The notes under the pieces: generated by a model
What the model was told of the DNA's origin: nothing
The model's database searches: none
Seen by the model: the letters and a program-made list of their open reading frames with translations, nothing else
Source: an uncultured Ectothiorhodospiraceae bacterium
GTDB lineage: Bacteria > Pseudomonadota > Gammaproteobacteria > XJ16 > Halofilaceae
Length of the DNA: 64,000 bases
Reading direction: 5' to 3'
Assembly: GCA_964445325.1 (NCBI GenBank)
Contig: CAYUKN010000002.1
Coordinates: 10,794-74,793 of the forward strand
Part shown: positions 1 to 64,000 of the stretch, piece by piece
Position numbering within the stretch: the first letter of the stretch is position 1
Layout of the letters: every line of letters begins with the position of its first letter
Translations under genes and position numbers: made by a program

Positions 1-1929
1 GGGACGGTCCAAATCGTCGAAATGCACGCGCAGGTCGCCAACCGTGCCCCCGAGGAACCGGCCACGGTCACCCTCGACGGTCAACGCGGGGCCCTCCAGG
101 CGGACGTGACCGCCACCGTCACGAACGGCGGGCCACTCAGGGTCGAACGCCACCTCGGCCTCGGCGACGTCGAATCCCACGCTGAAGTGGCCCTCGTTGT
201 CGCGGTAGGGGAAATCCGCGATGGGTCCGCGCCAAAGTGCCGTCCCGTTGGCGACGCGGCCACTGCGCAACCCGCGATCGAGCCATTCGACGGCTTCGGG
301 ATCCATGTCCTTGACCGGGAGATAGCGCGACAAGGCGCTGAGGTCGCCCTCGCCGAACGCCGCCACCAAATCGATCGCGGGGCGTTGCTCCGGCCCGGCG
401 CGCAAGGCGAAACGGGCGCTTGCCGCGACGTCGGCATTGGCCAGTTCGAGGCGGTCACTGGCGATTCGCACGCCCTCGTCGCCATAGGCGAAGCGCACGC
501 GCCCGTCGGCGTGCGCCACGCGCATCGGCGCGCGGAAGAGCCGGGGCATCCGAACCTGGCCCGCTTGGGTCGCCACCTCCAGCGTTGCGCCCTCGGCATC
601 GCCGCGCACGTGCGCATCCACACCGGTGACACCGGGGACGTCCTCGCTGGGCTGCCATCCCAGATCGTCGAATCGGGCCTGGAATGAAAGCGCCGATGCA
701 TCGTCGCCCGCCCAGCGCAGCGCCACGTCGCGTGCTTGGCCGTGCGGGCGATGCGTGGCGAGGCGCCGGCCGACCCAATCGGGCAAAGCGACCAACCGCG
801 ACGCTGCGGCGACGTCGGCGAGATCGAGGAAGCTGGCGCGAACGTCGAATCGCCCCGGGCCGTCGCCCGAAGCCGCATACTCGACACCCAGACGCGTCGC
901 GGGCCAGGCTCGGCCGGCGCGTTCGAGCACGACATCGTCGGCGCGGACACGCCATCCCGATGGCCGGCGCTGCCACTGCCAGCGCCCGCTGAGCCGGTCA
1001 GCCGCGAACCGGTTGTCGGTGGCGGGCGAGCGCAGCTCGAGGCCATCGACGCGCGCATCCGCCAGGGCACGCTGGGGGCGCCAACCTGCACCGCTGAGCC
1101 AGACCTCGCCGCTCAGCTTGCCGCGACACCCCGCCATGGCCTCGATCCGCGTGAGCGCGTGCCAGGGCGCCACCTCCAGCCCCTCGCTGGCGGCATAGGC
1201 CCGCCAGCGCCAGGGGCCATCACGGCCCTCCGGCTGCTCGACGAGCGCCGTGACGCGGAGCCGCCCCGGATCATCGCCCAAGCCCGCTGAACGCAGGGCA
1301 AAGCGGTGTTGGGTTGCCGAATTGACCAGCCGCAGCTCGGTGTCCCCGAGCTCGCGCCCACCCTCGGGGGTGTCCAGCTGGATACGGATATCATGGAGGC
1401 TGATCTCATCGACCGACAGCAGCCAGTCCAGTCCGTCCGGCAGCGCCGCGCGCCCGGGCGCGACCTCGCCGGCGGAAGCGCCCGACCCGCCATCGAGATC
1501 GGCGATGGGACCGAGCGTGAACGCGCGCCAATGGATGCGCCCGCTGTTGTCGACGCGGGCGCGCACATCGAGACCGGCCAACTCGATGCCCTCGATGCGC
1601 AGCGGCACGCGAAAACCACCGTCCCAACCGAGGGCCAGGTCGATCACCGCGCGCCCGAAGTGCAATGCCGCCCGCGGTCCCTCGCCAACGCGCACATCAG
1701 TGAGCTCGAGCTGCGGCCCCAAGCGCCGCCATTCCACCGCGAGCCCACCGATCGCCACGGGGGCCTCGACGTATTCGGATACCCCGCGCTCGAGCTCGCC
1801 GCGATAGCTCGACAGCCAGGGCAGCGCGAGCCGCACTAGCGTCAACAGCACAGCGGCGGCGATCACGGCCAGCGCCAAACAGTGCCAACACCAAGCCAGC
1901 AGGCGTCGCAGTTGTGCGCCACTCACCAT
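1..1929 (-). CDS. yhdP: YhdP/TIGR02099 AsmA-like phospholipid transport protein (5' part; runs off the left edge)
   Basis: Not in the ORF track because there is no stop in the window. ATG at 1929 with AGGAG RBS reads MVSGAQLRRLLAWCWHCLALAVIAAAVLLTLVRLALPWLSSYRGELE...WRRLGPQLELTDV, a typical YhdP N-terminal TM plus DUF3971 start; canonical position after rng. Confidence 0.85.
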   Translation of the reverse strand, partial: MVSGAQLRRLLAWCWHCLALAVIAAAVLLTLVRLALPWLSSYRGELERGVSEYVEAPVAIGGLAVEWRRLGPQLELTDVRVGEGPRAALHFGRAVIDLALGWDGGFRVPLRIEGIELAGLDVRARVDNSGRIHWRAFTLGPIADLDGGSGASAGEVAPGRAALPDGLDWLLSVDEISLHDIRIQLDTPEGGRELGDTELRLVNSATQHRFALRSAGLGDDPGRLRVTALVEQPEGRDGPWRWRAYAASEGLEVAPWHALTRIEAMAGCRGKLSGEVWLSGAGWRPQRALADARVDGLELRSPATDNRFAADRLSGRWQWQRRPSGWRVRADDVVLERAGRAWPATRLGVEYAASGDGPGRFDVRASFLDLADVAAASRLVALPDWVGRRLATHRPHGQARDVALRWAGDDASALSFQARFDDLGWQPSEDVPGVTGVDAHVRGDAEGATLEVATQAGQVRMPRLFRAPMRVAHADGRVRFAYGDEGVRIASDRLELANADVAASARFALRAGPEQRPAIDLVAAFGEGDLSALSRYLPVKDMDPEAVEWLDRGLRSGRVANGTALWRGPIADFPYRDNEGHFSVGFDVAEAEVAFDPEWPAVRDGGGHVRLEGPALTVEGDRGRFLGGTVGDLRVHFDDLDRP

Positions 1930-2061
1930 CGGGTGCTCCTAGGGCGTCCTCGGGCCAGCGAGCGCGCGCGCGGCCGGGCGATCCGTCCGGACCCCCGGCG
2001 ATCGATCAGGATGCCGCGGGTGGCACGCAAGCGATCGGTCCATGGTTTCCCGGACGCGCTC

Positions 2062-3576
2062 CTAGACCAGTACGACGTCGAACTGCTCGCGTGCGTACAA
2101 CGCCTCGGCCTGCAGTCGGGTGGGGATACCGATGGTGGCCTCGAGCTCGGCCAGGCTGGTCGACTCCTCATCGAGCAATACGTCAACGACCTCCTGCGAT
2201 GCCAGCACCATCAGTTTCTGCGCGTCGAATTGGCGCGCCTCGCGCAGGATCTCGCGAAAGATCTCGTAGCAAACGGTCTCGGGCGATTTGATCGAGCCCC
2301 GCCCACCGCAGGTGGGACAGGCATTGCACAGGACGTGTTCGAGGCTTTCGCGGGTCCGCTTGCGCGTCATCTCGACCAGCCCGAGCGCGGAGACATCGCA
2401 GACCTGCGTTCGCGCATGGTCCTCTGCGAGCGCTTTCTCCAGCGCCACCAAGACCTTGCGCTGGTGCTCGGGATAGCTCATATCGATGAAATCGATGATG
2501 ATGATCCCCCCCAGATTGCGCAGGCGCAGCTGGCGCGCGATGGCCTGAGCCGCCTCCAGATTGGTCTTGAAGATGGTCTCGTCGAGGTTGCGGTGACCGA
2601 CGAAGGCCCCCGTGTTGACGTCGATCGTGGTCATCGCCTCGGTCTGATCGATGACGAGGTGCCCCCCCGACTTGAGCTGGACCTTGCGCTCGAGGGCGCG
2701 CTGGATCTCGTCCTCGACACCATAGATCTCGAATATGGGGCGAGGGCCCTGGTAGTGCTCGATGCGACCGGTGAGCTCGGGCAGGACGTCACCGGCGAAG
2801 CGTTGCATGCGCTCATAGACATCGGCCGAATCGACCCGGACGCGATCAACGCCGCCGTCAACGACGTCGCGCAGCGTGCGCAGCGCCAGGGGCAAGTCCT
2901 CGTGGACCACCGTGCCAGTGGGGGCATCGCCGGAGCGCTCGGTCACGGCTCGCCAGAGCTTCGTCAGCAACGCCATATCGGCGGCGAGCGCTTCCTCGGA
3001 GGCGCCCTCGGCCGCGGTGCGCAGGATCCATCCCCACGACCGCTCGGGGTCGGCATGGCGCTCGACCGTCTCGCGCAGGCGCTGGCGCTCGGCCTCGTCC
3101 TCGATCTTGGTCGACACCCCCACGTTCGGGTCATTGGGCATGAGCACGATGAAGCGCGAGGGGATCGTCAAATGGGTGGTCAAACGGGCGCCCTTGGTAC
3201 CCAACGGCTCCTTGATGATCTGGACGAGCAGCTCCTGGCCCTCGTGCAGCAACTGCGCAATCGGCGGGTGCCCGTTGGCCGACGGCGCGGCCTCGGGTGG
3301 CGGTTCGCCGGCGCCCTCGGCCACACCAACCGGTACCGCCGCCTTGTGCGTGCCCGCGATGTCCGAGACGTGCAGGAATGCGGTCCGGTCCAGCCCGAGG
3401 TCGACGAAGGCGGCATCCATGCCGGGCAGCACGCGTACCACCCGACCCTTGTAGATGTTGCCGACCAGTCCGCGCCGGCGCGAGCGCTCGATATTGACCT
3501 CGGCGAGGACCCCGTTCTCGACCATCGCCACGCGGGTCTCCTGCGGCGTGACGTTGATCAACAGCTCCTCGCTCAT
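2062..3576 (-). CDS. rng: Ribonuclease G (Rne/Rng family)
   Basis: MSEELLINVTPQETRVA, GNIYKGRVVRVLPGMDAAFVD (S1), IDVNTG, NLGGIIIIDFIDM, CPTCGG zinc link; start moved to ATG 3576. Confidence 0.95.
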   Translation of the reverse strand: MSEELLINVTPQETRVAMVENGVLAEVNIERSRRRGLVGNIYKGRVVRVLPGMDAAFVDLGLDRTAFLHVSDIAGTHKAAVPVGVAEGAGEPPPEAAPSANGHPPIAQLLHEGQELLVQIIKEPLGTKGARLTTHLTIPSRFIVLMPNDPNVGVSTKIEDEAERQRLRETVERHADPERSWGWILRTAAEGASEEALAADMALLTKLWRAVTERSGDAPTGTVVHEDLPLALRTLRDVVDGGVDRVRVDSADVYERMQRFAGDVLPELTGRIEHYQGPRPIFEIYGVEDEIQRALERKVQLKSGGHLVIDQTEAMTTIDVNTGAFVGHRNLDETIFKTNLEAAQAIARQLRLRNLGGIIIIDFIDMSYPEHQRKVLVALEKALAEDHARTQVCDVSALGLVEMTRKRTRESLEHVLCNACPTCGGRGSIKSPETVCYEIFREILREARQFDAQKLMVLASQEVVDVLLDEESTSLAELEATIGIPTRLQAEALYAREQFDVVLV

Positions 3577-3685
3577 GGGCAAACTCGCAGGTGTGCGCAC
3601 GCGGTCGTCGCCGCTCGATTATTCCTGCCCGTCGAGCACACGCTCAAGGGTCGACCGTAGCGGTCGCTGCCTCGGCGCGTACGCG

Positions 3686-4291
3686 TTACGCCGGCCGCCA
3701 GTCGGACGTGCGCTGGAACAGCGGATCGATATCGAAGCCGCGCAGCAGATGGATGGTCTCGAACAGGGGCAATCCGACGACGTTGGAGTAGCTACCCATG
3801 AGCGCCTCGACGAAGACCGCGCCCAGACCCTGGATCGCGTAAGCACCCGCCTTGCCCGCAGGCTCGCCGCTCGACCAGTAGGCGCGGCGCTCATCGGCTG
3901 TCGTCGGGCGCAACGTCACCTCGGAGCGGACCACGCGCGTGTCGCTTTGCGCGCCGACAACGACGGCGACACCGGTGCACACCGTGTGGCTGCGCCCGGA
4001 CAAGTGCGCCAACGTCGCCACGGCATCGGCCTCGCCGGCTGGCTTGCCCAGGATGTCGCCATCGGCGCTGACCGCGGTATCCGCGCCCAGCGCCACGTCA
4101 CCGGGGCTCGCTTGCTCGGCCCCAGCCGCGGCCTTGGTCAGCGCGAGGCGCTCGACATAGTGGCCCGGGGCCTCGCCGGGCATGCGTGTCTCGTCGATGT
4201 CGACCGGGCGCAACTCGAAGGCCAGCCCCACTTGTGCCAACAACTCGCGCCGGCGGGGTGATTGGGAGGCGAGGATCAGCGTCGGTGTCAA
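3686..4291 (-). CDS. maf: Maf family nucleoside triphosphate pyrophosphatase (YhdE-like)
   Basis: [30 protein letters not shown]; TTG start overlaps the rlmH stop (TTGA). Confidence 0.92.
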
Positions 4292-4737
4292 CGGTGATAC
4301 GGATGATTGTGCAGGATCGACAGCGTCCGGTAGAGCTGCTCGGCAACGACGACGCGCACCAGCCCGTGCGGCAGCGTCAACGGCGACAACGACCAGCGCT
4401 CGTCGGCGGCCTCGATCACCTCGGTGGAAAGGCCATCGGCGCCGCCCACCAGGAATGCTACCACGGCGCCGGTGCGGCTCCACTCGGTCGCACGCTCGGC
4501 CCAATCAGCCGTCGCCAGCGCTTTGCCCGCGCCGTCGAGCGCGATACGGCGTGCACCCTTCGGCGTACTGCCGAGCAGGCGCCGACCCTCGTCCGCAACC
4601 GAGCCCGCGTTCCTGGCGCCAGCGACGGCATGGAGATCGAGGCGGCTCCCCCCCGGCATGCGCCGGGCGTAATCTTGGAAGCCGGCATCGACCCAGGCGG
4701 GCATCTTGCGGCCGACGGCGCACAGGTGGAAGCGCAT
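4288..4737 (-). CDS. rlmH: 23S rRNA m3-psi1915 methyltransferase
   Basis: [48 protein letters not shown]-terminus. Confidence 0.95.
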
Positions 4738-4786
4738 GCCTCAGCCGCTCAGCGCGCCGGAGAGCATCGGGTATGGCATACAGTCG

Positions 4787-5140
4787 TCACGCGCTGGAGC
4801 CCGCGGCCGAGCCACCGGGCTCCACCGTCCAGAGCTTCTCCAGATTGTAGAAAGCGCGCTTGTCGCGGCTCATCACGTGGACGATCAGATCACCGAGGTC
4901 GATGAGAAGCCAGTCACCGCCCTGCTCACCCTCGACCCCCAACGGCTGCACGCCCTCGCCCTTGGCGCGCTCGACCACGCGATCCGCCATTGAGCGCACA
5001 TGGCGTTGTGAGGTCCCGCTCGCGATCACGATGAGATCGGTGATCGAGGTCATCTCCCGGACGTCGAGGCGGCGCACATCGACGCCGCGCAACTCGTCCA
5101 GGGCCGCTTCGGCCAACTCAGCCAGCGCTTCGGTCTGCAT
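4787..5140 (-). CDS. rsfS: Ribosome silencing factor
   Basis: LDVREMTSITDLIVIASGTSQRHV, WLLIDLGDLIVHVM, FYNLEKLW; start ATG 5140. Confidence 0.93.
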   Translation of the reverse strand: MQTEALAELAEAALDELRGVDVRRLDVREMTSITDLIVIASGTSQRHVRSMADRVVERAKGEGVQPLGVEGEQGGDWLLIDLGDLIVHVMSRDKRAFYNLEKLWTVEPGGSAAGSSA

Positions 5141-5786
5141 CGGGGCTCGTCTCGCTCCGTTGGTAGAGGTCATGGTCGGCGATGTAGCGCCGTACGGCTT
5201 CGGGTACCCAATAGCGCAGGTCGCGCCCGGCGGCCGCTGCGCGGCGCACCGCGGTCGCGCTGATGTCGAGCTGCGTAACCGGCTGCACCAGTACATGTCC
5301 CGCCGCGACAACCGACAGGTCGGCGGGGTCGTGGGTGACGCGCGCCTCGAGCTCGCCCGGAACGGTCATCGGGCTACCCGGTCGGTGGGTCACGACGACG
5401 TGGGCCAGGGCGATGATCTCGGGCCAGCGGTGCCATCGATCGAAGGCGGCGAAGGCATCGGCACCCACGATCCAGTGCAGGCGCGCATCGGGCCAGTCCG
5501 CGCGCAGCTCGGCCAGGGTATCGGCGGTATACGACGGACCGGCGCGCTCGAGCTCGCGGCCATCAGCGACCAGATCGGTCGCGCCGGTCTCGGCGAGCGC
5601 GGCCTGCACCATGGCGAGGCGGTGGCCGGGGGCGGTCTCGGGGGCGCCACGCAGCGGCGACAGACGCGCGGGCGTCACCCGGACGTGGTCGAGGCCCAGT
5701 GCCTGGCGCACCTCGACGGCGGGGCGCAGGTGACCGAAGTGGATCGGGTCGAAGGTCCCGCCGAGGATACCGATGGCTTGGCTCAA
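5118..5786 (-). CDS. nadD: Nicotinate-nucleotide adenylyltransferase
   Basis: GILGGTFDPIHFGH, SYTADTL, WIVGADAF, DISATAVR. Confidence 0.95.
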   Translation of the reverse strand: MSQAIGILGGTFDPIHFGHLRPAVEVRQALGLDHVRVTPARLSPLRGAPETAPGHRLAMVQAALAETGATDLVADGRELERAGPSYTADTLAELRADWPDARLHWIVGADAFAAFDRWHRWPEIIALAHVVVTHRPGSPMTVPGELEARVTHDPADLSVVAAGHVLVQPVTQLDISATAVRRAAAAGRDLRYWVPEAVRRYIADHDLYQRSETSPDADRSAG

Positions 5787-5796
5787 GCCGCTGCGC

Positions 5797-7077
5797 TCAC
5801 TGTCGGATCTGGCCCTCGCCCAGGACGACGAACTTGCGCGTGGTCAGGCCCTCGAGACCCACGGGACCGCGCGCGTGGAGACGATCGGTGCTGATGCCGA
5901 TCTCCGCGCCCAGGCCGTACTCGTGGCCATCGGCGAAGCGCGTCGAGGCATTGACCATCACCGAAGCGGAGTCGACCTCGCGCAAAAAGCGCTGCGCCCG
6001 ACTCCAGTGCTCGGTGACGATGGCGTCGGTGTGCTGCGACCCAAAGCCCTCGATGTGCTCGATCGCCGCGTCGAGGCCATCGACGACACGCACGGCGAGC
6101 TCCGGACCGAGGTACTCGCTCGACCAGTCGTCGTCGGTGGCCTCGCCCATGGCAACGATCCGGCGGCTCTCCGGGCAGCCGCGTAGCTCGACGCCGTGCT
6201 CGGCCAGCGCGGCCGCGATCGGCGGCAGGCGCTCAGCGGCGACCACCCGGTCGACGAGCAGCGTCTCCATGGCATTGCACACGCCATAGCGCTGGGTCTT
6301 GGCGTTGACGGCAATGGCGCTCGCCTTTTCCGGATCGGCATCGGCGTCGATGTAGACGTGGCAGACCCCGTCGAGGTGCTTGATCACGGGGATGCGCGAC
6401 TCGCGCGCGACGCGCTCGATCAAGGACTTGCCCCCGCGCGGGATGACGACATCGATGCTGTCGTCGGCGCCGAGCAGCGCGCCCACGGCGGCGCGGTCGG
6501 TGGTCGCCACCACCTGGACGGCATCGCCGGGCAGGCCGGCGGCCTCGAGGCCCTCGGCGACGCAGGCACCGATGGCGCGATTGGATCGATGGGCCTCGCT
6601 GCCACCGCGCAAGATGCTGGCATTACCCGACTTGATACACAGCGCGGCGGCATCGGCGGTGACGTTGGGCCGCGACTCGAAGATGATGCCGATGACCCCC
6701 AGTGGCACGCGCATCTGGCCCACGCGGATCCCCGACGGCCGCGGCGCCAGCGAGTCGATCGCGCCCACGGGATCGGCCAGGGCGGCGACCTCGCGCAGCC
6801 CGTCGATCATGGCGTCGATGCGGGCGTCGGTCAGCGCCAAGCGATCGAGCACCGATGCCGCCAGGCCGGCCGCGCGGCCGTCGGCCAGGTCAACCTCATT
6901 GACCTGCTGCAGATGGGCGCGATGGCGATCCAGGGCCGCCGCCGTGTGCTCGAGCGCGGCATTGCGGGCCGCGCTGCCGCTGCGCGCCATTTCGCGCGAT
7001 GCGGCGCGGGCGGCGGCGCAAACCCCTTCGATGTAGTCGTCAATCGAGCCGGTGACGACGTCCTCGGCGGCGGGCAT
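5797..7077 (-). CDS. proA: Glutamate-5-semialdehyde dehydrogenase
   Basis: [57 protein letters not shown]; start ATG 7077. Confidence 0.95.
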
Positions 7078-7088
7078 AAATCCCCTCG

Positions 7089-8138
7089 TCAGCGTTCCAC
7101 CTCGACGCTGCGGCGCGGGATCAGCCCGGGCGCGCTCGCCCCCGCCGCAGTCAGCGCCAATTCTACCAGCTCGTCCCAGAAACTGCCCCTGCCGGCGCCC
7201 TTCGCGAGGCGCTCCAGGCGCGCACAACCCGCCAGCAAGCACTGCCACTCCGTTGGGCTGAAGCGATCGGCGGCGCCCCGCACGCGCGCCTGACGCCGCT
7301 GCCAGACACCGACTGACTGCATGGCGGTGGCCAGGCGCTCGCCGTCGGCACGCCGGCTCGAGATCGCCGCCATTTGGGCGAGCTCGCGCTGCAGGGCCCA
7401 CACGGCGACCGGCGCCTGGGTGCCCTCGCCGCGCAAGCCGCCGATGATGCGCGCGACGCGCTCGGGGCGCCCATCGAGCACGGCGTCGCCCAGGTCAAAG
7501 ATGGACCAGCGCGCCGAGTCGGCCACGGCAGCGGCCACGCGCTCGGCATCCACCCGGGCGCCACCGCCGACGAGCGCGAGCTTGTCGATCTCTTGGGCCG
7601 CAGCGAGGAGGTTGCCCTCGACCCGGGCAGCCAGCAGGTCGACGGCGTCGTCGGTGGGCTCGAGGCCGCGGCTGCGCATTCGATCTCGCAGCCACTGAGG
7701 CAATCGGCTCGCCTCGATGGGCCAGACCGGAATCACCACGCCGGCATCGTCGAGTGCCTTGAACCAGCCGCCCTTGCGCTGCTGTGCATCGATCTTGGGC
7801 ATGGTCACCAGGAGCAAGGTATCGGCCGGCGGCCGCTGCGCCCAGGCCTTGAGCGCCGCACCGCCGTCCTTGCCCGGCTTGCCGGTGGGCAGACGCAGAT
7901 CGATCAAGCGCTGCTCGGCGAAAAGCGACAGGCTCTCGGCGGCCTCGGTCAGCCGGCTCCAGTCGAAATCCGAGCCCGCCTCGAGCACCTCGCGCTCGCC
8001 GAAGTCGCGCTCGCGCGCCGTAGCGCGCACCCGATCGGCCGCCTCGGCATGCTGGAGCGGCTCATCGCCGGTGACCACGTAGATGGGCGCGAGTGCACCC
8101 TGGAGATGGCGCGCGAGTTGATCGGGACGCAGCTGCAT
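7089..8138 (-). CDS. holA: DNA polymerase III delta subunit
   Basis: [40 protein letters not shown]; start ATG 8138. Confidence 0.92.
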
Positions 8139-8251
8139 GGCTTGATCCTGGCCGGAGGCTGCCAGTATAGCGTGGGCCGCCCGCGCCGACGATTGTGCGC
8201 AGACCGCGCCCGTGGTACGAAAACACCCACCGGAGCGAGGTGACTCCCTCA

Positions 8252-8962
8252 ATGAAGCTGGATCGCATCCAGTATCTGACGTTCGACGTGGTCGGCACAC
8301 TCATCGACTTCGAGACCGGCATCCTTGAATGGTGCCAGCCCTGGCTGCGCCAACACGGGCGGCGGATCGATAACGAGCGCATCCTCTCCGATTTCGCCGA
8401 GGCCGAGCTGGGCCTGCAGCACGAGTACCCGAGCATGCCGTTCACCTCGATGCTCGGCTACATTCTCGATCGTTTGGCGACCCAATGGGAGGTCGACGCG
8501 GACGAGTCGGCCCTGCTCGACTTCCGCGACTCGATCCGCGACTGGCCCGCGTTCGCCGATGCGGTGTCGGGGCTGCGCACATTGCGCAACCACTACCGGA
8601 TCGTGGCGGTGACCAACGCCGATAGCTGGGCCCTGGCGCGCATGAGCGAGACCCTGGGTCATCCCTTTTGGGACCAGGTGACTTGCGACGAGGTGGGGGT
8701 GAACAAGCCCGATCAGGCGGTCTGGGGCTATAGCCTCGACAAGCTCGCCACCAGCGCCGAGCACGTGCTGCACTGTGCCCAGAGCGGCTACCACGACCTC
8801 GCCAGTGCCCACGACTTCGGCTTCTCCACCGCCCGCATCGAGCGCCGCCACGGCCAACCCGGCAGCGGGGCGACACCATATAGCGCGGTCGAAGCCGAAT
8901 CCGACCTGCACGTGCGCGATCTCAACGGCCTGATCGAGGCCCTTCGCCCGTCGTGGTCATGA
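8252..8962 (+). CDS. HAD-superfamily hydrolase (haloacid dehalogenase type II-like)
   Basis: FDVVGTLID motif I, WPAFAD, VTNAD, VNKPD, HCAQSGYHD; start ATG 8252. Confidence 0.85.
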   Translation: MKLDRIQYLTFDVVGTLIDFETGILEWCQPWLRQHGRRIDNERILSDFAEAELGLQHEYPSMPFTSMLGYILDRLATQWEVDADESALLDFRDSIRDWPAFADAVSGLRTLRNHYRIVAVTNADSWALARMSETLGHPFWDQVTCDEVGVNKPDQAVWGYSLDKLATSAEHVLHCAQSGYHDLASAHDFGFSTARIERRHGQPGSGATPYSAVEAESDLHVRDLNGLIEALRPSWS

Positions 8963-8984
8963 CGCGCATGGTCGCGATCCCGCC

Positions 8985-10016
8985 TTGCTGAGCGGCCTCT
9001 CCCAGCGCGCGCTTTGGACGCTGCCGCCCGAGTGGGCTCACGGGCTCGCGTTGCACGGCCTCGATGCGGCGGCCCGGCTGGCGTCAGTTCGCGATGCGGG
9101 GATCGCACCCGACCCACGCCATGTCTTCGGGCTACGATTCCCCAACCCCGTGGGTCTAGCGGCCGGCCTGGACAAAAACGCCGACCACATCGACGGGCTG
9201 GGCGCGCTCGGCTTCGGCTCGATCGAGATCGGCACCGTGACGCCGCGGCCGCAGCCGGGCAATCCGCGCCCACGCCTATTCCGCATCCCCCAGCGCCGAG
9301 CCCTGATCAACCGCATGGGCTTCAACAACAAGGGCGTCGCCCACGCCGCCCAGCGGCTCGAGCAACGTCGCTTCACCGGGATCGTGGGGGCCAACATCGG
9401 CAAGAACCGCGACACACCCATCGACGACGCCCTGACCGACTATCGCGTCTGTCTCGAGGCGCTGCACGGCGTGGCCGACTACGTCACAGTCAACGTATCG
9501 TCACCCAACACCCCTGGCCTGCGGGGACTGCAGTCGGGCGAGGCGTTCGAGCGGCTACTCGACGGCCTGGCCCAAGTACGCGCCCGGCTGCAAGCGGGCA
9601 CCACACGCCACGTCCCCATGCTGCTCAAGATCGCACCGGACAACGACGGCGACGATCTCGCGCGCATCGCCGAGGGCGTCGTCGCCAACGGCTTCGACGG
9701 TATCGTCGCAACCAACACGACCGACGATCACACGCGCGTGGCCGACTGCCGCCACGGCAACGAGCAAGGCGGTCTATCCGGGGCGCCCCTGGCCGAGCGC
9801 TCGACCACGGTGCTGCGCCAGCTCGCGCGGGCCTTGGACGGCCGAGCCCCCCTCGTCGGTGTCGGCGGGATCCTGAGCGGCGCCGACGCGCACGCCAAGA
9901 GCGAGGCGGGTGCAGCACTGGTCCAGGTCTATACCGGGTTGATCTACCGCGGGCCCACGCTGGTGGGCGAGATGGCGCAGGCGCTGCGCGCCTCCGGCCG
10001 AGCGCCGGTGGGCTAG
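8985..10016 (+). CDS. pyrD: Quinone-dependent dihydroorotate dehydrogenase
   Basis: NPVGLAAGLDKN, GTVTPRPQPGNP, NRMGFNN, VNVSSPNTPGLR, GGLSG. Confidence 0.95.
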   Translation: MLSGLSQRALWTLPPEWAHGLALHGLDAAARLASVRDAGIAPDPRHVFGLRFPNPVGLAAGLDKNADHIDGLGALGFGSIEIGTVTPRPQPGNPRPRLFRIPQRRALINRMGFNNKGVAHAAQRLEQRRFTGIVGANIGKNRDTPIDDALTDYRVCLEALHGVADYVTVNVSSPNTPGLRGLQSGEAFERLLDGLAQVRARLQAGTTRHVPMLLKIAPDNDGDDLARIAEGVVANGFDGIVATNTTDDHTRVADCRHGNEQGGLSGAPLAERSTTVLRQLARALDGRAPLVGVGGILSGADAHAKSEAGAALVQVYTGLIYRGPTLVGEMAQALRASGRAPVG

Positions 10017-10035
10017 GTCCTGTCAACAGGCCCTA
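10014..10035. repeat. 22-bp near-perfect palindrome TAGGTCCTGTCAACAGGCCCTA fused to two convergent TAG stops
   Basis: Directly visible; a related half site TAGGGCCTGTTAA overlaps the oxyR stop at 43422-43434. Confidence 0.6.
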
Positions 10036-10965
10036 TTGCGCCGGCTGGCCCAGCAGCGCGCGTACGTGGGCGGCCGCGCTGCTGCCCAGGGCGTCCAGAT
10101 CATAACCCCCCTCGAGCAACGCCACGATGCGGCCCCCGGCGAAGCGATCGGCGACCTCACCGAGGCGCTCGGTCACCCAGTGGAAATCGTCCTCGGTCAG
10201 GCGCAGGCCACCGACGGGATCGGCCCCATGGGCGTCGAAGCCGGCCGAGACCAGCACGAGCTCCGGCTGGAACGCCTCCAGCGCCGGTAGCCACTGACGC
10301 GCCACCGCGTCACGAAAACCGTCGCCGCCCGTGCCCGGCTCCAACGGGCAATTCACCCGCTGACCCGGCACGTCGCGGCCGAAGAAGCCGGGGAACAACG
10401 GATGCTGAAAGGTCGAGCAGAACAACACCCTGGAATCGCCCTCGACGATGTCCTCGGTACCGTTGCCGTGGTGGACGTCGAAGTCGCAGATCGCGACCCG
10501 CTCGATGGGCTGGCTGTGCAGGGCGTATAGCGCGGTCGCCGCGACGTTGTTGAAGAAGCAAAATCCCATCGCCCGCCGGCGCTCGGCGTGATGGCCCGGG
10601 GGGCGGACGCTGCAGAACGCGCTGTCGAGGCGGCCCGCGCACACGGCGTCGACCGCCTCGGGTCCGGCACCGGCCGCTCGCAAAGCGGCCGGAAGCGTCT
10701 GCGGCATCATCAAGGTATCGCCATCGAGGGCCAGCGTGGCGCTCGACGGTGCCCGGGCGAACAGATCGTCGACGTAATCGCTGGGATGCGCGCGCACCAA
10801 GGCCTCGCGCTCCGCGCGCGGGGCCGATCGGTGGTCGAGCCACTCGTCGAGTCCATCCGCCACGAGCGCGTCCGCGACCGCACTCAGCCGCGCCGGGCGC
10901 TCGGGGTGGCCGGCGCCCATGTCGTGGTGGCGGCAGTCGTCATGTTGGAACAAGCCGACGCTCAT
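10033..10965 (-). CDS. Histone deacetylase family (AcuC/AphA-like) amidohydrolase
   Basis: HPERPARL, RPPGHHA, GFCFFNN, DFDVHHGNGT, SAGFDAH, LEGGY. Confidence 0.92.
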   Translation of the reverse strand: MSVGLFQHDDCRHHDMGAGHPERPARLSAVADALVADGLDEWLDHRSAPRAEREALVRAHPSDYVDDLFARAPSSATLALDGDTLMMPQTLPAALRAAGAGPEAVDAVCAGRLDSAFCSVRPPGHHAERRRAMGFCFFNNVAATALYALHSQPIERVAICDFDVHHGNGTEDIVEGDSRVLFCSTFQHPLFPGFFGRDVPGQRVNCPLEPGTGGDGFRDAVARQWLPALEAFQPELVLVSAGFDAHGADPVGGLRLTEDDFHWVTERLGEVADRFAGGRIVALLEGGYDLDALGSSAAAHVRALLGQPAQ

Positions 10966-11033
10966 CCGGCATCACCCTCGTCTCGCCCGTTGACCCGCCG
11001 GTCGCCCACCTCGATGCAATCCCGGGGTTACGG

Positions 11034-11420
11034 CTACCCCGCGAAGGGCACGAACGCGTGCGCCCGGGCGATCGCGACGATCCAGACGAACACGGCCACC
11101 GCGCCGATGAACGCGGGCACTCGCACCCCAGCGCCGTACCACGGCTTGAGCGCGACGAAGCCCAAGCCGATATACACCACCAGCAACACCACCTTTGCGA
11201 CGATCCAGCCGGTCGCCGCCGATACCCAAGCCCCGCCATAGGCGAACAACAAACCGATCGCGGAGAGCAGCAGCACGGTGTCGATGACGTGCGGCAGGAT
11301 CTTGACCGGTTTCTTGGCCAGCATGGGCGAGCGGCGCCAGGCCCAGTAGCCGCGGAGCAAGAATCCCAGGATCGACAGCAGCGCCGCGAGAACGTGGATC
11401 GTCTTGAGTATCGTGATCAT
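11034..11420 (-). CDS. SirB2 family membrane protein
   Basis: LKTIHV...LLRG, KILPHVIDTVLLLSA, WIVAKVVLLVVYIGLG; start ATG 11420. Confidence 0.85.
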   Translation of the reverse strand: MITILKTIHVLAALLSILGFLLRGYWAWRRSPMLAKKPVKILPHVIDTVLLLSAIGLLFAYGGAWVSAATGWIVAKVVLLVVYIGLGFVALKPWYGAGVRVPAFIGAVAVFVWIVAIARAHAFVPFAG

Positions 11421-11567
11421 GATGGCCTCGTCGTCGTCGCCTGACCGGGTGGCATCGGCGCGCCCCGCGCCGTCCTCGATCAGAGCGTAGCACGCCCGAC
11501 CAGCCGGGTCGGCGGCGACGGCTCCGCTTGAATCGCACCGGGCATCGACGTAGCATTGCAACGCTCT

Positions 11568-11642
11568 GGGCGGTTAGCTCAGCGGGAGAGCGCTGCCTTC
11601 ACACGGCAGAGGTCGCTGGTTCGATCCCAGCACCGCCCACCA
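11568..11642 (+). tRNA. tRNA-Val (anticodon CAC)
   Basis: 75-nt cloverleaf: GGGCGGT/ACCGCCC acceptor stem, GCTC/GAGC D stem, CTGCC-TTCACAC-GGCAG anticodon arm, GCTGG-TTCGATC-CCAGC T arm, encoded CCA. Confidence 0.97.
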
Positions 11643-11751
11643 TTTCCTCCCCGCTCTTGGGTACGACCCACCCGCGCGCACATCGCATATGGTGGCATCG
11701 CCCGCCAGCGCCTGGTGTCGATCCGCCCCCTTCGCCCCATCGGAGCCCAAC

Positions 11752-12669
11752 TTGTCCCGAACGACCGAGCGACTGCATGCGGGCGAGCGCCTGCTCCTGG
11801 ACGGCGGCAACGGCCAGGAGCTCGGCAGGCGCTGGCAGGATGACCGCCCCGGCCTCTGGGGCGGACAAGCGTTGATGGACGCGCCCGAGACCGTCGTCGG
11901 TGTCCACCGCGATTTCATCGACGCGGGCGCGGACGTCATCACCACGCACACCTATACGACCACGCGGCGGCGTCTCGGCGAGGCGTGGGCGCGCTATACC
12001 GACCGCGCCACGGCCCTCGCGCAGCGCGCCCGGCAGCAATCGGGCCGCGACCACGTCGCGATCGCGGGCTGCCTGCCGCCGCTGTTCGGCAGCTATCAGC
12101 CCGAACGCGTGCCCCCGGTCAGCGAGCTCGAGCCGCTCTACCGCGAACAGGCGGATCGCCTCGCCCCGCATGTCGATTGCTTGCTCGCCGAGACGCTGTC
12201 GACGGCCAGCGAGGCGGTGGCCGCGGCTCGCGCCGCGCGCGCTGTCGATCGCCCGCTCTGGGTTAGCTGGACCATCGCCGACGACGCCACGGGGCGGCTG
12301 CGCAGCGGCGAGTCCATCGCCGATGCGGTCGCCGCGATCGACGGGCTCGGGGTCGAGGCGGTCCTGCTCAATTGCTCGCTACCCGAGTCGATCGACGTGG
12401 CCCTGCCCGAGCTGGCGGCGCACGCCGCGCGGCCCTTCGGCGCCTACGCCAACGGCTTCACCGCGATCCCGGCGGGCTTCGACGTCGCCGACGGCGCCAA
12501 TCTGCCGGACAAACGCGAGGATCTCGACCCGGCACGCTATGCGGGCGCGGTCGAACCCTGGCTGGCGCAAGGCGTGCGCATCATCGGCGGCTGCTGCGAG
12601 GTCGGTCCTGCCCACATCGCGCGCTTGGCCTCGCTGCTGGCGACGGCGCCGGAGCAGCAGGGCCGCTAG
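11752..12669 (+). CDS. Homocysteine S-methyltransferase family protein (MmuM/BHMT-like)
   Basis: LLDGGNGQEL, GADVITT, IAGCLPPL, ETLS, LNCS and GGCCEV zinc ligands; TTG 11752 with GGAG RBS. Confidence 0.88.
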   Translation: MSRTTERLHAGERLLLDGGNGQELGRRWQDDRPGLWGGQALMDAPETVVGVHRDFIDAGADVITTHTYTTTRRRLGEAWARYTDRATALAQRARQQSGRDHVAIAGCLPPLFGSYQPERVPPVSELEPLYREQADRLAPHVDCLLAETLSTASEAVAAARAARAVDRPLWVSWTIADDATGRLRSGESIADAVAAIDGLGVEAVLLNCSLPESIDVALPELAAHAARPFGAYANGFTAIPAGFDVADGANLPDKREDLDPARYAGAVEPWLAQGVRIIGGCCEVGPAHIARLASLLATAPEQQGR

Positions 12670-12698
12670 CGCCCCGCGAGGAGCCCGGGCGCGGGGCG
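12670..12698. terminator. GC-rich hairpin between convergent genes
   Basis: CGCCCCGCG...CGCGGGGCG, 9-bp stem; no clear U-tract. Confidence 0.4.
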
Positions 12699-12720
12699 AA
12701 CCGGGCTCCACGGCAAATAC

Positions 12721-13476
12721 TCACGACGGCGACGACGCCTGGCTCTGGCTGCCCTCATCCAACAGATATCCGGCCGCGCCCAGGACACCGCCGATGAGCA
12801 TGACGCCGACCGCCGCCCCGGCCACCCAGTTGGCCAGCATCGACGCCGTGATCGCACCGTCGAAGAACTCGACGCCCTGTTGCGTCGCCCCCGGCTCCAT
12901 CGCGGCCATGCCGGTGTAATGCATGGCACACACGGCAAGCGCCATCACCGGCGCCGACAGGAACCGAAGCCACCCCGTCAGCGTGGTGATCGTGACCAGG
13001 GCCGCGGTCGACAAGACGAAGGCGATGATCACCGATACCACCACCCAAGTGGGTTGGTGGACGATCTCCGCAGGAACGCGCAGCGCGGCGATACCGCCAT
13101 AGTGCAGCGCCACGATCCCCATGGTCATGGTGGCGGCGCCCACCAGCATGACGACCACGGATTCGGGGTGGCGGGTGACCACGAGTACGGCGACACCCGC
13201 GAAGATCGTGGGCATGACGAACGACAGCCACGTCATGGCCACATCGAAGGTCATGCCAACGCCCGGGTCGTAGGCGAGCAACCCGGTGAAGTGGGTCGCC
13301 CACATCATGCAGCCGGACAGGATGACGGCGGTCAGTGCCACCCAGAGTGCGCGCACGTTGCCCTGCCAATCGCGTGCATACTGGCTCGTGAAAAGCCCGA
13401 CCAGCGCACCCAGTAATGCGACGCCGAAAGAGGCCGCCACCAGCAACCAATCGTAATCGCCCAGCGTATGCGTCAT
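12721..13476 (-). CDS. Stand-alone MHYT membrane sensor domain protein
   Basis: Three MHYT-type repeats (WATHFTG, VALHYGG, AMHYTGM) in ~7 TM segments, no cytoplasmic output domain; start ATG 13476. Confidence 0.85.
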   Translation of the reverse strand: MTHTLGDYDWLLVAASFGVALLGALVGLFTSQYARDWQGNVRALWVALTAVILSGCMMWATHFTGLLAYDPGVGMTFDVAMTWLSFVMPTIFAGVAVLVVTRHPESVVVMLVGAATMTMGIVALHYGGIAALRVPAEIVHQPTWVVVSVIIAFVLSTAALVTITTLTGWLRFLSAPVMALAVCAMHYTGMAAMEPGATQQGVEFFDGAITASMLANWVAGAAVGVMLIGGVLGAAGYLLDEGSQSQASSPS

Positions 13477-13536
13477 CTCGCCCCTCTGTGTCGTGCCGGG
13501 ACGAACCGAGTCGCCCGTCAAGCGCCCGCGCGGCTG

Positions 13537-14013
13537 TCAGGCGCCGCGGCCGTGACCGACCCAGCGCGGGATGAGCCAGCCGTTGAGCGCGCCGTAGACG
13601 ATGTGGAGGACCAGCGTCATCACGAGATATTTGGGCATCGAGTTCAACGCCAGCGGTGCGTCGGGTGCGAGCGCACCGGCGTTTGCCCCGAAAACACCCC
13701 AACCGATGATGGGCGAGTACACCAGCTGCATCAGAACGAGCCACTGAACGATCACCGCCATACCGAGCCCGCGCCAGAGATCGGTGCGCGACTCGAACAG
13801 CGCGTACAGGATCACCGCCCAGGCGATGCCGTAGACGAAGTGGGCGATCACCGCCAGTGGCTGCGGCGGCACACCCAGCGCTTTCAGAAACGCCGCCGAC
13901 GGCGGCAGATTGAACGGTGCCGCGCCCGTGACCTGGATGCCCAGAAACATCACGATGAAGATGATCAGACTGCCGAGCGCGCCTACGGCGCCCGCTTTCA
14001 ACCATGCCATCAC
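13537..14013 (-). CDS. Small integral membrane protein (DUF6789/DUF1440-like)
   Basis: About four hydrophobic segments with AHFVYG and LHIVYG His motifs. Confidence 0.7.
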   Translation of the reverse strand: MMAWLKAGAVGALGSLIIFIVMFLGIQVTGAAPFNLPPSAAFLKALGVPPQPLAVIAHFVYGIAWAVILYALFESRTDLWRGLGMAVIVQWLVLMQLVYSPIIGWGVFGANAGALAPDAPLALNSMPKYLVMTLVLHIVYGALNGWLIPRWVGHGRGA

Positions 14014-14067
14014 TTCCCCCTTTGCTATTCGATTGCTTGCTTGGCGTCCCCACTCGCCCGAGTCGGC

Positions 14068-14820
14068 TCACGAGCGCGCCGCGACCCGCTCGTCCGCACC
14101 CGCCGACTCCAGCAGCGGGCCGATCGCATCATCGATCAGGCCGCGGCCGCGCGCAATGCGCGAGCGCACCGTCCCGACCGGGCAGCCCATCAGGTTTGCA
14201 ATGGCGTCGTAGGACAACCCCTGCATCTCGCGCAGCATGACGGCGTCGCGCAAGTGCTGCGGCAGCTCGGCGAGCGTTCGATCGAGGATGCGTTGCACCT
14301 CATCGCGGCGCAGTTCGCGCTCCGGGGTATCGCCATGGCGCAGCAGCGCGCCGTCGTCATAGCGCTCGGCCTCGTCGGCCTCGACACCGTGATTGGTCGC
14401 GCGGCGGCTGAGCGCATCCAGGTGATTTTTCGCCGTGTTCACCGCGATACGATAGAGCCAGGTGTAAAACGAGCTGTCGCCCCGAAAGCGCGCGAGCGCC
14501 CGATAGGCCTTGAGGAAGGCATCCTGGGCGACGTCCTCGATCTCGCTCGGGTCGCGCAGGTACTGACCGATCACGGTCGCGATGCGGTGCTGATAGCGCG
14601 CGACCAGCTGACTGAACGCCCGCTGATCGCCCGCTTGCGCCCGTTCGACGAGGGCTCGATCGGTGGCGCTGTCATCGGCACGCGCGGTGCTCGACTCGGT
14701 CCGTTTCGCCGCGGAGTCGACCCTGTCCGTGGTGTCCGCCTCGAAGCGCTCGCGCTTGACCGGCGGATCCGGCAGGGCGAACGGATTGCCCGCGGGGATC
14801 GCCTGTGCTGCTGTCGCCAT
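14068..14820 (-). CDS. ECF RNA polymerase sigma factor, RpoE/AlgU-like
   Basis: EDVAQDAFLKAYRAL, FRGDSSFYTWLYRIAVNTAKNHL, LREMQGLSY, CPVGTVRSRIARGR; ~55-aa N-terminal extension. Confidence 0.92.
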   Translation of the reverse strand: MATAAQAIPAGNPFALPDPPVKRERFEADTTDRVDSAAKRTESSTARADDSATDRALVERAQAGDQRAFSQLVARYQHRIATVIGQYLRDPSEIEDVAQDAFLKAYRALARFRGDSSFYTWLYRIAVNTAKNHLDALSRRATNHGVEADEAERYDDGALLRHGDTPERELRRDEVQRILDRTLAELPQHLRDAVMLREMQGLSYDAIANLMGCPVGTVRSRIARGRGLIDDAIGPLLESAGADERVAARS

Positions 14821-14910
14821 CTGTCCACTCCCGCTAACCGAATGGTCGTCGTTTCGTGACGCTGGCCAGTCTCCATCCAGCCCGGGCGGACCGAAATTCG
14901 CACTTGTACG

Positions 14911-14926
14911 TAAGGGTTACCCCGTA
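14911..14926. promoter_or_regulatory. Imperfect palindrome TAAGGGTTACCCCGTA (candidate operator)
   Basis: Inverted repeat in the divergent sigma/EAL intergenic region. Confidence 0.35.
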
Positions 14927-14986
14927 CCGCGTTGGCGGCCGTGGGGATGCGACACTCGCGATATCTGTGAACCGGGCGCCGCGACC

Positions 14987-16687
14987 ATGGGCAACGCCGA
15001 TTCCGCCGGTTCGGTCCGGGGTGAGCGCGCCTGCGCTCTGGCGCGCGCGCTGGGGCGACTACCGCTGCTGCGCCACTCGCGCGCGCTCCAGCTAACCGTC
15101 TCCGCGGGTGTGTGCGTCGGTATCCCGATCGGGGCGACCGTGGCGCTCGTGCCCGCTTCGCCGGCGCCAAGGATCGGGCTCGCCGTGCTGGCCGCGCTCG
15201 CCGGCTTGGCGGCGTTCTGGGCCACGGTGCGGTGCCTGCTCGAGCCCGTGCGCGAGCTCACGCGCATGCTGCGGCGCTACCGCAGGGGCGGGGAGTTGGG
15301 CCCGCCGGGCGAGGTCCAGCAGGACGAGGTGGGCAATCTGGTTGGCGAGGCCCTGCAGACGCTGCGCGAGACCAACGCGCATCTGTCGCTGCGCGCACGC
15401 CGCGACGCCTCCACAGGCGCGCTCAATCGCTATGGCCTCGACGCCGAGCTGGACTATCTCTTGCGCCGCTCCGTTCAGCCCGGCTGCATCGGCCTGGCGC
15501 TCATCGAGGTGCACGAGTTGGGTCGCTGGGAGATGGCCCTTGGGCCCGAGACCGTCGACGCGGTGCGCCGAGCGATGATCGAACGCCTGCGCGAGGTGGC
15601 CCCCGCCGACAGCGCCGTCGCCACCGTCGGCGCCAGCTGGTTCGCCTTCGCCGCCGCCGATGCCCCGGAGGCGCTCGCGCGCCACATGGACAGACTCTGG
15701 TCGACGCTGCACGCACCCATCGAATGCGGCGGGCACGGCCTGCAGCCGACCTGCTCGATGGGCATAGCGCACGCACAAGGCGACGAGACCTCGGTGGACC
15801 TGTTCCACGCGGCCGAAGCCGCCTTGCTCTCGGCGCGCGGGCGAAGCGGGTCGGCGCGGGTCGAGGCGAGCGAGACCAGCGCCCATCTCCACGACACGGC
15901 GGCCTTGGCCCTGGCGCTGGAACAGGCGATCGATCACGGGCGCATCGAGGCGCACTATCAGCCGCGGGTCGATGCACGCACGCGCACCGACCGCAGCGCG
16001 GAGGCGTTGGCCCGCTGGAACCATCCGCAGCGCGGCGCCGTTGGTCCCGCGACCTTCATCCCCTTGGCCGAGAGCAGCGGCCGCATGGTCGCTCTGGGTC
16101 GCCACATGCTGGAGCGCTCGGTCGCGGCCGTCGCCGCATGGCAACGCGCCGGCGCTGATCTCACTGTCTCGGTCAACGTCGACGCCGAGCAGCTGGCCGC
16201 CGCGACGCTCGAGGACGACGTCGTGGCGGCATTGACGCGCCATGGGGTCGCCCCCGCGTGCCTGGAGCTCGAGATCACCGAGGGGTCATTGCTCGCCGAT
16301 CTCGACGGCGCCATGCGCCAGATCGCGCAGCTGCGCGGCCGCGGGGTGGGTCTCGCGCTCGACGACTTCGGCACGGGCTACTCGTCGCTGGGCTACCTGG
16401 GCCGGCTTCCGGTCGACCGCCTCAAGATCGACCGCTCTTTCGTGGCGCAGCTGGACACGGGCGAGGGTGAGCGCATCACGCGCGCGATCATCGACTTGGC
16501 CCACAGCCTGTCGCTAGCGGTCACCGCCGAGGGCGTGGAGCGCGAAGGCCAAGCACAGGCCCTGGCCGCGATGGGCTGCGACGAGTTCCAGGGGTTCCTG
16601 TTCTCGCCGGCGGTGACCGCTGATGCCATCCCGGCCCGAGGCGGGCTCGAGGCACCGCCTCGATCGAGGCCGCTCGCCGCGGGCTGA
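14987..16687 (+). CDS. Membrane-anchored HAMP / degenerate GGDEF / EAL protein (probable c-di-GMP phosphodiesterase)
   Basis: Two TM helices; RDASTGALNR but VGASWF instead of GGDEF; intact AEALARW, LEITEG, DDFGTGYSSL, KIDRSF, AEGVE, QGFLFS; start ATG 14987. Confidence 0.88.
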   Translation: MGNADSAGSVRGERACALARALGRLPLLRHSRALQLTVSAGVCVGIPIGATVALVPASPAPRIGLAVLAALAGLAAFWATVRCLLEPVRELTRMLRRYRRGGELGPPGEVQQDEVGNLVGEALQTLRETNAHLSLRARRDASTGALNRYGLDAELDYLLRRSVQPGCIGLALIEVHELGRWEMALGPETVDAVRRAMIERLREVAPADSAVATVGASWFAFAAADAPEALARHMDRLWSTLHAPIECGGHGLQPTCSMGIAHAQGDETSVDLFHAAEAALLSARGRSGSARVEASETSAHLHDTAALALALEQAIDHGRIEAHYQPRVDARTRTDRSAEALARWNHPQRGAVGPATFIPLAESSGRMVALGRHMLERSVAAVAAWQRAGADLTVSVNVDAEQLAAATLEDDVVAALTRHGVAPACLELEITEGSLLADLDGAMRQIAQLRGRGVGLALDDFGTGYSSLGYLGRLPVDRLKIDRSFVAQLDTGEGERITRAIIDLAHSLSLAVTAEGVEREGQAQALAAMGCDEFQGFLFSPAVTADAIPARGGLEAPPRSRPLAAG

Positions 16688-16722
16688 GCGCTAGCCCCAG
16701 CGACGACGACGGAGGACGGACT

Positions 16723-17541
16723 ATGGCCACGGGCGAGCTACTCAATCGCGCACGCGAAACCCCGATCGCCGCCGCCGAGGCGGCCGAGGACATGGCCCAA
16801 GCCATCGCGCGCATGACACAGCGCCACTACGACCGCCGTCGTCATCGCTTCGACTACGGCGCCGCCGCGGTGTCCGATGAACACCAGTCGCTGCGCGCCG
16901 CAGCGGCCGCGCTCGCGGGCATCGATCCGCTCGAGCTGAGCGACCCGGATACCGCCAAGGCGTTCTGGATCAACACCTACAACGCCCTCGCCGTGCACAT
17001 CATCCTGGCGGGATCGATCGCCACTTCGGTGCGCGAGCGCGACGACTTCTTCACGGGCCCGCACTACTGCGTGGCCGGTCACGAGATGACCCTTGACGCG
17101 ATCGAGCACGGCATCTTGCGCGGCAATGCCCGCAAGTACATGGGCGTCAAGCCGGCGTTCGCGCGCGGTGATCCGCGCATCGATTGGCGCCTGACCCAGC
17201 CGGATCCACGCGTTCACTTCGCACTCTACATGGGCGCGGCGTCCTCGCCCCGGCTACGCGCCGTACCACTCGACGATCCCAATGCCACCCTCGAGCAAGC
17301 CGCCCGCGAGCACCTGGATGCCACGGTCGGGCCCACACCGGATGGCGGCCATGTCCGACTGCCACGCGTATTTCGCTGGTATACGAGCGATTTCGGCGGC
17401 TCGGTCGATGACGCGCTCGCGTTCGTGCGTGCCCGCCTCGACGACGAGCGCAGCGACCTCCTGGCGCGCGAGGACATCGACGTCGTTTTCACGCCGTTCG
17501 ATTGGCGCCTCAACGACCGTTACGCGGCGCTCGCTGACTAA
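16723..17541 (+). CDS. DUF547 domain protein
   Basis: AFWINTYNA, TLDAIEHGILR, DPRVHFAL, LPRVFRWYTSDFG. Confidence 0.85.
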   Translation: MATGELLNRARETPIAAAEAAEDMAQAIARMTQRHYDRRRHRFDYGAAAVSDEHQSLRAAAAALAGIDPLELSDPDTAKAFWINTYNALAVHIILAGSIATSVRERDDFFTGPHYCVAGHEMTLDAIEHGILRGNARKYMGVKPAFARGDPRIDWRLTQPDPRVHFALYMGAASSPRLRAVPLDDPNATLEQAAREHLDATVGPTPDGGHVRLPRVFRWYTSDFGGSVDDALAFVRARLDDERSDLLAREDIDVVFTPFDWRLNDRYAALAD

Positions 17542-17577
17542 TATCGCGCGCGGGCTCGGCAGCACGCGGCGCACACC

Positions 17578-18036
17578 TCAGCCGGCGGCGACGTCTATAC
17601 GGCGGGACCAGTGCTCGCGGACCATGAGAAACGCCGAGCCCATGGTGAGCGCGACCACGACGCAGACGAAGCTGTGGCAGGCAAGACCGAACGACGCTAG
17701 ATTCACCAGGTACACCAGGTTATAGCGCAGCGAGTCGAGCGCGGGCAGCGGGCGGGGTGCCCGCCAAAGGTAGTGGGCACGCCAGGCCAGCCAGAAAAGC
17801 GTAGCCGACGTCGCGAGCACGAACAGCGTCGGTGTGAAGGGGCGCTGGGCGAGCCATGCCTCCAGCGGCAGGGTGAGAAGGAATAGCGTCCGAAAAATGG
17901 GCACCGCCCATTGGTGCCATCGCGGCGTGAACGCCCAGAGGCGGGCATGGACCCAGCTCCAGAGCGATACCAGTGCCCACAGTGGGGCGACCGCGGCATA
18001 CAGCGCAGCGATCGCGAGCATGCCCGTCTCCGGCAT
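17578..18036 (-). CDS. Hypothetical Trp-rich membrane protein
   Basis: About four hydrophobic segments; ATG 18036 with AGGAG upstream; no family recognised. Confidence 0.6.
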   Translation of the reverse strand: MPETGMLAIAALYAAVAPLWALVSLWSWVHARLWAFTPRWHQWAVPIFRTLFLLTLPLEAWLAQRPFTPTLFVLATSATLFWLAWRAHYLWRAPRPLPALDSLRYNLVYLVNLASFGLACHSFVCVVVALTMGSAFLMVREHWSRRIDVAAG

Positions 18037-18186
18037 GGCGCCTGGCCCTCCTTCGGATACATCGCCTACGCCCGGTCGCACCGGGCGCGGCCCGGCTGCA
18101 GCGGTAGTGCGGACGCGTCGCCGCACCACCCACACGTCGCCGGATCACACCGCGGCCGGCGAGGCGCCGGACCGCGGCCGCGCGAC

Positions 18187-18717
18187 TCACTCGGGCGCGA
18201 CGCCCACCGAGTCCAGGAAGCGGTTGAATGCAGTGAAGGTCTCCATGACGCCGTAGGCCTCGACGAGCTCCGCTTCGGTCGCTCCCGCCGACCGCGCCGC
18301 GGAGAACTCCGCAGCGGTCACGTCGTGCGGCTGCGCATTCGCCTTGCGCATCAAGGCCACCAGCTGGCGTGCCTTGTCGTCGAAGCCGACCTCGGCGAGC
18401 TGGCCCTCGCGGATCTTCGCCAAGGTATCGTCGTCGACACCCAACGCCTTGAGCGCGCCCGAGTGGGCCTGGACGCAGTAGGCGCAGCCGTTGTCCTGGC
18501 TCACCAGCAGGGCGATGGTCTCCTTGAGCTTGCGCGGCAGATCGCCCTCCATCATCGTGGCCTTGAGCTTGTTCCAATTCGCGCGAAGCAGCGGCGGATG
18601 ATGGGCGTAGGTACGGAACAGCGCGGGCACCTTGCCCATGCCTTGCTCGATCTCGTCGAGGATTTGCTTGGCTTCCGCCGACAGCTGGTCAGCGGCGAGT
18701 GCCTCGATATGAGCCAT
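18187..18717 (-). CDS. Carboxymuconolactone decarboxylase / AhpD-like peroxidase-related protein
   Basis: VPALFRTYAHHP, LKETIALLVSQDNGCAYCVQAH (CxxC-H); start ATG 18717. Confidence 0.88.
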   Translation of the reverse strand: MAHIEALAADQLSAEAKQILDEIEQGMGKVPALFRTYAHHPPLLRANWNKLKATMMEGDLPRKLKETIALLVSQDNGCAYCVQAHSGALKALGVDDDTLAKIREGQLAEVGFDDKARQLVALMRKANAQPHDVTAAEFSAARSAGATEAELVEAYGVMETFTAFNRFLDSVGVAPE

Positions 18718-18786
18718 GTGTGGTCTCCCATGTTTGGCTGGAAAGCAGTGAGCCAGGCGCGCCCCCATGGCAGAAAGGGTCGATCG

Positions 18787-19236
18787 TCAGGCCTGATTCC
18801 CACGCGCGGCGAAGTAGCCCCCGAGCAACAGGAGAACGACCGGGAACTCCATCCCTCCCATGGGATGGCTGTTGGTGGCGGCGAAATGCCATTGGCCCCA
18901 ATGGACCATGGCAATCGCGCCGATCATGACCGGCACGACGGCGATGCCGGCAAGGCGGCTGACGAAATCGCCGAAGGCACCGCCGACAAGCGCTCCTACC
19001 ACCACCGCCGTACCCGCCAGGATCTCGATCCCGGCGACGAGCGCGGCAACGGTGGGCGGTAAGCCGAGCTCGAGCGCGAACGCGACGATCCCGGACCCAA
19101 TGAACTTGTAGCAGCCGTGGTACAGGAAAACGAGGGCAATGGCCGCCCGCAGGAGCCAATGGGCGTGGCGCTCGAGGTGGCCACGGCTTGTCGTTGCCTC
19201 CCCGGAAATGCCCCGGACATGGGTCTCGACTGCCAT
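18787..19236 (-). CDS. DoxX family membrane protein
   Basis: LLRAAIALVFLYHG..KF, MIGAIAMVHW, GGMEFPVVLL; start ATG 19236. Confidence 0.85.
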   Translation of the reverse strand: MAVETHVRGISGEATTSRGHLERHAHWLLRAAIALVFLYHGCYKFIGSGIVAFALELGLPPTVAALVAGIEILAGTAVVVGALVGGAFGDFVSRLAGIAVVPVMIGAIAMVHWGQWHFAATNSHPMGGMEFPVVLLLLGGYFAARGNQA

Positions 19237-19530
19237 CGCGTGCTCTCGTCCTCCGTCGCGCCTCGGGCCGAGCCCGCCCGGCCGGCCGACCAACGAGCGC
19301 TAGTTTGCCCCCTCGCCACAGGACACCCAATCCGTTGTTCTACGTATGCATCGAGGGCGAACGCCTGCCGCCATGTCCGTACAACCCCGGATAGCCGGGC
19401 GGCGGTAGCGTGGCGACACTGCAAACGGCCGTGATATACAGCCCACAGGGCGCGAGCTCATGGGCCGTCGCAAGGCACTCGAGTGCACGCCTCGCGGTGA
19501 GCGAGCCACGACGGGGACGCGATAGACACC

Positions 19531-21156
19531 ATGACGCGGGCACAACAAGCCAACCTCCAGCGTGGCGCGGCGTGGGTGCTCGCGCCGTTGGTCGCGTTCG
19601 CCCTGATGGCCGGCATCGGCATCTGGGCCCAGCAGTTCCGCGCCCCCGAGCCGCCGGTGCCGCTGATATGGCCGGCCGCCGGTGTCGCCCTGGCCTTGAC
19701 CTACCGCTGGGGCTCGCCGACCGCGGCGGGCATCGCCCTCGGGGCCGCCTGGGCCCACGCGGAGCTGGGCAACCCGTGGCCCGTCGCCGTCATGATGGGG
19801 TTGCTCACGGGCGTGGCCGGCATCGTCAGCGCCCGCGTCCTACGGCGCTTGCACTTCGACGCCCAGCTCGCCCGGGTACGCGATGCGTTGACTCTGCTCG
19901 GCGTGGGCCTGGGCCTGACCGCCGTGCTCAGTGCGGCCGGCGGCACGCTCGTGATCACGGGCCTGTCGCCGGCATTCCCGCACACGTTCGGTCTTTGCTG
20001 GATCGCCGACGCCATGGGGATGGTGCTCTTGGCGCCGCCTTTGATCTCGGTGCGCATGCCGCAGACGCCCGCGCCCCGGGACGCCGAGGCGGCCCTGTGG
20101 ATCGGCCTGGGTGCCGTATGCGTCTACGGCGTTTATGCGGGCGCGCTCAGTCCACCCGCGGCGCTCGCCGCCTCGTATGCAGTTTTCCCGCTCATCCTGG
20201 CCGTGGCGTTGCGCTTCGGCGCTGCCGTCACGTGCACGGCCGTGGCCGCGATCGCGGTTGTCGCACTGGTCTGCACGGGCCTGGGCACGGGACCGTTCGC
20301 CCAGGTGAGCCTGCTCGCGGACATGCTCTCGCTGCACGCGCATCTGGCCATGCTCGGGGTCACGGGACTGGTGCTTGCGAGCGCCCGCAGCGAGCGCGAT
20401 GCCGCCGACGAGCGCGCACGCGAGAACTTGAGCGCACTGGCGCGGGCGGGGCGCCTCGATGCCATGAGCTCGATGGCCGCCGGGATCGCCCACGAGATCA
20501 ACCAGCCGCTGTCCGCGGTCAACAGCTACGCCCACGCGGCGCAGCGCATGCTGCGCGACGGTCGCTCGCCGGAAGAGGTCGCCGGCGCGCTGGAGCGGGT
20601 GGTGACCGGCAACGAGCGGGCCGCGGCCATCGTCCGGCGCGTGCGCACGTTCCTGCGCAGTGGCGACGAGGAGCGCCAGCAGGTCGATCTCAACGAGCTC
20701 GTATGCGAGGCGGTCGACCTCGCCGCGCCGGAATTCCGACGCGAGCGCGTCCAGCTCGTCACCGACCGCACATCGCAGCCGTTGCTGGTACGAGTCGACG
20801 CCGTCGCGATTCGCCAGGTCGTGGTCAACCTGCTCCAGAATGCGCTCGAGGCGATCGGCGACGCCGCCGCACACGGCCCCGGCGAAGTGTGCGTAAAGAC
20901 CCGGGCGCTCAGCGAGGACATGTGGGCCGAGGTGGCGGTCGAGGACAACGGGCCTGGCCTGCCCGATAGCGATCACCAGGAGTTGTTCGAGCCGCTGGTC
21001 ACCCAACGGGCCAACGGCACCGGCCTGGGTCTCTCGATCGTGCGATCACTCGTGGAATCCCACGAGGGCACCGCCGAGGCGCGCAATGGCGACACCGGCG
21101 GGGCCGTATTCACGGTCCGCTTGCCCTTGGACGCAGTCAAACGGAAGGCAGCATGA
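19531..21156 (+). CDS. MASE1-domain sensor histidine kinase
   Basis: IWPAAGVALA and WIADAMG (MASE1); AHEINQPL H-box, NLLQNA, DNGPG, GTGLGLSI. Confidence 0.92.
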   Translation: MTRAQQANLQRGAAWVLAPLVAFALMAGIGIWAQQFRAPEPPVPLIWPAAGVALALTYRWGSPTAAGIALGAAWAHAELGNPWPVAVMMGLLTGVAGIVSARVLRRLHFDAQLARVRDALTLLGVGLGLTAVLSAAGGTLVITGLSPAFPHTFGLCWIADAMGMVLLAPPLISVRMPQTPAPRDAEAALWIGLGAVCVYGVYAGALSPPAALAASYAVFPLILAVALRFGAAVTCTAVAAIAVVALVCTGLGTGPFAQVSLLADMLSLHAHLAMLGVTGLVLASARSERDAADERARENLSALARAGRLDAMSSMAAGIAHEINQPLSAVNSYAHAAQRMLRDGRSPEEVAGALERVVTGNERAAAIVRRVRTFLRSGDEERQQVDLNELVCEAVDLAAPEFRRERVQLVTDRTSQPLLVRVDAVAIRQVVVNLLQNALEAIGDAAAHGPGEVCVKTRALSEDMWAEVAVEDNGPGLPDSDHQELFEPLVTQRANGTGLGLSIVRSLVESHEGTAEARNGDTGGAVFTVRLPLDAVKRKAA

Positions 21157-21779
21157 GCGACAAGCGAGTCTTCATCGTCGACGACGACCCCGACGTGCGC
21201 GATGCCACCACGCTATTGATCGAGACAGCGGGCTATACGACGGCGAGCTACGCCTCGGCCGACGAATTGCTGGAGACGGTCTCTGCCGACGACGGCGGCT
21301 GCCTTGTCCTCGACGTGCGTTTGCCCGGCATGAACGGGCTGGATCTACAGCGCGCGCTCGCCGAGCGCGGCATCCGCATGCCCATCATCTTCATCACGGG
21401 CCACGGCGATGTGCCGATGGCGGTGCAGGCGCTCAACGAGGGGGCATTCGACTTCCTCGAGAAACCGCTCGACGACGAGGCCCTGCTCGATCGCGTCCAA
21501 AAGGCGATCGCTGAGGATGAGCAGCGGCGCTCGCGCGAGGCCACCCAGGCCGACGTCGAGGAGCGCCTGGATCGGCTCACACCGCGCGAGCGGCAAGTCA
21601 TGGAGGGCATCCTCGAGGGTAAGCTCAACAAGGTCATCGGCTACGAGCTCGACATGAGCACACGCACGGTGGAAGTACACCGAGCGCGTGTCCTCGACAA
21701 GCTCGGCGTACGCAACGCCTCGGAGATGGTGCGCTATGTGCTCACGAGCCCCCAGTACAGCGACTGGCTACCCCATTAG
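21153..21779 (+). CDS. FixJ/LuxR-family response regulator
   Basis: VFIVDDD, LDVRLPGMNG, ITGHGDV, FLEKP, LTPRE...NKVI...TVEVHR HTH; ATGA overlap with the kinase. Confidence 0.93.
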   Translation: MSDKRVFIVDDDPDVRDATTLLIETAGYTTASYASADELLETVSADDGGCLVLDVRLPGMNGLDLQRALAERGIRMPIIFITGHGDVPMAVQALNEGAFDFLEKPLDDEALLDRVQKAIAEDEQRRSREATQADVEERLDRLTPRERQVMEGILEGKLNKVIGYELDMSTRTVEVHRARVLDKLGVRNASEMVRYVLTSPQYSDWLPH

Positions 21780-21904
21780 CAAGCCGGCCATGCACTCACC
21801 GACCTCGCGGTCACGCCGGTTTCACGCATAGCCGCAATCCCCTACGGCGCACTTATCCGGACAGCCTCCTGGTCTGACAGAAGGCGGAGGCCAGCCGAAT
21901 CGGG

Positions 21905-23068
21905 CTAGGCGTCGGCGGCCCTTGCACCACGCTGCTGGGCTGGGATCCAGAGCTCGAAACGCGACCCCGCTGCGTTCGACTCGGCCAGCTCGAGCCGTCC
22001 ACCGTGGGCGGCGACGAGTTCGGACGCGATCGACAGGCCCAACCCCGTACCGCTGCGCCAGGGCGTACGCTCCTGCTCCCCCAGCAGCGTCCCGAGGCCA
22101 GTCGGCATCCCCGGCCCCTCGTCGGCGACCCAGATGCGTACCCCATCGCCGTCGGGCTTGGCGCCGACACGGACACTCCCTTCGGTTCGCGCCGCCGCCA
22201 TTGCCTGGACGGCATTGCGGCACAGATTGAGCAGCACGCGGAATAGTTGGTTGATGTCGGCGTTGAGCTCGAGGCCCGCCGGGATCTCGTTGTGCCAGGC
22301 GTAGGGGGTATTGCTGCCGATACCGGCGATCGCGGCAACGTCGTCGGCCAATGTCGCCAGATCGATCGCGCTGGGCTCCGGCGTGGGCTCCTTGACCCGA
22401 CCCTGCGCCAGGGTACCGTCACAAAGCCGAATCGCCCGATCCACCGTGCCGTGCAGCCGCGGCAGCACCCGATGCACCGTCGGATCGTCCGAGCGCGATA
22501 GCGTGCGCGAGAACAGGTGCAGCGAGTGCAAGACGTTGCGCAAGTCGTGCGCCACCTTGCTGACGGCCATCCCGAGCAGCGCTAGCTGGTGTTCGCGCAA
22601 ATCGCGCGCCACGGTGACCAGGCACTCGCGCCCGTCGAGCGTCATGCGCGTCGCCGTAATCTCGGCGGGGAGGAAGTCGCCACCGCGGCGCCGGCAAGAG
22701 AGCTCCCGGGTCTGCCACGTCCCGTGTCGCCGCACCTTGGCGAAGAAGGCCTCGAGATACGCCTGCTCGAACGGATGCATATCCGTAGGCGAGAGCGTGC
22801 GCAGCTCCTCGCGGTCATAGCCGAGCAACTCGCCAGCGGCTCGATTGGCCTCGACGATGCGATTGGCCGCCGGATCGACCACGAACAGCGGATCGTAGAC
22901 GGCATCGAAGATCGCTCGGAAGCGCTCGGCGTCGCCACCCTCGTCGCGCTCGCCCCCCCGCTCGCCGGCCCAGGCCGCCGCCTCGGCGGCCAGGGTGTCG
23001 GCAAGCCCGGCCTCTCCCGCCGGCAGGTGACGGGCCAAGCGATCGGCCAGCTCGCGGTGCTGCGTCAT
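21905..23068 (-). CDS. PAS-domain cytoplasmic histidine kinase (orphan)
   Basis: PAS (FDAVYDPLFVVD, EANRAA, RRRGGDFLPAEIT); VAHDLRN, LNLCRNA, DEGPG, GTGLGL. Confidence 0.88.
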   Translation of the reverse strand: MTQHRELADRLARHLPAGEAGLADTLAAEAAAWAGERGGERDEGGDAERFRAIFDAVYDPLFVVDPAANRIVEANRAAGELLGYDREELRTLSPTDMHPFEQAYLEAFFAKVRRHGTWQTRELSCRRRGGDFLPAEITATRMTLDGRECLVTVARDLREHQLALLGMAVSKVAHDLRNVLHSLHLFSRTLSRSDDPTVHRVLPRLHGTVDRAIRLCDGTLAQGRVKEPTPEPSAIDLATLADDVAAIAGIGSNTPYAWHNEIPAGLELNADINQLFRVLLNLCRNAVQAMAAARTEGSVRVGAKPDGDGVRIWVADEGPGMPTGLGTLLGEQERTPWRSGTGLGLSIASELVAAHGGRLELAESNAAGSRFELWIPAQQRGARAADA

Positions 23069-23189
23069 GGCGCCCCCTCCACTTCGGTAGCGGCACGGCG
23101 ACCGTTGATGGGCCCCAAGGCCGTGCGCGCGACCGGCCCAGTCATGTCGACGATAGCGCTTCGCCCGAGTGTGCTTGAAGGCTGTCGCC

Positions 23190-23216
23190 GAACTCTAGGA
23201 CGCATCGACTGTCGAT
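23190..23216 (+). promoter_or_regulatory. Candidate sigmaE-type promoter GAACTC-N16-TCGAT
   Basis: Resembles the RpoE consensus GAACTT-N16-TC(T/A)(G/A)A; lies ~70 bp upstream of the exported protein gene. Confidence 0.35.
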
Positions 23217-23285
23217 GGGGCAGGCGCCGCGGCTCGCGTGGCGAGGGCGCCAGGTGGAAAACGACCCGAATGGGGAGATCGAACC

Positions 23286-24284
23286 ATGAATCAACTGAAC
23301 AGGAATGCCAATCGTGGCAGCGCATTCGGCCTCTCGCTGCTCGCCAGCCTCGCCGTGGCGTCGCCCACGGTCGCGACCGCAGCGGGCAGCGTCGAGGGCA
23401 AGGGCGAGGATCCCTTCCGCACCGTGGAGGTGAGCCAGGACGAGGGCAATGTCGTCTACTGGGTGCTGCCGGGTCCGCGCGAGCTCGAAGCGGAGACCTT
23501 CGGCACGCCCGACAATCCCAAGATGCTGTTCCAGCCCAAGCTCGAGGCGGCCAAGCAGACCAAGGGCCCGCCGGCGACGCCCGATACACTCGAGAAGAAC
23601 CCGTTCCTCGTGGGCGTGCCCGAGAAGGCGCGCAGCGTCACCGAGGACGGGCGCTACATGCTCAACAAGCCCAACCCGTTCTCCAACAAGGCGCGCATCA
23701 TCTCGGGTGAGTTCGAGAGCTCGATGCGCGACGTCGTGCGCGCCGACCAAAAGGGCAAGCCGGGCCAGACACCCGACCAGGCCGACTTCGAGGCCGAGTT
23801 CACCGACCCCCAAGGCAACGAGTACCGGGTCGTGCTCGACCACGTCGTCCAGCCACCGTTCCCGGGCTATGAGACCCAGGGCGGGGTCTTTACCGAGGGC
23901 TTCCTCCACGGCGACACGGGTACGGGCACGCCGCTGATGCCGAAGCAATACACCTTCGCCGCCTGGTGGGGCCTGGGTGAGCTCTACATCAACGGCGAGC
24001 AGGTGGACAAAGGCCGGGTGATGCACCTGATGACCACGGAGGTGGTCCGGGACAAGGACTATAACCTGGCCTTCAGCGACGATCTGCCGCTGGGACCGGA
24101 CCAGCGCCACATCAGCGACCAAGAGCATCACACGCACCTGATGATGCCGCCGGTGCGGGGCGTGCCCGGGAAGGGCCCGGTATTCGACCCCGTGCCGACG
24201 CAGTTCGAGTTGCCCAACGGCAAGAACCAGCCGTTCATGCACATCATGTTCGAGCAGGACCAGCTCACCAGCAACGAGCAGTAA
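23286..24284 (+). CDS. Uncharacterised exported His/Met-rich protein
   Basis: GGAG RBS, signal peptide ending ATA-A, strong GC3 bias; motifs FLHGDTG, VMHLMT, EHHTHLMM, FMHIMF; family not recognised. Confidence 0.8.
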   Translation: MNQLNRNANRGSAFGLSLLASLAVASPTVATAAGSVEGKGEDPFRTVEVSQDEGNVVYWVLPGPRELEAETFGTPDNPKMLFQPKLEAAKQTKGPPATPDTLEKNPFLVGVPEKARSVTEDGRYMLNKPNPFSNKARIISGEFESSMRDVVRADQKGKPGQTPDQADFEAEFTDPQGNEYRVVLDHVVQPPFPGYETQGGVFTEGFLHGDTGTGTPLMPKQYTFAAWWGLGELYINGEQVDKGRVMHLMTTEVVRDKDYNLAFSDDLPLGPDQRHISDQEHHTHLMMPPVRGVPGKGPVFDPVPTQFELPNGKNQPFMHIMFEQDQLTSNEQ

Positions 24285-24308
24285 CGGCTTCGAGCCGGCT
24301 AGCAGCCG

Positions 24309-24335
24309 ACGGCCGCGGGCCTCGCCCGCGGCCGT
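24309..24335 (+). terminator. Perfect 12-bp hairpin between the exported protein and cupredoxin genes
   Basis: ACGGCCGCGGGC-CTC-GCCCGCGGCCGT followed by TTGTT. Confidence 0.6.
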
Positions 24336-24380
24336 TTGTTGAGCGGCGCCGCAACGACTGCAACAAGGGGGAATGACGCG

Positions 24381-24740
24381 ATGAAACCGTCGACAACAGG
24401 CCGCCTGGCCTTACTGGTATTGGGTGTCGCGGCCGCGGCGATGGCGGGCCCTGCTGCGGCCGAGGACGTGCGCACGGTGCAGATCGAGGCGAGCGAGTTC
24501 GCCTTCGAGCCGGCGACGATCGAGGCCGAGGCGGGCGAGCGCCTGCGCATCGAGCTCGTCAATCAGGGCAGCCTCAGCCACAACCTGCACCTCGAGGGCG
24601 ACGCCCGGACCGACACGATCCAGAGCGACAAGACCGCCGCGGTGACGTTCACCGTACCCGAGTCCGGGTCGGTCGAATTCTTCTGCAATGTCCCCGGCCA
24701 CAAGCAGGCCGGCATGACCGGGCGCGTCGTGGTCCAGTGA
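24381..24740 (+). CDS. Exported cupredoxin (type-1 copper, plastocyanin/azurin-like)
   Basis: Signal peptide; HNLH and FFCNVPGHKQAGM give the His/Cys/His/Met ligand set; start ATG 24381. Confidence 0.9.
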   Translation: MKPSTTGRLALLVLGVAAAAMAGPAAAEDVRTVQIEASEFAFEPATIEAEAGERLRIELVNQGSLSHNLHLEGDARTDTIQSDKTAAVTFTVPESGSVEFFCNVPGHKQAGMTGRVVVQ

Positions 24741-24840
24741 CATGCAGCACCCGGCCGAGACGGCCGGGTGCGCTCATCGAGCCGGCCGACGCGCCACGAC
24801 GCCGGCTCGCCCGGACGCGGGCCACGGGCGATCGCGGGGC

Positions 24841-25134
24841 TCAGCCGCCGTCCTCGGCGTCGCCATTACCCCCATCGCCCGAATCCTTGTCCTCCATACC
24901 CTCCATGTCGACGAACTTCCAGTCGGCCTTGGTCAGCTCGCCGTCGTTGTCGATGTCCTCGCGCTTGGCCTCGGCCTCGGGCACACCGGCATCGGTGGCC
25001 TCCTCGACGGTGATGGTGCCGTCGCCGTTGGCATCGGCCTGCTCGAACGGCGGGCGCTCCTGCGCCGCCGTCGCCACCAACGGTAGCGCAATGGTGAGCG
25101 CCCCGATGAGTCGCGTTATTAGCGTGCTTTGCAT
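24841..25134 (-). CDS. Small secreted acidic EF-hand protein
   Basis: Signal peptide; DANGDGTITVEE and DIDNDGELTKAD EF-hand loops; start ATG 25134. Confidence 0.8.
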   Translation of the reverse strand: MQSTLITRLIGALTIALPLVATAAQERPPFEQADANGDGTITVEEATDAGVPEAEAKREDIDNDGELTKADWKFVDMEGMEDKDSGDGGNGDAEDGG

Positions 25135-25330
25135 GGTCGTCCTCCTCTCAATCGAGCTCGCAGCTGACGATTCCGCGTTGTTGGGGCCGCTGCGCGGTCG
25201 GCAGGGTGGAGCGTAACCGAGCGCCCACCGACGACCAAGTGAACAGGTTGTAAACGCGTGCGTTCGGGCACCCGCCGCAACGCGACGCCCGGCGCGTAAT
25301 CGGGGCCGGGCGCCGGGCGCCACCGCCGCC

Positions 25331-26116
25331 TCAGTCCGCCAAGCGCCGCCGCAGAACGCGGGTCGCGATGACCAGCGCGGCCGCCCCATAAACGGCCACG
25401 ACCAAGACATGAACGAGCACCAGATCGGGGCTGGTGCCCGTCATCAATGGGCGCACCAGGGCGACTGCGTGGGCCAGCGGCAATAGCTGGGCCAGTGCCT
25501 GGACAACGTCGGGCAGCGTTGCCAAGGGGAAGAACACCCCCGAGACCAACAGCATCGGTGTCAGCGCCAGGGTGAAGTAGTAGAGGAAGAAGTCGTAGGA
25601 CGGCGAAACGGCCGTGATGACGAGGGCCATGGCAGCGAAGCAGAAACCGATGAGCGCGATCAGTGGCAACACCCATATGACCGCGGGGCCGGCGACCAGG
25701 CCGGCCAGGGTCGCCACGATCACCATCGCCACACCGCTGAAGGCGCCCTTGGTCGCTGCCCAAACCACCTCGCCCAGGACGATGTCGTCGACATTGAGCG
25801 GCGCATTGAGCATCGCCGACCAGGTCTGCTGCTGGACCATGCGCGTGAACGCGGAGTACAGCGCCTCGAAGCTGGCGCTGAACATGGTCGACGAGCACAC
25901 GATACCTGCGGCCAGGAACGCCATGTAGGGCATGCGCTCGACCTCGCCGACCAGGCGGCCGAAGCCGTAGCCGAACAGCAGCAGATACAGCAGCGGCTCG
26001 CCGAAATTGCCGAACACGGACGGGACCAGCAGCTTGCGCCAGACGCGCAGATTGCGGCGCCAGACCGCGACGAAGCGCAGGCTCAACTGGGGCCAAGGAC
26101 TGGTGGGATGGGCCAT
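25331..26116 (-). CDS. ABC-2 permease, NodJ-like
   Basis: VWRRNLRVWRK, GNFGEPLLYL, SGVFFPL, LPLAHAV. Confidence 0.9.
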   Translation of the reverse strand: MAHPTSPWPQLSLRFVAVWRRNLRVWRKLLVPSVFGNFGEPLLYLLLFGYGFGRLVGEVERMPYMAFLAAGIVCSSTMFSASFEALYSAFTRMVQQQTWSAMLNAPLNVDDIVLGEVVWAATKGAFSGVAMVIVATLAGLVAGPAVIWVLPLIALIGFCFAAMALVITAVSPSYDFFLYYFTLALTPMLLVSGVFFPLATLPDVVQALAQLLPLAHAVALVRPLMTGTSPDLVLVHVLVVAVYGAAALVIATRVLRRRLAD

Positions 26117-26134
26117 GGACGCTCCCCTTCGGGC

Positions 26135-27043
26135 TCAGTCGCGCAGCTCGTGGCCGGTCAGGCGCAGGAACACATCCTCCAGGTTGCCGCGGCGGATGTG
26201 GTAGTCGAGCCCCTGGGTTTCCTGAAGCGCGGCGAGCAATGGATCGTCGTCGTGGGCGTAGAGCAACAGCGTGTCGCCGACCTGCTCACAGCGGTCGACC
26301 AGCGCCGCGCCCACGTTGCGCCCCCAGTCGACGGCCTGCTCGCCGCGCAGCTCCAGTACATGCGGCTCGATCCAGGCGGCCACGAGATCACGGGGACGCC
26401 CGAGCGCGACGATGCGCCCGTGGTCGACGATGGCCAAGCGATCGCACAAGCGTTCGGCCTCTTCCATGTAGTGCGTCGTCAGGATCAACGTGACCCCGTC
26501 ATCGCGCAGCTGACGCAGGCGCTGCCAGATATGCTGGCGGGCCTGCGGGTCCAGGCCGGTCGTGGGCTCGTCGAGGAGGATGAGGTCGGGCCGATTGACC
26601 AGTGCCCGCGCCAATGTGAGGCGCCGCCGCATGCCCCCCGAGAGGGCCGTCACAGGGGCCTGCTCGCGGCCCTCGAGGGCGGCGAAGCGCAGCAAACGGT
26701 CGATCCGCTCGCCCATGCCTGCCTCGAGGCCGAAATAGCTGGCCCATGTGGCCAAGTTCTCGCGCACCGTGAAGTCGGGATCGAGGGCATCGGTCTGCGG
26801 GACCACTCCCACCCGCGCGCGCAACGCGCGCGCCTCGTCGGGCACGGCGTGGCCCAGTACGCGCAGCATGCCGTCGCTGGGCCGGGTCAAACCCAGGAGC
26901 ATCCGTAGCGTGGTCGTCTTGCCCGCGCCATTGGGGCCCAACAGGCCAAAACACTCGCCACCGGTGACGCTGAGATCGACGCCGTCGACCACGGTCAGCT
27001 CCCCGTAGCGCTTGCGCAGACCTTCCGCTCGGATTACGGCCAT
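26135..27043 (-). CDS. ABC ATP-binding protein, NodI-like
   Basis: GPNGAGKTT, LSGGMRRR, LLDEPTTGLDP, LTTHYMEEAE; start ATG 27043. Confidence 0.9.
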   Translation of the reverse strand: MAVIRAEGLRKRYGELTVVDGVDLSVTGGECFGLLGPNGAGKTTTLRMLLGLTRPSDGMLRVLGHAVPDEARALRARVGVVPQTDALDPDFTVRENLATWASYFGLEAGMGERIDRLLRFAALEGREQAPVTALSGGMRRRLTLARALVNRPDLILLDEPTTGLDPQARQHIWQRLRQLRDDGVTLILTTHYMEEAERLCDRLAIVDHGRIVALGRPRDLVAAWIEPHVLELRGEQAVDWGRNVGAALVDRCEQVGDTLLLYAHDDDPLLAALQETQGLDYHIRRGNLEDVFLRLTGHELRD

Positions 27044-27132
27044 GGTCGCTGCCTCTGCGTGGGAACCGGTCGCGCACCCTGGCGGCACGCGCGACAATCG
27101 CGGGGTTCGCGTGGATCCGCCAGGCCGATGCA

Positions 27133-27705
27133 TTGTCGCAACCAACCGACAACACGCTGACCCGGCAGGCCCACGAATGGATCAAGCCCGCCCTGGGGCC
27201 AGGGCGGCGGGCACTCGACGCCACCGCGGGCAACGGTCACGACACGCTGTTCCTGGCCGAGGCCGTTGCCCCGGGCGGCCGGGTCGACGCCTTCGACATC
27301 CAGGGGCTCGCGCTCCGCCGCGCCCGACGCCGCGTGGGCGCGCTCGTGCACCGCGTGCGGCTATGCTGGCACCGCGCCGACCACGCCCGCATTCCGCGCC
27401 ATCTCGGGGCCGCCGCGATCGATGCCGCCATGTTCAATCTGGGCTGGCACCCGGGCGGCGACCGGCGGCTGGTCACCCGTCCGGCCACCACCCTGGCCGC
27501 GCTGAGCGCCACCGCCGAACGCCTGCGCTCCGGCGGACGCCTCTCGGTTGTCGCCTATCGCGGCCACCCGGGCGGCGCGGCCGAGGCCGAGGCCGTCGCC
27601 GACTGGCTCGAGCGCCTCGATGGTGCGTTTCGTGTCGAGCCGGCGCAGCCGGCGAGCGCGCGCGACCACGCCCCCGTGCTCTACCGCGTCTGGGTGGTCC
27701 GTTGA
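27133..27705 (+). CDS. Class I SAM methyltransferase, YtqB/MnmM family
   Basis: DATAGNGHDT, FDIQ, FNLGWHPGGD, YRGHPGGAAE. Confidence 0.8.
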   Translation: MSQPTDNTLTRQAHEWIKPALGPGRRALDATAGNGHDTLFLAEAVAPGGRVDAFDIQGLALRRARRRVGALVHRVRLCWHRADHARIPRHLGAAAIDAAMFNLGWHPGGDRRLVTRPATTLAALSATAERLRSGGRLSVVAYRGHPGGAAEAEAVADWLERLDGAFRVEPAQPASARDHAPVLYRVWVVR

Positions 27706-30173
27706 TCCAGCTTGCCCCGGCAACGGCGCAGCGCTTGCGCCAGTTGACTCGCCGAGGCGTAGCGCCGCTGCGGCTCCTTCTCCAGGCAGCGGTTGGTGAT
27801 CGTGGTCGCGCAGGTCGGTAGCTCCGGGCGCAGGCGCCGGAGCTCGCGGTGGCGATGGTGGCTGATCCGATACATCAGGCTCGACAGCGAGTCGCCCTCG
27901 AACGGCATCTCGCCCGACAGTAGCTGGTACAGAGTCACACCCAGGGAGAACAGATCGGAGCGCCCGTCTAGCGCACGCGATGCGAGCTGCTCCGGCGACA
28001 TGTACGAGGGACTGCCCAGGATCGTGCCAGTGCGTGTCTGGCGCTCATCGAGCAGGCAGGCGACACCGAAATCGGTCACCGTGACATGGCCCGTGGCGCG
28101 ATCGTAGACAATGTTGTCCGGCTTGATGTCGCGATGCAGCACATGCTCGGCGTGCGCGGTCGCCAGGGCATCGGCGACCTGCGCGAGTGCATCGAAGACC
28201 TCATGGGCGGGCAACAGCTCACCGGACTCGGCGTGGGCGTTGAGTGGCGTCCCCCGCAGGTAGTCCATCGCGATGTAGGCGAGATCCTGCTCCTCGCCGA
28301 CGTCGTAGACCGTGACGATGTTCGGATGCGACAGGCGCCCGGCCGTCTCCGCCTCGCGCAGGAAGCGCTGCTTGACCTCCTCGAGCGTCTGGCCCTCGAA
28401 CTCCTGATCGAGCGGCATCGTCTTGATCGCCACCTGGCGCCCGATGCGGGCATCTTCGCCCAGGAACACCGTACCCATGGCACCTTTACCGAGCTCGCGC
28501 TCGATCTGATAGCGCCCCAGAACGGGCTTGGCCGCGTCTTCTTGATCCAGGGCGAGCGCCTGGGTGGAGCTGCCATGGCGCCCGGCCAGGGTGACGCTGT
28601 CCTGGAGTCGATCGCAGCGCTGGGCACGCTCGGCGGCGTCGCGGTAGGCGCCGGCGTAGTGGGTGCAGAATCGGAAGGCCTCGGCCGCTTCGGGCAGGCG
28701 GCGGCGGCGCTCCAGGTCGAGGGCGAGGCCATACATGCGCTCGACCGTGGCGGTGTCGGGATCGCACTGGCGCAGGCAGCGCAGCGCATCATCGAGGCGC
28801 CCGGCCTCGCGATGGGACTCGGCGAGCGCCCGATTGGCACGATTGACCGCGTCGCGCAGCGAGGCCACACGTGCTCCCACCCCCCGGGCACCGACGATAG
28901 CCGCATGGCCGACCACCAGTGCAGTTACGGGTGCCATCAACGGGATCCAGGCGTTTCGCACCAGCAGCGTCACAAGCTCGGCGTTCACGGCGACGACGCC
29001 AACCAGCGCCGTCACGATCCAGCCGGCGGCCGTACCCAGGCGCGGTACCGCCAGCGCGAGATAGATCAGCACCAGCGCGAAGACGGCCGCACGCACCCCG
29101 ATCGCCCACGGTGGCGTCGAGACCAGGCTTTGTTGGTGGAGACCGGCGACGACGCGGGCCGCCCGGGCCGCCGGGGGCAGCGCCCCCGCGGCCTCCGTGG
29201 CCACCGCGGGGGCCAGTCCCACCACGACGCTGCGCTCGGTGAACGCGGTCGGCTCATGCGAACCCGCCAGCACATCGGCGGCCGACACCGCGTCCATGCG
29301 CACCGAATCGCCGCCGGTCGAGCCGGCGAGGCGCACCGCCAGGCCGGGCCCCGTGGCGAAGCGGCGCTCGCCCACGCGCAGGCGGTGGCCGCGTTCGACG
29401 CCGATAGCGCCGGCCTCGACACCCCGGGCCTGGGCGTAGACGAGCAGCGCGAACGAGGGCAGCCATGCCTCGGCGTGCGTCCGGGCCAGGCGGATCGCGC
29501 CATCGCCGCTGGCGGCCGACTCCAACAGGCCGACCCCGGCGGCTGCGCCGGCGATCGGCTCGACCGGGGGCTGCAAGTCCCCGGCGAAGGCCCGGGACCG
29601 CGGGGCCAACCAGTGCAGCGGCCACCGATTCGCCGGCGCCCCATCCAGGGCAACGCGCTCGAACGGGGGGGCCAACCCGGTGGCCGGCCGGTCCACGCGA
29701 CGAAAATCGGCGCCGACGATAGTGGCGCCGTGGGTTCGCAGGCTGCGCCCGAGGGCAGCGTCGGTGCCCAGGCGTTGGCGGGCCTGCGCGAGCACCCTGC
29801 GCGCGCCTTCGCCCAGCCCGCCGCCCGCCTCCGCGGCCAGCCCATCGAGCACCCGGAGCGGGTAGGCGTACTGCGGCTGATCCAGGGCCAGTGCCAAACC
29901 GACGGCCGCCGGATCCCCCGCGTGGACACGCTCGTTGAGCCGCGCCAGGCGATCCCGCGGCCACGGCCATGGGCCGACCTGCTCGATCGCGGCCTCGTCG
30001 ATGACAACCATCGTGACCGGCGCGTCCGCGCCGGGCGCCTCACCGAGCGTGCCCATGGCGTCGAATACGACCCGCTCGAGCGGACGCAGTACCCCCGCCG
30101 CGGTCGCGAGCACGGTCGCGGCGACGATCACGAAGGCGATGATCCCGTTGCGGTAGTGTAGCGCTTTAGCCAA
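27681..30173 (-). CDS. CHASE2-domain Hanks-type Ser/Thr protein kinase
   Basis: CHASE2 (VVIDEAAIEQVGPWPWPR), 3 TM, then GKGAMGTV, VAIK, HPNIV, HRDIKPDN, DFG, GSPSYMSPE, DLFSLG; start set at TTG 30173. Confidence 0.9.
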   Translation of the reverse strand: MAKALHYRNGIIAFVIVAATVLATAAGVLRPLERVVFDAMGTLGEAPGADAPVTMVVIDEAAIEQVGPWPWPRDRLARLNERVHAGDPAAVGLALALDQPQYAYPLRVLDGLAAEAGGGLGEGARRVLAQARQRLGTDAALGRSLRTHGATIVGADFRRVDRPATGLAPPFERVALDGAPANRWPLHWLAPRSRAFAGDLQPPVEPIAGAAAGVGLLESAASGDGAIRLARTHAEAWLPSFALLVYAQARGVEAGAIGVERGHRLRVGERRFATGPGLAVRLAGSTGGDSVRMDAVSAADVLAGSHEPTAFTERSVVVGLAPAVATEAAGALPPAARAARVVAGLHQQSLVSTPPWAIGVRAAVFALVLIYLALAVPRLGTAAGWIVTALVGVVAVNAELVTLLVRNAWIPLMAPVTALVVGHAAIVGARGVGARVASLRDAVNRANRALAESHREAGRLDDALRCLRQCDPDTATVERMYGLALDLERRRRLPEAAEAFRFCTHYAGAYRDAAERAQRCDRLQDSVTLAGRHGSSTQALALDQEDAAKPVLGRYQIERELGKGAMGTVFLGEDARIGRQVAIKTMPLDQEFEGQTLEEVKQRFLREAETAGRLSHPNIVTVYDVGEEQDLAYIAMDYLRGTPLNAHAESGELLPAHEVFDALAQVADALATAHAEHVLHRDIKPDNIVYDRATGHVTVTDFGVACLLDERQTRTGTILGSPSYMSPEQLASRALDGRSDLFSLGVTLYQLLSGEMPFEGDSLSSLMYRISHHRHRELRRLRPELPTCATTITNRCLEKEPQRRYASASQLAQALRRCRGKLDQRTTQTR

Positions 30174-30385
30174 GGCCGATCCTTTCTGCGTGCCGGGCGC
30201 GAGCGGCGCCGCCCGCCCCACCCGGACACGAGCCAGCGCGAGGCGAGGTTAGCACGCGCCCGCAGGGCCGCAAGCGCGCGCCGTCGGCGCCATCGGGATG
30301 GCACCGCCGGGCACCACGCGGCTCGGCCTTTGCATGGTCGGTCTGCGCCCGTAGCCTTGGGTTGCCACCTACCCCCGGAGACGCC

Positions 30386-31231
30386 ATGCAACCGAGACGG
30401 CTTCTCGCGGCCGCTGCGCTCGCCTGGGCGGGCGCTGGCTGCACCAACCTCGGCGGGATCGCCAACGAGTTGGGCGACGCCATGGCCCGCCAGCCCGACG
30501 CCGAGGTCGTGCGCGACGGGGCCCCCGCCTATCTGATCATGGCCGATACCCTGGCCCAGCGCTCGCCCGAAGACGCCGCGACCCAGATGGCGGCGGCCCG
30601 GCTGTACAGCACCTACGCGGGCTCTTTCGTCGACGACGCCGCCCGTCGGCGGCGCTTGTCGCAGCGCGCCTACGATTACGGCTCGCGGGCCTTGTGCCTC
30701 GAGCTCGAGGCCGTGTGCGAGGCCGTCGAGCAGCCCTATCCCGAGTTCCGCGAGACCGTTCGCGCGCGAATCGACGACAAGGACAGCGCGCGCGTGCTCT
30801 ATCGCTTCACGGCGGCCTGGTCCGGCTGGGTGCAAGCACGCTCCGGGAATTACAAGGCGCTGGCCGACCTGCCCAAGATCGAAGTGGCATTCAGCCGCAT
30901 TGCCGAGGTGGCGCCGCGCATCGATCACGGCAACGTGCATACGTATCTCGGGGTGTTGCTCGCGCAGCGCCCGAAACTGCTCGGCGGTCAGCCGGAGGAC
31001 GCGCGCAAGCGCTTCGAGCGCGCCATCGCGCTGTCCGACGGCCGTAACCTGATGGCGAAGGTGCTTTTCGCCGAGCACTATGCCCGGCTGGTGGGCAATC
31101 GGGACCTCCACGATCGCTTGCTCGAGGAGGTCCTGGCCGCCGATCGGCACGCGGGCGATCTCACCCTGTCCAACGCCCTGGCGCAACAGCGTGCACGTGC
31201 GCTCCAGTCCTCGGCCGATGCGCACTTTTAG
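30386..31231 (+). CDS. TRAP transporter T-component (TatT) lipoprotein
   Basis: Lipobox AGAGC; GAPAYL, KLLGGQPEDARKRFERAI, NLMAKVLFAEHYAR; directly upstream of dctP. Confidence 0.85.
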   Translation: MQPRRLLAAAALAWAGAGCTNLGGIANELGDAMARQPDAEVVRDGAPAYLIMADTLAQRSPEDAATQMAAARLYSTYAGSFVDDAARRRRLSQRAYDYGSRALCLELEAVCEAVEQPYPEFRETVRARIDDKDSARVLYRFTAAWSGWVQARSGNYKALADLPKIEVAFSRIAEVAPRIDHGNVHTYLGVLLAQRPKLLGGQPEDARKRFERAIALSDGRNLMAKVLFAEHYARLVGNRDLHDRLLEEVLAADRHAGDLTLSNALAQQRARALQSSADAHF

Positions 31232-31253
31232 GATGACCCAAGGAGCAGCTCCT

Positions 31254-32351
31254 ATGCCTAGCCCCCTCCACCGCGACTACGCCCCCCTCGCGCGCCGGCA
31301 TCGCAGCGACGCCGATCGGGCGACCCACCCGCGAGCGCACGCAACCGCCCGCGTCGCCGCCGCCACGCTCGCGGGGGTGCTGGTGCTGGCGGCCTCGCCG
31401 CTGCAAGCGAAGACGCTCAAGATTGCCACAGTCGTACCCGCCGGGACCGAATTCATCGAGCAGCTGCGCTCGGCCAGCAAGACAGTCGCCGAGCGCACCG
31501 ACGGCCGCGTCGATTTCAAGCTCTTCCCCGGCGGCACCATGGGCAAGGACAGCGCCGTGCTGCGCAAGATGAAGATCGGCCAGCTCGACGGTGCCATCGT
31601 GACGGCCTCCGGTCTCGCGAAGATCCATCCGGATGCCCAGCTCTACTCGATGCCGTTTCTGTTCCGCAATCGCGACGAGCTGGCGTATGTGCGCGAGCGC
31701 ATCGATCCGGTGATCCGCGAGCGCCTGCGTGAGGCCGGCTACGTCGTCGGCGGCATCTCCGAAGGGGGCTTTACCTATCTCTTCTCGAAAAAGCCCATCC
31801 GCGGGCTCGACGATCTCGAGGACCGGCGCATGTGGGTCCCCGAGGGCGACGCGATCACCGCGCGCATGTTCGAGAAAGGCGGCGGCGAGCCGGTCTCCCT
31901 CCCCGTGTCCGACGTGTTCACCTCGCTTCAGTCGGGCATGGTCGACACCGTCGCCATCAATCCGGCGGGCGCCATCGCCCTGCAGTGGCACACCGGGGTG
32001 CAATACCAAACCGACGCCCCGCTGCTGTTCCTGGTCGCGATGCTGGTGTTCGAGCGCAGCAGCTTCGAACAGATCGACGCGGCCGATCGCGACGTCGTGC
32101 GCGAGGTCCTTGCGACCACGTTCGAACGCCTCGACGAGATCAACCGCGAGAACAACGCGGAGGCCCAGGAAGCGCTGCGCGCCGAGAACATCGAGCTGGT
32201 CTCGCCCAAGCGCCCGCCCGCCGAGCGCCGCTGGGAAGCGCTAGCCGACGAGACGTTGCTCGAGTTCGAGCGCGACGGTGCCTACGACGCCGAGCTCCTC
32301 GACCGGATGGAGAAGCTCGTGCAAGAGCACCGGGAGAAGCAGGGTGACTGA
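31254..32351 (+). CDS. dctP: TRAP substrate-binding protein DctP
   Basis: LKIATVVPAGT, FPGGTMG, KMKIGQLDG, DVFTSLQSGMVD. Confidence 0.9.
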   Translation: MPSPLHRDYAPLARRHRSDADRATHPRAHATARVAAATLAGVLVLAASPLQAKTLKIATVVPAGTEFIEQLRSASKTVAERTDGRVDFKLFPGGTMGKDSAVLRKMKIGQLDGAIVTASGLAKIHPDAQLYSMPFLFRNRDELAYVRERIDPVIRERLREAGYVVGGISEGGFTYLFSKKPIRGLDDLEDRRMWVPEGDAITARMFEKGGGEPVSLPVSDVFTSLQSGMVDTVAINPAGAIALQWHTGVQYQTDAPLLFLVAMLVFERSSFEQIDAADRDVVREVLATTFERLDEINRENNAEAQEALRAENIELVSPKRPPAERRWEALADETLLEFERDGAYDAELLDRMEKLVQEHREKQGD

Positions 32352-32850
32352 GGCGGCCCAAGGGCGCGCGCTTCGCTGGCTGCACCGCCTGGAGGACGGT
32401 GTGCTCGTCGCGGCCGTGCTCTTGATGGTGGCGCTCGCCGCGGGCCAGATCCTGCTTCGCGGTGTATTCGGCACCGGTGTCCTCTGGATCGACCCGATGC
32501 TGCGCTCGCTCGTGCTCTGGATCGGGATGCTGGGTGCGCTGGCGGCGAGCCGCACGGGCCAGCACATCGCCATCGACGTGGTCACGCGCGCCCTGCCCCG
32601 GCCCTGGCGCTTGCCCGTGCGGGGGGTCGCCTGCGCGTTCACGGCCGCGGTCTGCGCCGGCTTCGCCTGGCACGGCGTGCGCTACACCGCGCTCGAGCTC
32701 GAGTTCGCCTCGAACGCCTTCGCCAGCGTCCCTCAGTGGAGCGTCGTCGCCATCCTGCCGGTGGCGTTCGCGCTGATCGGTGTGCGCTTCGCCCTGTTCG
32801 CCGTGGCGTTCTTCACCGGGCGTGAGCCCTTTGGCGATACCGCGCCGTGA
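32344..32850 (+). CDS. dctQ: TRAP small permease DctQ
   Basis: QILLR, LVLWIGMLGALAAS, HIAIDV; four TM; GTG start 32344. Confidence 0.88.
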   Translation: MTEAAQGRALRWLHRLEDGVLVAAVLLMVALAAGQILLRGVFGTGVLWIDPMLRSLVLWIGMLGALAASRTGQHIAIDVVTRALPRPWRLPVRGVACAFTAAVCAGFAWHGVRYTALELEFASNAFASVPQWSVVAILPVAFALIGVRFALFAVAFFTGREPFGDTAP

Positions 32851-34145
32851 GCGACCTCATCCTCACCGCCATCCTGCTGCTGATGGCGCTCGCCGGGGCG
32901 CCGCTGTTCGCGGTGATCGGGGCCAGCGCCCTCGTGGGGTTCTGGCTCGCCGGCATCGACCCGCAGGCCGCCCTGATCGAGGTCTACCGGCTCACCGACA
33001 TGCCCGTGCTCGTCGCCATACCGCTGTTCACCCTGGCGGGGTACCTGCTCGGCGAGAGCCAGGCACCGCAGCGCCTGGTGCGCTTGAGCGATGCCCTGCT
33101 CGGCTGGCTCTCGGGCGGCCTGGCCATCGTCGCCCTCGTCACCTGCGCCCTGTTCACCGCTTTCACCGGCGCCTCCGGCATCACCATCGTCGCCTTGGGC
33201 GCGCTGCTCTACCCCGCACTGCAGACCGCCGGTTACCCGGAGCGCTTCAGCCTGGGGCTGGTGACCAGCTCGGGCAGCCTAGGGATCCTGTTCGCGCCAT
33301 CGCTGCCGCTGATCCTCTACGGGGTGATCGCGCAACAGCTCGATCTGCCCATCTCGATCGGGATCGACGAGTTGTTCCTGGCGGGACTGCTACCCGGGAT
33401 CTTGATGCTGGCGATCCTGGGCGGCTACAGCGTCTGGCAAGGGCGGGCGCTGACCCAGGGCGCGCCGTTCGACGGCCGCGAGGCCGTGGTCGCGGTGCGC
33501 GATGCCGCCTGGGAGCTGCCGCTGCCGATCGTCGTTCTGGGCGGCATCTACGGCGGAGTCATCGCGGTGTCGGAGGCGGCGGCGGTCGCGGCGATCTACG
33601 TGCTCGTCGTTGAGGTGGGGATCCGCCGCGAGATCACCCTGGGGCAGCTGCCGCGCGTGCTCCGCGATGCCATGAAGCTCGTCGGCGCCATCCTGATCAT
33701 CCTGGGCGTTTCGCTGGCCTCGACCAATCTGTTGATCGACGCCCAGGTCCCGACCCGCCTGTTCGAGGCCATCCAATCGGTGATCCAGGATCGCTGGACG
33801 TTCCTGATCGTGCTCAACGTGTTCCTGCTGATCCTGGGGACCACGCTGGAGATCTTCTCAGCCCTGGTCATCATGGTGCCCATCATCCTGCCGATCGCGC
33901 TGGGCTACGGGGTCGATCCCCTGCACCTGGGCATCATCTTCCTGGCCAACATGCAGATCGGCTACTTCACCCCGCCGGTCGGGATGAATCTGTTCATCGC
34001 CAGCTTCCGCTTCGGCAAGCCCGTGATGACGCTGTACCGGGCCACGCTGCCGTTTTTCTTCCTGCTGCTGGCCGCCGTGCTCATCATCACCTACGTGCCC
34101 GCGCTGTCGCTCTGGCTCCCGAGCCTGGTCAGCGGCGACGGCTAA
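32847..34145 (+). CDS. dctM: TRAP large permease DctM
   Basis: LVAIPLFTLAG, FTGASG, SGSLGILFAPS, HLGIIFLAN, TPPVGMNLF. Confidence 0.93.
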   Translation: MSDLILTAILLLMALAGAPLFAVIGASALVGFWLAGIDPQAALIEVYRLTDMPVLVAIPLFTLAGYLLGESQAPQRLVRLSDALLGWLSGGLAIVALVTCALFTAFTGASGITIVALGALLYPALQTAGYPERFSLGLVTSSGSLGILFAPSLPLILYGVIAQQLDLPISIGIDELFLAGLLPGILMLAILGGYSVWQGRALTQGAPFDGREAVVAVRDAAWELPLPIVVLGGIYGGVIAVSEAAAVAAIYVLVVEVGIRREITLGQLPRVLRDAMKLVGAILIILGVSLASTNLLIDAQVPTRLFEAIQSVIQDRWTFLIVLNVFLLILGTTLEIFSALVIMVPIILPIALGYGVDPLHLGIIFLANMQIGYFTPPVGMNLFIASFRFGKPVMTLYRATLPFFFLLLAAVLIITYVPALSLWLPSLVSGDG

Positions 34146-34344
34146 CGAATGCCCGACCGCCGGGAACCGGTGGCCCCGGGGATCCGTGTTGCAGTTGAGT
34201 ATCCACGGTCGGGCACGTGCCGGGACGCGCGCTCCCAGGGCCAGCGCGCCTGGCGGCGACGGCCTCGGGAGCCGACCCGATCGGGGATCGCGACGGGGCA
34301 GGACGGCCCCAGACCACGACCATGGCCTGTCCGGAGTCGCAGTG

Positions 34345-34647
34345 ATGACACACGTCGACCGTGGGGATTTGATCCATCTGCTGGCCAACGGTATTGGCGA
34401 AGAAACCGCCCGGTCGGCCCTTGAGGAGGACACGGCGACCCGGTCGCAGCGGTCTGACCAACGCCTCGATCCGGCGGACGCGCTGGCGCTGCTCTCGCGG
34501 CTCGCAGCCCGCGGCGACGCCATCGGCGTGGCCGCGGGCCTGGCGCACCAGCGCCTCGGGCTGCGACTCGCGCGTTCCCGGGGCCTCGCGGCCCGAGTCG
34601 AGACGAGCGCGAGCCCCCGACGCAGCGGCTGGCGCGACGGCGCATGA
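34345..34647 (+). CDS. Small hypothetical helical protein
   Basis: ATG 34345 with GGAG upstream; coding-like GC3; MTHVDRGDLIHLLANGIGEETARSAL...DALALLSRLAARGDAIGVAAGLAHQRL. Confidence 0.45.
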   Translation: MTHVDRGDLIHLLANGIGEETARSALEEDTATRSQRSDQRLDPADALALLSRLAARGDAIGVAAGLAHQRLGLRLARSRGLAARVETSASPRRSGWRDGA

Positions 34648-34755
34648 GCGGCCCCGGCCGCGGCCGCTGCCCGGCCGAGCGAACCCGGCCATGAGCCGTG
34701 GCGACTCGGCCAACGCGCCCGAGGCGTTCGAGCGAACGGGGGCGCAGGGCAATGC

Positions 34756-36987
34756 ATGGCGTCCGGAGCCACCTCGATGACCCACCTCGGCCGACCGACC
34801 ACGCACGTCGTCGGGCCGGCCCATCTGGCCGGTGCCGCCTTCGATCGCGCCGATGTCGCGTTGTTCGTGATCGCCGCCGAGAACCACGCCGTGGTGGAGG
34901 CGAACCGCGCTGCCCGGCATCAGCTCGGGCTCGGGCGGGAGACACAGGCCAGTGTCCTCGCGCGCGTGCCCGGTCACCACCAAGCGGGGTTGGCCGAACG
35001 CATCAGCGCCTGTCTGCGCACGGGCCAGACCACCCCGGTGGCGGCCGATTGGTGGGTCGACGAGGACACGCGGCTCGCCGTCGAGCTCAGTCTCAGCCCC
35101 ATCGAGCGCCCCGATGGCGATCGCATCGTGGCCCTCGCGCGCGTGGCCGGCGCGGCGCCGCAGGCGGCGGCATCGGCGGGCCAGCGCCACCAGATCCTCG
35201 AGATGATCGCTCGGCACTTGCCTTTGGAGCAGGTTCTGACCGGGATCGAGACATTGATCAAGAACCGCTTCCCAGCGGCGCTGACCGCCATCATCGTGCG
35301 CGACGGCGACAACGTGCGGATTGCGGGCGGCGAGCAACTGTCGCCGGTGTATCGCGCGAACATGCGCGCGGCTGGTGCGAGCCGCAACCACCCGATGGGC
35401 GAAGCGCTGGCTTCGGGCGAGCCGGTGATCATCACCGACGCGGCCACCGACGAGCGTTGGGGGGCGGCCTTGGATGCCGTCGCTACGTCAGGGATCCGCG
35501 GGCTTTGGATTGCTCCCTTCGCCGACGGGCCCGCAAGCACTAGCGCGGCGTTGACACTGCACTTCCCCGCAGCGGCGACGCCGGACGACGCCGACCTCGA
35601 CGGACTCCACGACGCCATGCAGCTGGGCCGCCTTGCCCTCGCCGAGCACACCACCTCGCGCCAGCTGTTCCAGCGCGCCTATTTCGATGGCGTCACCGGC
35701 TTGCCCAATCGGCGCCTCCTCCACGACCGGCTCGGCCAGGCCATCGAGTCCGCCCGGCGCCATGGCGAGCTCATCGCCGTCGTCCTGCTCGATCTCGACG
35801 AGTTCAAACTGGTCAACGACAGCCTGGGCCATGCCATCGGTGACGAGCTCCTCGCCGCCGCCGCCTCCCGTTTGGGCGCGTCGGTGGGCCGCGCCGACAC
35901 GGTGGCGCGCCTGGGCGGCGACGAGTTCGCCATCGTCTTGGCCGTCGACGATACCGCGGCCGCGGCGGCGGCCGCGGCCAGGCTGCGGGACGCGCTCACC
36001 GGGGCGATCCCGCTGCACGGCCACCGTTTATCCGCCCGGGCCAGCGCGGGTGTGGCGTTGTATCCGCGCGACGGCGACGACGCCGAGGCGCTGCTGCAAT
36101 CGGCGGAGACGGCGATGTACGCGGCCAAACAGGCGGGGCGCAATCGCTACCAGTTCCACTCGGCGCAGCTCAATGCGCGGGTGCAGGAGCGTCTCGGCAT
36201 CGAATCGGGCCTGCGCCGGGCCCTGGAGGAGGGCGAGCTGCGGGCGTTATACCAACCCATCGTCGCCAGTGGGGATGGGCGAGTCGTCACGCTCGAGGCG
36301 TTATTGCGCTGGCACCACCCCGCAGACGGTCTGCTGCCGCCGGACCGCTTCCTGGCCCACGCGGAGGCCTCCGATCTCGTCTGCGAGCTCGATCGCTGGC
36401 TGTGGGCGCGTGCGGCGGCGGATCTGGAGTGGCTGGCGGGCCTCGGCCATCGCCCCAAGCTCTCGCTCAACATCTCGCCGCGCGATCTGCAGCACAGCGA
36501 TTTCGCCAGCCGCCTGGTCGATATGCTCGCGGCCAGCGGGCTGCCAGCGCGGCGCTGCGAGCTCGAGATCACCGAGAACGTGCTGATGCCCGACATCGCC
36601 CACGCGCGCGACCAGATCCAGGAGCTCAAGCAGCGCGCACCCGAGCTCATGATCGTGGTCGACGACTTCGGGACGGGGTATGCCTCGCTGAACTACCTGC
36701 GCGAGCTCCCCATCGACGGGCTCAAGATCGACCGTTCCTTCATCAACACACCGGACGGTCAGCAAGGCAGGGCATCGCAGGCGATCGCACGCACCATCGC
36801 CGAGCTCGGGCGCGAACTGGGGCTGTGCGTCACTGCCGAGGGCATCGAGTCTCGCGCTCAGTGGGCATTGGCGCACCGCATCGGCTGCGACCGCGTCCAG
36901 GGCTTCTTGTTCGCCGGGGCCATGGACCGCGACGCGCTACGCCAACACCTGGGCGCCGCAGCCGACGCCACCCGCGGCGCGTCATAG
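34756..36987 (+). CDS. PAS-GAF-GGDEF-EAL protein
   Basis: DGVTGLPNR, LDLDEFKLVND, RLGGDEF intact; LEALLRW, LEITE, DDFGTGY, KIDRSF, AEGIE, QGFLF. Confidence 0.92.
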   Translation: MASGATSMTHLGRPTTHVVGPAHLAGAAFDRADVALFVIAAENHAVVEANRAARHQLGLGRETQASVLARVPGHHQAGLAERISACLRTGQTTPVAADWWVDEDTRLAVELSLSPIERPDGDRIVALARVAGAAPQAAASAGQRHQILEMIARHLPLEQVLTGIETLIKNRFPAALTAIIVRDGDNVRIAGGEQLSPVYRANMRAAGASRNHPMGEALASGEPVIITDAATDERWGAALDAVATSGIRGLWIAPFADGPASTSAALTLHFPAAATPDDADLDGLHDAMQLGRLALAEHTTSRQLFQRAYFDGVTGLPNRRLLHDRLGQAIESARRHGELIAVVLLDLDEFKLVNDSLGHAIGDELLAAAASRLGASVGRADTVARLGGDEFAIVLAVDDTAAAAAAAARLRDALTGAIPLHGHRLSARASAGVALYPRDGDDAEALLQSAETAMYAAKQAGRNRYQFHSAQLNARVQERLGIESGLRRALEEGELRALYQPIVASGDGRVVTLEALLRWHHPADGLLPPDRFLAHAEASDLVCELDRWLWARAAADLEWLAGLGHRPKLSLNISPRDLQHSDFASRLVDMLAASGLPARRCELEITENVLMPDIAHARDQIQELKQRAPELMIVVDDFGTGYASLNYLRELPIDGLKIDRSFINTPDGQQGRASQAIARTIAELGRELGLCVTAEGIESRAQWALAHRIGCDRVQGFLFAGAMDRDALRQHLGAAADATRGAS

Positions 36988-36995
36988 GAGCAGCG

Positions 36996-45888: not shown

Positions 45889-47323
45889 TGCAGGGGGGCA
45901 GGTCGGCGACTAGCTCGTCCGCCCAGGCCTCGAGCTCGACGGCCAGCTCCGTCGCCAGCCGGCCCGAGGTCATGCCCTCCTGGAGCTCATCGCGAAAGCG
46001 GGCGACACTGCGCGGGCTGGCCGCAGCGCCTCGGCACAGACGCTGCCAGCGTAGCTCGCGCCACTGGCGACGCTCGGTCGGGGACAACGTGCCCGGCCAG
46101 TTGCGCGCCCGATAGCGCCAATACAGGGCAGCCAGACGCGCGTCGCGGAAACCGGGATCGAAGCCCGCCAGATCCTCGGGGGCGCTGCGGTGCACGGCGT
46201 CGAGGCGTTCGCGCTCGGTGTCGTCGACGAGCGCATCGTAGAGGGCGACGTCGGGATCGGCGTCGCCGCCCGGTGGCTGGCCGAACACCGCCTGCAGCTT
46301 CGCCGCCAAGCCATCGTGGGCGACCAATGCCTGGAGCCGCGCGCGAACCTGGTCTGCGTCGATACCGAGGCGCTCGGCGGCCGCGGCGTCCAGCGTGGCG
46401 AACGGGACCACAACCGGCACCCGGTTGAGCGCGATCTCGTGCAACGGCATCGCCAGGGCATCGGGGTCGCGCTCGGCTGCGGGCGTGAACAGCGCCTCGG
46501 CGATCGCTCCGGCATCCCACTCCAAAAGCGGCGTCGGGTCGGCGCCGAGGTCGACGGCCAGGACCGATTTGCTCTTGACCGGGTGCTGCGCCAGTGCGGC
46601 GACGGGGGCAAGGTGGCCGCGGCTTGCCGGATGGTGGGCGGCGACGTGGAGTACGGGCTGGGGCGCGTTCGGATCGAGGCGCTGGCCGACGCGCTGCCAG
46701 TCCCGGTTGGCGAAGACGAAGTCGAACAGGCGCGGCTGCGCCGCCCGCAGGCGCCGCGTGAGCTCGATTGTCGCGCGCACATCGGCGAGCGCGTCGTGTG
46801 CCGCGTAGTCGATGCCGTTCGCCGCCGCCAGATCCTCCAGCCGGAAGCTCGGCGTCCCGTCGGCATGGTTGGGCCAGGCCATGCCGTCGGGGCGCAGCGC
46901 GCGCGCCAACCGGAACATGTCGATGACGTCCCAGCGCGAGTTGCCCTGGCGCCACTCACGCGCATATGGATCGAGCAGATTGCGCCAAAGCAGGTGGCGC
47001 GTGACCTCATCGTCGAAGCGCACCGAGTTGAAGCCGACGCCGCAAGTGCCGGGTGCGCCCAGCTCCTCGAGCACGGCGGCAGCGAACTCGGCCTCGATGA
47101 CGCCGTTGGCGCGCGCGTATTCGGGCCCCACACCCGTCACGGCACAAGCCATGGGCGAGGGCAGCACATCCGTGGGCGGCTGGCAGTAGAGCACCCGCGG
47201 CTCACCGACGATGCTGAGCTCGGTATCGGTGCGCAAGCCGGCGAACTGCAGCGGCCGATCGCGCCGCGGGTCCGTGCCCGTGGTCTCGTAGTCGTGCCAG
47301 AACAGCGTCTCCGCAGCGCTCAT
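45881..47323 (-). CDS. sbcB: Exodeoxyribonuclease I
   Basis: WHDYETTG, DRPLQFAG, GFNSVRFDDEVTR, NSRWD, SFRLEDL, HDALADV. Confidence 0.95.
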   Translation of the reverse strand: MSAAETLFWHDYETTGTDPRRDRPLQFAGLRTDTELSIVGEPRVLYCQPPTDVLPSPMACAVTGVGPEYARANGVIEAEFAAAVLEELGAPGTCGVGFNSVRFDDEVTRHLLWRNLLDPYAREWRQGNSRWDVIDMFRLARALRPDGMAWPNHADGTPSFRLEDLAAANGIDYAAHDALADVRATIELTRRLRAAQPRLFDFVFANRDWQRVGQRLDPNAPQPVLHVAAHHPASRGHLAPVAALAQHPVKSKSVLAVDLGADPTPLLEWDAGAIAEALFTPAAERDPDALAMPLHEIALNRVPVVVPFATLDAAAAERLGIDADQVRARLQALVAHDGLAAKLQAVFGQPPGGDADPDVALYDALVDDTERERLDAVHRSAPEDLAGFDPGFRDARLAALYWRYRARNWPGTLSPTERRQWRELRWQRLCRGAAASPRSVARFRDELQEGMTSGRLATELAVELEAWADELVADLPPCNA

Positions 47324-47376
47324 CGCGCTCCCCTTCGGCTTCTGGCGCGCGATCGTATCACCCGTTCGCGCCTGAA

Positions 47377-47782
47377 GAACCGTGAATGGACACGGATATT
47401 CGTCGGAGCCGGACGGTTCGGTGGAGCGGCGCTACGCCAGCGTTGGGCGAACAGGCTGCGCCTAATAGGGAACCACAAAATGAGCACAAAATGGACACAG
47501 AATCTGTCTTCTTGCGGAACAAGCCGGGCTGGCGCTTCGCGGTTAGGGAATGCCTGATTTAACCCGCTCATCGCGGTGGCGGATGTCAGCGGGCTGTTCG
47601 CAAGTCACTGGCAGATCGGACTAAAAGTCCGATCCACAGGATATGATGAGACCCGAATTCCAAATAAATCAGACCTTCCTTAGCGCAGCCGGCGTCATTC
47701 GCCGTTGCAAGAACCGCCCATCGGCATGAGCCGAATGCCCCGTCCTCTATTTGGTGTTTATCCAGTGTCGATTTTGTGGTTC
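47377..47782. repeat. Patch of degenerate 10-bp-periodic repeats with a perfect 12-bp inverted pair
   Basis: GAACCGTGAATGGACACGGAT at 47377; GAACCACAAAAT at 47470-47481 and its reverse complement at 47771-47782. Confidence 0.6.
47614..47637 (-). repeat. REP-type element GTGG-ATCGGACT-TTT-AGTCCGAT
   Basis: Perfect 9-bp stem GATCGGACT/AGTCCGATC preceded on the minus strand by GTGG, the GT(A/G)G tail of RAYT-associated REPs. Confidence 0.65.
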
Positions 47783-47914
47783 TCTCAGCAGAGACTTTAC
47801 GCCCAACGGGCGCTGCCAGCGTAGCTCCACCGGCGTTTCTCGGCCCCGCTGCCACATTCGCATCCACTCGCGGTTCCACCGCTTGCGCGCGCCCGCCTGT
47901 TATGCTCGCCCGCC

Positions 47915-49075
47915 ATGAGCACGGCTCCTACCCCGATCACGACGAAGGCGGCGCTGGAGGAAACGGCCGAGGCGTTGCGCGCTGCCGGCTGGTTTGCGCT
48001 CGACACCGAGTTCATCCGCGAGACCACCTACTGGCCGCGGCTGTGCCTAATCCAGGTCGCCACTGACGACACCCTCGCACTCATCGACCCATTGGCGCTC
48101 GACGACCTGGACCCCCTGCTCGACGTACTGTTCGACGCCTCGGTGACCAAGGTGCTGCACGCCGCGGCGCAGGACCTCGAGATCTTCCACCATATGACGG
48201 GCCAGGTGCCGGGGCCCATCTTCGATACCCAGGTCGCCGCGCCGTTGCTCGGCTTCCCCGAGCAGGCCGGCTTCGCCCGCCTGGTCGAGGCCTTGCTGGG
48301 CGAGCAGCTCGGCAAGGGCCAGGCGCGCACCGACTGGAGTGAACGCCCGCTGCCGGCCGAGGCGCTCGCCTACGCCGCCGACGATGTGCGCTATCTGGTG
48401 CCGCTGTATCACCGCTTGTACGAAGGCCTGGCCGAGCGCGGGCGCCTCGACTGGCTGGAACCCGAGTTCGCCCGCCTAACCGACCCGACGCGCTACGAGC
48501 GCCCAGCGGCCGACGCCTGGCGCCGGCTCAAAGGCGTCGACCGCCTGTCCGCCGCGGGCCGCGCCGTTGCCCAGGCACTGGCCCACTGGCGCGAGGACCG
48601 CGCCCGCGCCGAGGACGTCCCGCGCAAGCGCGTGCTCCAGGACGACGCCCTGGTCGACATCGCCCGTGCCCTGCCGCGCACGCACAAGCAATTGGGGCGG
48701 TTGCGCTCGGTCCGCTCGGGCGCGGTGCAGCGCTACGGCGATGCCCTGCTCGAGCTCGTCGGCCGCGCGCGCGAGCGCACGGCGCCGGCACCCAACGAGC
48801 GCGCGAGCACGCCGCCGTTGGACGAGGCCGGCGAGGCCCTGGTGGACGCGCTGAGCGCGTTGGTGCGGTTGAAGGCCGCCGAGCACGCGCTCAATGCGGC
48901 CACGCTGGCCGAGCGCAAGAGCCTCTCGCGCCTGGCCCGCGGCGAGACCGTCGCTGCGGTGCTTTCGGGCTGGCGCTATCGCGTCCTCGGCGAGACGCTC
49001 GAGGCCTTCCTGAACGGCGAAAGCGCGGTCAACTGCGGCACGGACGGGGCCCTCGCCCTGCGCTCGGTCGACTGA
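47915..49075 (+). CDS. rnd: Ribonuclease D
   Basis: [53 protein letters not shown] region. Confidence 0.94.
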
Positions 49076-49199
49076 GTCGCGCTCCTCGCGCGGCCGGCGA
49101 CGCCGACGACACCCCAAGCTTGCGCGCGCGCTGACGCCCGCAGTACCGTGCTCGGCGCTCGTAACGAACCCGTCCATCACAAGTCGTAAGGAGGCCGGC

Positions 49200-50309
49200 A
49201 TGAAATCGCGTGCAGCCGTCGCTTGGGCGCCCAACACCGAGCTCGACGTAACCGAGATCGAGGTCGAGGGACCGAAGGACACCGAGGTACTGGTGCGGAA
49301 CATCGCCACCGGGGTGTGCCATACCGACGCCTACACGCTCTCGGGCGCGGATCCGGAGGGCGTGTTCCCCTCCATCCTGGGCCACGAGGGCGGCGCCGTG
49401 GTCGAGGATGTCGGCAAGGACGTGACCACGGTCAAGCCGGGCGATCACGTCATCCCGCTCTATCGGGCCGAATGCGGTCAGTGCAAGCTTTGCCGCTCGC
49501 CCAAGACCAACCTCTGCCTGGCGACGCGCGCGACCCAGGGCAAGGGCTTGCTGCTCGACGGCACCACGCGCTTCTCCAAGGACGGCCAGACCATCCACCA
49601 CTTCATGGGGACGTCGACATTCTCGGAGTACACCGTGCTACCCGAGATCTCGGTCGCCAAGATCGACCCGAACGCCCCGCTCGACAAGGTCTGCCTGCTT
49701 GGCTGCGGCATCACCACGGGCATCGGGGCGGTGCGCAACACCGCGCAAGTGCAACCCGGCTCGACCGTGGCCGTCTTCGGTCTGGGCGCGATCGGCCAAT
49801 CGGTGATCCAGGGCGCCAAGCTCGCCCAGGCGAGTCAGATCATCGGCATCGACATCAACCCCAACAAGTTCGACTTCGCCTACAACATGGGCGCGACCGA
49901 GTGCATCAATCCAAACGACTACGAGGACTCGATCGTCAAGGTCCTGGTCGACAAGCTCGATGGCGGCGCTGACTACACCTTCGAGTGCATCGGCAACGTC
50001 GACGTCATGGGGGCCGCGCTGCAGGCATGTCACATCGGTTGGGGCGAGTCGACGATCGTGGGCGTCGCCGCCGCCGGTGAGGAGATCCGCACCCGGCCGG
50101 TCAACCTCGTAACCGGCCGCGTCTGGCGCGGCACGCCCTTCGGTGACGTCAAGGGCCGCACGGGGGTACCCAAGTACGTCGACAGCTACATGAGTGGCGA
50201 GATCAACGTCGACGACTTCGTGACCCACGAGATGGGGCTAGAAGACATCAACCACGCCTTCGAGCTCATGCACGAGGGCAAGAGCATCCGCTCGGTGATC
50301 AAGTTCTGA
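49200..50309 (+). CDS. frmA: S-(hydroxymethyl)glutathione dehydrogenase / class III alcohol dehydrogenase
   Basis: GVCHTD, GHEG, CGQCKLC...[24 protein letters not shown]. Confidence 0.95.
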
Positions 50310-50310
50310 G

Positions 50311-51168
50311 ATGGCCATGACGACTTCGATCGAACCCGTCGCCCAGGTCAAGACGTTCGATGGCTGGCTCCAGACCATCGAGCATCACAGCGAGGCCTGC
50401 AGCGCCCCCATGCGCTTCGCCGTCTACCTGCCGCCGCAGGCGCAGCACCGCAACCTGCCCGTGATGTACTGGCTCTCCGGCCTGACCTGCACCGAGGAGA
50501 ATTTCATGGTCAAGGCGGGAGCGCAGCGCTACGCCGCCGAGCACGGCGTCGTACTCGTCGCCCCCGACACCAGCCCGCGCAATCTGGGCTTGCCGGGCGA
50601 GAACGACAGCTACGACTTCGGCAGCGGTGCCAGCTTCTACGTCAACGCTACGGCCGAGCCCTGGTCGCGCCACTACCAAATGTACGACTACGTCACGCAG
50701 GAACTGCCCGCCTTCGTCGAGGGCCACTTCCCCGTGGCAACGGATCGGCGCTCGATCAGTGGGCACTCGATGGGCGGTCACGGGGCCCTGGTCGCGGCGC
50801 TGCGCGCACCCGACGCCTATGCGGCGGTCTCGGCATTCTCGCCCGTGGTCGCGCCCACCCAGGTCCCGTGGGGCGAGAAGGCGTTGTCGGGCTACCTGGG
50901 CGATGACCGTGAGGCATGGAAGGCCTACGATGCCTGCGAGCTCGTCGGCCATGGCCACGGCTCGCCCGAATTATTCGTCGATCAGGGCGAGGCCGATCAG
51001 TTCCTGGCTCAACAACTACAGCCCGAGCGCCTCGAACGCGCGGCCGAGGCCGCAGGCCATCCACTGACGTTACGGCGCCAGCCAGGCTACGATCACAGCT
51101 ACTACTTCATCGCCACCTTCATCGGCGAGCACATCCGCTACCACGCGCAAAAGCTGGGCGCTGAGTAA
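50311..51168 (+). CDS. frmB: S-formylglutathione hydrolase
   Basis: YWLSGLTC, PDTSPR, GHSMGGHG nucleophile elbow, DQGEAD, GYDHSYYF. Confidence 0.95.
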   Translation: MAMTTSIEPVAQVKTFDGWLQTIEHHSEACSAPMRFAVYLPPQAQHRNLPVMYWLSGLTCTEENFMVKAGAQRYAAEHGVVLVAPDTSPRNLGLPGENDSYDFGSGASFYVNATAEPWSRHYQMYDYVTQELPAFVEGHFPVATDRRSISGHSMGGHGALVAALRAPDAYAAVSAFSPVVAPTQVPWGEKALSGYLGDDREAWKAYDACELVGHGHGSPELFVDQGEADQFLAQQLQPERLERAAEAAGHPLTLRRQPGYDHSYYFIATFIGEHIRYHAQKLGAE

Positions 51169-51214
51169 TCAGCTTCTGGGGGTGCGGGATGCTCCGTGCC
51201 CCCTCTTCCTTCCG

Positions 51215-51501
51215 GAACCGCAAAATGGAATCGCCAAGCAGAAACCACGAATGGGCACGGACAAACACGCATGGGTAAGCCAACGATGGCGGACGCCGGC
51301 TTATTTTGTGTCTTGGCCGGCGGGACACAAGAGGCGCTCAGCACAATCCTTGACTAGGGATATGAACAGCAAGGGACTATAGCGCAGCTCCAGCAGGTGG
51401 CAAGAAACACGAAAGAAATACGACTCGCGGCACCTGCGTTCAGCGAAACGCCCCGCACCGCGAAGGCGTTGCAGCCAGAAATTCGCGTCCATTCGCGGTT
51501 C
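51215..51501. repeat. Second patch of the same periodic repeat family
   Basis: GAACCGCAAAAT 51215, AACCACGAATGGGCACGGACAAACACGCAT 51243, inverted GAACCGCGAATGGACGCGAAT 51481-51501. Confidence 0.55.
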
Positions 51502-51579
51502 TCCCCAATCGCCTTTCTCGACTCTCGTGAGCGGCCGCAGCACCGACTAGCGGCCCTTGCCCGCCACCGGGCTTCGCGC

Positions 51580-51628
51580 TGCCCCGCAGCGGTGCAGGGC
51601 CCGCTTCGGCCTGCACCGTGGGTGTGCA
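51580..51628 (+). promoter_or_regulatory. Tandem NtrC binding sites
   Basis: TGCCC-N7-GTGCA (51580-51596) and TGCAC-N7-GTGCA (51612-51628), 32 bp apart. Confidence 0.8.
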
Positions 51629-51680
51629 GCACCCTTGCCGGACCGTTCGTAACTTACTGATTGGCAGAATTTTTATGAGG

Positions 51681-51695
51681 TGGCATGGCGCATGC
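51681..51695 (+). promoter_or_regulatory. sigma54 -24/-12 promoter of glnK-amt
   Basis: TGGCATGGCGCATGC, GG-N10-GC. Confidence 0.8.
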
Positions 51696-51750
51696 TCCCG
51701 GGAGGTCGCGGCACCGCCGTGGTTCCCGTGGTGCAAGGAGATCCGAAGCC

Positions 51751-52089
51751 ATGCAACTGATTTTCGCAATCATCAAACCCTACAAGCTCGACGACGTCCG
51801 TGAGGCGCTCAATGAGATCGACGTGCAAGGCATGACGGTCACCGAGGTCAAGGGTTTCGGCCGTCAGCGCGGCCATACCGAGCTCTACCGTGGCGCCGAG
51901 TACGTCGTGGACTTTCTGCCCAAGATCCGCATCGATGTGGTCGTCAGTGACGATGTCCTCGACGACGCCATCGATGCGATCTGCAAATCCGCTCAAACGG
52001 GCAAGATCGGCGACGGCAAGTTGTTCGTGCAGCCGATCGACCGCGCCGTTCGCATTCGTACCGGTGAGGCCGGTTCCGAGGCACTGTGA
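51751..52089 (+). CDS. glnK: PII nitrogen regulatory protein
   Basis: AIIKPYKLDDV, GFGRQRGHTELYRGAEY, TGKIGDGK, RIRTGE; ATG 51751 with AGGAG RBS; precedes amt. Confidence 0.95.
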   Translation: MQLIFAIIKPYKLDDVREALNEIDVQGMTVTEVKGFGRQRGHTELYRGAEYVVDFLPKIRIDVVVSDDVLDDAIDAICKSAQTGKIGDGKLFVQPIDRAVRIRTGEAGSEAL

Positions 52090-52101
52090 GGAGGGATCAT
52101 C

Positions 52102-53370
52102 GTGGAAGCTGCCAACGCAACAATCGAACTCAGTTACGCCCTCGACACCTTCTATTTCCTCATCAGCGGGGCATTGGTCATGTGGATGGCCGCCGGCTTC
52201 GCCATGCTCGAGGCGGGCCTGGTCCGGTCGAAGAACACCGCCGAGATCCTGCTCAAAAACGTAGCGCTGTATTCCACCGCCTGCGTGATGTATCTGATCG
52301 TCGGCTATCAGATCATGTACGGCGGTGCGCTCAACGCGGTCATCCCCGGTATCGACGTCCTTCTGCCCGCTGAGAACACCACCGAGGCGGTACTCCAAGG
52401 TGGCGAGGATGCGCCCTATTACTCGGGCTATGCCGACTTCTTCTTCCAGGTCGTGTTCGTCGCCACCGCGATGTCGATCGTATCCGGCGCGGTCGCCGAG
52501 CGCATGAAGCTGTGGTCGTTCCTCGCCTTTGCCGTGGTCATGACCGGTGTCATCTACCCCGTCCAGGGCTTTTGGCACTGGGGCGGCGGCTTCCTGGCCG
52601 AAGCCGGCTTCTCCGACTTCGCCGGCTCGGGCGTCGTCCACCTCGCGGGTGCGACCGCCGCCTTGGTCGGGGTGCTGCTGGCCGGTCCGCGTAAGGGCCG
52701 CTACGACGAGGAAGGCCGCCCGAGGGCGTTCCCCGGGGCGAACTTGCCGCTCGCCACGCTCGGGACCTTCGTTCTGTGGCTCGGTTGGTTCGGCTTCAAC
52801 GGCGGCTCCCAGCTCGTCATCACGAGCGTCAGCGACGCCAACGCGGTCGCCGGCATCTTCGTCAATACCAACGCCGCCGCAGCGGCGGGCGTGCTCGGCG
52901 CGCTGCTCACCGCCAAGGCGTGGTTCGGCAAGGCCGACCTGACGATGGCACTGAACGGGGCTTTGGCCGGGCTCGTCGCGATCACGGCCGAGCCGGCCGC
53001 GCCCGGGCCGCTGGCGGCGACCCTGATCGGCCTCGTCGGCGGTGTGATTGTCGTCGCCGCGATCGTCGCTCTGGATCGGCTGCGCATTGACGATCCGGTC
53101 GGCGCGATCTCGGTGCACGGCATCGCCGGTATCTGGGGTCTGCTGGTCGTGCCGCTGTCCAACGCGGGCGCCTCGTTCGGGGTGCAGCTCATGGGCGCCG
53201 GCGTAATCATCGCCTGGGTCGGCCTGGCGAGTGCGCTCGTATGGGGCCTGCTGCGCGCGACTGTCGGCCTGCGCGTTTCCGAGGAGCAGGAGTACAGCGG
53301 GATCGACGTCGCCGAGTGCGGTCTCGAGGCCTACCCCGAGTTCACGGCCTCACGTGGCATATCCCCGTAA
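52102..53370 (+). CDS. amt: Ammonium transporter
   Basis: GFAMLEAG, SGAVAER, DFAGSGVVH, LWLGWFGFNGGS, DDPVGAISVH (twin His). Confidence 0.95.
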   Translation: MEAANATIELSYALDTFYFLISGALVMWMAAGFAMLEAGLVRSKNTAEILLKNVALYSTACVMYLIVGYQIMYGGALNAVIPGIDVLLPAENTTEAVLQGGEDAPYYSGYADFFFQVVFVATAMSIVSGAVAERMKLWSFLAFAVVMTGVIYPVQGFWHWGGGFLAEAGFSDFAGSGVVHLAGATAALVGVLLAGPRKGRYDEEGRPRAFPGANLPLATLGTFVLWLGWFGFNGGSQLVITSVSDANAVAGIFVNTNAAAAAGVLGALLTAKAWFGKADLTMALNGALAGLVAITAEPAAPGPLAATLIGLVGGVIVVAAIVALDRLRIDDPVGAISVHGIAGIWGLLVVPLSNAGASFGVQLMGAGVIIAWVGLASALVWGLLRATVGLRVSEEQEYSGIDVAECGLEAYPEFTASRGISP

Positions 53371-53426
53371 ACACGGGTGCCTGCGGTGTGGGACAATCTG
53401 GTTCACGTTCGACCACGGAGGCTTAC

Positions 53427-54350
53427 GTGTCCGGGCTTGCCTTCACTCCGCTGATCGTCGGCTGTGGCGACGCCGGGTCGCGCCTGGCTCGTTCGTTGAT
53501 CGCCTCGGGCCTGCGGCCCGTGGGCTTGGTGCGCAACCAAGCAGCGGCGGACAGCTTGGGCCGCTCCGGCGTCGCCCCAGTCGTCGCCGACCTGGATCGC
53601 AGTGTCGAGGAGCCGCCCGCCGCCGCGGCGGACGGCTCCGTTTTCTACCTCGTGCCCCCTTCGCCCGATGCCAGCGACGACGACCCGCGCTTGCGGCGCT
53701 TCCTCGCTGCCTGCGAAGAAGCCGTTCCGCGGCGGTTGCTGTATGTCAGCACCTCGGGTGTCTACGGTGATTGCGGGGGTGGATGGGTGGATGAGAACCA
53801 ACCGGAAGCGCCCCGCACCGATCGGGCGCGGCGCCGTCTCGCTGCCGAGCGGATCGCGCGGGAGTGGTGCGATGCCCGCGGCACCGAGCTCGTGATCCTG
53901 CGCGTGGCGGGTATCTACGGGCCCGGGCGGTTGCCGGTGGATCGGCTCGAGGGTTTGAGCGTCATCCACCCGGAAGAGGCGCCCTGGAGCAACCGCATCC
54001 ACATCGACGATCTCGTCACCGTGCTGCATGCCGCGGCGCTGCGGGCCCCGGCGGGCAGCATCTACAACGTCGCCGATGGTAATCCCACGACGATGACCGA
54101 CTATCTCCATGCCGTCGCGGATGCCTACGGCTTGTCGCGGCCGCCCAGCGTCTCCCTCGACGAGGCCCCCATGTACCTCTCGCCCGGCATGCTCTCGTTC
54201 GTCCAGGAGTCCCGGCGCCTCGATGTCAGCCGGATGCGACGCGAGCTGGGTGTGAACCCGCGCTTCCCGACCATCGCCGAGGGCATCGCCGACTGCCGAG
54301 CGCGCGAGGATACGGGCCAGACCACGCGCATCGAGCGCTCGGTTTCGTAA
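53427..54350 (+). CDS. NAD-dependent epimerase/dehydratase family (SDR-like)
   Basis: IVGCGDAG, YVSTSGVYGD, LRVAGIYGPGR, NRIHIDD, IYNVAD; GTG start 53427. Confidence 0.88.
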   Translation: MSGLAFTPLIVGCGDAGSRLARSLIASGLRPVGLVRNQAAADSLGRSGVAPVVADLDRSVEEPPAAAADGSVFYLVPPSPDASDDDPRLRRFLAACEEAVPRRLLYVSTSGVYGDCGGGWVDENQPEAPRTDRARRRLAAERIAREWCDARGTELVILRVAGIYGPGRLPVDRLEGLSVIHPEEAPWSNRIHIDDLVTVLHAAALRAPAGSIYNVADGNPTTMTDYLHAVADAYGLSRPPSVSLDEAPMYLSPGMLSFVQESRRLDVSRMRRELGVNPRFPTIAEGIADCRAREDTGQTTRIERSVS

Positions 54351-54411
54351 TCACCGCAGGCGCAAGCGCGACCCGCAGCCGCGATGGATCCGATCGCTGC
54401 GCCGCCGGCCG

Positions 54412-56880
54412 TCAGCCGTCGCCCACATCCGGTTCGCCCATTTCGTCGCCCCCTTGCCCACGCTGCGCCGGCGCCCGCGATGACGCCTGGGTGTCCAGCA
54501 CCGAGCGATCCGGCGGCATGCGGCTGAAACGCACATCGCGCCGGGGGTAGGGGATCTCGATGCCGTGCTGGCGGAACGCCCGATCGATCTGGAGGTTGAT
54601 GTCGCTCTGGACGATCACGAAGTAGGCGATGTCGCGGATGAACACCCGCAGCTCGAACTCGAAGCCGGAATCACCGAACTGGCGCATCACGACCTCCGGC
54701 GGGGGTGCGAGCACCGGGTCGGTGATGACCTGGGCATGCTCCTGCGCAATGGCGAGCAGGATGGAGTGGACTCGGGTCGTATCCGTGCCGAAAGCCACCC
54801 GGACGGGCACGGTCACACGGCCGATCGGATCCCTGAGCATCCAGTTGACCACTTGGCTCTGGATGAGCTCGGAGTTGGGCACGATGACGTCGGCACGGTC
54901 GAAGGTCTGGACCTGGGTCGAGCGGATGCTGATGCGCTTGACGAAGCCCTCGGTACCGCCCACGACGATCCAGTCGTCGGTCTTGACGGGCCGCTCGAAC
55001 AACAGGATCAGGCCGGAGACGAAATTGTTGAAGATGTTCTGCAGGCCGAAGCCGATACCCACCGACAGAGCGCCCGCGATCAGCGCCATATTGGTGAAGT
55101 TCACCCCGGCCACCGCGAGGCCGGCGAGGATGGCGATCGCGCCCCCGAGGTAGCCCGTGATCGTGACCAGGGCCTCGCGCGCACCGCGCTCCATGCGGGT
55201 GCGCCTGAGCCAGCGGTGGCTCATGCGCTGCTGGACCCACCCCGATACGCCCAATAGCACCACCAGCGTGATCAAACCCCAGAGGACGCTGATGGGCACC
55301 AACTCGAAGCGTCCGATGCTGAAGCCCTCGTTGATCACACGCAGCAGCCAGGCGAGGCCGGTGTCCGACATCCCCCAGCTCAACAGCACCAGCAGCAGGA
55401 AGGCGCTCCAGACGCCGACGGCCACCAGGATGCGCAGCCATATCAGCCCGGGGACACGGCGGTCACCGCCCACACCGAGGGTCTCGCGGACACCGCGCTG
55501 CCAGCGATAGCGCCCCTCGTCGAGGCCGTCGAAGAACTCGGCGAGCAGACGCCAGACGAACAGCGACGCGCCAAACGACAGCAGCGTGCCCACGATCCCG
55601 GCGACGACGTACTCGGCCATATTGCGATAGCCGAGCCACTCCGCCCCCAGCGCGAACAGCATGCCCGCGGTCAGCACGATCCGCGGCAAGCGGGTATCGC
55701 GCCCGCTCAACAGCTCACTGACGATCCAGATGATGCGCATGAGCTCGACGACGAGGACCGTCGCGGCGATCACCCGCAACAGCTCGCGCACAGGCTCGGG
55801 GAAGCTCTCGACCGCGAGCGTCGCCGAGAACAACGCCATCAACAGCACCAGCACGGCCAAGACCCGAAGACGCCGCGTCAGGCGGCGCAGCGAGGCTTCC
55901 GGAGCCGGCATGAACGGATGCGCGGGATCGCACGGCGCGAGGAAGACGCGGATGAGGAAGATGAAGAAGAAATAGCCGGCGAGCCCGTAGGCCAACAGCG
56001 TGATGAACGACCATTCGGGCGTGTCGTAGCCGATGAACGTGAGATAGGCGCTGGCGACGAGGCTGGTCGCCAGCGGCGGCAGGATGTTGGCGACACACGC
56101 GAGCACCGACTGGACGAAAGCCGACATCAAGGTGGCGCCCCCACCCAGGCGCTCGGCGGCGCGGAACAACGGGCGCCGCGCATAGACGCTGCCGCCGGCG
56201 CACAGCAACAACAGGCCGACGCCACCGATGAGTTCCGCCCAGCTCAGGTTGTCGATGCCGCTCGAGCGCAGCAGGAACAGCCGCGCCGACGTCCATAGCT
56301 GCTCAGGCTGGCGCAGGTTATCGGCCACGACCACCCAGATGGGGTCCTCGCGCTCGAGCAGGCGTTCGGTGAGCCACTCCTGCTTGAGGCGGGTTAGCCG
56401 GTCCTGGAGCTCATTGGCTCGGAGCTCGAGCACCCGGCAAAGCTGGAGCTGCTTTTCTATGCTGTCGCGCCGGCGCTCGAGTGCTTGGCGCTGCTGCTCG
56501 ATGCCGACGGCTTCGCGGCCACTGATATCACCGAGGGTGTCGAGTTTGCCCTGGACACTCTCCAAGCGGGAGTCGTTCTGGTTGATGCAGCGCTTGGCCT
56601 GGTCGCGGATCGCCGGTATGCGCCCGAGGAACGCCTCGAGCACGTCCTCGCCGGGCGAGGGCTCGATGCGCAGTTGACGCTCCATCTCGCTGAGACTGCG
56701 ATCCGCGTCGGCCACCACCTCCGGATCGATCGCCGAGGCCTGCCCCTGCGCACCCGCGGCGAATGCCGCCGGGCCGATCAGCACCAGAGCCAGTGCCACA
56801 ACACCACCGAAGCGGGCGAGCCCGCGCGCTCGCCCGCTCATGCCGGCTCGACCCGGGATGAAGCGCGCCAACGACGTCAT
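54412..56880 (-). CDS. Large MscS-family mechanosensitive channel (MscK-like)
   Basis: Periplasmic coiled coil, many TM, GALSVGIGFGLQNIFNNFVSG, VPNSELI, IEIPYP; start ATG 56880. Confidence 0.92.
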   Translation of the reverse strand: MTSLARFIPGRAGMSGRARGLARFGGVVALALVLIGPAAFAAGAQGQASAIDPEVVADADRSLSEMERQLRIEPSPGEDVLEAFLGRIPAIRDQAKRCINQNDSRLESVQGKLDTLGDISGREAVGIEQQRQALERRRDSIEKQLQLCRVLELRANELQDRLTRLKQEWLTERLLEREDPIWVVVADNLRQPEQLWTSARLFLLRSSGIDNLSWAELIGGVGLLLLCAGGSVYARRPLFRAAERLGGGATLMSAFVQSVLACVANILPPLATSLVASAYLTFIGYDTPEWSFITLLAYGLAGYFFFIFLIRVFLAPCDPAHPFMPAPEASLRRLTRRLRVLAVLVLLMALFSATLAVESFPEPVRELLRVIAATVLVVELMRIIWIVSELLSGRDTRLPRIVLTAGMLFALGAEWLGYRNMAEYVVAGIVGTLLSFGASLFVWRLLAEFFDGLDEGRYRWQRGVRETLGVGGDRRVPGLIWLRILVAVGVWSAFLLLVLLSWGMSDTGLAWLLRVINEGFSIGRFELVPISVLWGLITLVVLLGVSGWVQQRMSHRWLRRTRMERGAREALVTITGYLGGAIAILAGLAVAGVNFTNMALIAGALSVGIGFGLQNIFNNFVSGLILLFERPVKTDDWIVVGGTEGFVKRISIRSTQVQTFDRADVIVPNSELIQSQVVNWMLRDPIGRVTVPVRVAFGTDTTRVHSILLAIAQEHAQVITDPVLAPPPEVVMRQFGDSGFEFELRVFIRDIAYFVIVQSDINLQIDRAFRQHGIEIPYPRRDVRFSRMPPDRSVLDTQASSRAPAQRGQGGDEMGEPDVGDG

Positions 56881-58004
56881 TGACCGACTCGACCGATGCG
56901 CTCCATTGCGGTGTCGAGGCGCGCCCGGGGACACCCGAAGTTCAGTCGCACGAAGCCCGGCGCCCCGAAGGCGCGCCCGTCGGACAGGCCGACCCCGCTC
57001 TGCTCGAACACGGGCGCGGGCTCGCGCTCGTCGATCGCGCGCGCATCGATCCACGCCAAATAGGTCGCCGCCGGCGAGTTCATCGAGAGACGCGGATGAT
57101 CATCGATCGCGGCCTGCGCCCGCTCGCGATTGTCCCGCAAGTAGGCGATCAGGCGAGCATGCCAGTCGGCGCAGTCGCGCCAAGCAGCGAGCGCCGCGGT
57201 GAAGCCGAGGGCATTGACCCCGGGCACGAAACCGGCCCGTACGCGCTCGAATCGGGCGCGTAACTGCGCGTCGGGGATCACCGCCAGCGAGCACCCCAGC
57301 CCGGCGATATTGTAGGTCTTGCTCGGCGCGAGCAGCGTGATCGTGCGGCGCGCGATCTCGGGGCCCAGCGTCGCCAGGGGGATGTGGGGCTTGTCATGGT
57401 CGAGGATCAGGCCGCAGTGGATCTCGTCGCTGCAGACGAGCAGGTCGCGCTCGACACAAAACGCGGCCAACCTTTCCAGCTCGTCGCGCGAGTACACCCG
57501 GCCCGTGGGATTCTGCGGGTTGCACAGCAGCAGCATCGCCGTATCGCAGGTGAGCGCCGCGTCCAGGGCCTCGAAGTCGATGGCCCCCGCGGCGTCGGCG
57601 AGCGGCACGCGCACGGTTTCGCGGCGGGCCCGGGCGGGTGCCTGGAGGAACGGCGGATAGATGGGCGTGAACGTCGCGATGGCATCGCCGTCGCGCCCGG
57701 CACTCGCGCACGCCAGGTGGATCCCGGGGACGAGGCCGGGCAGCCATACGAGCCACTCGGGCTCGATCGACCAATCGAAATGGTGACGCAGCATCGATAC
57801 GGCGGTGTCGTTGAGCTCGTCGGGCGGCCGTGTATAGCCGAAGACGCCGTGCTCAACGCGTGCGTGCAGCGCCTCCAGCACGGGTGGCGGCGCGCTGAAG
57901 TCCATGTCGGCGACCCACATGGGCAGGATGTCCCGGCCCATGTAGCGATCCCACTTCTCGCTCGCCGTGCCCTCGCGGTCGATGAGTTGGTCGAATTCTT
58001 GCAT
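56877..58004 (-). CDS. PLP-dependent MalY/PatB family C-S lyase / aminotransferase
   Basis: PMWVADMDF, HGVFGY, LCNPQNP, SDEIH, APSKTYNIAGL, RLNFGC; start ATG 58004. Confidence 0.92.
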   Translation of the reverse strand: MQEFDQLIDREGTASEKWDRYMGRDILPMWVADMDFSAPPPVLEALHARVEHGVFGYTRPPDELNDTAVSMLRHHFDWSIEPEWLVWLPGLVPGIHLACASAGRDGDAIATFTPIYPPFLQAPARARRETVRVPLADAAGAIDFEALDAALTCDTAMLLLCNPQNPTGRVYSRDELERLAAFCVERDLLVCSDEIHCGLILDHDKPHIPLATLGPEIARRTITLLAPSKTYNIAGLGCSLAVIPDAQLRARFERVRAGFVPGVNALGFTAALAAWRDCADWHARLIAYLRDNRERAQAAIDDHPRLSMNSPAATYLAWIDARAIDEREPAPVFEQSGVGLSDGRAFGAPGFVRLNFGCPRARLDTAMERIGRVGQ

Positions 58005-58303
58005 CTCGTCTCCCGATTGCACGTGCATGGTAGGCGACGGGCCTGTATACGGCCACCCACGGCCCAGCGCTTCTGCGCCGCCGACGTGCGAGGCCCTGGA
58101 GCGCGATTCCGTGATTGGGTTCGCAGTCAGCAGACCACGCACAAGCCAACATGCATCGACGCCAGTGTTGCCTGCCCGCGCGGACGGCGGAATGGAGCCC
58201 GACGACCGTGGCGCTGCCCATGACTGTCCGCGGGCAGCGATGATACAAGGGGACGCGCTGGCGCGGCTTTCCAGTGAGCACGAACCAAAAAGGGGGTTGC
58301 ACC

Positions 58304-59080
58304 ATGTTGCAACGGATCGCCGGAGTTTGTACGGGGCTATTCCTGCTGACGACGCTGTCGGCATGCACCGTCGTCAACGAGACTGTCGATCAAGTGAGCG
58401 ACGCCACCAGCGACGCGCTCGAGAGCTCAACCAGCTCATCGGGGACGTCCGACGGCATGGGCATGGCGTCGATGGATCAGATGAGCATGCGCATGTTCCG
58501 CGCCATGTTCTATCAAGGTGGCTACGCGCTCGACACCCGGCGGTTCGAGCCGGGCGAGTACGTGCAATGGCAAGTCGAGGGCCGCGGCGATTCTGAGTGG
58601 TTCCGCAAGGCGATGCTCAAGCGCCGCCCCGACGGCAACGAGTGGTGGCGCCTGATCAACAAGACCAGTAGCGGCAAGATGATCATGGAGGCCTTGCTCG
58701 AGCCCGAGGACGATTCGGGCAGTCGGCGCATTCTGCGCCTGCGGCAGAAGCTCGGGCCGGATCAGAAGGCCGAGGAAGTACCCATCACCAAGGACAACGC
58801 GGATAAGTGGACCTTGGACCGCCAGCGTGAGCTCACCGAGGAGAGCTACAAGGGCATGAAGGTCGGCCGCAAGAGCATCTCGGTGCCCGCGGGCACATTC
58901 CGGGTCGACCATCTGCGCAGCACGCATCCCCAGCGCGGGGGCACGGCCCATTGGTATCTGACGGACGATGTCCCTGGCAGCGTGGCGCGCTACGTCTGGG
59001 AGAGTAATGGCAGCAAGCACACGATGTCGCTGAGCGACTATGGCGATGGCGAGACCTCGTCCCAACTGGGGGCGTTCTAG
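58304..59080 (+). CDS. Uncharacterised lipoprotein, beta-rich with VPAGTF (DUF3108-like) motif
   Basis: Lipobox LSAC; ISVPAGTFRV; start ATG 58304. Confidence 0.75.
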   Translation: MLQRIAGVCTGLFLLTTLSACTVVNETVDQVSDATSDALESSTSSSGTSDGMGMASMDQMSMRMFRAMFYQGGYALDTRRFEPGEYVQWQVEGRGDSEWFRKAMLKRRPDGNEWWRLINKTSSGKMIMEALLEPEDDSGSRRILRLRQKLGPDQKAEEVPITKDNADKWTLDRQRELTEESYKGMKVGRKSISVPAGTFRVDHLRSTHPQRGGTAHWYLTDDVPGSVARYVWESNGSKHTMSLSDYGDGETSSQLGAF

Positions 59081-59112
59081 GACCGCAGGCCGGTGTGCCT
59101 CGACGGCCACGA

Positions 59113-59142
59113 GTATACCGGCGGTTTCCCCCCGCCGGTATA
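59113..59142. other. Perfect 12-bp hairpin between the lipoprotein and mlaE-like genes
   Basis: GTATACCGGCGG-TTTCCC-CCGCCGGTATAC. Confidence 0.7.
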
Positions 59143-59259
59143 CCCTTTAGGGCCGAGGGTCGTGGAACGCAATCCCGCCTGCGCGACTCATCCAGGACCC
59201 GTGGATGAGCGACGCACGTCGCCGAGGATCGCGGGCCCGCCCCGCCCAACCGCCACGCG

Positions 59260-60078
59260 GTGGACTGGTTGATGGGCTCACTGGGGGCTACGGTGGCCAC
59301 AGTGACCGGCGCGTTCGGCCGACCGATCGTCGCTGCATTCGTCTACGCGGTCGATCTGGCGGTGTTCATCTGGCAATCGCTCACCGACCGCAGCCGCCAA
59401 CGTCGCTTGTGGAACCGGGCCTCACGGCGCGCGATGGTCACCCAAGTCATCTTCACCGGTGTCGACGCCCTCCCGGCGATAGTCATCCTCTCGCTGGCGA
59501 TGGGTGCGGGGGTGATCGCGCAACTCGTGCTGGCGTTACAAGAGTTCGGCACTCAGAGCTACGTCGTCACCGTGATCACCGACCTCGTCGCCCTGGAGCT
59601 GGGCGCGCTCTTGACGGCGATCTTCTTGGTCGGCCGGTCGGGATCGGCGATCACCGTCGACCTGCTCAATATGAAGCTCAACAACGAAATCCATGCACTC
59701 GAGCTCCTGGGCATCAACATCAACGACTTCCTGATCGTGCCGCGTTTGGTAGGTTGCAGTGTCGCTCAGCTCGTGCTGGCGATCGTATTCTCTTTCGTTG
59801 CATTGACCAGCACCGTTTTCGTCACGGCCGTATTCGCGCCGATCAACCTGGCGCAGTATTTCCACGCCATCGTCGGCGCCTTCACGGGTCTCGATATCGC
59901 AGTTTTCCTTTTCAAGAATGCATTGTTCGGCTTGATCATCGGCAGCATCGCATGCTTTCACGGGCTGCAGATCAAGGACTCGGTCACCGAGATCCCGCAG
60001 CAAACACAAAAGGCGATCGTGTCCACACTGCTGGTGATTTTCGTACTGGACGGCATACTCGCCGGGGCATTGGGGTGA
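59260..60078 (+). CDS. MlaE-family ABC permease (MCE system)
   Basis: FTGVDALP, ELGALLTAIFLVGRSGSAIT, EIHALELLGIN..FLIVPR, AIVSTL. Confidence 0.9.
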   Translation: MDWLMGSLGATVATVTGAFGRPIVAAFVYAVDLAVFIWQSLTDRSRQRRLWNRASRRAMVTQVIFTGVDALPAIVILSLAMGAGVIAQLVLALQEFGTQSYVVTVITDLVALELGALLTAIFLVGRSGSAITVDLLNMKLNNEIHALELLGININDFLIVPRLVGCSVAQLVLAIVFSFVALTSTVFVTAVFAPINLAQYFHAIVGAFTGLDIAVFLFKNALFGLIIGSIACFHGLQIKDSVTEIPQQTQKAIVSTLLVIFVLDGILAGALG

Positions 60079-60833
60079 CCAGCGACCAGCCAATCGTTGC
60101 CGAGAACGTGACGACCGGCGCTCCCGAGCGCCCGCCGCTGTCGTGCCGCCTGGGTGATGAGCGCCTGGTATGCGTAATGGGCCCGCGCGCATGCCGGCGC
60201 GATTACATGAGGCTATTGGCGGGTGTCGATGCAGGCGCTGGCGGCGATCTCGATCTCCTCGGCTGGCCCGCCGGCAAGCTGGATCGAGCGAGGGCCCGTT
60301 GGCTGCGACGCCGCATTGGCTATATCGCACCGTATCTGCGGCTTTTGTCGGTGATCAGCGCTTGGCGCAACGTGCTGCTGGGGGTCACTTATCATGATCT
60401 GGGCGAACCGGCGAAGCGCGAAGAGCGTGCGCAGCATCTCATCGACGCGATGCCGGGCGCGGCGCATCCGGCGACGCTACCTGCTCACATGAGCCAGCTC
60501 CAGCACATGCACATGACGACCGCGCGCTCGATCATGCTCGAGCCTGCGTTCCTCTTCGCTGAGGATCCGTTTCGCGGCCTGGAGCACGACGAACGCCAGC
60601 GCCTGGGTGATTTCCTCGCGCGAGTTGCACCCGCTTACACCGGCACCGTCGTGGTCTCCACCGATGACGCAGGCTTCGCCCGCGATTATGCTGAACGCAT
60701 CGTGTTCGTTTCGCCGGAAGGGCATGGCGATTTCGCCGATTGGGCGGCGCTTCGCGCGAGCCGGGATGGCGCGGTCCAGGCGTACTTGCGACAGCGTTCT
60801 GCGGGCGAGGGGGCGCCCGAGGAGGAGCAATGA
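60075..60833 (+). CDS. Degenerate MlaF-like ABC ATPase (pseudo-ATPase)
   Basis: In frame within ORF 59205..60833, GTG start overlapping the mlaE stop. ABC fold recognisable (RRRIGYI, SAWRNVLL, MLEPAFLF) but Walker A, signature, Walker B and H-loop are all altered. Confidence 0.8.
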   Translation: MTSDQPIVAENVTTGAPERPPLSCRLGDERLVCVMGPRACRRDYMRLLAGVDAGAGGDLDLLGWPAGKLDRARARWLRRRIGYIAPYLRLLSVISAWRNVLLGVTYHDLGEPAKREERAQHLIDAMPGAAHPATLPAHMSQLQHMHMTTARSIMLEPAFLFAEDPFRGLEHDERQRLGDFLARVAPAYTGTVVVSTDDAGFARDYAERIVFVSPEGHGDFADWAALRASRDGAVQAYLRQRSAGEGAPEEEQ

Positions 60834-61849
60834 GCCAGCAGCAGCCCCACTATGTACACCGTGTGCAATACACCACGCAGGAGCGCATCGTCGGTGTGTT
60901 CGTGCTGATCGGTTTGGCCGTCGTTATTGGTCTGATGGTCGCGAAGGGCCAGAGCACGAATTTCTTCGAGGAGCGCATCACCTATCACGCGACGCTCGAC
61001 AACGCCCAAGGCGTGTCCACCGAGACACCGGTCAAGGTATCGGGCATCGAGGTCGGGCGGGTTTCCTCACTCGGCATCTCCGAGCAAAACCGGGTCGACG
61101 TCGAGTTCTTCGTCTACGAACGCTTCCGCGACCTCATTCGCGAGGATTCGCAGGGCGCACTGGGTAAGCTATCAATGCTGGGCAATGCCACGCTCAACAT
61201 CACCACGGGCTCACCGGAGCGTGAGCCGTTGCCCGAAGACGCCGAGATCCCCGTCGAGGAACCCCAGTCGATCAATGACCTAATCGCCGCGGCACGGCCG
61301 GTGGTCGAGCGCATGCGCAACGCCATCGAGGACGCCACACGGCTCATCGCGGCAGTCGATCCCGACGCTGTCAGCCAAGCCACCGACAATCTGGCGCAAG
61401 CGGCCGCTAACGCACGGCGCGTTACCGACGACGTGCGCGCGGGCAAAGGGCCAGTCGGCGAGATCCTCTACGGCGAGACCACACAGGCGCGCGTCGAGCG
61501 CACCACCGCGGCGATGGCCGAGACAGCGGAGCTCGCCGAGGCGCGCATGCGCGAGCTCGAGCCCGTCACCACCGACGCCGAGGCGACCATGGCCGCCTTT
61601 CGCGAGCTAGCCGAGCGCTTGCCCGCGCTCAGCGACGATGTCGATGCCCTGGTGGCCGGCTTCGACCGTACCGCAACGCTGGCGAATGAGCGCCTCGAGG
61701 ACCTGCCCGAGCTCACCACGGAAGCCGAGGTCCTGCTGGGCGAGGCCAACCGCACGATGAAGGGGGCGCAACGGATCTGGCCACTGTCCGAGGCACTCGA
61801 GGGCGATACGGGCACCACCGTGATCGAAGCGCAACCGGCCCAGCAATGA
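60830..61849 (+). CDS. MCE/MlaD family protein with long helical extension
   Basis: N-terminal TM, AQGVSTETPVKVSGIEVGRV, SMLGNATLNITTG, heptad-rich C-terminus; ATG 60830. Confidence 0.9.
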   Translation: MSQQQPHYVHRVQYTTQERIVGVFVLIGLAVVIGLMVAKGQSTNFFEERITYHATLDNAQGVSTETPVKVSGIEVGRVSSLGISEQNRVDVEFFVYERFRDLIREDSQGALGKLSMLGNATLNITTGSPEREPLPEDAEIPVEEPQSINDLIAAARPVVERMRNAIEDATRLIAAVDPDAVSQATDNLAQAAANARRVTDDVRAGKGPVGEILYGETTQARVERTTAAMAETAELAEARMRELEPVTTDAEATMAAFRELAERLPALSDDVDALVAGFDRTATLANERLEDLPELTTEAEVLLGEANRTMKGAQRIWPLSEALEGDTGTTVIEAQPAQQ

Positions 61850-61877
61850 TCGGCGGTGATCGGGCTTGGGGGCACGC

Positions 61878-62921
61878 GTGACGAGCAACCCGGACGAGCG
61901 CGAGCGCGCACGGCAGCGGCGCCACGCGGTGTCGGCAATCGCCGCCCTGGCCGCCTCGCTGGTGCTCGCCGCTTGCGTGAGCGACGCCCCCGAGGAGGCG
62001 ACGCAAGCGCCACCCCATGAGGGTCAGCAATTACTCGAACGCGGGGTTCGCTCATACGAGCGCCGTGACTACGAGGCAGCGGCAACCGACTTCACGCAGG
62101 CGCTTGCCTATTTCCGCAGCTACGACCTCGCCGACGGCGTGGTGCGCAGCCGAATCAACCTAGCGCGTATCGAGCTCGATCTCGGCCGCCCCGAGGCAGC
62201 ACACGATCACCTGGCCGCCGCCCGCGCGAACGCGGACCGGGCGCAAGATGGCGACTGGTCCGCCCGGTTGGACCTGCTCGACAGCTCCGTGGCGATCGAG
62301 CTGGGCGAGCTAGAGCGTGCCGTGCAACACATCGAACCCCACCTGCCCGACTTTGGCGACGATGCTCGCGTCGCCGGCAGTGCCGGCACGCTCTCGTCGG
62401 AGCAGCTGAGCTTTGTCGCCAACCGCGTCGCGGTGGCATTCGAGCGCGGCGACGGCGATCGACGGCAATGGCTGGCCCGCCTGCGCAATGCCCTGGCGGC
62501 GCAGGATGCGGCGAGCCCCTTGCTCGAAGGTCGGCTCGAGCGCTTTCGTGCCCGCCTCGCGGCGGACGACGGCGACGAGCGGCTTGCGCTGGAACGGCTC
62601 GACCAGGCCGTGCGCCACTACCAACGGGCGCGCCACCGTGCCGGCATTGCCGCCGCACTGGAACAATCGGCCGGCATCCATGCCAACCGGGGCGAACACG
62701 AGCGCGCGCGTAACCATCTCGATCGCGCGCTCTATCTCCATCTATCGGTGCGCAACGCGCGAGCGACACGCGCGAATCTCGACAAACGCTTGGCCTGGAT
62801 CGAACCCCAGTCGAGTCGCCGGATGGCGTTGCGCGCCTGGATGGAACGGCTGACCACGCCCGAGGGGGTCGACTGGAGTGCCCTGCGCGATGCGGTGATC
62901 GAAGAACCGGTCCGCCGCTAG
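61878..62921 (+). CDS. TPR-repeat lipoprotein
   Basis: Lipobox LAAC; repeated helical TPR-like units (AATDFTQALAYF, ALERLDQAVRHY); GTG start 61878. Confidence 0.8.
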   Translation: MTSNPDERERARQRRHAVSAIAALAASLVLAACVSDAPEEATQAPPHEGQQLLERGVRSYERRDYEAAATDFTQALAYFRSYDLADGVVRSRINLARIELDLGRPEAAHDHLAAARANADRAQDGDWSARLDLLDSSVAIELGELERAVQHIEPHLPDFGDDARVAGSAGTLSSEQLSFVANRVAVAFERGDGDRRQWLARLRNALAAQDAASPLLEGRLERFRARLAADDGDERLALERLDQAVRHYQRARHRAGIAAALEQSAGIHANRGEHERARNHLDRALYLHLSVRNARATRANLDKRLAWIEPQSSRRMALRAWMERLTTPEGVDWSALRDAVIEEPVRR

Positions 62922-62972
62922 CCACTACGGTGTCCGGCGAGGCCCGAGTCACCACCGGCGTTGTCGCACGGC

Positions 62973-63397
62973 TCACCGCGGCACCGGGCCCGCTGCCTCG
63001 AGGCTCACCGCGAGTCCGGCTGCATGCTGCAGCGCTCGCGGGCAAGCTATCGGGATGGCTGGTGCCCGGACTCGAGCAGGTGCTGCTTCGGCATCGGCCG
63101 CGAACAGCTCAGCCGGCTCGTCGGCGGCGGGTTCGCGCGACAGGGGCTGACCCGCGCGCTCGCTGAAGATCGCGTGATAGCGCTGGAGCGACTCCTCGTC
63201 ACAGGCGTGCAACTCCCGGATCGCGCCCTTGGCCGTGTACGGGCTGCAGCCGACGTGCACCAGCACGTGCTCGCCCAGATACAGCCCGGCGGGGACGTCT
63301 CGCGCACCGCGGTCTTCACACCCGCATCCATCAGGCACGCGGCGTGCTGGCGGTCGCGTGCCCGCGCGAAAACGCCCGAGTCGCAGAGCAACGTCAT
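62973..63397 (-). pseudogene. Possible frameshifted small gene with a HypC/HupF-like motif
   Basis: Coding-like GC3 switches frame at the G4 run 63291-63294; the joined reading gives ...DAGVKTAVRETSPAGLYLGEHVLVHVGC...DEESL. Confidence 0.3.
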
Positions 63398-63637
63398 GGC
63401 GCACCTGCTCCCAGGCGAAGGGGTGCACGCCCAACACGGGGCGGCGGTGCCTATGGGCGCGGTCGCACCCCGTCAATGGCCCGGATGCCTGCGCCGCATG
63501 TGCCTCGGTCGGCACACACGTCGGCGCACGCGCCGGCCCCGGGGCGGCGGACGAGACCGCGCCCGGCCGCCACCCAAGCCCCGCCACGCCAATGACGCTG
63601 GATGCGCAATCTGCGCGCAGCACCACGCACCTGATCA

Positions 63638-63674
63638 ATAGCTCCAAACTATCGATAAGACGATCAATTTCAAT
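63638..63674 (+). promoter_or_regulatory. OxyR-type binding box
   Basis: ATAG-ctccaaa-CTAT-N7-ACGA-N7-CAAT; the first half matches ATAGntnnnanCTAT exactly. Confidence 0.6.
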
Positions 63675-63709
63675 TGGATTGATCGCAAAGCACCGGTTAG
63701 GCTGACTGT

Positions 63710-63847
63710 TGTCGGAGCTGGCGGGTCGTTTCGGCCCGGACAGCCGCCCCCACACCCGCCACCCGACGTCCGAGCGCGAACAGCTCCTCCCCCTAGGCGA
63801 GCCCGGCTCGCCGGTTTCGGCGGTGCCCCTTGGGCACCGCTTTTTTT
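63710..63847 (+). ncRNA. Candidate structured small RNA (OxyS-like)
   Basis: TAGGCT -10 at 63698, several stems, C-rich tracts, ends in an intrinsic terminator; no convincing + strand ORF. Confidence 0.5.
63820..63847 (+). terminator. Rho-independent terminator
   Basis: GCGGTGCCC-CTT-GGGCACCGC followed by T7. Confidence 0.9.
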
Positions 63848-63853
63848 CCGCAT

Positions 63854-63868
63854 TGGCATGCAGCGTGC
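63854..63868 (+). promoter_or_regulatory. Candidate sigma54 promoter
   Basis: TGGCATGCAGCGTGC, GG-N10-GC, upstream of ATG 63985. Confidence 0.55.
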
Positions 63869-63984
63869 ACACCGAGTCGACTGAACACATTTCATAGGTG
63901 CGTGTTGCCACCGATGTGACGCCGATTGGCAACTGATGCCACTTTAGGGCAGTTTCGGGGTGCGCGGACCGAAGGGGAAAGACG

Positions 63985-64000
63985 ATGTCGATGATGCTTT
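63985..64000 (+). CDS. Probable start of a gene running off the right edge
   Basis: AAGGGG RBS then ATG TCG ATG ATG CTT; too short to identify. Confidence 0.35.

Follow-up and report, generated by a model that had tools for sequence, protein, structure and literature searches.

What is the exported protein encoded just upstream of a type-1 copper cupredoxin in DNA from an uncultured Ectothiorhodospiraceae bacterium, and what might the two proteins do together? The window, the whole stretch of DNA analysed here, is 64,000 nucleotides long and occurs in sediment DNA metagenomes only. The original prediction, made from the sequence, took the first protein (here called X) to be either a copper-dependent oxidoreductase or a copper chaperone, with the cupredoxin as its electron carrier. 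We describe the genes, the protein family to which X belongs and its partners, and conclude that X is a probable new kind of periplasmic metal redox enzyme, the metal most likely being copper.

The two genes and their products

The two predicted ORFs are present at 23286-24284 and 24381-24740. The gene for X (23286..24284, + strand) encodes 332 aa, an exported, Cys-free and mostly beta protein that is the putative catalytic redox subunit. Its start codon is ATG 23286 and its stop codon lies at 24282-24284. A longer version starting at GTG 23238 is possible and has no ribosome-binding site; ATG 23286 is preferred because it is preceded, 8 nt to its 5′ side, by the Shine-Dalgarno sequence GGGGAG (23272..23277, + strand).

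Residues 1-32 (23286..23381, + strand) read as a signal peptide, with predicted cleavage after A30-T31-A32, and residues 1-35 are modelled at pLDDT <50. Among 116 homologues from the closer clade, about half (57) carry a lipobox in place of the signal peptide type of X, and only four have a Tat-like RR motif. The mature part had been predicted to lack Cys, and in fact there is none in the whole of X; the mature part is likewise Cys-free in 112 of the 116 closer-clade homologues. The description of X as His/Met-rich did not hold for its composition, the mature part having 2.7% His and 3.3% Met. What stands out in X is where these residues sit: conserved beta-strand motifs hold five of the eight His, and two of the Met, in fixed positions.

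After a spacer of 96 bp, as originally counted, comes the gene for the type-1 copper cupredoxin (24381..24740, + strand; 119 aa, start ATG 24381, signal peptide at about residues 1-27), with a Shine-Dalgarno sequence, AAGGGGGA, read at 24365..24372 (+ strand). The protein passes the thresholds of both Pfam PF13473 Cupredoxin_1 (53.0 bits, cutoff 27, E 3.8e-14) and PF00127 Copper-bind (42.5 bits, cutoff 21.2, E 9.1e-11). The full His/Cys/His/Met ligand set claimed for it is there, as H67, C102, H107 and M112 (His ... Cys-x4-His-x4-Met), and conservation at each of the four positions is 95% or more across 44 cupredoxin partners of the X family.

Between the two genes, RNA folding places a 13-bp GC-rich hairpin followed by TTTGTT (24308..24336, + strand). 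The spacer RNA at 24284-24345 has a minimum free energy of -43.4 kcal/mol (z = -4.9), and none of 200 shuffled sequences folds as well. A strong stem-loop right after the X stop codon is found in about 20 of 23 homologous spacers despite their differing sequences. The hairpin is a putative partial terminator or mRNA 3′ stabiliser, and with it X and cupredoxin could be genes that are not always co-transcribed.

The X family and its conserved residues

No family had been recognised for X at the outset, and every search since has agreed. Pfam-A (at E<=0.1) and NCBIfam each gave 0 families, and PDB, searched with the X sequence and with a 119-sequence profile, gave 0 matches at E<=10. Structure comparison was no more productive: two independent AlphaFold models, that of X (pLDDT 90.4, pTM 0.85) and that of a distant-clade member (pLDDT 90.4), found nothing above chance level in PDB with Foldseek (best E=0.18, probability <=0.11, TM <=0.26). 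The top neighbours in these non-significant lists include haem-binding beta proteins, namely a catalase-related protein, Shp and nitrophorin. Pfam searches of the long and the distant family members revealed added domains only, with no known domain within X itself. One candidate clue, a Sod_Cu match in the N-terminal extension of P0279, was dropped: it scored 24.6 bits against a cutoff of 28.9, and the SOD His ligands are absent. We found no description of the family in the literature, and the Haloferax denitrification RNA-seq paper with its supplement makes no mention of X-module genes.

The family is small: an exhaustive HMM search of 1.84 billion representatives recovered 355 clusters. The window protein itself scored E = 1.1e-160 in the jackhmmer search for the family. 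Homologues (235 and 147) are all unnamed, none with Pfam domains. They are spread at 34-80% identity over more than 10 bacterial and archaeal phyla, mainly in salt-loving microbes (halophilic Proteobacteria, Chloroflexi, Acidimicrobiia and haloarchaea), and a more distant clade is set apart at 34-41% identity. Members occur in cultured, genetically tractable organisms, including Haloferax mediterranei (plasmid pHM500, HFX_RS18735/18740), Marinobacter and Halomonas, and the functional proposal below is therefore directly testable.

The His/Met motifs singled out originally can all be located: LHG contains H208, MHLM contains H247 and M249, HHTHLMM contains H281, H282 and H284, and MHIM contains H319 and M321. 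Across 119 homologues there is no variation at H208, H247, M249, H282, H284, H319 or M321. In a wider set of 84 bacterial and archaeal sequences, H282 gives way to Gln in many distant-clade members, and the other four His and two Met are kept in every full-length member, down to 34% identity; the homologue search thus bore out the expectation that the His residues would be conserved. Conserved together with these six are D164, Y180, R255, Q315 and E/D323. In codon coordinates, the conservation tables delimit a putative metal-site and catalytic region at 23775..24254 (+ strand), which takes in D164, Y180, H208, H247, M249, R255, (H282), H284, Q315, H319, M321 and E323.

In the AlphaFold model, whose structured part spans about 290 residues, the pairs H247/M249 and H282/H284 and the triplet H319/M321/E323 are spaced i, i+2 along beta-strands predicted at 238-252, 281-287 and 318-322. 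Covariation of L248 with L285 across the family (MI/APC, Neff ~150, an analysis giving weak contact hints only) suggests that the H247 strand pairs with the H284 strand. We use as working definition of the family an exported, Cys-free beta protein with a fixed residue set, D164, Y180, H208, W228, H247-x-M249, R255, H284, Q315 and H319-x-M321-x-E/D323; the window protein has every one of these features. X is a member of an undescribed protein family, strongly constrained and with a predicted fold unmatched among solved structures.

Electron-carrier partners and gene neighbourhoods

Linkage to the cupredoxin, which the original prediction expected in homologues, proved strong in the closer clade, where 47 of 51 loci (L001-L051) have an adjacent or fused cupredoxin on the same strand. 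The four remaining loci include two contigs that end just past X. Over 80 genome loci, a same-strand cupredoxin lies immediately 3′ of X in about 40 and is fused to it in 7; in the distant clade a redox partner gene is usually absent near X. The pairing is also annotated in megaplasmids of Haloferax mediterranei and Halogeometricum.

Of the 45 long family members (400 aa or more), 22 have a cupredoxin domain and three have c-type cytochrome domains; P0292, for example, combines X with three CxxCH cytochrome domains, and in a single member, P0297, one chain links X with both a PQQ propeller and a cupredoxin. The cupredoxin is fused to the C-terminus of X, and in one case to its N-terminus, which shows that fusion occurred independently. 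In a Nitrospinota locus the partner 3′ of X is itself a cupredoxin-dihaem fusion. Such swapping between one-electron carriers argues that X is a redox enzyme and not a chaperone, and the fusions to c-type cytochromes and to the PQQ propeller favour an oxidoreductase.

Beyond the carrier, the surroundings of X vary. When the two flanking genes per side were typed with Pfam in 38 closer-clade and 30 distant-clade loci, no conserved third partner emerged, and X is not consistently accompanied by nir, nor or nos genes. Most loci, the window included, have no metal-homeostasis or respiratory genes nearby, so the context points to no substrate. The neighbours that do recur hint weakly at metal and oxidative stress. 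Copper P-type ATPases adjoin the module in about 5 loci and MerR-family regulators in 7, with true MerA/MerR in 2-3 and MerA/MerF in a minority. Six loci have AhpD-like CMD genes and four have ECF sigma/anti-sigma pairs; thioredoxin-reductase-like genes are also seen close by. GSDH is near X in L001, L019, L020 and L066, and in Natrinema a cupredoxin-GSDH gene adjoins X-cupredoxin.

Several assignments from neighbour clustering were withdrawn after NCBIfam typing. Clustering had placed MerA in 7 loci, of which typing leaves only L017 and L025 as true MerA; the candidate in L044 falls below the cutoff, and those in L060 and L080 are thioredoxin-reductase-like. The mercury link was accordingly downgraded to minority co-location. 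The two ATPases in L069 are not of the heavy-metal kind.

Proposed function and comparison with known systems

We consider it fairly probable that X is the catalytic subunit, with copper at its His and Met residues, of a two-gene periplasmic redox module completed by the type-1 cupredoxin. The original prediction is supported by the absence of any match to a characterised non-metal family, by the conserved His and Met and by the cupredoxin linkage in homologues; of the two functions it proposed, the fusions to c-type cytochromes and a PQQ propeller favour oxidoreductase over chaperone. X would be extracytoplasmic, soluble or lipid-anchored. H208, H247, H284, H319, M249 and M321, on neighbouring beta-strands, would most likely hold one copper ion or two; a fifth His at the putative site varies (H282 or H195). 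The i, i+2 spacing and the L248-L285 covariation lend indirect support to such a site. The substrate pocket would be formed by D164, Y180, R255, Q315 and E/D323. The type-1 cupredoxin would carry single electrons between the metal centre of X and the respiratory chain, a role that a fused cupredoxin or fused c-type cytochromes would take over in other lineages. We infer a catalytic role and regard copper as the likely metal; alternatively, the His, Met, Asp and Glu residues could bind Fe, Zn, Ni, Mn or haem b. Against the proposal stand the usual lack of a redox partner gene near X in the distant clade and the hairpin between the two genes.

X might instead be a non-catalytic buffer or chaperone for copper or soft metals, akin to CopC/PcoC, CusF or PCuAC, holding Cu(I)/Cu(II) on His and Met and serving metal tolerance alongside a CopI-like cupredoxin. 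Two invariant HxM motifs in a protein without Cys are typical Cu(I) sites of the oxidising periplasm, CopI is the best NCBIfam resemblance of the cupredoxin, and a minority of loci have copper P-type ATPases, MerR-family regulators or MerA/MerF beside the module. We nevertheless judge this unlikely: fusions to two or three cytochrome domains of the c type, and to a PQQ propeller, would be pointless in a chaperone; X, with its conserved Arg, Asp, Tyr and Gln, far exceeds the known chaperones in size and constraint and matches no Pfam copper-chaperone model; metal genes are absent from most loci; and the cupredoxin, scoring 73.8 where the CopI cutoff is 280, has neither the His-rich nor the His/Met-rich segment of CopI. 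That X is instead a non-catalytic assembly factor, metallating the type-1 site of the cupredoxin, would account for its strict pairing with one cupredoxin subfamily, and its His/Met sites could pass on Cu. It is nonetheless highly improbable, given that type-1 cupredoxins are not known to require dedicated insertases, that a permanent chaperone-client fusion, here in at least 22 clusters, would be unusual, that cytochromes c, to which X is also fused, need no copper, and that the distant clade has no cupredoxin nearby.

The redox role could also be right and the metal wrong. His and Met are the classic axial pair of haem, and X might ligate non-covalent haem b in the manner of periplasmic cytochrome b562 or the DOMON/CDH-type beta-sandwich cytochromes; or, with E/D323 and D164 conserved, it might have a His/carboxylate site for Fe or Mn. 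Linkage to electron carriers indicates redox and not copper specifically, and haem binders (the catalase-related protein, Shp and nitrophorin) are among the top Foldseek neighbours. Those matches are at chance, however (E>=0.18, probability <=0.11, TM <=0.26), no DOMON, cytochrome b or cupin model in Pfam matches X, and while copper is commonly loaded in the periplasm after Sec or lipoprotein export, haem b rarely is. X is, moreover, paired mainly with a copper protein, and such neighbours as occasionally occur belong to copper or mercury, not to haem or iron, so that we rate a non-copper centre as quite improbable. Lastly, the otherwise very variable gene contexts would suit an envelope structural or binding protein with no metal or redox role, accompanied by the cupredoxin through the accident of a mobile two-gene cassette; but hitch-hiking does not explain independent fusions in distant phyla with differing order and carrier type, and conservation sits precisely on His and Met, which leaves this account with very little probability.

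For X as a copper redox enzyme, two directions of electron flow carry roughly equal weight. X may be an electron sink that uses cupredoxin electrons to reduce or activate O2, peroxide or an N-oxide, a reading suggested by the PQQ and GSDH dehydrogenases fused to or beside X and by the AhpD-like CMD, ECF sigma/anti-sigma and thioredoxin-reductase-like genes near it. Or X may oxidise a reduced periplasmic species, prime candidate Cu(I), and pass the electron to the cupredoxin, as suggested by the two invariant HxM motifs, shared with periplasmic Cu(I) binders, by the copper P-type ATPases, MerR-family regulators and MerA/MerR near some modules, and by the resemblance of the partner to CopI.

A bolder proposal, which we advance tentatively, is a cuproenzyme of new fold whose His/Met copper centre, free of Cys, would receive electrons from a dedicated blue-copper protein or pass them to it, and whose chemistry is unassigned to any family. 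Two forms of it fit the data. One is a chloride-tolerant cuprous (metal) oxidase linked to the respiratory chain, a halophile substitute for the halide-sensitive multicopper oxidases. High chloride stabilises Cu(I) and inhibits multicopper oxidases, and X would, if this form is true, explain how halophiles handle Cu(I) at such chloride concentrations. The other is a CuM-like oxidase or monooxygenase activating O2 or peroxide, with electrons running from PQQ dehydrogenases through the cupredoxin to X; in the periplasm of prokaryotes, this would be the counterpart of the electron chain that leads from PQQ dehydrogenase to LPMO in fungi. An oxidant-reducing or O2-activating X would be a new terminal module of periplasmic electron-transport chains. 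New copper-enzyme families are rarely found, and each (LPMOs, PmoD, CopG, thiocyanate dehydrogenase) opened new chemistry. X is compact, confidently modelled and Cys-free, with a conserved His4Met2 set, a one-electron partner and no similar solved structure.

Among known systems, CopC/PcoC (with the multicopper oxidase PcoA), CusF and PCuAC are, like X, Cys-free, Sec-exported beta proteins; they use His and Met, in HxM-type motifs, to keep Cu(I)/Cu(II) bound under the oxidising conditions of the periplasm. PcoC-bound Cu(I) is oxidised by the partner copper oxidase, which gives Cu(I) oxidation by the X module a precedent. These proteins are single small domains of 80-150 aa, whereas X has about 290 structured residues, another predicted fold and extra conserved polar residues, and the partner of X is a one-electron carrier where that of PcoC is a multicopper oxidase. 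The CopC, CusF, PCuAC, YcnI and Cu/Zn-SOD families have Pfam models; for none of them did X give a Pfam-A match (E<=0.1), a PDB profile match (0) or a Foldseek match.

CopI of Rubrivivax gelatinosus and Pseudomonas aeruginosa, a cupredoxin-like periplasmic copper-resistance protein, gives the window cupredoxin its best NCBIfam similarity, and both are Sec-exported, single-domain type-1 copper proteins. CopI is not known to have an X-like partner. The scores of the window cupredoxin are far below the cutoffs (NF051440, 73.8 bits, cutoff 280; NF047895, 22.7, cutoff 200). CopI features His-rich and His/Met-rich segments (PMC13308877). Neither segment is present in the mature cupredoxin (EDVRTVQIEASEF...GRVVVQ).

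The non-coupled binuclear copper monooxygenases PHM and DβM have Cys-free copper sites, CuH (His3, HH...H) and CuM (His2Met, HxH...M), on beta-sandwich strands; the ligands are His, an HxH pair among them, and a single Met, and the electrons come from an external one-electron donor. The likeness to X would be one of chemistry: H208/H247/H319 with H(282)xH284/M321 could in principle form a CuH/CuM-like pair. X has no match to Pfam Cu2_monooxygen and none in Foldseek, its motifs come in another order, and conservation of H282 does not extend to the distant clade. The multicopper oxidases CueO and PcoA/CopA detoxify Cu(I) to Cu(II) in the periplasm, a role that X and the cupredoxin might replace, and combine type-1 copper with His-ligated catalytic copper as the X module would. 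They are exported by Tat and consist of three cupredoxin domains, with the type-1 Cys among the residues of their four HxH/HCH motifs; X shares none of these features (0 Pfam families at E<=0.1, no Cys), and in the X module, unlike these oxidases, the type-1 copper sits on a separate small protein.

The closest operating logic is that of the nitrite reductase NirK and its fused variants (with C-terminal cytochrome c or N-terminal cupredoxin, and pseudoazurin or azurin as partners), in which a periplasmic His-ligated catalytic copper works with a small type-1 cupredoxin or c-type cytochrome as carrier. The two cupredoxin domains of NirK provide a type-1 Cys site and a His3 type-2 site; X, having no Cys, has no internal type-1 site, matches no Pfam or NCBIfam model and retrieved no NirK structure in Foldseek. 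In NirK, as in X, the carrier is a separate gene or a fused domain depending on the lineage, with the same swapping of partners. What is new is the protein family and predicted fold of X, within the familiar logic of a periplasmic redox enzyme and its small carrier.

An exported family without recognised relatives

The X gene is read on the forward strand from ATG 23286 to a stop codon at 24282-24284, encoding 332 aa, with a ribosome-binding site (GGGGAG) visible 8 nt 5' of the ATG; no such site precedes the alternative start GTG 23238. Residues 1-32 of the product form a Sec-type signal peptide with an A-T-A cleavage motif, and cysteine is absent from the whole protein. The coordinates, spacer length, motifs and absence of Cys in the original prediction were all correct on re-reading the window; its term 'His/Met-rich' does not describe the composition (2.7% His, 3.3% Met), which is rich in neither. 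What is distinctive is the placement and strong conservation of His and Met, not their abundance.

Among X proteins of the closer clade (at least 42% identity), about half carry a lipobox in place of the ordinary signal peptide, few have a Tat motif, and the mature part is free of Cys in 112 of 116. Some other family members bear SLH or T9SS sorting domains. Together these export signals, Cys-free mature parts and sorting domains point to an extracytoplasmic location.

X gave no match to Pfam or NCBIfam at E<=0.1, nor to PDB sequences at E<=10, whether queried as a single sequence or as a 119-sequence profile. AlphaFold2, supplied with the 119-sequence alignment, predicted a mostly beta structure with high confidence (pLDDT 90.4, pTM 0.85), in which only the signal peptide is disordered, and Foldseek found nothing closer among 350,542 PDB chains than E=0.18 with TM <0.2. 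A second, independent model, of the distant member P0121 (37% identical to X, pLDDT 90.4), likewise had no PDB match (best E=0.19, TM at most 0.26). X thus represents an undescribed family without a fold counterpart in the PDB; the original prediction, too, had recognised no family for it.

Searching 5.8 billion proteins by word index returned 235 relatives, every one labelled 'hypothetical' and none with a Pfam domain, and a distant member used as the query brought 147 more. In an exhaustive HMM search, only 355 of 1.84 billion cluster representatives matched at E<=1e-3, 89 of them at E<=1e-30. The family is real but small, and it is widely distributed. Genome loci place it in halophilic Gammaproteobacteria (Halofilum, whose protein is the closest to X of the window at 78% identity, Ectothiorhodospiraceae, Marinobacter, Halomonas and Arhodomonas), Alphaproteobacteria (Rhodovibrio, Limimonas, Fodinicurvata), other bacteria (Desulfobacterales, Opitutales, Bipolaricaulia, Bradymonadaceae, Spirochaetaceae, Chloroflexota, Acidimicrobiia, Nitrospinota) and archaea (Natrinema, Halorussus, Nitrososphaeraceae, Geothermarchaeota, Methanolobus). 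By tblastn it is also plasmid-borne, on Haloferax mediterranei pHM500 and Halogeometricum borinquense pHBOR02. Matches to the window itself came only from sediment metagenomes; the family does occur in tractable model organisms.

Linkage and fusion to electron carriers

The gene downstream of X (ATG 24381 to 24740, forward strand) encodes an exported protein of 119 aa that scores above the Pfam thresholds for Cupredoxin_1 and Copper-bind and has the complete ligand set H67/C102/H107/M112, each of the four residues being kept in at least 95% of the partner cupredoxins of X homologues. It is a genuine type-1 cupredoxin. CopI was considered as its identity and rejected, the score being far under the cutoff and the His-rich and His/Met-rich segments of CopI (PMC13308877) being absent.

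Linkage was counted by running jackhmmer against the six-frame ORFs of every locus retrieved. A cupredoxin is adjacent or fused to X in 47 of the 51 closer-clade loci (L001-L051), whereas the original prediction would have been refuted by a lack of such linkage in homologues; in two of the other four loci the contig stops just past X. In about 40 of the 51 the cupredoxin gene lies on the same strand and begins 7-190 bp 3' of X. Independently, PGAP records the pair as 'hypothetical protein' then 'cupredoxin domain-containing protein' in both Haloferax mediterranei (HFX_RS18735/18740) and Halogeometricum. In seven loci (L033, L036, L039, L044, L046, L047, L048), spanning Bipolaricaulia, Chloroflexota, haloarchaea and Thaumarchaeota, the cupredoxin is fused to the C-terminus of X, and distant-clade members (34-41% identity) P0175 and P0212 are also cupredoxin fusions.

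Of the 45 members that are 400 aa or longer, 22 have a cupredoxin domain, three c-type cytochrome domains, two T9SS tails, one an SLH domain and one a PQQ beta-propeller. Architectures include one or two X copies followed by cupredoxin (P0220, P0221, P0246, P0311), an independent fusion in the opposite order with cupredoxin N-terminal (P0257), X with three CxxCH cytochrome c domains (P0292) or with two (P0251), and PQQ propeller, X and cupredoxin in a single chain (P0297). At a Nitrospinota locus the gene 3' of X encodes a fusion of a cupredoxin with two cytochrome c domains. Some members carry two or more X domains in tandem, with 2-4 HMM stretches per polypeptide and with or without a terminal cupredoxin (L064 7779-9593, 604 aa; L080 512-3157, 881 aa; P0219, 595 aa; P0243, 871 aa; P0220/P0221).

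The 96-bp spacer (24285-24380) holds a perfect 13-bp GC-rich hairpin at 24308-24336 on the forward strand, followed by TTTGTT (MFE -43.4 kcal/mol, z = -4.9). Of 23 homologous spacers, about 20 have a strong stem-loop directly 3' of the X stop (L001, L004, L007, L009-L011, L013, L015, L016, L021, L025, L027-L031, L035, L041, L042); across distant taxa its position and presence are conserved but not its sequence. The simplest reading is that the hairpin probably sets the X:cupredoxin ratio, as a partial terminator or by stabilising the 3' end of the mRNA, and it leaves open a separate promoter for the cupredoxin gene.

Conserved residues and gene neighbourhood

H208, M218, H247, M249, H282, H284, H319, M321, E323 and D325 are invariant in 119 closer homologues. 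Across 84 bacterial and archaeal sequences of both clades (34-100% identity), every full-length member keeps D164, Y180, H208, H247, M249, R255, H284, Q315, H319 and M321. Four of these are His, whereas unconserved His would have refuted the original prediction. Almost all the sequences also have W228 and an acidic residue, Glu or Asp, at position 323. Residues 195 and 282 (23868-23870 and 24129-24131, forward strand), compared across loci L001-L083, vary together: the closer clade has Tyr and His, while position 282 is often Gln in the distant clade, many of whose members pair H195 with Q282. This looks like a ligand swap, the ligand position having migrated, and the reciprocal pattern would put both positions close in space at the same site. 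H247/M249, H282/H284 and H319/M321/E323 are spaced i, i+2 on predicted strands 238-252, 281-287 and 318-322, which would set each group on one side of its strand. L248-L285 is among the top long-range pairs in simple MI/APC covariation (Neff about 150), suggesting that the H247 and H284 strands are neighbours.

No third gene beyond the cupredoxin is conserved near X. Copper-type P1B ATPases adjoin the module in about five loci (L031, L033, L036, L041, L043), and MerR-family regulators are near X in seven. A true MerA lies about 1 kb from the module in Rhodovibrio sodomensis (L017); in Halomonas cerina (L025 5257-9518) the gene for a second true MerA, fused to MerF, diverges from a true merR, with X and then cupredoxin directly 3' of merR on the same strand. 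Marinobacter sp. ELB17 (L013/L085) has a truncated merR just 5' of the module. Such mer genes may mark an insertion site for mercury islands or real co-regulation. Other minority neighbours are AhpD-like CMD proteins (six loci), ECF sigma/anti-sigma pairs (four), thioredoxin-reductase-like flavoproteins and PQQ-type GSDH dehydrogenases (five). On Natrinema sp. 74 plasmid p1 (L046 7914-11185) an X-cupredoxin fusion is directly followed by a cupredoxin-GSDH (PQQ sugar dehydrogenase) fusion; two adjacent cupredoxin-tagged enzymes suggest a short extracellular electron chain. The Marinobacter loci and the window have none of these metal, stress or GSDH genes.

Upstream of X the window has a cluster of sensors: a MASE1 histidine kinase (19531-21156, forward), a LuxR-type response regulator (21153-21779, forward) and a PAS histidine kinase divergent from X (21905-23068, reverse). 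Haloarchaeal loci L086 and L087 have PAS/bacterio-opsin-activator regulators and a CBS-domain protein adjoining X. Such sensors hint at control by redox state or oxygen, but from locus to locus they are not homologous. Convergent with the cupredoxin is a small exported protein of 93 aa with calcium-binding EF-hand loops (24841-25122, reverse; Pfam EF-hand_5, 3e-8), not conserved beside X elsewhere, whose resemblance to lanmodulin is weak and sub-threshold (17.8 bits, cutoff 135). An ABC-2 exporter also flanks X. Further out are an 846-aa ORF (27681-30221, reverse) with a long N-terminal membrane/sensor part and a C-terminal Ser/Thr protein-kinase signature, HRDIKPDN, and the sole tRNA gene of the 64-kb window, tRNA-Val (CAC), at 11568-11642 (forward). 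Overall, the gene context hints at envelope metal or oxidative stress without pointing to one substrate.

Proposed function and likeness to known systems

We consider it fairly probable that X is the catalytic subunit of a two-component periplasmic oxidoreductase. Its conserved His/Met constellation would bind a redox metal, and the cupredoxin (cytochrome c elsewhere) would connect that centre to the respiratory chain, carrying one electron at a time. Copper is the most likely metal, given the chemistry of His/Met sites in an oxidising periplasm, the Sec or lipoprotein export, a partner that is itself a copper protein and the copper genes that occasionally lie nearby. The original prediction, an undescribed copper-dependent oxidoreductase or copper chaperone with a dedicated electron carrier, came through all three of the refuting conditions it had set, and the fusions to cytochrome c and PQQ domains strengthen it. 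By analogy, repeated independent fusion to two chemically different one-electron carriers is the pattern of periplasmic redox enzymes such as NirK; it is not expected of a metallochaperone, and a non-catalytic copper buffer or chaperone is an unlikely identity for X. We rate a haem b or iron redox protein slightly lower still, and it is very improbable that X is a metallation factor for the cupredoxin, or equally that it has no metal function.

Within the oxidoreductase proposal, two activities carry about equal weight. X may act as an electron sink, reducing or activating a small oxidant; the PQQ/GSDH fusions and adjacency and the AhpD, thioredoxin-reductase and ECF-sigma neighbours favour this. 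It may equally be a Cu(I) oxidase, for which speak its pair of HxM motifs, the nearby copper ATPases and MerR regulators, and the bias towards halophiles, since Cu(I) is stabilised by chloride, which also inhibits multicopper oxidases.

The X module failed every membership test applied (Pfam, NCBIfam, PDB profile, Foldseek) for multicopper oxidases and for the systems that it resembles. In operating logic the X-cupredoxin module is like NirK with pseudoazurin and methylamine dehydrogenase with amicyanin, and in ligand chemistry X is like CopC/PcoC, CusF, PCuAC and the CuM/CuH sites of PHM.

Follow-up and report, generated by a model that had tools for sequence, protein, structure and literature searches.

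A conserved four-gene MCE module combining a degenerate ABC nucleotide-binding domain with a TPR lipoprotein

Genes and features of the locus

The locus, analysed throughout by computational means, lies in a 64,000-nucleotide stretch of DNA (the window) from an uncultured member of the Ectothiorhodospiraceae, and its five genes, G1 to G5, are listed with two further features in Table 1. A first-pass annotation had described five co-oriented genes, and all are indeed open reading frames of the same strand. The overlaps it reported agree with the coordinates: the stop codon of G2 overlaps the start codon of G3 in a GTGA (60075-60078), and G3 and G4 overlap in an ATGA (60830-60833). Gene calls on the identical contig start G2 at an ATG (59272, giving 268 residues), and a TTG at 61866 is an alternative start for G5 (351 residues). 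Profile searches with the five proteins gave no match to MlaA, MlaB, MlaC, PqiA or PqiC, in line with the reported absence of such genes, and lipoboxes are found in both of the lipoproteins said to bracket the core, that of G5 being LAAC with the cysteine codon at 61974-61976.

Table 1. Features of the MCE locus (positions in the window)
Feature	Positions	Strand	Description
G1	58304-59080	+	258-aa lipoprotein, lipobox LSAC, Cys21
Hairpin	59113-59143	+	perfect 12-bp GC-rich stem, 7-nt loop
G2	59260-60078	+	MlaE-family permease, 272 aa from GTG at 59260
G3	60075-60833	+	ABC nucleotide-binding domain homologue, pseudo-ATPase, 252 aa
G4	60830-61849	+	MCE protein, 339 aa
G4 C-terminal tail WPLSEALEGDTGTTVIEAQPAQQ	61778-61846	+	conserved; candidate docking peptide for lipoprotein
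G5	61878-62921	+	TPR lipoprotein, 347 aa from GTG at 61878

G2 matches PF02405 (1.3e-49) from position 2 to 210 of the 212-position profile, and its best sequence matches in the PDB are MlaE of P. aeruginosa, A. baumannii and E. coli, and YrbE1A. As PF02405 begins at residue 60, the segment N-terminal to it is too short for a STAS domain. G4 has a transmembrane helix (residues 20-38, 60887-60943), a single MlaD/MCE domain (PF02470, 1.2e-14, residues 50-127, 60977-61210) and, from approximately residue 145 to 316, a helical extension, with matches to coiled-coil families at 141-315. The extension had been put at about 190 residues, and about 195 follow the MCE domain. Residues 20-265 align with PA3213, a needle protein (13HR chain I, 3.7e-8), and the Pfam family Helical_needle is on record for the counterparts of G4 in related loci. 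The tail of the protein follows the pattern [IV]WP[LV]S.A and then [ILVM][IM]..[QRH]P in the window and in the related loci L005-L010, L016-L020 and L024, while the MCE protein of L021 differs, keeping only SWPL..V and having another ending. By analogy with PA3213 and PqiB, which dock into their lipoproteins through C-terminal peptides (PMC13631591), the tail is a candidate for the peptide that docks into the lipoprotein.

Loss of the catalytic motifs of the nucleotide-binding domain

G3 matches ABC_tran with an E-value of 0.034 only; in profile comparison with the PDB the values are 3e-20 to 8e-40, and the fold is clearly that of an ABC nucleotide-binding domain. Aligned with real nucleotide-binding domains from the PDB, its Walker A motif is GPRAC-RR, with a one-residue deletion, in place of GxxGxGKS/T, the glutamine of the Q-loop is replaced with proline, the signature reads MSQLQ in place of LSGGQ, Walker B has ED in place of DE and the histidine of the H-loop is an aspartate. 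The same degeneracy is visible in the alignment with YbbA and 5XU1, and the replacements are kept in six homologues of 54-76% identity. All of the catalytic motifs are therefore replaced, as the description of a degenerate ATPase had implied. With a dN/dS of 0.155 relative to L005 the gene is not decaying. In the established geometry of ABC proteins the ATP sites are composite, and because the window G3 lacks both Walker A and the signature, no consensus site could form in any homo- or heterodimer.

From its sequence, G3 is a member of a wider, signature-less family, which at 50% identity comprises at least 119 clusters and in which length and the non-catalytic positions are conserved. In an exhaustive profile search the LSGGQ-type signature was missing in 119 of the best 125 single-domain matches, 80 of the best 125 also lacked both Walker A GK[ST] and Walker B DE, and the first canonical single-domain nucleotide-binding domain appeared at rank 131. 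Among 118 family representatives, SGG is present in none, the Q-loop glutamine in 11, the H-loop histidine in 30, the catalytic glutamate in 32 and the Walker A lysine in 41. Twelve representatives keep the Walker A lysine, the Walker B Asp-Glu and the H-loop histidine together, and some members of the family may, to judge from such residues, retain residual ATP binding or slow hydrolysis; the basic P-loop of the window clade (GPRAC-RR/RH) could conceivably still bind phosphate. The entropy of the P-, Q-, D- and H-loops (2.4-2.95 bits) is at or near the family average of 2.60 bits, while the segment following the Q-loop and the structural core have values of 1.3-1.8 bits, and Asn99, Tyr106, His107 and Arg151 are at least 99% conserved. 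In canonical ABC nucleotide-binding domains the segment after the Q-loop contacts the coupling helix of the permease.

Conservation of the module and of the two lipoproteins

The order MlaE, pseudo-ATPase, MCE protein of 336-343 residues and TPR lipoprotein is seen in L016, L017, L018-L020, L024 and the window clade, and in L021 with a truncated lipoprotein. The contexts sampled represent about eight lineages out of the at least 119 clusters. Over these, five different genomic neighbourhoods contain the module, one of them on a contig of the Candidatus Endoriftia type, and the flanks differ between the groups, except for amt, which is common to the window clade and L018-L020. All four genes are under purifying selection, with dN/dS values of 0.08-0.34.

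G5 matches TPR models (TPR_12, 5.4e-07; TPR_2, 6.9e-07) and has about seven helical-hairpin repeats. The first-pass annotation had left room for a plain PqiC or MlaC homologue; the AF2 monomer model (pLDDT 83.6) has neither fold, being an all-helical TPR superhelix whose Foldseek matches are TPR domains, from LGN/Pins, PEX5, Rap and LapB. The proposed tie between this lipoprotein and MCE genes holds in every informative context of pseudo-ATPase relatives across the five neighbourhoods. In L016-L020 and L024, homologues with a lipobox come directly after the MCE gene. These are 32-40% identical over about 310 residues, and the lipobox and the following VS.PP segment are conserved. The best conserved part of the protein is the first two TPRs, and the version behind the MCE gene of L021, with 136 N-terminal residues, retains nothing more. 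G5 evolves fastest among the module proteins (45-64% identity in the window clade, dN/dS 0.34). It would be sorted to the outer membrane, as judged solely by the lack of an aspartate at +2, a rule that is unreliable outside the enterobacteria.

For the window G1 no match was obtained in Pfam or NCBIfam, and three of ten members of its family match PF21347 (DUF3108_like) faintly (E 0.047). The lipobox cysteine is invariant in the family. The AF2 model (pLDDT 73.8 overall, and 78-95 for the greater part of the core, residues 61-250) is beta-rich, with a predicted half-barrel resembling LolA, LolB, LprG and RseB. Foldseek against the PDB returned YmcC-like, VioE, RseB, LprG, ependymin and LolA structures at a probability of 1.0, with TM-scores of only 0.3-0.45. 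Lipid binding is plausible given the LolA/LprG-like fold predicted. Throughout the window clade (uncultured Ectothiorhodospiraceae) G1 adjoins the module in the same orientation; in L016-L021 and L024 no copy lies within 7 kb of it, and relatives of 30-35% identity sit beside unrelated, non-MCE genes. The spacer between G1 and mlaE is 156-394 nucleotides long, and in three lineages out of four it contains a GC-rich hairpin. The window hairpin, which begins 33 nucleotides past the G1 stop codon and is the sole stem kept in the centroid fold, has equivalents at the same position in L007 and L009, though not in L005. It has no T-run and was not called by a terminator scan, and a transcript ending here, between G1 and the module, is no more than a suggestion. 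The earlier proposals of a single five-gene system and of G1 as its cargo carrier are not supported: outside the window clade only G2-G5 travel together, and the first-pass annotation had itself named a lack of linkage to MCE genes in other genomes as counting against the idea. The functional unit is thus four genes (59260-62921), and G1 is a clade-specific neighbour rather than a demonstrated component.

A possible trans-envelope conduit and its relatives

The best explanation, to which we give a probability of about 0.6, is an ABC-derived MCE bridge that works without canonical ATP hydrolysis and has a TPR-lipoprotein cap, which perhaps holds the tail of the needle. G2-G5 would form an MCE-type trans-envelope lipid conduit, with G2 as its MlaE-like inner-membrane permease and G3, translationally coupled to it and having lost the residues for ATP binding and hydrolysis, presumably surviving as a cytoplasmic subunit with a structural or regulatory role on the permease. 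The membrane-anchored G4 is presumably hexameric, like other MCE proteins, and its helical extension of about 195 residues would span the periplasm as a needle or tunnel. G5 would hold the distal end, plausibly by binding the conserved C-terminal tail of G4. The cargo would be hydrophobic, most likely phospholipid, passing between the inner membrane and its outer counterpart, in one direction or the other, by way of the MlaE pocket and the MCE tunnel; transport would be passive or otherwise gated rather than driven by canonical ATP cycling, as it is in Let and Pqi, which have no ATPase.

It would seem unlikely that the transporter is still driven by ATP and works like MlaFEDB or PA3211-PA3214, whether through non-canonical residues of G3 or through a canonical MlaF from elsewhere. 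An ATPase supplied in trans has a precedent in mycobacterial MceG, and the clear ABC fold of G3, the Walker A, Walker B and H-loop residues kept by some family members and the conserved basic P-loop residues of the window clade are all consistent with such a transporter. However, the signature motif occurs in no family member examined, and G3 lacks the Walker A lysine, Q-loop glutamine, catalytic glutamate and H-loop histidine simultaneously, so that, whatever the partner, both halves of the composite site would be defective. The rate at which the catalytic loops evolve equals or exceeds the family average, and the translational coupling of G3 between the permease and MCE genes marks it as the cognate subunit. 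The loss of the motifs might instead indicate that a PA3211-type operon is decaying here and has left a non-functional remnant, and few reference genomes carry the family, with a single locus found by clade-specific patterns in representative genomes from 185,579 species, but this reading is strongly disfavoured by the intact reading frames with coupled start and stop codons, the low dN/dS of all four genes, the conservation of length and non-catalytic positions over so many clusters and the retention of the module in different neighbourhoods.

The part played by the lipoproteins also allows other readings. That G5 is a component of the module but acts as a chaperone, regulator or peptidoglycan-associated spacer, possibly at the inner membrane, rather than as an outer-membrane dock is a reasonable minority view, as TPR lipoproteins such as BamD, LpoA, NlpI and PilF/PilW are commonly scaffolds or regulators, G5 diverges the most rapidly in the module and 136 residues suffice in L021. 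Docking is favoured by the position of G5 directly behind a needle MCE gene, which is that of PqiC, PA3214 and MpcA, by the often overlapping codons of the MCE and lipoprotein genes, by the co-occurrence of the conserved MCE tail with G5 and by the nearest structural matches, which are peptide-binding TPR domains, for example those of PEX5 and LGN. A dedicated carrier role for G1, as a functional analogue of MlaC in a five-gene system, is improbable. The invariant lipobox cysteine, the predicted fold in a lipid- or lipoprotein-binding class and the constant adjacency in the window clade would suit such a role, though the entire neighbourhood is syntenic in that clade and the adjacency therefore carries little weight. 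Its absence near the module elsewhere, its homologues in unrelated contexts and the long spacer with hairpins before mlaE argue against it, and a tunnel-type MCE protein needs no soluble shuttle. The first-pass annotation had proposed an undescribed MCE subtype; in the literature searched no description was found of one with a degenerate ATPase and, instead of a PqiC/MlaA-type partner, a TPR lipoprotein, so this part stands, while the G1 carrier is dropped.

Among ABC proteins more widely, CFTR, TM287/288 and many heterodimeric exporters resemble G3 in having lost consensus residues from a nucleotide-binding domain that is retained and conserved. Degenerate-site transporters such as CFTR and TM287/288 retain one consensus site to drive the cycle, which is not possible for G3, where both Walker A and signature are gone. 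E. coli MlaFEDB-MlaC-MlaA likewise has an MlaE permease, an MCE protein with an N-terminal transmembrane helix and a nucleotide-binding domain gene beside the permease gene, but MlaD lacks a needle, depending on the MlaC shuttle and on MlaA-OmpC/F, a STAS partner, MlaB, is needed and MlaF is a working ATPase; MlaA, MlaB and MlaC have no counterpart at this locus. E. coli LetAB and PqiABC, with MCE tunnels that cross the periplasm and no ATPase (PMC13631591), are the precedent for ATP-free MCE transport, and PqiB, as is proposed for G4, has a helical needle and pairs with a lipoprotein. In both systems a LetA/PqiA-type protein, rather than an ABC permease, is the component at the inner membrane, each chain has three to seven MCE domains as against one in G4, and the present module, unlike them, retains the ABC architecture with a non-catalytic nucleotide-binding domain.

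The nearest known systems are PA3211-PA3214 of P. aeruginosa (JBC 2026, PMC13631591; PDB 13HQ/13HR/13HS) and MpcEFDA of Brucella abortus, a Mla-Pqi chimeric system (EMBO J 2025, PMC12436622). PA3211-PA3214 shares its gene order with the module: an MlaE-like permease, a nucleotide-binding domain, a single-MCE protein with a helical needle at its C-terminal end and, last, a lipoprotein. PA3213 (312 residues against 339 in G4) likewise ends in a C-terminal peptide, which docks into the lipoprotein, but PA3214 is a PqiC-like octameric ring where G5 is a TPR superhelix, and PA3212 is set apart from G3, with its missing catalytic residues, by being depicted as the ATPase component (PMC13631591, Fig. 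1 legend). MpcEFDA is similarly a four-gene operon with MlaE and MlaF homologues, a needle MCE protein (331 residues, its helical needle predicted to span the periplasm), a lipoprotein last and neither MlaC nor MlaA (PMC12436622). It differs in the N-terminal STAS domain of MpcE, which G2 lacks, in MpcF, distinguished from the degenerate G3 by its description as an ABC ATPase homologous to MlaF (PMC12436622), and in MpcA, which is PqiC-like; in both systems it is this PqiC-like lipoprotein for which G5 would substitute.

Gene content of the locus and the pseudo-ATPase

Five ORFs in the same orientation occupy 58304-62921 of the + strand; their GC content by codon position is that expected of genuine genes, and the GTGA and ATGA overlaps seen in the first-pass annotation are present. 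As a sequence observation that annotation is borne out in each detail it gives. The gap between the fourth and fifth genes, G4 and G5, is 16-28 nt. The product of the second gene, G2, is an MlaE-family permease of the Mla-type core, matching PF02405 at 1.3e-49 (positions 2-210 of the 212 in the profile) and, in the PDB, MlaE chains from three species and YrbE1A. No match to MlaA, MlaB (STAS), MlaC, PqiA or PqiC was found among the five proteins, as had been noted from the sequence, and both a PqiA/LetA-type inner-membrane partner and a multi-MCE chain are absent from the locus, where G4 has one MCE domain. There is no paralogue of MlaE, MCE, G1 or G5 elsewhere in the 64-kb window. A single other, unrelated ABC ATPase-like gene is present, with 32% identity to MlaF over 216 aa and no adjoining MlaE or MCE paralogue. 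A scan of the locus for promoters and terminators gave nothing meaningful, and among public runs the window sequence is found in sediment-metagenome DNA only, with no RNA run containing it.

Features of the window and of related loci (L016-L024)
Sequence	Feature	Coordinates	Strand	Remarks
Window	tRNA-Val	11568-11642		anticodon CAC; sole RNA gene in 64 kb (Rfam, ARAGORN)
Window	ABC ATPase-like gene	26135-27145	-	about 26.4-27.0 kb
Window	Ammonium transporter	52102-53370		
Window	MscS-family mechanosensitive channel	54412-57054	-	longest ORF 880 aa; orthologues called at 771-819 aa
Window	Class I/II aminotransferase	56877-58004		follows MscS ORF; frame in ORF list runs to 58364; orthologues 375 aa
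Window	G1, upstream lipoprotein	58304-59080	+	258 aa; lipobox LSAC; Shine-Dalgarno-like AAGGGGG before start
Window	Hairpin 3' of G1	59113-59143		
Window	G2, MlaE permease	59260-60078	+	ATG at 59272 is the start given by gene callers on the identical contig
Window	G3, pseudo-ATPase	60075-60833	+	252 aa; start GTG within the GTGA ending G2
Window	G4, MCE needle protein	60830-61849	+	339 aa; start within the ATGA ending G3
Window	G5, TPR lipoprotein	61878-62921	+	347 aa; lipobox LAAC; alternative start TTG at 61866
L016	GGDEF protein	881-2362		just upstream of module
L020	Ammonium transporter	4741-5937		
L021	CHASE2-guanylate cyclase	1269-3581		just upstream of module
L021	136-aa lipoprotein	7802-8212		
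L024	AsmA/YhdP-family gene	12367-14505	-	about 1.6 kb downstream of module

The third protein, G3, is matched by PF00005 (ABC_tran) with an E-value of only 0.034, and none of the NCBIfam models reaches, or comes near, its own cut-off. Its motifs were assigned by alignment with the six closest relatives (54-76% identity) and MlaF, and by profile against PDB chains (YbbA, 5XU1); E. coli MlaF served as the ruler, and the assignments were cross-checked against the PDB chains and with regular expressions. Every catalytic motif is replaced, bearing out the pseudo-ATPase of the first-pass annotation. The Walker A GxxGxGK[ST] has become GPRAC-RR/RH, with one residue deleted (GPRAC-RRDY in G3), the Q-loop glutamine is a proline, LSGGQ is M[ST]QLQ in G3 and its relatives (MSQLQ in G3), the D-E pair of the Walker B and catalytic positions is inverted to E-D, and the H-loop histidine is an aspartate, so that G3 does not have the features of the catalytically competent ABC ATPase of an Mla-type core. 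The replacements are themselves conserved among the six closest relatives and the dN/dS of G3 against the L005 orthologue is 0.155, so that G3 is under selection and not in decay. The corresponding values of G2 and G4 are 0.08-0.10, that of the adjoining aminotransferase is 0.13, and a decaying operon was rejected on dN/dS. In ABC proteins each ATP site is shared between two nucleotide-binding domains (NBDs), one giving Walker A, Walker B and the H-loop and the other the signature. G3 lacks both halves, and it follows from established ABC structure that it would be unable to contribute to a consensus site, whether paired with itself or with a canonical MlaF.

While a word-indexed protein search with G3 returned only seven close relatives, an exhaustive HMM search over 1.84 billion representative proteins places at least 119 clusters in the family. 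Of the best 150 hits, which were examined, 125 have a single domain and a length of about 245-265 aa. An LSGGQ-type signature is missing from 119 of these 125, and 80 additionally lack both Walker A GK[ST] and the Walker B DE; not until rank 131 is there a canonical NBD with a single domain. The two-domain hits are all canonical (29/29), with scores that are the sum of two domains. Column counts over 118 representatives gave no SGG at all, the Q-loop glutamine in 11, the Walker A lysine in 41, the catalytic glutamate in 32 and the H-loop histidine in 30, with none of the lysine, glutamate and histidine left in 51. The mean entropy over the family is 2.60 bits; the P-, Q-, D- and H-loops have 2.4-2.95 bits, the segment following the Q-loop 1.77 bits and the IARALxLxP core 1.30 bits, and four positions (N99, Y106, H107 and R151) reach a conservation of 99% or more. 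In canonical NBDs the post-Q-loop segment touches the coupling helix of the permease. Set against the general pattern of constraint in working ATPases, and as judged from the alignment, constraint in the G3 family is inverted. As to the ancestry of the domain (MlaF versus the YbbA, LolD or MacB lineages), the PDB and NCBIfam matches are generic, and MlaF profiles align through the C-terminal region. Candidatus Endoriftia persephone, a symbiont of tubeworms, has members of the family, as have other gammaproteobacteria, and their current annotation is hypothetical protein or generic ABC ATPase; one cluster, P0033, includes proteins from Ca. Endoriftia persephone and the Ridgeia and Riftia endosymbionts (e.g. 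WP_006475795.1). A scan of representative genomes with clade-specific patterns gave one match only, on a short MAG contig labelled uncultured Ectothiorhodospiraceae.

The needle protein and the TPR lipoprotein

G4 has a hydrophobic TM helix at residues 20-38 followed by one MCE domain (PF02470, 1.2e-14, residues 50-127), which is the N-terminally TM-anchored MCE (MlaD) domain of an Mla-type core. The remaining ~195 residues match coiled-coil type families only, in agreement with the helical extension of ~190 aa in the first-pass annotation. G4 has the single MCE domain and long C-terminal helical needle of the needle-type proteins, and among single-MCE chains of the PDB it matches PA3213 best (13HR chain I; residues 20-265, 3.7e-8). 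Helical_needle (PF28544) is recorded in orthologues of G4, the hit in L024 being unmarked (E at most 1e-5); for the G4 of the window the matches are of coiled-coil type only. At the C-terminus the pattern [IV]WP[LV]S.A, a short variable stretch and [ILVM][IM]..[QRH]P is found in the window, L005-L010, L016-L020 and L024; in L021 the WPL core alone is kept.

G5 combines a lipobox with tandem TPR hairpins (TPR_12, 5.4e-07; TPR_2, 6.9e-07), and the LAAC lipobox, followed by VS.PP-like residues, is kept in all of its homologues. The AlphaFold2 model (pLDDT 83.6) has 15 helices after the signal peptide and is helical throughout, its seven or so TPR-like hairpins winding into a superhelix; Foldseek matches it to TPR domains that bind peptides or serve as scaffolds (LGN/Pins, PEX5, Rap phosphatases, LapB). 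No PqiC, LptE or CsgG-like chain occurs among the best 50 hits, all of which are helical-repeat proteins, mostly TPR. The lipoprotein after the MCE gene is thus not of the PqiC-like (DUF330/ABC_trans_aux) kind, and the predicted fold is not that of PqiC, MlaA or MlaC; a plain PqiC or MlaC homologue would, by the first-pass annotation, have spoken against its reading. While the homologue search with G5 gave clade members only, wider homologues were reached through gene context and tblastn; these fourth-gene proteins from outside the clade are 32-40% identical to G5 over about 310 residues. The first two TPRs are the best-conserved part across lineages. Where other loci have a TPR protein of roughly 330 aa, L021 has a 136-aa lipoprotein; this corresponds to the first two TPRs only and points to the N-terminal repeats as the essential ones. 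The TPR fold typically binds extended peptides, and with a conserved G4 tail and a TPR partner it is an attractive hypothesis that the tail docks in the groove of G5.

Extent of the module and the upstream lipoprotein

The five-gene arrangement is kept in all of the close relatives found with G3 (L001 and L005-L010, which with the window form the window clade), and these loci are syntenic throughout, running P-II, Amt, epimerase, MscS, aminotransferase, the five genes, ArgG and PDH E1. The order MlaE, pseudo-ATPase, MCE protein (336-343 aa) and TPR protein recurs in L016 (the context of P0025), L017-L020 and L024 (the context of P0033), so that the TPR lipoprotein is linked to MCE genes elsewhere, as the first-pass annotation required. 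L017-L020 came from a metagenome scan with a six-sequence alignment, which gave these 4 loci only. In L021, the context of P0043, the first three genes are as elsewhere, followed by the short lipoprotein. Comparison of the flanks gave five distinct neighbourhoods: the window clade, L018-L020, L016, L024 and L021. The sole flanking gene in common, shared by the window clade and L018-L020, encodes the ammonium transporter. In L018-L020 it abuts mlaE on the upstream side; in the window clade the distance is about 6 kb and takes in the epimerase, the MscS-like channel, the aminotransferase and G1, a difference that points to an insertion or rearrangement on this side of the module. Only G2-G5 recur outside the clade and, as judged by gene order, the unit is four genes, not the five first proposed.

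Two downstream candidates for further components were rejected, a 205-aa ORF that matches its own contig only and a protein of roughly 250 aa that is clade-restricted. Near the module in the Endoriftia-type L024, though not in the window, lies a gene of the AsmA/YhdP family, whose proteins likewise form a class of lipid bridge across the envelope. Nucleotide second-messenger enzymes adjoin the module in two unrelated neighbourhoods, L016 and L021, which could be coincidence or could reflect a regulatory ligand for a non-catalytic NBD.

The upstream lipoprotein G1 belongs to a small unannotated family (hypothetical protein at NCBI) with an invariant lipobox cysteine and EWW, PAGTF and VPG motifs, seen in the window, L011, L013 and L014, and in unrelated contexts in other bacteria. 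The spacer to G2 is 156-394 nt, and a perfect or near-perfect 12-bp GC-rich hairpin lies shortly 3' of the G1 stop in 3 of 4 lineages. The AlphaFold2 model, from a 10-sequence alignment, has a pLDDT of 73.8, with most of the core at 78-95; about 55 residues following the lipobox form a disordered linker. At probability 1.0 Foldseek against the PDB returned the YmcC-like exported protein, VioE, RseB/MucB, LprG/LppX, ependymin and LolA/LolB, all of the LolA-like half-barrel class, with modest TM-scores of 0.3-0.45. With such a predicted fold it is plausible that G1 binds a hydrophobic ligand. The earlier DUF3108-like label was a reasonable guess at the fold, although PF21347 (DUF3108_like) has no match in the window protein and is faint (E=0.047) in 3 of the 10 family members.

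A possible mechanism and relation to known systems

In the mechanism we consider most likely, an MlaE dimer capped by two pseudo-NBDs would sit beneath an MCE hexamer whose needle spans the periplasm, and the TPR lipoprotein would anchor or cap the distal end. Movement of lipid would need no canonical ATP cycle, the Let and Pqi tunnels, which have no ATPase, being the parallel, and the pseudo-NBD would stabilise or gate one conformation of the permease. On a further-reaching reading, an ABC lineage would have become an ATP-independent lipid bridge in which the NBD is purely a structural or regulatory cap, fixing or gating the MlaE dimer and persisting across at least 119 clusters, and the TPR lipoprotein would be a third class of partner, after the MlaA-like and PqiC-like ones, holding the C-terminal peptide of the needle in its concave groove. 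We put this further-reaching reading at roughly one in three.

Residual or non-canonical use of nucleotide by the transporter would leave room for those proteins in which the Walker A lysine, the aspartate, the glutamate and the histidine are all kept, 12 of the 118 representatives, and for P0043, whose Walker A, Walker B and H-loop are kept; P0043 has no signature, SGG is absent from all 118 representatives, and we regard this reading as improbable. A role for the TPR protein other than docking would fit its resemblance to scaffolding domains, set beside the conserved tail of G4 and the peptide-binding members of the same fold, and seems rather unlikely. The five-gene model, with G1 as the cargo carrier, has in its favour the predicted LolA-like fold and the position of G1 next to the permease throughout the window clade. 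This adjacency weighs little because the clade is narrow and its entire neighbourhood syntenic. G1 is absent from all module loci outside the clade, and its relatives at 30-35% identity (P0016-P0019) adjoin PKD/beta-helix proteins, CstA or acetate kinase and never MCE genes; on these two grounds G1 was rejected as a component. The linkage to MCE genes in other genomes on which the first-pass annotation had let the matter turn is missing, G1 has no support as a part of the MCE system, and the five-gene model is improbable. What stands of the proposed MCE subtype, without the beta-rich carrier, is a TPR-linked pseudo-ATPase form that is wider than had been seen.

Two questions on MCE tunnels are open in envelope biogenesis, their source of energy and their contact with the outer membrane, and for these the module, with a catalytically stripped ATPase under purifying selection and a lipoprotein of a different fold, is a natural experiment. 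If it moves lipids, ATP hydrolysis would be dispensable for an MlaE-based conduit, which bears on the debate over directionality and energy use in Mla; if the NBD is now a regulator, this would make it a homo-oligomeric ABC pseudo-enzyme, of which we know of no description. Specialists would be surprised by an NBD family that lacks the signature and is under purifying selection, and by MCE-linked lipoproteins of a third fold; the support so far is computational throughout.

In the literature outside subscription journals, no paper was found that ties MCE or Mla genes to a TPR lipoprotein or describes degenerate MlaF-like subunits, a gap that supports, and does not prove, the novelty of the TPR-linked pseudo-ATPase subtype. 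The known outer-membrane partners of MCE systems are a porin-like beta-barrel or MlaA-like or PqiC-like lipoproteins, and both PA3213 and PqiB dock by a C-terminal peptide in a groove of their lipoprotein (PMC13631591). The nearest systems, P. aeruginosa PA3211-PA3214 (PMC13631591) and Brucella MpcEFDA (PMC12436622), consist of an MlaE-like permease, an MlaF-like ATPase, a single-MCE needle protein of 312-331 aa and, last, a PqiC-like lipoprotein; the 2026 paper on PA3213-PA3214 leaves direction and mechanism open (PMC13631591). The module has the same architecture as these, but its ATPase is catalytically stripped and its lipoprotein is of another fold, while in contrast to the Let and Pqi tunnels it keeps an NBD homologue.

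Follow-up and report, generated by a model that had tools for sequence, protein, structure and literature searches.

Organisation of the operon

The window analysed here, a stretch of 64,000 nucleotides from an uncultured Ectothiorhodospiraceae bacterium, contains a forward-strand operon in which the gene for an MlaF-shaped protein lies between those for an MlaE-like permease and an MCE/MlaD-like protein, followed by the gene for a TPR-repeat protein and preceded by that for a protein with a lipoprotein-type signal (Table 1). The GTG start of the MlaF-shaped protein overlaps the TGA of the permease reading frame as GTGA, and its own TGA overlaps the ATG of the MCE reading frame as ATGA. In this respect the preliminary description of this DNA, which reported a full-length reading frame translationally coupled on both sides, was accurate. 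The GTG start is supported because the 30 N-terminal residues preceding the first internal Met are conserved in the orthologues, with I7, A9, P20, L22 and C24 being invariant.

Table 1 Genes of the operon and sequence features of the MlaF-shaped protein, with positions in the window.
Feature	Position	Strand	Remarks
Upstream protein gene, 268 aa	58274..59080	+	Lipoprotein-type signal (…LLTTLSAC); linkage confined to the close clade
MlaE-like ABC permease gene, 272 aa	59260..60078	+	First gene of the conserved core module; Pfam MlaE PF02405, E 1.3e-49; TIGR00056, 3e-35
Gene for the MlaF-shaped protein (pseudo-ATPase, as read here), 252 aa	60075..60833	+	GTG start
Former Walker A, residues 36-44, GPRACRRDY	60180..60206	+	Replaces GxxGxGK[ST]; aligned to canonical domains and to E. 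coli MlaF
Conserved block, residues 86-107 (PYLRLLSVISAWRNVLLGVTYH)	60330..60395	+	Highest family-wide conservation; consensus PLLSV..GL.NV.LPALYH
Former ABC signature, residues 139-143, MSQLQ	60489..60503	+	Replaces LSGGQ
Former Walker B and D-loop, residues 159-170, FLFAEDPFRGLE	60549..60584	+	Asp-Glu order inverted
Former H-loop, residues 195-198, STDD	60657..60668	+	His replaced by Asp
MCE/MlaD-like protein gene, 339 aa	60830..61849	+	Pfam MlaD, 1.2e-14 (residues 50-127); TIGR00996, 2.3e-18
TPR-repeat protein gene	61866..62921	+	Lipoprotein-type signal (…LVLAAC); TPR_12/TPR_2 matches; fourth gene of the conserved module

The permease shares 25% identity with E. coli MlaE (E 1e-13). The MCE/MlaD-like protein consists of a conserved cytoplasmic N-terminal motif with the pattern HYxHR..Y..ER, a transmembrane helix, one MCE domain and a C-terminus of about 180 residues, which is predicted to be helical in a low-confidence single-sequence model (pLDDT 50.6) that was read for secondary structure only. 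Together with Pfam matches to 'Helical_needle' in the MCE orthologues, which are faint, this model suggests that the C-terminus may form a long needle. The lipobox of the TPR protein was read straight from the translation; in Pfam and NCBIfam scans this protein gave TPR-type matches only and none to the PqiC family, and the upstream 268-residue protein had no match in the same scans. A STAS domain, either as MlaB or fused to the permease, was found neither in the five operon proteins nor among the called genes of related loci. Scanning for promoters and terminators returned nothing above shuffled expectation. A search of sequencing runs yielded sediment metagenome DNA runs only, and no RNA.

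Fold and homology of the MlaF-shaped protein

The AlphaFold2 (AF2) model of the protein has a pLDDT of 94.1 and a pTM of 0.91. Its best Foldseek matches are the E. coli MlaF structures 6xgz, 6xgy and 6xbd, with TM scores of 0.82-0.85 over 239-247 columns including the C-terminal extension, and the 50 matches listed of 1211 in the PDB at E<=0.001 are all ABC-transporter ATPase subunits or complexes containing them. The MlaF-like C-terminal extension is present as helices 223-227 and 232-244, both modelled with high confidence, and its V..YL motif aligns to VRQFL of MlaF. As modelled, the domain fold is intact and of the full-length MlaF type.

The homology to ABC domains likewise covers the full length of the protein. 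Matches to the NCBIfam models of DevA, YbbA, LolD and FtsE have E values of about 1e-14 to 1e-9 over residues ~29-211, and that to YbbA in the PDB reaches 5e-12. The Pfam ABC_tran model (PF00005) is matched under its gathering threshold (15.2 vs 25 bits, E 0.034), whereas 70 of 79 members of the wider family described below do match it at E<=0.001. In both single-sequence and profile searches of the PDB, YbbA, LolD, ArtP, MacB and DppD rank above MlaF, and the top 25 NCBIfam matches include no MlaF equivalog; the sequence puts the protein no nearer to MlaF than to domains of the LolD/YbbA/ArtP type. The label 'MlaF-like' given to it previously can be kept on the basis of gene context, fold and C-terminal extension, but not of sequence.

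Replacement of the catalytic motifs

The strings that had been proposed as remnants of Walker A, signature, Walker B and H-loop are located exactly as claimed, and in addition the Gln of the Q-loop is absent, residues 85-87 being APY. In the alignments, the former Walker A has neither the Lys-Ser/Thr pair nor the Gly-rich loop and is one residue shorter than a canonical P-loop; in the AF2 model, only two non-helical residues separate the strand 31-35 from the helix 38-48. The former Walker B (residues 159-164) reads FLFAED instead of hhhhDE, with Asp and Glu swapped. All five or six catalytic motifs are replaced in the aligned sequence, from which, together with the predicted model, we infer that ATP binding and catalysis have been lost.

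The replacements are shared within the clade to which the protein belongs (hereafter the window clade). Invariant in this clade are G36, P37, R38 and R41 of the former Walker A, M139, Q141, L142 and Q143 of the former signature, L160, F161, A162, E163, D164, F166, R167, G168, L169 and E170 of the Walker B/D-loop segment, and T196, D197 and D198 of the former H-loop. Overall, 23 of 34 motif positions are invariant, compared to 60 of 218 elsewhere in the protein (odds ratio 5.5, Fisher p 9e-6). According to this comparison, no part of the protein is better conserved in the clade than the former motif positions, which have been refixed to a new sequence and not randomised. The preliminary description had called the motifs eroded, which is right insofar as the catalytic residues are gone, but is misleading for positions that have been refixed in this manner.

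Across the whole family, conservation is highest in a different region, the block of residues 86-107, in which L90, S92, N99, Y106 and H107 are invariant or reach a conservation of 90% or more. This block corresponds in position to the Q-loop and the start of the helical subdomain, where domains of the ABC-NBD type dock the coupling helix of the permease. By analogy with the known MlaFE structures, the block would be the region contacting the permease.

Selection on close orthologues

A word-indexed search with this protein as the sole query retrieved no more than 6 close relatives. Six orthologues, diverged to 51-83% identity, have a full-length reading frame and the same altered motifs as the window protein, and five orthologues at 54-76% identity share both these motifs and the gene order of the operon. 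The dN/dS values of the two closest pairs, calculated by the NG86 method, are 0.153 (window vs locus L001) and 0.224 (locus L003 vs L010). For the neighbouring genes, the comparison between the window and L001 gave 0.078 (MlaE), 0.098 (MCE) and 0.083 (upstream lipoprotein). The MlaF-shaped protein thus evolves 1.5-2 times faster than its neighbours, so the constraint on it is somewhat relaxed.

Such values bear on the possibility that the gene is an mlaF that was recently inactivated, is heading to loss and has kept its frame open by chance. In line with decay, all catalytic motifs are lost, dN/dS exceeds that of the neighbouring genes, and a related operon is broken. The latter was found in a scan of GTDB genomes with patterns specific to the close clade, which returned a single locus (L007), the 2.7-kb contig CAYTWS010000344.1 of an Ectothiorhodospiraceae metagenome-assembled genome (MAG), whose whole operon contains stops and deletions; either the system is dispensable in some lineages or the assembly may be faulty. 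Several results argue against decay, namely the identical motif replacements in full-length orthologues, dN/dS values of 0.15-0.22 in place of a value of about 1, the high confidence of the AF2 model (pLDDT 94), the conservation of the motif positions in the clade and an architecture common to more than 100 family representatives. We therefore rejected the reading as a pseudogene, which we regard as extremely improbable. As judged from dN/dS, the gene is under purifying selection and not decaying. The analysis of orthologues suggested in the preliminary description hence points to a functional protein, and the alternative raised there, of a neutrally evolving copy whose relatives have intact motifs, disagrees with the altered motifs of the close orthologues.

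A large family with graded loss of motifs

An exhaustive profile search was needed to expose the wider family, with 59 representatives at E<1e-30. Seeding the search with mixed family members swamped it with canonical ABC proteins, while a seed made up mostly of motif-less members recovered more than 100 family matches, all from metagenomes or MAGs; among the matches listed for the latter search, none came from a cultured or model organism. The counts below were taken on 120 aligned matches of the profile search (representatives at 50% identity), 112 of which form the family and have a non-canonical signature.

The S-G-G of LSGGQ is kept in none of the 112 family representatives. In 60 of them, Walker A, the Asp-Glu pair of Walker B and the His of the H-loop are missing together, whereas 13 keep all three. 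In a rough neighbour-joining tree, the members retaining these motifs are nearest to the canonical outgroup, and the window clade lies inside a large group that has lost them all. In these alignments the window clade stands at the far end of a large family whose members have all lost LSGGQ and have lost the other motifs to varying extents. The window protein, which lacks every motif, is accordingly not a one-off. The 13 representatives with Walker A, Walker B and His suggest that some members of the family may still have a use for nucleotide binding.

Our search of the literature on degenerate or inactive MlaF, on MCE systems with TPR proteins and on fully dead ABC domains found no description of this family, nor did we find a curated family describing it; the family is large, undescribed and found in uncultured Gammaproteobacteria. 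It is conceivable, and we propose it only tentatively, that a whole MlaE-type permease/MCE family in these bacteria gave up ATP hydrolysis, with the signature being lost at the origin of the family and the other motifs progressively and repeatedly, while the ABC domain persisted as a clamp with a structural or regulatory role.

Gene context across loci

The operon contexts examined always contain the genes for an MlaE protein, an NBD-like protein and a long MCE protein, usually followed by that for a TPR protein, and 4-bp start/stop overlaps are kept in most loci. The complete module recurs in the close clade and in the distant loci L011, L013 and L015. A TPR-like gene for 323-359 residues occupies the same position in eight loci (L001, L003, L005, L006, L008, L011, L013 and L015), and in L014 a gene for 136 residues stands in its place. 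A gene for 255-258 residues is found at the position of the upstream lipoprotein in L001, L003, L005, L006 and L008, and is missing at the distant family loci. No second PF00005 gene was detected among the called genes of the fetched loci, which extend up to 10 kb per side, with several contigs being shorter. The window has just one further ABC domain (26135-27145, minus strand), which was rejected as a partner, as it belongs to a canonical ATPase of the ABC-2/NodI-DrrA type that serves an unrelated ABC-2 exporter with its own permease, 33 kb away.

These contexts are relevant to the idea of a mixed dimer, in which one copy of the MlaF-shaped protein would share the MlaE dimer with a canonical MlaF or another orphan ABC domain encoded elsewhere, and this active partner would give the power stroke. 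There is a precedent in mycobacterial Mce systems, which use a shared ATPase encoded elsewhere, MceG. Moreover, basal members of the family lack the signature but retain Walker A, Walker B and His, a pattern that could complement the intact signature of a partner, and our view of this genome spans 64 kb. ABC transporters with one degenerate site are also common (PMC7756269). In the window clade, however, both composite sites of a heterodimer would be non-canonical because Walker A and the signature are both lost, and the two equivalent docking sites of an MlaE homodimer, together with the translational coupling to MlaE, favour a 2:2 complex. The genes called around the module in the fetched loci include no second PF00005 gene, and none of the Mla type is present in the window. 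We consider a mixed dimer quite improbable, and pairing with an active ATPase in trans is thus the least favoured of the three options that had originally been offered. The other two, a scaffold or regulator and an ATP-independent transporter, are compatible with each other.

A putative structural subunit of an ATP-independent MCE system

The explanation that we favour, with moderate confidence, is that the MlaF-shaped protein is a catalytically dead descendant of an MlaF-type NBD, that an MCE lipid-transport complex still requires it as a subunit, and that it acts as the structural pseudo-ATPase of an ATP-independent, envelope-spanning MCE conduit. The mechanism that we infer for such a system would be as follows. 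Two copies of the protein would bind the MlaE dimer from the cytoplasmic side via the conserved block at the Q-loop and helical subdomain and serve as a fixed structural clamp or assembly platform instead of a motor, perhaps also keeping the conserved cytoplasmic tails of six MCE subunits in place. In proteins of the window clade, what was the ATP pocket would be filled by R38 and R41 and by the acidic residues E163, D164, D197 and D198, and these Arg and acidic side chains could pair together in place of Mg-ATP. The complex would comprise two MlaE subunits, two MlaF-shaped subunits, a ring of six MCE subunits with a helical needle, and the TPR lipoprotein at the outer membrane. In this arrangement it would work in the manner of PqiAB(C) or LetAB, conducting hydrophobic molecules across the envelope independently of ATP, but with an ABC permease as its chassis.

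The conservation of the former motif positions in the clade could also mean that the pocket still has a job. On such a reading, the domain would have been repurposed for ligand sensing or regulation, with the remodelled pocket binding a ligand other than Mg-ATP, for example a cyclic (di)nucleotide or a lipid head-group, and thereby gating the MlaE-MCE conduit. Genes of cyclic-nucleotide signalling adjoin the module upstream in three distant loci (GGDEF in L013, HD_5/HD-GYP-like in L011 and a CHASE2-cyclase in L014), and one of 79 family members has a weak Pfam match to MshEN, a c-di-GMP-binding domain. Yet such signalling genes are very abundant in Gammaproteobacteria and none adjoins the window operon, the single MshEN match may be due to chance, no ligand-binding motif was identified, and the sequence of the pocket is conserved within the close clade only and not family-wide. 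We therefore judge a sensory role to be unlikely.

Comparison with known systems

E. coli MlaF, as seen in the MlaFEDB structures (PDB 6xbd, 6xgy, 6xgz), shares the fold of the window protein including the C-terminal extension ending in V..(F/Y)L and is likewise encoded beside genes of the MlaE and MlaD families. The two proteins are only 20% identical, and Walker A, Q-loop, signature, Walker B and H-loop of MlaF are all replaced in the window protein. The gene order is E-F-D in the window module but F-E-D in E. coli Mla, and the window module has no linked gene for MlaB/STAS, MlaC or MlaA. The MCE partner also differs, with 339 residues and a long tail predicted to be helical compared to 183 residues for E. 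coli MlaD.

Closer in layout are PA3211-PA3214 of P. aeruginosa and MpcEFDA of Brucella abortus, which have an MlaE/MlaF-type ABC core, a single-MCE helical-needle protein and an outer-membrane lipoprotein and have been proposed to span the envelope (PMC13631591, PMC12436622). They share with the window module the plan of four genes, coding for a permease, an ABC domain, an MCE protein of ~310-340 residues, whose C-terminal needle is putative in the window module, and, as the last, a lipoprotein. By their descriptions they are set apart from it in that they have an ATPase subunit (PA3212, MpcF), whereas the ABC domain in the window appears to be dead, and their lipoprotein is PqiC-like and octameric, while that of the window is a TPR protein.

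The ATP-independent MCE systems PqiAB and LetAB (PMC12436622) offer a functional analogy for the system proposed here, as PqiAB(C) and LetAB of E. coli are MCE-based, envelope-spanning conduits without an ATPase. Their inner-membrane partner is PqiA or LetA, in contrast to the permease of the MlaE family (PF02405) in the window, they have no ABC-like subunit, and their MCE proteins contain 3 or 7 MCE domains. Among ABC transporters with degenerate sites, such as TM287/288, CFTR and ABCB11, non-canonical Walker B, signature or H-loop sequences are tolerated and conserved, as in the window protein, but one consensus site remains and ATP still binds to the degenerate site (PMC7756269). A homodimer of the window protein, by contrast, would have two dead sites and no P-loop.

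Implications for Mla-type transport

ABC transporters are defined by their ATP motor, and the degenerate cases known to us keep one working site and still bind ATP. An ABC permease with a conserved, selected and fully dead ABC domain in more than 100 sequence clusters would show that the MlaE/MCE chassis can work with no ATP hydrolysis. If true, the system would be a natural experiment on the need for ATP in lipid transport of the Mla type and an example of an ABC domain pair that is entirely pseudo-enzymatic, and it would bear on the direction in which Mla-type systems move phospholipids and on the energetics of this process. Taken as a whole, the family presents a graded natural series that starts with members retaining Walker A, Walker B and His, passes through those with some of the motifs lost and ends with those in which none remains. 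Such a series could separate the requirements for docking, dimerisation, nucleotide binding and hydrolysis in assembly as opposed to transport. The present annotation of family members, either 'ATP-binding cassette domain-containing protein' or 'MlaF ATPase subunit', is for most of them probably wrong in its functional implication.

The reading frame is intact and the fold is that of MlaF

The preliminary description had reported a full-length ORF, coupled on both sides, in which Walker A, signature, Walker B and H-loop were all altered. The ORF proved real, with the GTG start overlapping the TGA stop of the upstream MlaE-like ORF and the TGA stop sharing bases with the start codon (ATG) of the MCE ORF that follows, and the same replacement strings were found in the translation. 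The protein stays below the Pfam ABC_tran threshold (15.2 vs 25 bits); NCBIfam full-length ATPase models of the LolD/FtsE/DevA/YbbA type match residues ~29-211 with E values of 1e-14 to 1e-9, and the best ABC ATPase chains in the PDB match with E values down to 5e-12. A terminator-like hairpin with a T-run inside the ORF is probably due to chance, because such sites are fewer than the shuffled expectation.

An AlphaFold2 model built from a 36-sequence alignment reached a pLDDT of 94.1 and a pTM of 0.91. In a Foldseek comparison with the PDB, E. coli MlaF ranked top (6xgz, 6xgy, 6xbd; TM 0.82-0.85) with alignments spanning 239-247 columns, and the match therefore includes the MlaF-typical C-terminal extension, in which VRQFL of E. 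coli MlaF lies opposite a V..YL motif. In canonical ABC domains, a seven-residue glycine-rich loop separates the Walker A strand from the helix. In the model, just two non-helical residues lie between strand 31-35 and helix 38-48, and alignments place a one-residue deletion at this site, so that the P-loop as such appears to be gone. Judged on its sequence, the protein lacks the catalytic features that define ABC ATPases; it falls outside MlaF by sequence-level membership tests but inside by fold and context.

Locations of the features discussed (nucleotide positions in the window unless a locus or residues are named).
Feature	Location	Strand	Details
tRNA-Val (CAC)	11568-11642	+	only tRNA/Rfam match within the 64-kb window
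ABC-2 type exporter pair	25331-27145	-	canonical
Exporter permease	25331-26116	-	
Exporter ATPase	26135-27145	-	GPNGAGKTT, LSGGMRRR, LILLDEPTTGLD, TTHYM intact
846-aa ORF	27681-30221	-	Ser/Thr protein-kinase motifs HRDIKPDNIV, TDFGVA in C-terminal third (translation)
MscK/MscS-family mechanosensitive channel	54412-57054	-	880-aa ORF; divergent, upstream of operon
Class I/II aminotransferase	56877-58364	-	divergent, upstream of operon
MlaE-like protein	59260-60078	+	
Start/stop overlap	60075-60078	+	GTGA
Pseudo-ATPase ORF	60075-60833	+	GTG start, TGA stop, 252 aa
Walker A site	residues 36-44		GPRACRRDY
Q-loop Gln site	residues 85-87		APY instead of Gln
Signature site	residues 139-143		MSQLQ replaces LSGGQ
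Walker B site	residues 159-164		FLFAED replaces hhhhDE
H-loop His site	residues 195-198		STDD
Terminator-like hairpin	60325-60351	+	
Start/stop overlap	60830-60833	+	ATGA
MCE protein	60830-61849	+	MlaD domain, residues 50-127
MCE cytoplasmic tail	60830-60900	+	within residues 1-24
TPR lipoprotein	61866-62921	+	
Broken orthologous operon	L007 1-2718		CAYTWS010000344.1
GGDEF gene	L013 881-2362		directly upstream of module
dCache-PAS-HD_5 gene	L011 4875-6914		directly upstream of module
CHASE2-guanylate cyclase gene	L014 5269-7581		directly upstream of module

The replaced motifs are conserved and the gene is under purifying selection

Five orthologues with 54-76% identity and one truncated protein were found, all from metagenomes; the sole GTDB genome match is an uncultured Ectothiorhodospiraceae MAG, and the window sequence itself is present in sediment metagenomes. 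The five have full-length frames and common replacements (GPRACR[RH], M[ST]QLQ, [FI]LFAED and TDD). They also have a common gene order of MscK-like channel, aminotransferase, a 255-268-aa lipoprotein-like gene, MlaE, pseudo-ATPase, MCE and TPR protein, and every contig of the close clade shows synteny over the channel/aminotransferase region and the P-II/Amt genes lying farther upstream.

By the Nei-Gojobori method on the least saturated pairs, dN/dS of the pseudo-ATPase gene was 0.153 (window vs locus L001) and 0.224 (L003 vs L010). Both values indicate purifying selection, weaker by a factor of about 1.5-2 than on the partner genes (window vs L001: MlaE 0.078, MCE 0.098, upstream lipoprotein 0.083). 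Of the 34 former-motif positions, 23 do not vary within the clade, compared to 60 of the 218 other positions (odds ratio 5.5, p 9e-6). Thus, of the earlier statement that every catalytic motif is eroded, the loss holds and the erosion does not: the motifs were exchanged for new conserved sequence. Intact motifs in orthologues together with neutral evolution had been named as grounds for refutation; the altered motifs are common to the orthologues, with dN/dS of 0.153-0.224. A decaying gene was rejected on the full-length frames, the same replacements, these ratios and the confident fold. The product is a folded, selected protein and no wreck.

One orthologous operon, in an uncultured Ectothiorhodospiraceae MAG (L007), is broken. 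In-frame stop codons interrupt the upstream lipoprotein gene (tgg to tag at ~238) and the MCE gene (cag to taa at ~2000). MlaE has an internal deletion (~1070), and a further deletion at ~1335 joins the MlaE 3' end to pseudo-ATPase codon ~91, giving the chimeric 'protein' P0004. Either the operon has been pseudogenised or the co-assembly is faulty.

A large family with graded motif loss

When 1.84 billion cluster representatives were searched exhaustively with a profile, 59 matched at E<1e-30, and the best 150 matches were mostly ~250-aa proteins aligning end to end. Among 120 aligned matches of 225-300 aa, 112 are without the S-G-G signature; their consensus reads LPAY[ML]xxLQRRxLxIARAL. Walker A, the Walker B Asp-Glu pair and the H-loop His are jointly absent in 60 of these 112 and all kept in 13, the remainder being mosaics; the Q-loop Gln is kept in only 16. 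In a rough neighbour-joining tree rooted on 8 canonical matches, the motif-retaining members lie closest to the root and the window clade lies within a large all-lost group. Walker A was probably lost repeatedly, because parsimony on this coarse tree needs at least ~13 changes, a count that is indicative only. ABC_tran at E<=0.001 was passed by 70 of 79 family members and failed by the window protein, which marks one extreme of a large family.

Conserved positions across the family lie outside the nucleotide pocket: G57, PLLSV..GL.NV.LPALYH (residues ~87-107), LP 135-136, R151 and P157. By homology to MlaFE structures, the ~87-107 block would sit at the Q-loop and the start of the helical subdomain, in the groove receiving the permease coupling helix. 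All named matches are from MAGs or metagenomes (e.g. 'Gammaproteobacteria bacterium', hydrothermal vent metagenome), and their labels are generic ('ATP-binding cassette domain-containing protein', 'MlaF ATPase subunit'). No family specific to this protein was found in Pfam or NCBIfam, and our literature search found no published description; the protein matters to specialists in ABC proteins and lipid transport.

Operon partners and proposed role

The pseudo-ATPase operates within a known kind of system, a module of MlaE, ABC domain, putative MCE needle and lipoprotein. The MlaE-like protein matches Pfam MlaE at 1.3e-49 and is 25% identical to E. coli MlaE. The MCE protein has a single MlaD domain followed by ~180 residues predicted to be helical (low-confidence model, secondary structure only), and its cytoplasmic N-terminal tail has ~20 residues compared to ~7 in E. 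coli MlaD. The tail motif HY[VI]HRxxY[ST]xxER[IL]VG is (near-)invariant in ten operons (window, L001, L003, L005, L008, L010, L011, L013, L014, L015) with overall identity down to 25%, and may contact the pseudo-ATPase. Conservation also extends to a C-terminal motif, Q[RQ]xWP[LVI]. The fourth gene encodes TPR repeats after a lipobox (LVLAAC), and the clade-specific upstream gene has the lipobox LSAC.

Three distant loci (P0168 in L011, P0010 in L013, P0013 in L015) have the window's order of MlaE, pseudo-ATPase, a 302-345-aa MCE and a ~325-335-aa TPR-like protein. P0028 in L014 keeps Walker A, Walker B and the His; its module has a gene of 136 aa where the others have the TPR gene. Start/stop overlaps between genes are kept in most family loci, no STAS (MlaB) gene was found at them, and no second PF00005 gene was called up to 10 kb on each side of the module. 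The only other ABC domain in the window, the exporter ATPase, is an internal control: it shows that this genome retains normal ABC motifs in another gene.

From sequence and the predicted fold, the system probably neither binds nor needs ATP. The best reading is a pseudo-ATPase kept as a structural subunit, which would cap the MlaE dimer at the cytoplasmic face, perhaps organising the MCE tails, in a complex that would form a conduit spanning the envelope and operating independently of ATP. A mixed dimer with a canonical MlaF supplied in trans, whose gene could lie in the genome beyond the 64-kb window, is less likely: even in such a pair both composite sites would deviate from the canonical form, and no second ABC domain was called within up to 10 kb on each side of the module. 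Leads to a ligand-binding former nucleotide site are weak: the genes upstream in L011, L013 and L014 encode cyclic-nucleotide signalling proteins, an association that may be chance and is absent from the window, and one of 79 family members has a weak Pfam MshEN match (3.5e-5), which may also be chance. The proposed structural conduit would functionally resemble PqiAB(C)/LetAB, but on an MlaE chassis like that of PA3211-14/Mpc type systems (PMC13631591, PMC12436622). In the window clade, the conserved Arg residues of the former P-loop could, speculatively, join acidic side chains at the former Walker B and H-loop sites in an internal salt-bridge network replacing Mg-ATP.

Elsewhere in the window, mid-sequence hydrophobic stretches of the 846-aa ORF may be membrane-spanning segments.

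Follow-up and report, generated by a model that had tools for sequence, protein, structure and literature searches.

An intergenic stretch of the plus strand in a sediment-metagenome contig very probably constitutes a genuine small RNA (sRNA) gene, and it credibly represents a new sRNA family whose mechanistic kind is known, that of base-pairing sRNAs with an anti-Shine-Dalgarno (anti-SD) motif. The promoter, seed, hairpins and terminator of this element are conserved, coding potential is lacking, and the element is absent from Rfam; transcription itself, the start site, the targets, the chaperone dependence and the regulator are what we infer from these sequence features. Among the explanations weighed below, an activator-dependent, trans-acting anti-SD sRNA is probably the best overall.

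Anatomy of the candidate sRNA gene

The window, by which we mean the whole stretch of 64,000 nucleotides (nt) analyzed here, has a G+C content of about 70%, and its end is overrun by the Logan contig L001. The candidate lies between the mla operon and a gene that starts at 63985 and encodes a protein of 254 amino acids (aa), followed by PGPGW, YgaP-like and argG genes. Its parts and neighbors, numbered from the first letter of the window, are as follows.

Ending at 62921, plus strand: mlaE-mlaD-TPR lipoprotein operon, the upstream neighbor of the sRNA candidate.
63047-63397, minus strand: kefB remnant, with an ATG at 63397 and about 10 codons (MTLLCDSGVF); the transporter domain is nearly all lost.
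63087-63293, minus strand: KefB_C part, frameshifted; it shares 71% identity with the protein of L002 (E = 8e-31).
63638-63674, no strand assigned: OxyR-type (LysR-type) box with the tetramers ATAG (63638-63641), CTAT (63649-63652), ACGA (63660-63663) and CAAT (63671-63674); it abuts the −35 element.
63674-63680, plus strand: −35-like element, TTGGAT (63674-63679) or TGGATT (63675-63680), within the conserved block ATTGGATnAATCG.
63698-63703, plus strand: −10 hexamer TAGGCT, of the family pattern TAnnnT.
63709-63783, plus strand: variable 5′ domain, a long imperfect hairpin that holds a nonconserved C-rich tract.
63784-63794, plus strand: invariant anti-SD-like seed CUCCUCCCCCU in the linker between helices.
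63796-63812, plus strand: hairpin 1, GGCGAGC-CCG-GCUCGCC, with an invariant GGCGA/UCGCC stem.
63819-63847, plus strand: Rho-independent terminator with a 10-bp stem, a 3-nt loop and U7, called by a terminator scan.
63853-63869, plus strand: sigma54-type promoter TTGGCATGCAGCGTGCA, a neighbor of the RNA that belongs to the downstream gene.

All features that an earlier, sequence-only reading of this DNA had listed were found again. The box tetramers CTAT, ACGA and CAAT are separated by N7 spacing, and the poor −35 element is followed by TAGGCT at 63698, a promoter that stayed below the threshold of a consensus promoter scan because its −10 hexamer is too weak. The 5′ end of the RNA would fall at about 63709-63711. 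The terminator with its T7, described in that reading as well, was called independently by the terminator scan, with a stem at 63819-63841 (10 pairs, 8 of them G-C) and the T-run at 63841-63847. The segments GGAGCTG (63714-63720) and CAGCTCC (63781-63787) form a candidate long-range stem, the hairpin CGGGTCG-TTT-CGGCCCG is present, CTCCTCCCC occupies 63784-63792, and the C-rich tract spans 63744-63764. The predicted fold of 63705-63848 was more stable than that of shuffled sequences (z = −3.2). Allowing one mismatch, CTCCTCCCCC was not enriched within the 64-kb window; the weight of this motif therefore rests on its conservation and not on window counts. A perfect 8-bp inverted repeat, CGATCAAT-N9-ATTGATCG, with GATC sites, was also observed at 63661-63685, overlapping the −35 region; it was rejected as a family feature, being confined to the window and missing in the homologs.

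Conservation among homologous loci

Contigs carrying members of the downstream-protein clusters were fetched, and their loci were compared with the window. Four distinct metagenome or MAG loci beyond the window carry the element: L003, L002 (whose contig bears the title "uncultured Ectothiorhodospiraceae bacterium"), L008 and L009. L004 and L005 are identical to L003 and were counted with it as one locus, and L007 is cut off. The most distant locus, L006, has retained a kefB remnant and the downstream gene with its sigma54 promoter but lacks the box, the promoter, the seed and the T-run; its stretch CGGCTCTCAGCCCCCGGCGGCGACC, within positions 3740-3865, may be what is left of the 3′ end of the sRNA after decay.

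The same ordered module precedes the same gene for the 254-aa protein in five loci, the protein itself being only 54-71% identical. The promoter of the family is of a weak sigma70 type (TTGnAT, 17-18 nt, TAnnnT): in the homologs the −35 element reads TTGGAT, TTTGAT/TTGATC or TTGAAT and stands 17-18 nt from the −10 hexamer, which is TAGGCT, TAGGCT, TATCGT and TACCAT in four loci, L002 being degenerate in its promoter. The 5′ domain, 58-90 nt long, differs in sequence and length from locus to locus and gave no alignable consensus among the five loci, although each homolog still folds as a long 5′ hairpin. While the promoter hexamers and the box hold a fixed spacing, the distance from the −10 hexamer to the seed varies between 58 and 90 nt. 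CTCCTCCCC is identical in all five loci and is followed by (C)T, so that the RNA family carries an invariant and mostly unpaired CUCCUCCCC(C)U. The GGCGA..UCGCC stem of hairpin 1 is invariant around a loop of 5-8 nt, a 6-nt linker leads to the terminator, and the terminator has a loop of 3-5 nt and a run of T5-T9, which occurs on the plus-strand side only. Column identity reached 79% in the 3′ module versus 61-63% in the surrounding region and wider alignments.

Two of the elements to which the sequence-only reading had given a function did not survive this comparison. The long-range stem GGAGCUG/CAGCUCC is absent from the homologs, and so is the C-rich tract at 63744-63764, which in the predicted fold is base-paired as the 3′ arm of the 5′ hairpin. 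The unit as such, read as a discrete, noncoding, terminator-ended transcript of about 140 nt, fared better: the sequence supports it as a putative RNA whose promoter, seed and 3′ hairpins are kept in five loci.

Predicted structure and accessibility of the seed

The two 3′ helices were examined in the alignment of the five sequences. Their stem cells were paired in 94% of cases versus 34-54% with slid partners, and the value for the terminator stem was 96%. The terminator contained two compensatory pairs (U-A to C-G and C-G to U-A), both contributed by L009. With five sequences the covariation was weak, 58 of 500 shuffles matching the observed score; it is consistent with the structure and statistically not decisive.

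RNAalifold recovered the same two helices and left the seed unpaired. In the predicted folds the mean probability of being unpaired was 0.56-0.93 for the seed versus 0.38-0.46 for the whole RNA, and the seed lay in an inter-helix linker in all five folds as well as in the consensus fold. The anti-SD motif pointed out by the earlier reading is accordingly the most conserved and a mostly unpaired part of the predicted RNA. The element is not a 3′ UTR, since no plus-strand gene lies upstream of it in any locus. A look-up of RNA-seq data with the window sequence returned no run carrying it. Collectively, the element presents the generic traits of a trans-acting sRNA, namely, a conserved promoter and terminator of its own, a noncoding sequence and a conserved, accessible seed.

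Relation to known RNA families and proposed mode of action

No Rfam family covered the element at the gathering score, and its family is unnamed; the sole match at that score anywhere in the window was a tRNA gene at 11568-11639 (plus strand). At E values of up to 10, only subthreshold matches were returned (suhB/MmgR, isrB, sbrA, SorY, che1 and, on the wrong strand, CcsR1). The SuhB/MmgR model RF00519, whose gathering score is 41 bits, was the best Rfam match for the window (15.7 bits) and for L009 (30.0 bits); in L008 it scored 23.3 bits. Its alignment was driven by the terminator and by C-rich stretches and was not collinear, the seed being placed on the first stem-loop (SL1) of MmgR; we therefore take the match as a resemblance and not as membership.

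In its design, the new RNA most resembles the alphaproteobacterial AbcR/SuhB RNAs. AbcR1/AbcR2 (alpha-r15) and SuhB/MmgR (alpha-r8, RF00519, clan CL00108) are sRNAs of approximately 77-120 nt from Alphaproteobacteria, and they share with the candidate stem-loops, an intrinsic terminator and CU-rich anti-SD motifs in unpaired regions, as judged here from the predicted fold. The aSD1 motif of AbcR, CUCCUCCC, is an exact 8-mer contained in the motif of the candidate, and the position of aSD2 between SL1 and SL2 matches that of the candidate's seed between its helices. Both aSD motifs of AbcR1/2 were shown genetically to repress translation at ribosome-binding sites (PMC8844928), and transcription of AbcR1 needs LsrB, a redox-sensing LysR-type regulator with two cysteines (PMC8844928, PMC7143759). 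Unlike AbcR, the candidate has a single aSD copy, belongs to a gammaproteobacterial (Ectothiorhodospiraceae-like) metagenome-assembled host and is not located beside its putative regulator.

The sequence-only reading had cast the element as an analogue of OxyS and had drawn a parallel to the cuckoo/CcsR RNAs. With OxyS (RF00035, Enterobacteriaceae) it shares a length of about 110-140 nt, an OxyR-like arrangement of four tetramers that adjoins a weak −35 element, a stand-alone gene and an intrinsic terminator, and the candidate would likewise pair near ribosome-binding sites. Kinship is nevertheless not borne out: the OxyS covariance model gave no match at E values of up to 10 in the window region or the four homologous loci, and whereas OxyS is divergent from the adjacent oxyR gene with a shared site, the candidate lies 21 kb away from oxyR and its seed differs. 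The Cuckoo/CcsR/alpha-r14 (NfeR1) RNAs resemble it in their CCUCCUCCC-like anti-SD motif; members of this group are stress induced and repress translation through occlusion of the ribosome-binding site (PMC4615179, PMC7143759). The cuckoo family is defined by two to four adjacent hairpins, each with CCUCCUCCC in its loop (PMC4615179), whereas the candidate carries one motif per RNA, in an inter-helix linker. CcsR RNAs are moreover cotranscribed with a small open reading frame (ORF) from an RpoHI/HII promoter, unlike the candidate, and the CcsR1 model reached 13.6 of the required 65.3 bits, and this on the opposite strand. Membership of the candidate in this family is not supported.

The mechanism that we propose is the following. 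The sRNA would be transcribed independently, with a length of about 139 nt here (approximately 63709-63847, plus strand) and of about 120-150 nt in the family. A weak sigma70-type promoter would start transcription, probably needing an activator at the LysR/OxyR-type box upstream of the −35 element, and the strong intrinsic terminator would stop the RNA 5 nt before the next gene's sigma54 promoter begins. The transcript would comprise a fast-evolving 5′ hairpin, the CUCCUCCCC(C)U motif, which is invariant and for the most part single-stranded, a small conserved hairpin, and the terminator with its U-tail. The CU-rich seed would pair in trans with the G-rich SD regions (GGGGGAGGAG-like) of target mRNAs, and this pairing would block ribosome binding, as has been shown for AbcR1/2 and NfeR1 with their CUCCUCCC motifs. 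By analogy with these RNAs, we lean toward occlusion of the ribosome-binding site by the CU-rich seed as its mode of action. Within the 64-kb window, complements of the seed occurred at chance level, and no target emerged there.

Distribution of the family

GTDB genomes and JGI metagenomes were scanned with the pattern CTCCTCCCC-N2-3-GGCGA-N3-14-TCGCC-N6-GGCGG. One true match was returned, L013, with L013 and L002 being one and the same contig; the scan was not exhaustive, as the known JGI loci L003/L004 were missed. Eleven other matches lay in unrelated contexts, had neither terminator nor T-run and were discarded. R1, a covariance model for the 3′ module, found no second copy in the 64-kb window or in any fetched locus, and a homolog search with the KefB N terminus (including L023-L025) led to different neighbor contexts and no sRNA. 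The family therefore appears to be narrow (five loci), single-copy and tied to the gene for the 254-aa protein. If transcribed as predicted, it would represent a new sRNA family in poorly studied, uncultured high-GC gammaproteobacteria. Its practical value is limited, the hosts being known from metagenomes only and the family being confined to five loci.

A candidate LysR-type box upstream of the promoter

In enterobacteria, OxyS is activated by OxyR, whose half-site is ATAG-N7-CTAT; the generic LysR box is T-N11-A. As the earlier reading had it, the window contains an OxyR-like box with two weaker tetramers at N7 spacing. It matched ATAG-N7-CTAT-N7-ATAG-N7-CTAT at 12 of 16 positions, ranking first among the approximately 64,000 positions of the window, with P = 0.003 when the local 100 nt were shuffled, and the exact ATAG-N7-CTAT (63638-63652) occurs once in the window versus 0.07 expected. 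Near-matches to this half-site at 2473 and 2722 were dismissed as chance, both lying inside an RNase E/G-like coding sequence.

When the 100 nt upstream of the −10 hexamer of each locus were searched with the four-tetramer consensus, the best match fell, in all five loci, at the homologous place, where it extends up to the −35 element. The scores out of 16 against this consensus, with their shuffle P values, were 12 in the window (0.003), 10 in L003 (0.08), 9 in L002 (0.09), 13 in L008 (0.0002) and 11 in L009 (0.03), the five sites being homologous, hence not independent. Tetramers 2 and 4 (CTAT-type) are well conserved and tetramers 1 and 3 poorly. In L006, where the sRNA is absent too, the best box score was 8 of 16; since this locus lacks both and yet keeps the sigma54 promoter, the box travels with the sRNA. 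Validated OxyR sites of Pseudomonas aeruginosa match the consensus at 12-13 of 16 positions, and most of the sites predicted from the consensus in that species are unconfirmed as OxyR controlled (PMC5720770).

The oxyR gene of the window (42483-43424) is unlinked to the sRNA candidate, being 21 kb away. Its product carries the two cysteines that the earlier reading had noted, 9 residues apart (a Cys-x8-Cys pair in HCFRDQVLAAC, C199/C208-like), and in NCBIfam it matched OxyR best, with 253 bits, which falls short of the equivalog cutoff (329). The region upstream of oxyR (42355-42482) contains no OxyR-consensus site of at least 10/16. The gene is divergent from a 2-hydroxy-3-oxopropionate-reductase-like gene and is followed by corA.

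The earlier interpretation is supported in part; within it, control of the sRNA by OxyR is no more than suggested. The box has the position typical of OxyR, scores 9-13/16 in the homologs and disappears together with the sRNA, but two of its tetramers are poorly conserved. Judging from these sequence matches, OxyR as the activator of the sRNA is plausible, if less likely than not, and some LysR-type activator at the box is somewhat more likely than OxyR itself. Motifs for Fur, FNR, LexA, sigma32, sigma54 and ECF factors were looked for by eye in the promoter alignment, and none fits across the homologs.

The strongest rival explanation accepts the sRNA as real and assigns the box to another LysR-type or an unrelated regulator, or to an ancestral role in the kefB/kefC-like K+ efflux system; the RNA would then answer another signal, for instance, electrophiles, the glutathione status or nitrogen via the sigma54 unit. 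We take this to be a serious contender, if still short of probable. The drift of tetramers 1 and 3 beside well-conserved tetramers 2 and 4, the unlinked oxyR gene at 21 kb, the rarity with which consensus OxyR predictions are confirmed (PMC5720770) and the presence of a divergent kefB-like gene or remnant 130-240 nt away in all loci speak for it. Against this, ATAG-N7-CTAT fits the OxyR half-site and not the generic T-N11-A, the four-tetramer register is best at the same place in five loci and reaches 13/16 in L008, and the box is intact although the window kefB is dead and was lost with the sRNA in L006 despite the kefB remnant there.

The most far-reaching version of the activator-dependent sRNA would be an OxyR-activated gammaproteobacterial family, the first beyond enteric OxyS, that converged on the alphaproteobacterial LsrB-to-AbcR1 design, in which a redox-sensing LysR regulator drives a CUCCUCCC anti-SD RNA damping translation at G-rich ribosome-binding sites; we consider this version unlikely. 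If the OxyR link were true, a redox-sensing regulator of the LysR type would have been wired to an anti-SD RNA outside the enterics and alphaproteobacteria as well, which would support translational throttling by SD mimicry as a recurrent oxidative-stress strategy. In this reading, the gene has an electrophile-defense (kefB/kefC) locus and a sigma54-controlled membrane protein as its neighbors.

The divergent kefB/kefC-like neighbor

GC3 periodicity revealed minus-strand coding with frame changes between the mla operon and the element. In related loci the divergent gene begins with MTLLHE.. and contains Na_H_Exchanger and KefB_C domains, by which it is identified as a KefB/KefC-type, glutathione-gated K+ efflux protein. 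The window copy is a pseudogene, given that only the first ten or so codons and a frameshifted KefB_C part remain. Similar kefB remnants are seen in L003 and L006, and intact or longer forms, divergent from the sRNA, in L002, L008 and L009; in all loci the gene or its remnant is divergent and 130-240 nt from the box. The decay of this neighbor implies that the box is not kept for the divergent gene alone, a possibility that the sequence-only reading had raised against itself: in the window, the box is intact beside a dead kefB.

The public assembly annotates a 205-aa plus-strand ORF at 63024-63641. We rejected it because the GC3 pattern and homology assign the region to the minus-strand kefB remnant and noncoding DNA, and the gene call is probably spurious. 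Many KefB N-terminal homologs (P0008-P0127) are short (170-280 aa), some of them on contigs of hundreds of kilobases, and one of 234 aa (P0057) has a partial Na_H_Exchanger joined directly to KefB_C. These short Kef homologs may represent a miniature Kef family or recurrent gene decay.

The downstream gene and its sigma54 promoter

The next gene has, as had been proposed, its own sigma54-type promoter. The site TGGCATGCAGCGTGCA at 63854-63869 is kept in all six loci that cover it (window, L002, L003, L006, L008 and L009), reads TTGGCAYGCAnCSTGCA, near the consensus, and starts 5-17 nt past the T-run (5 nt in the window) and 132-139 nt upstream of the start codon for the 254-aa protein. No enhancer-binding-protein site was identified for it.

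This arrangement bears on a second rival, in which the element is a cis-acting leader: transcription would be attenuated at the terminator, with conditional read-through into the downstream gene, and the anti-SD motif would sequester the SD of that gene. The synteny with the downstream gene is strict, the terminator ends just 5-17 nt from the promoter of that gene, and the downstream SDs (AAGGGGA, AGGAGG and AGGGGG) are G-rich and complementary to the seed. However, that complementarity is generic (5-6 bp), about 190 nt separate the seed from the SD, the terminator, with 10 bp and U7, is a strong one, and no aptamer-like 5′ domain is conserved. Since the sigma54 promoter intervenes in every locus and persists in L006 without the RNA, and since no anti-terminator pairing is conserved, a leader is less likely than a trans-acting sRNA, and we judge it improbable.

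It is more improbable still that the GC-rich palindromes act as DNA, binding the enhancer-binding protein of the sigma54 promoter, with the T-run incidental or an insulator. Both hairpins are indeed palindromic and lie 30-70 bp upstream of that promoter, a type that depends on an activator site farther upstream, and the sequence of their stems is conserved beyond what compensation requires. Yet the variable loops (5-8 nt and 3-5 nt) shift the half-site spacing, the T5-T9 run is conserved in one orientation and the invariant CU-rich motif has no dyad symmetry, which makes a purely DNA-level role unlikely; besides, a promoter is conserved 60-90 nt upstream at a variable distance, and L006 kept its sigma54 promoter without the palindromes.

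A small protein-coding gene on either strand is hardly credible: the window does contain ORFs at 63709-63897 (plus strand, 62 aa) and 63635-63895 (minus strand, 86 aa), and the reverse complement of the seed, AGGGGGAGGAG, would be a perfect SD on the minus strand, but indels of 1-3 nt in loops and linkers and of 20-30 nt in the 5′ domain break every frame among the homologs, so that no ORF is conserved on either strand, in agreement with the lack of a credible ORF noted earlier, while the window minus strand has no start codon at SD distance, the terminator faces the plus strand, and 63690-63850 shows no GC3 signal fitting one frame.

The 254-aa protein (P0001, L001 6577-7341) has an N-terminal membrane helix and a disordered acidic linker and matched no Pfam or NCBIfam family; among 5.8 billion proteins, just six clusters besides its own were found. 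Its conserved core, approximately residues 85-195, was predicted with a pLDDT of 70-84, and the best fold matches of the core in the PDB were Cas4/PD-(D/E)xK nucleases, weakly (E value of 6e-3, TM of 0.26). The 5′ UTR of the gene contains a conserved block at 63916-63952 (GTGAC..CGA-TTGGCA-N5-TGCCA...TTTAnGGCA), which was excluded by its spacing as a second sigma54 promoter. Within this block, a palindrome at 63926-63941, perfect (7+7) in L002, is situated downstream of the sigma54 promoter and upstream of the SD; it may serve as an operator or form an RNA hairpin.
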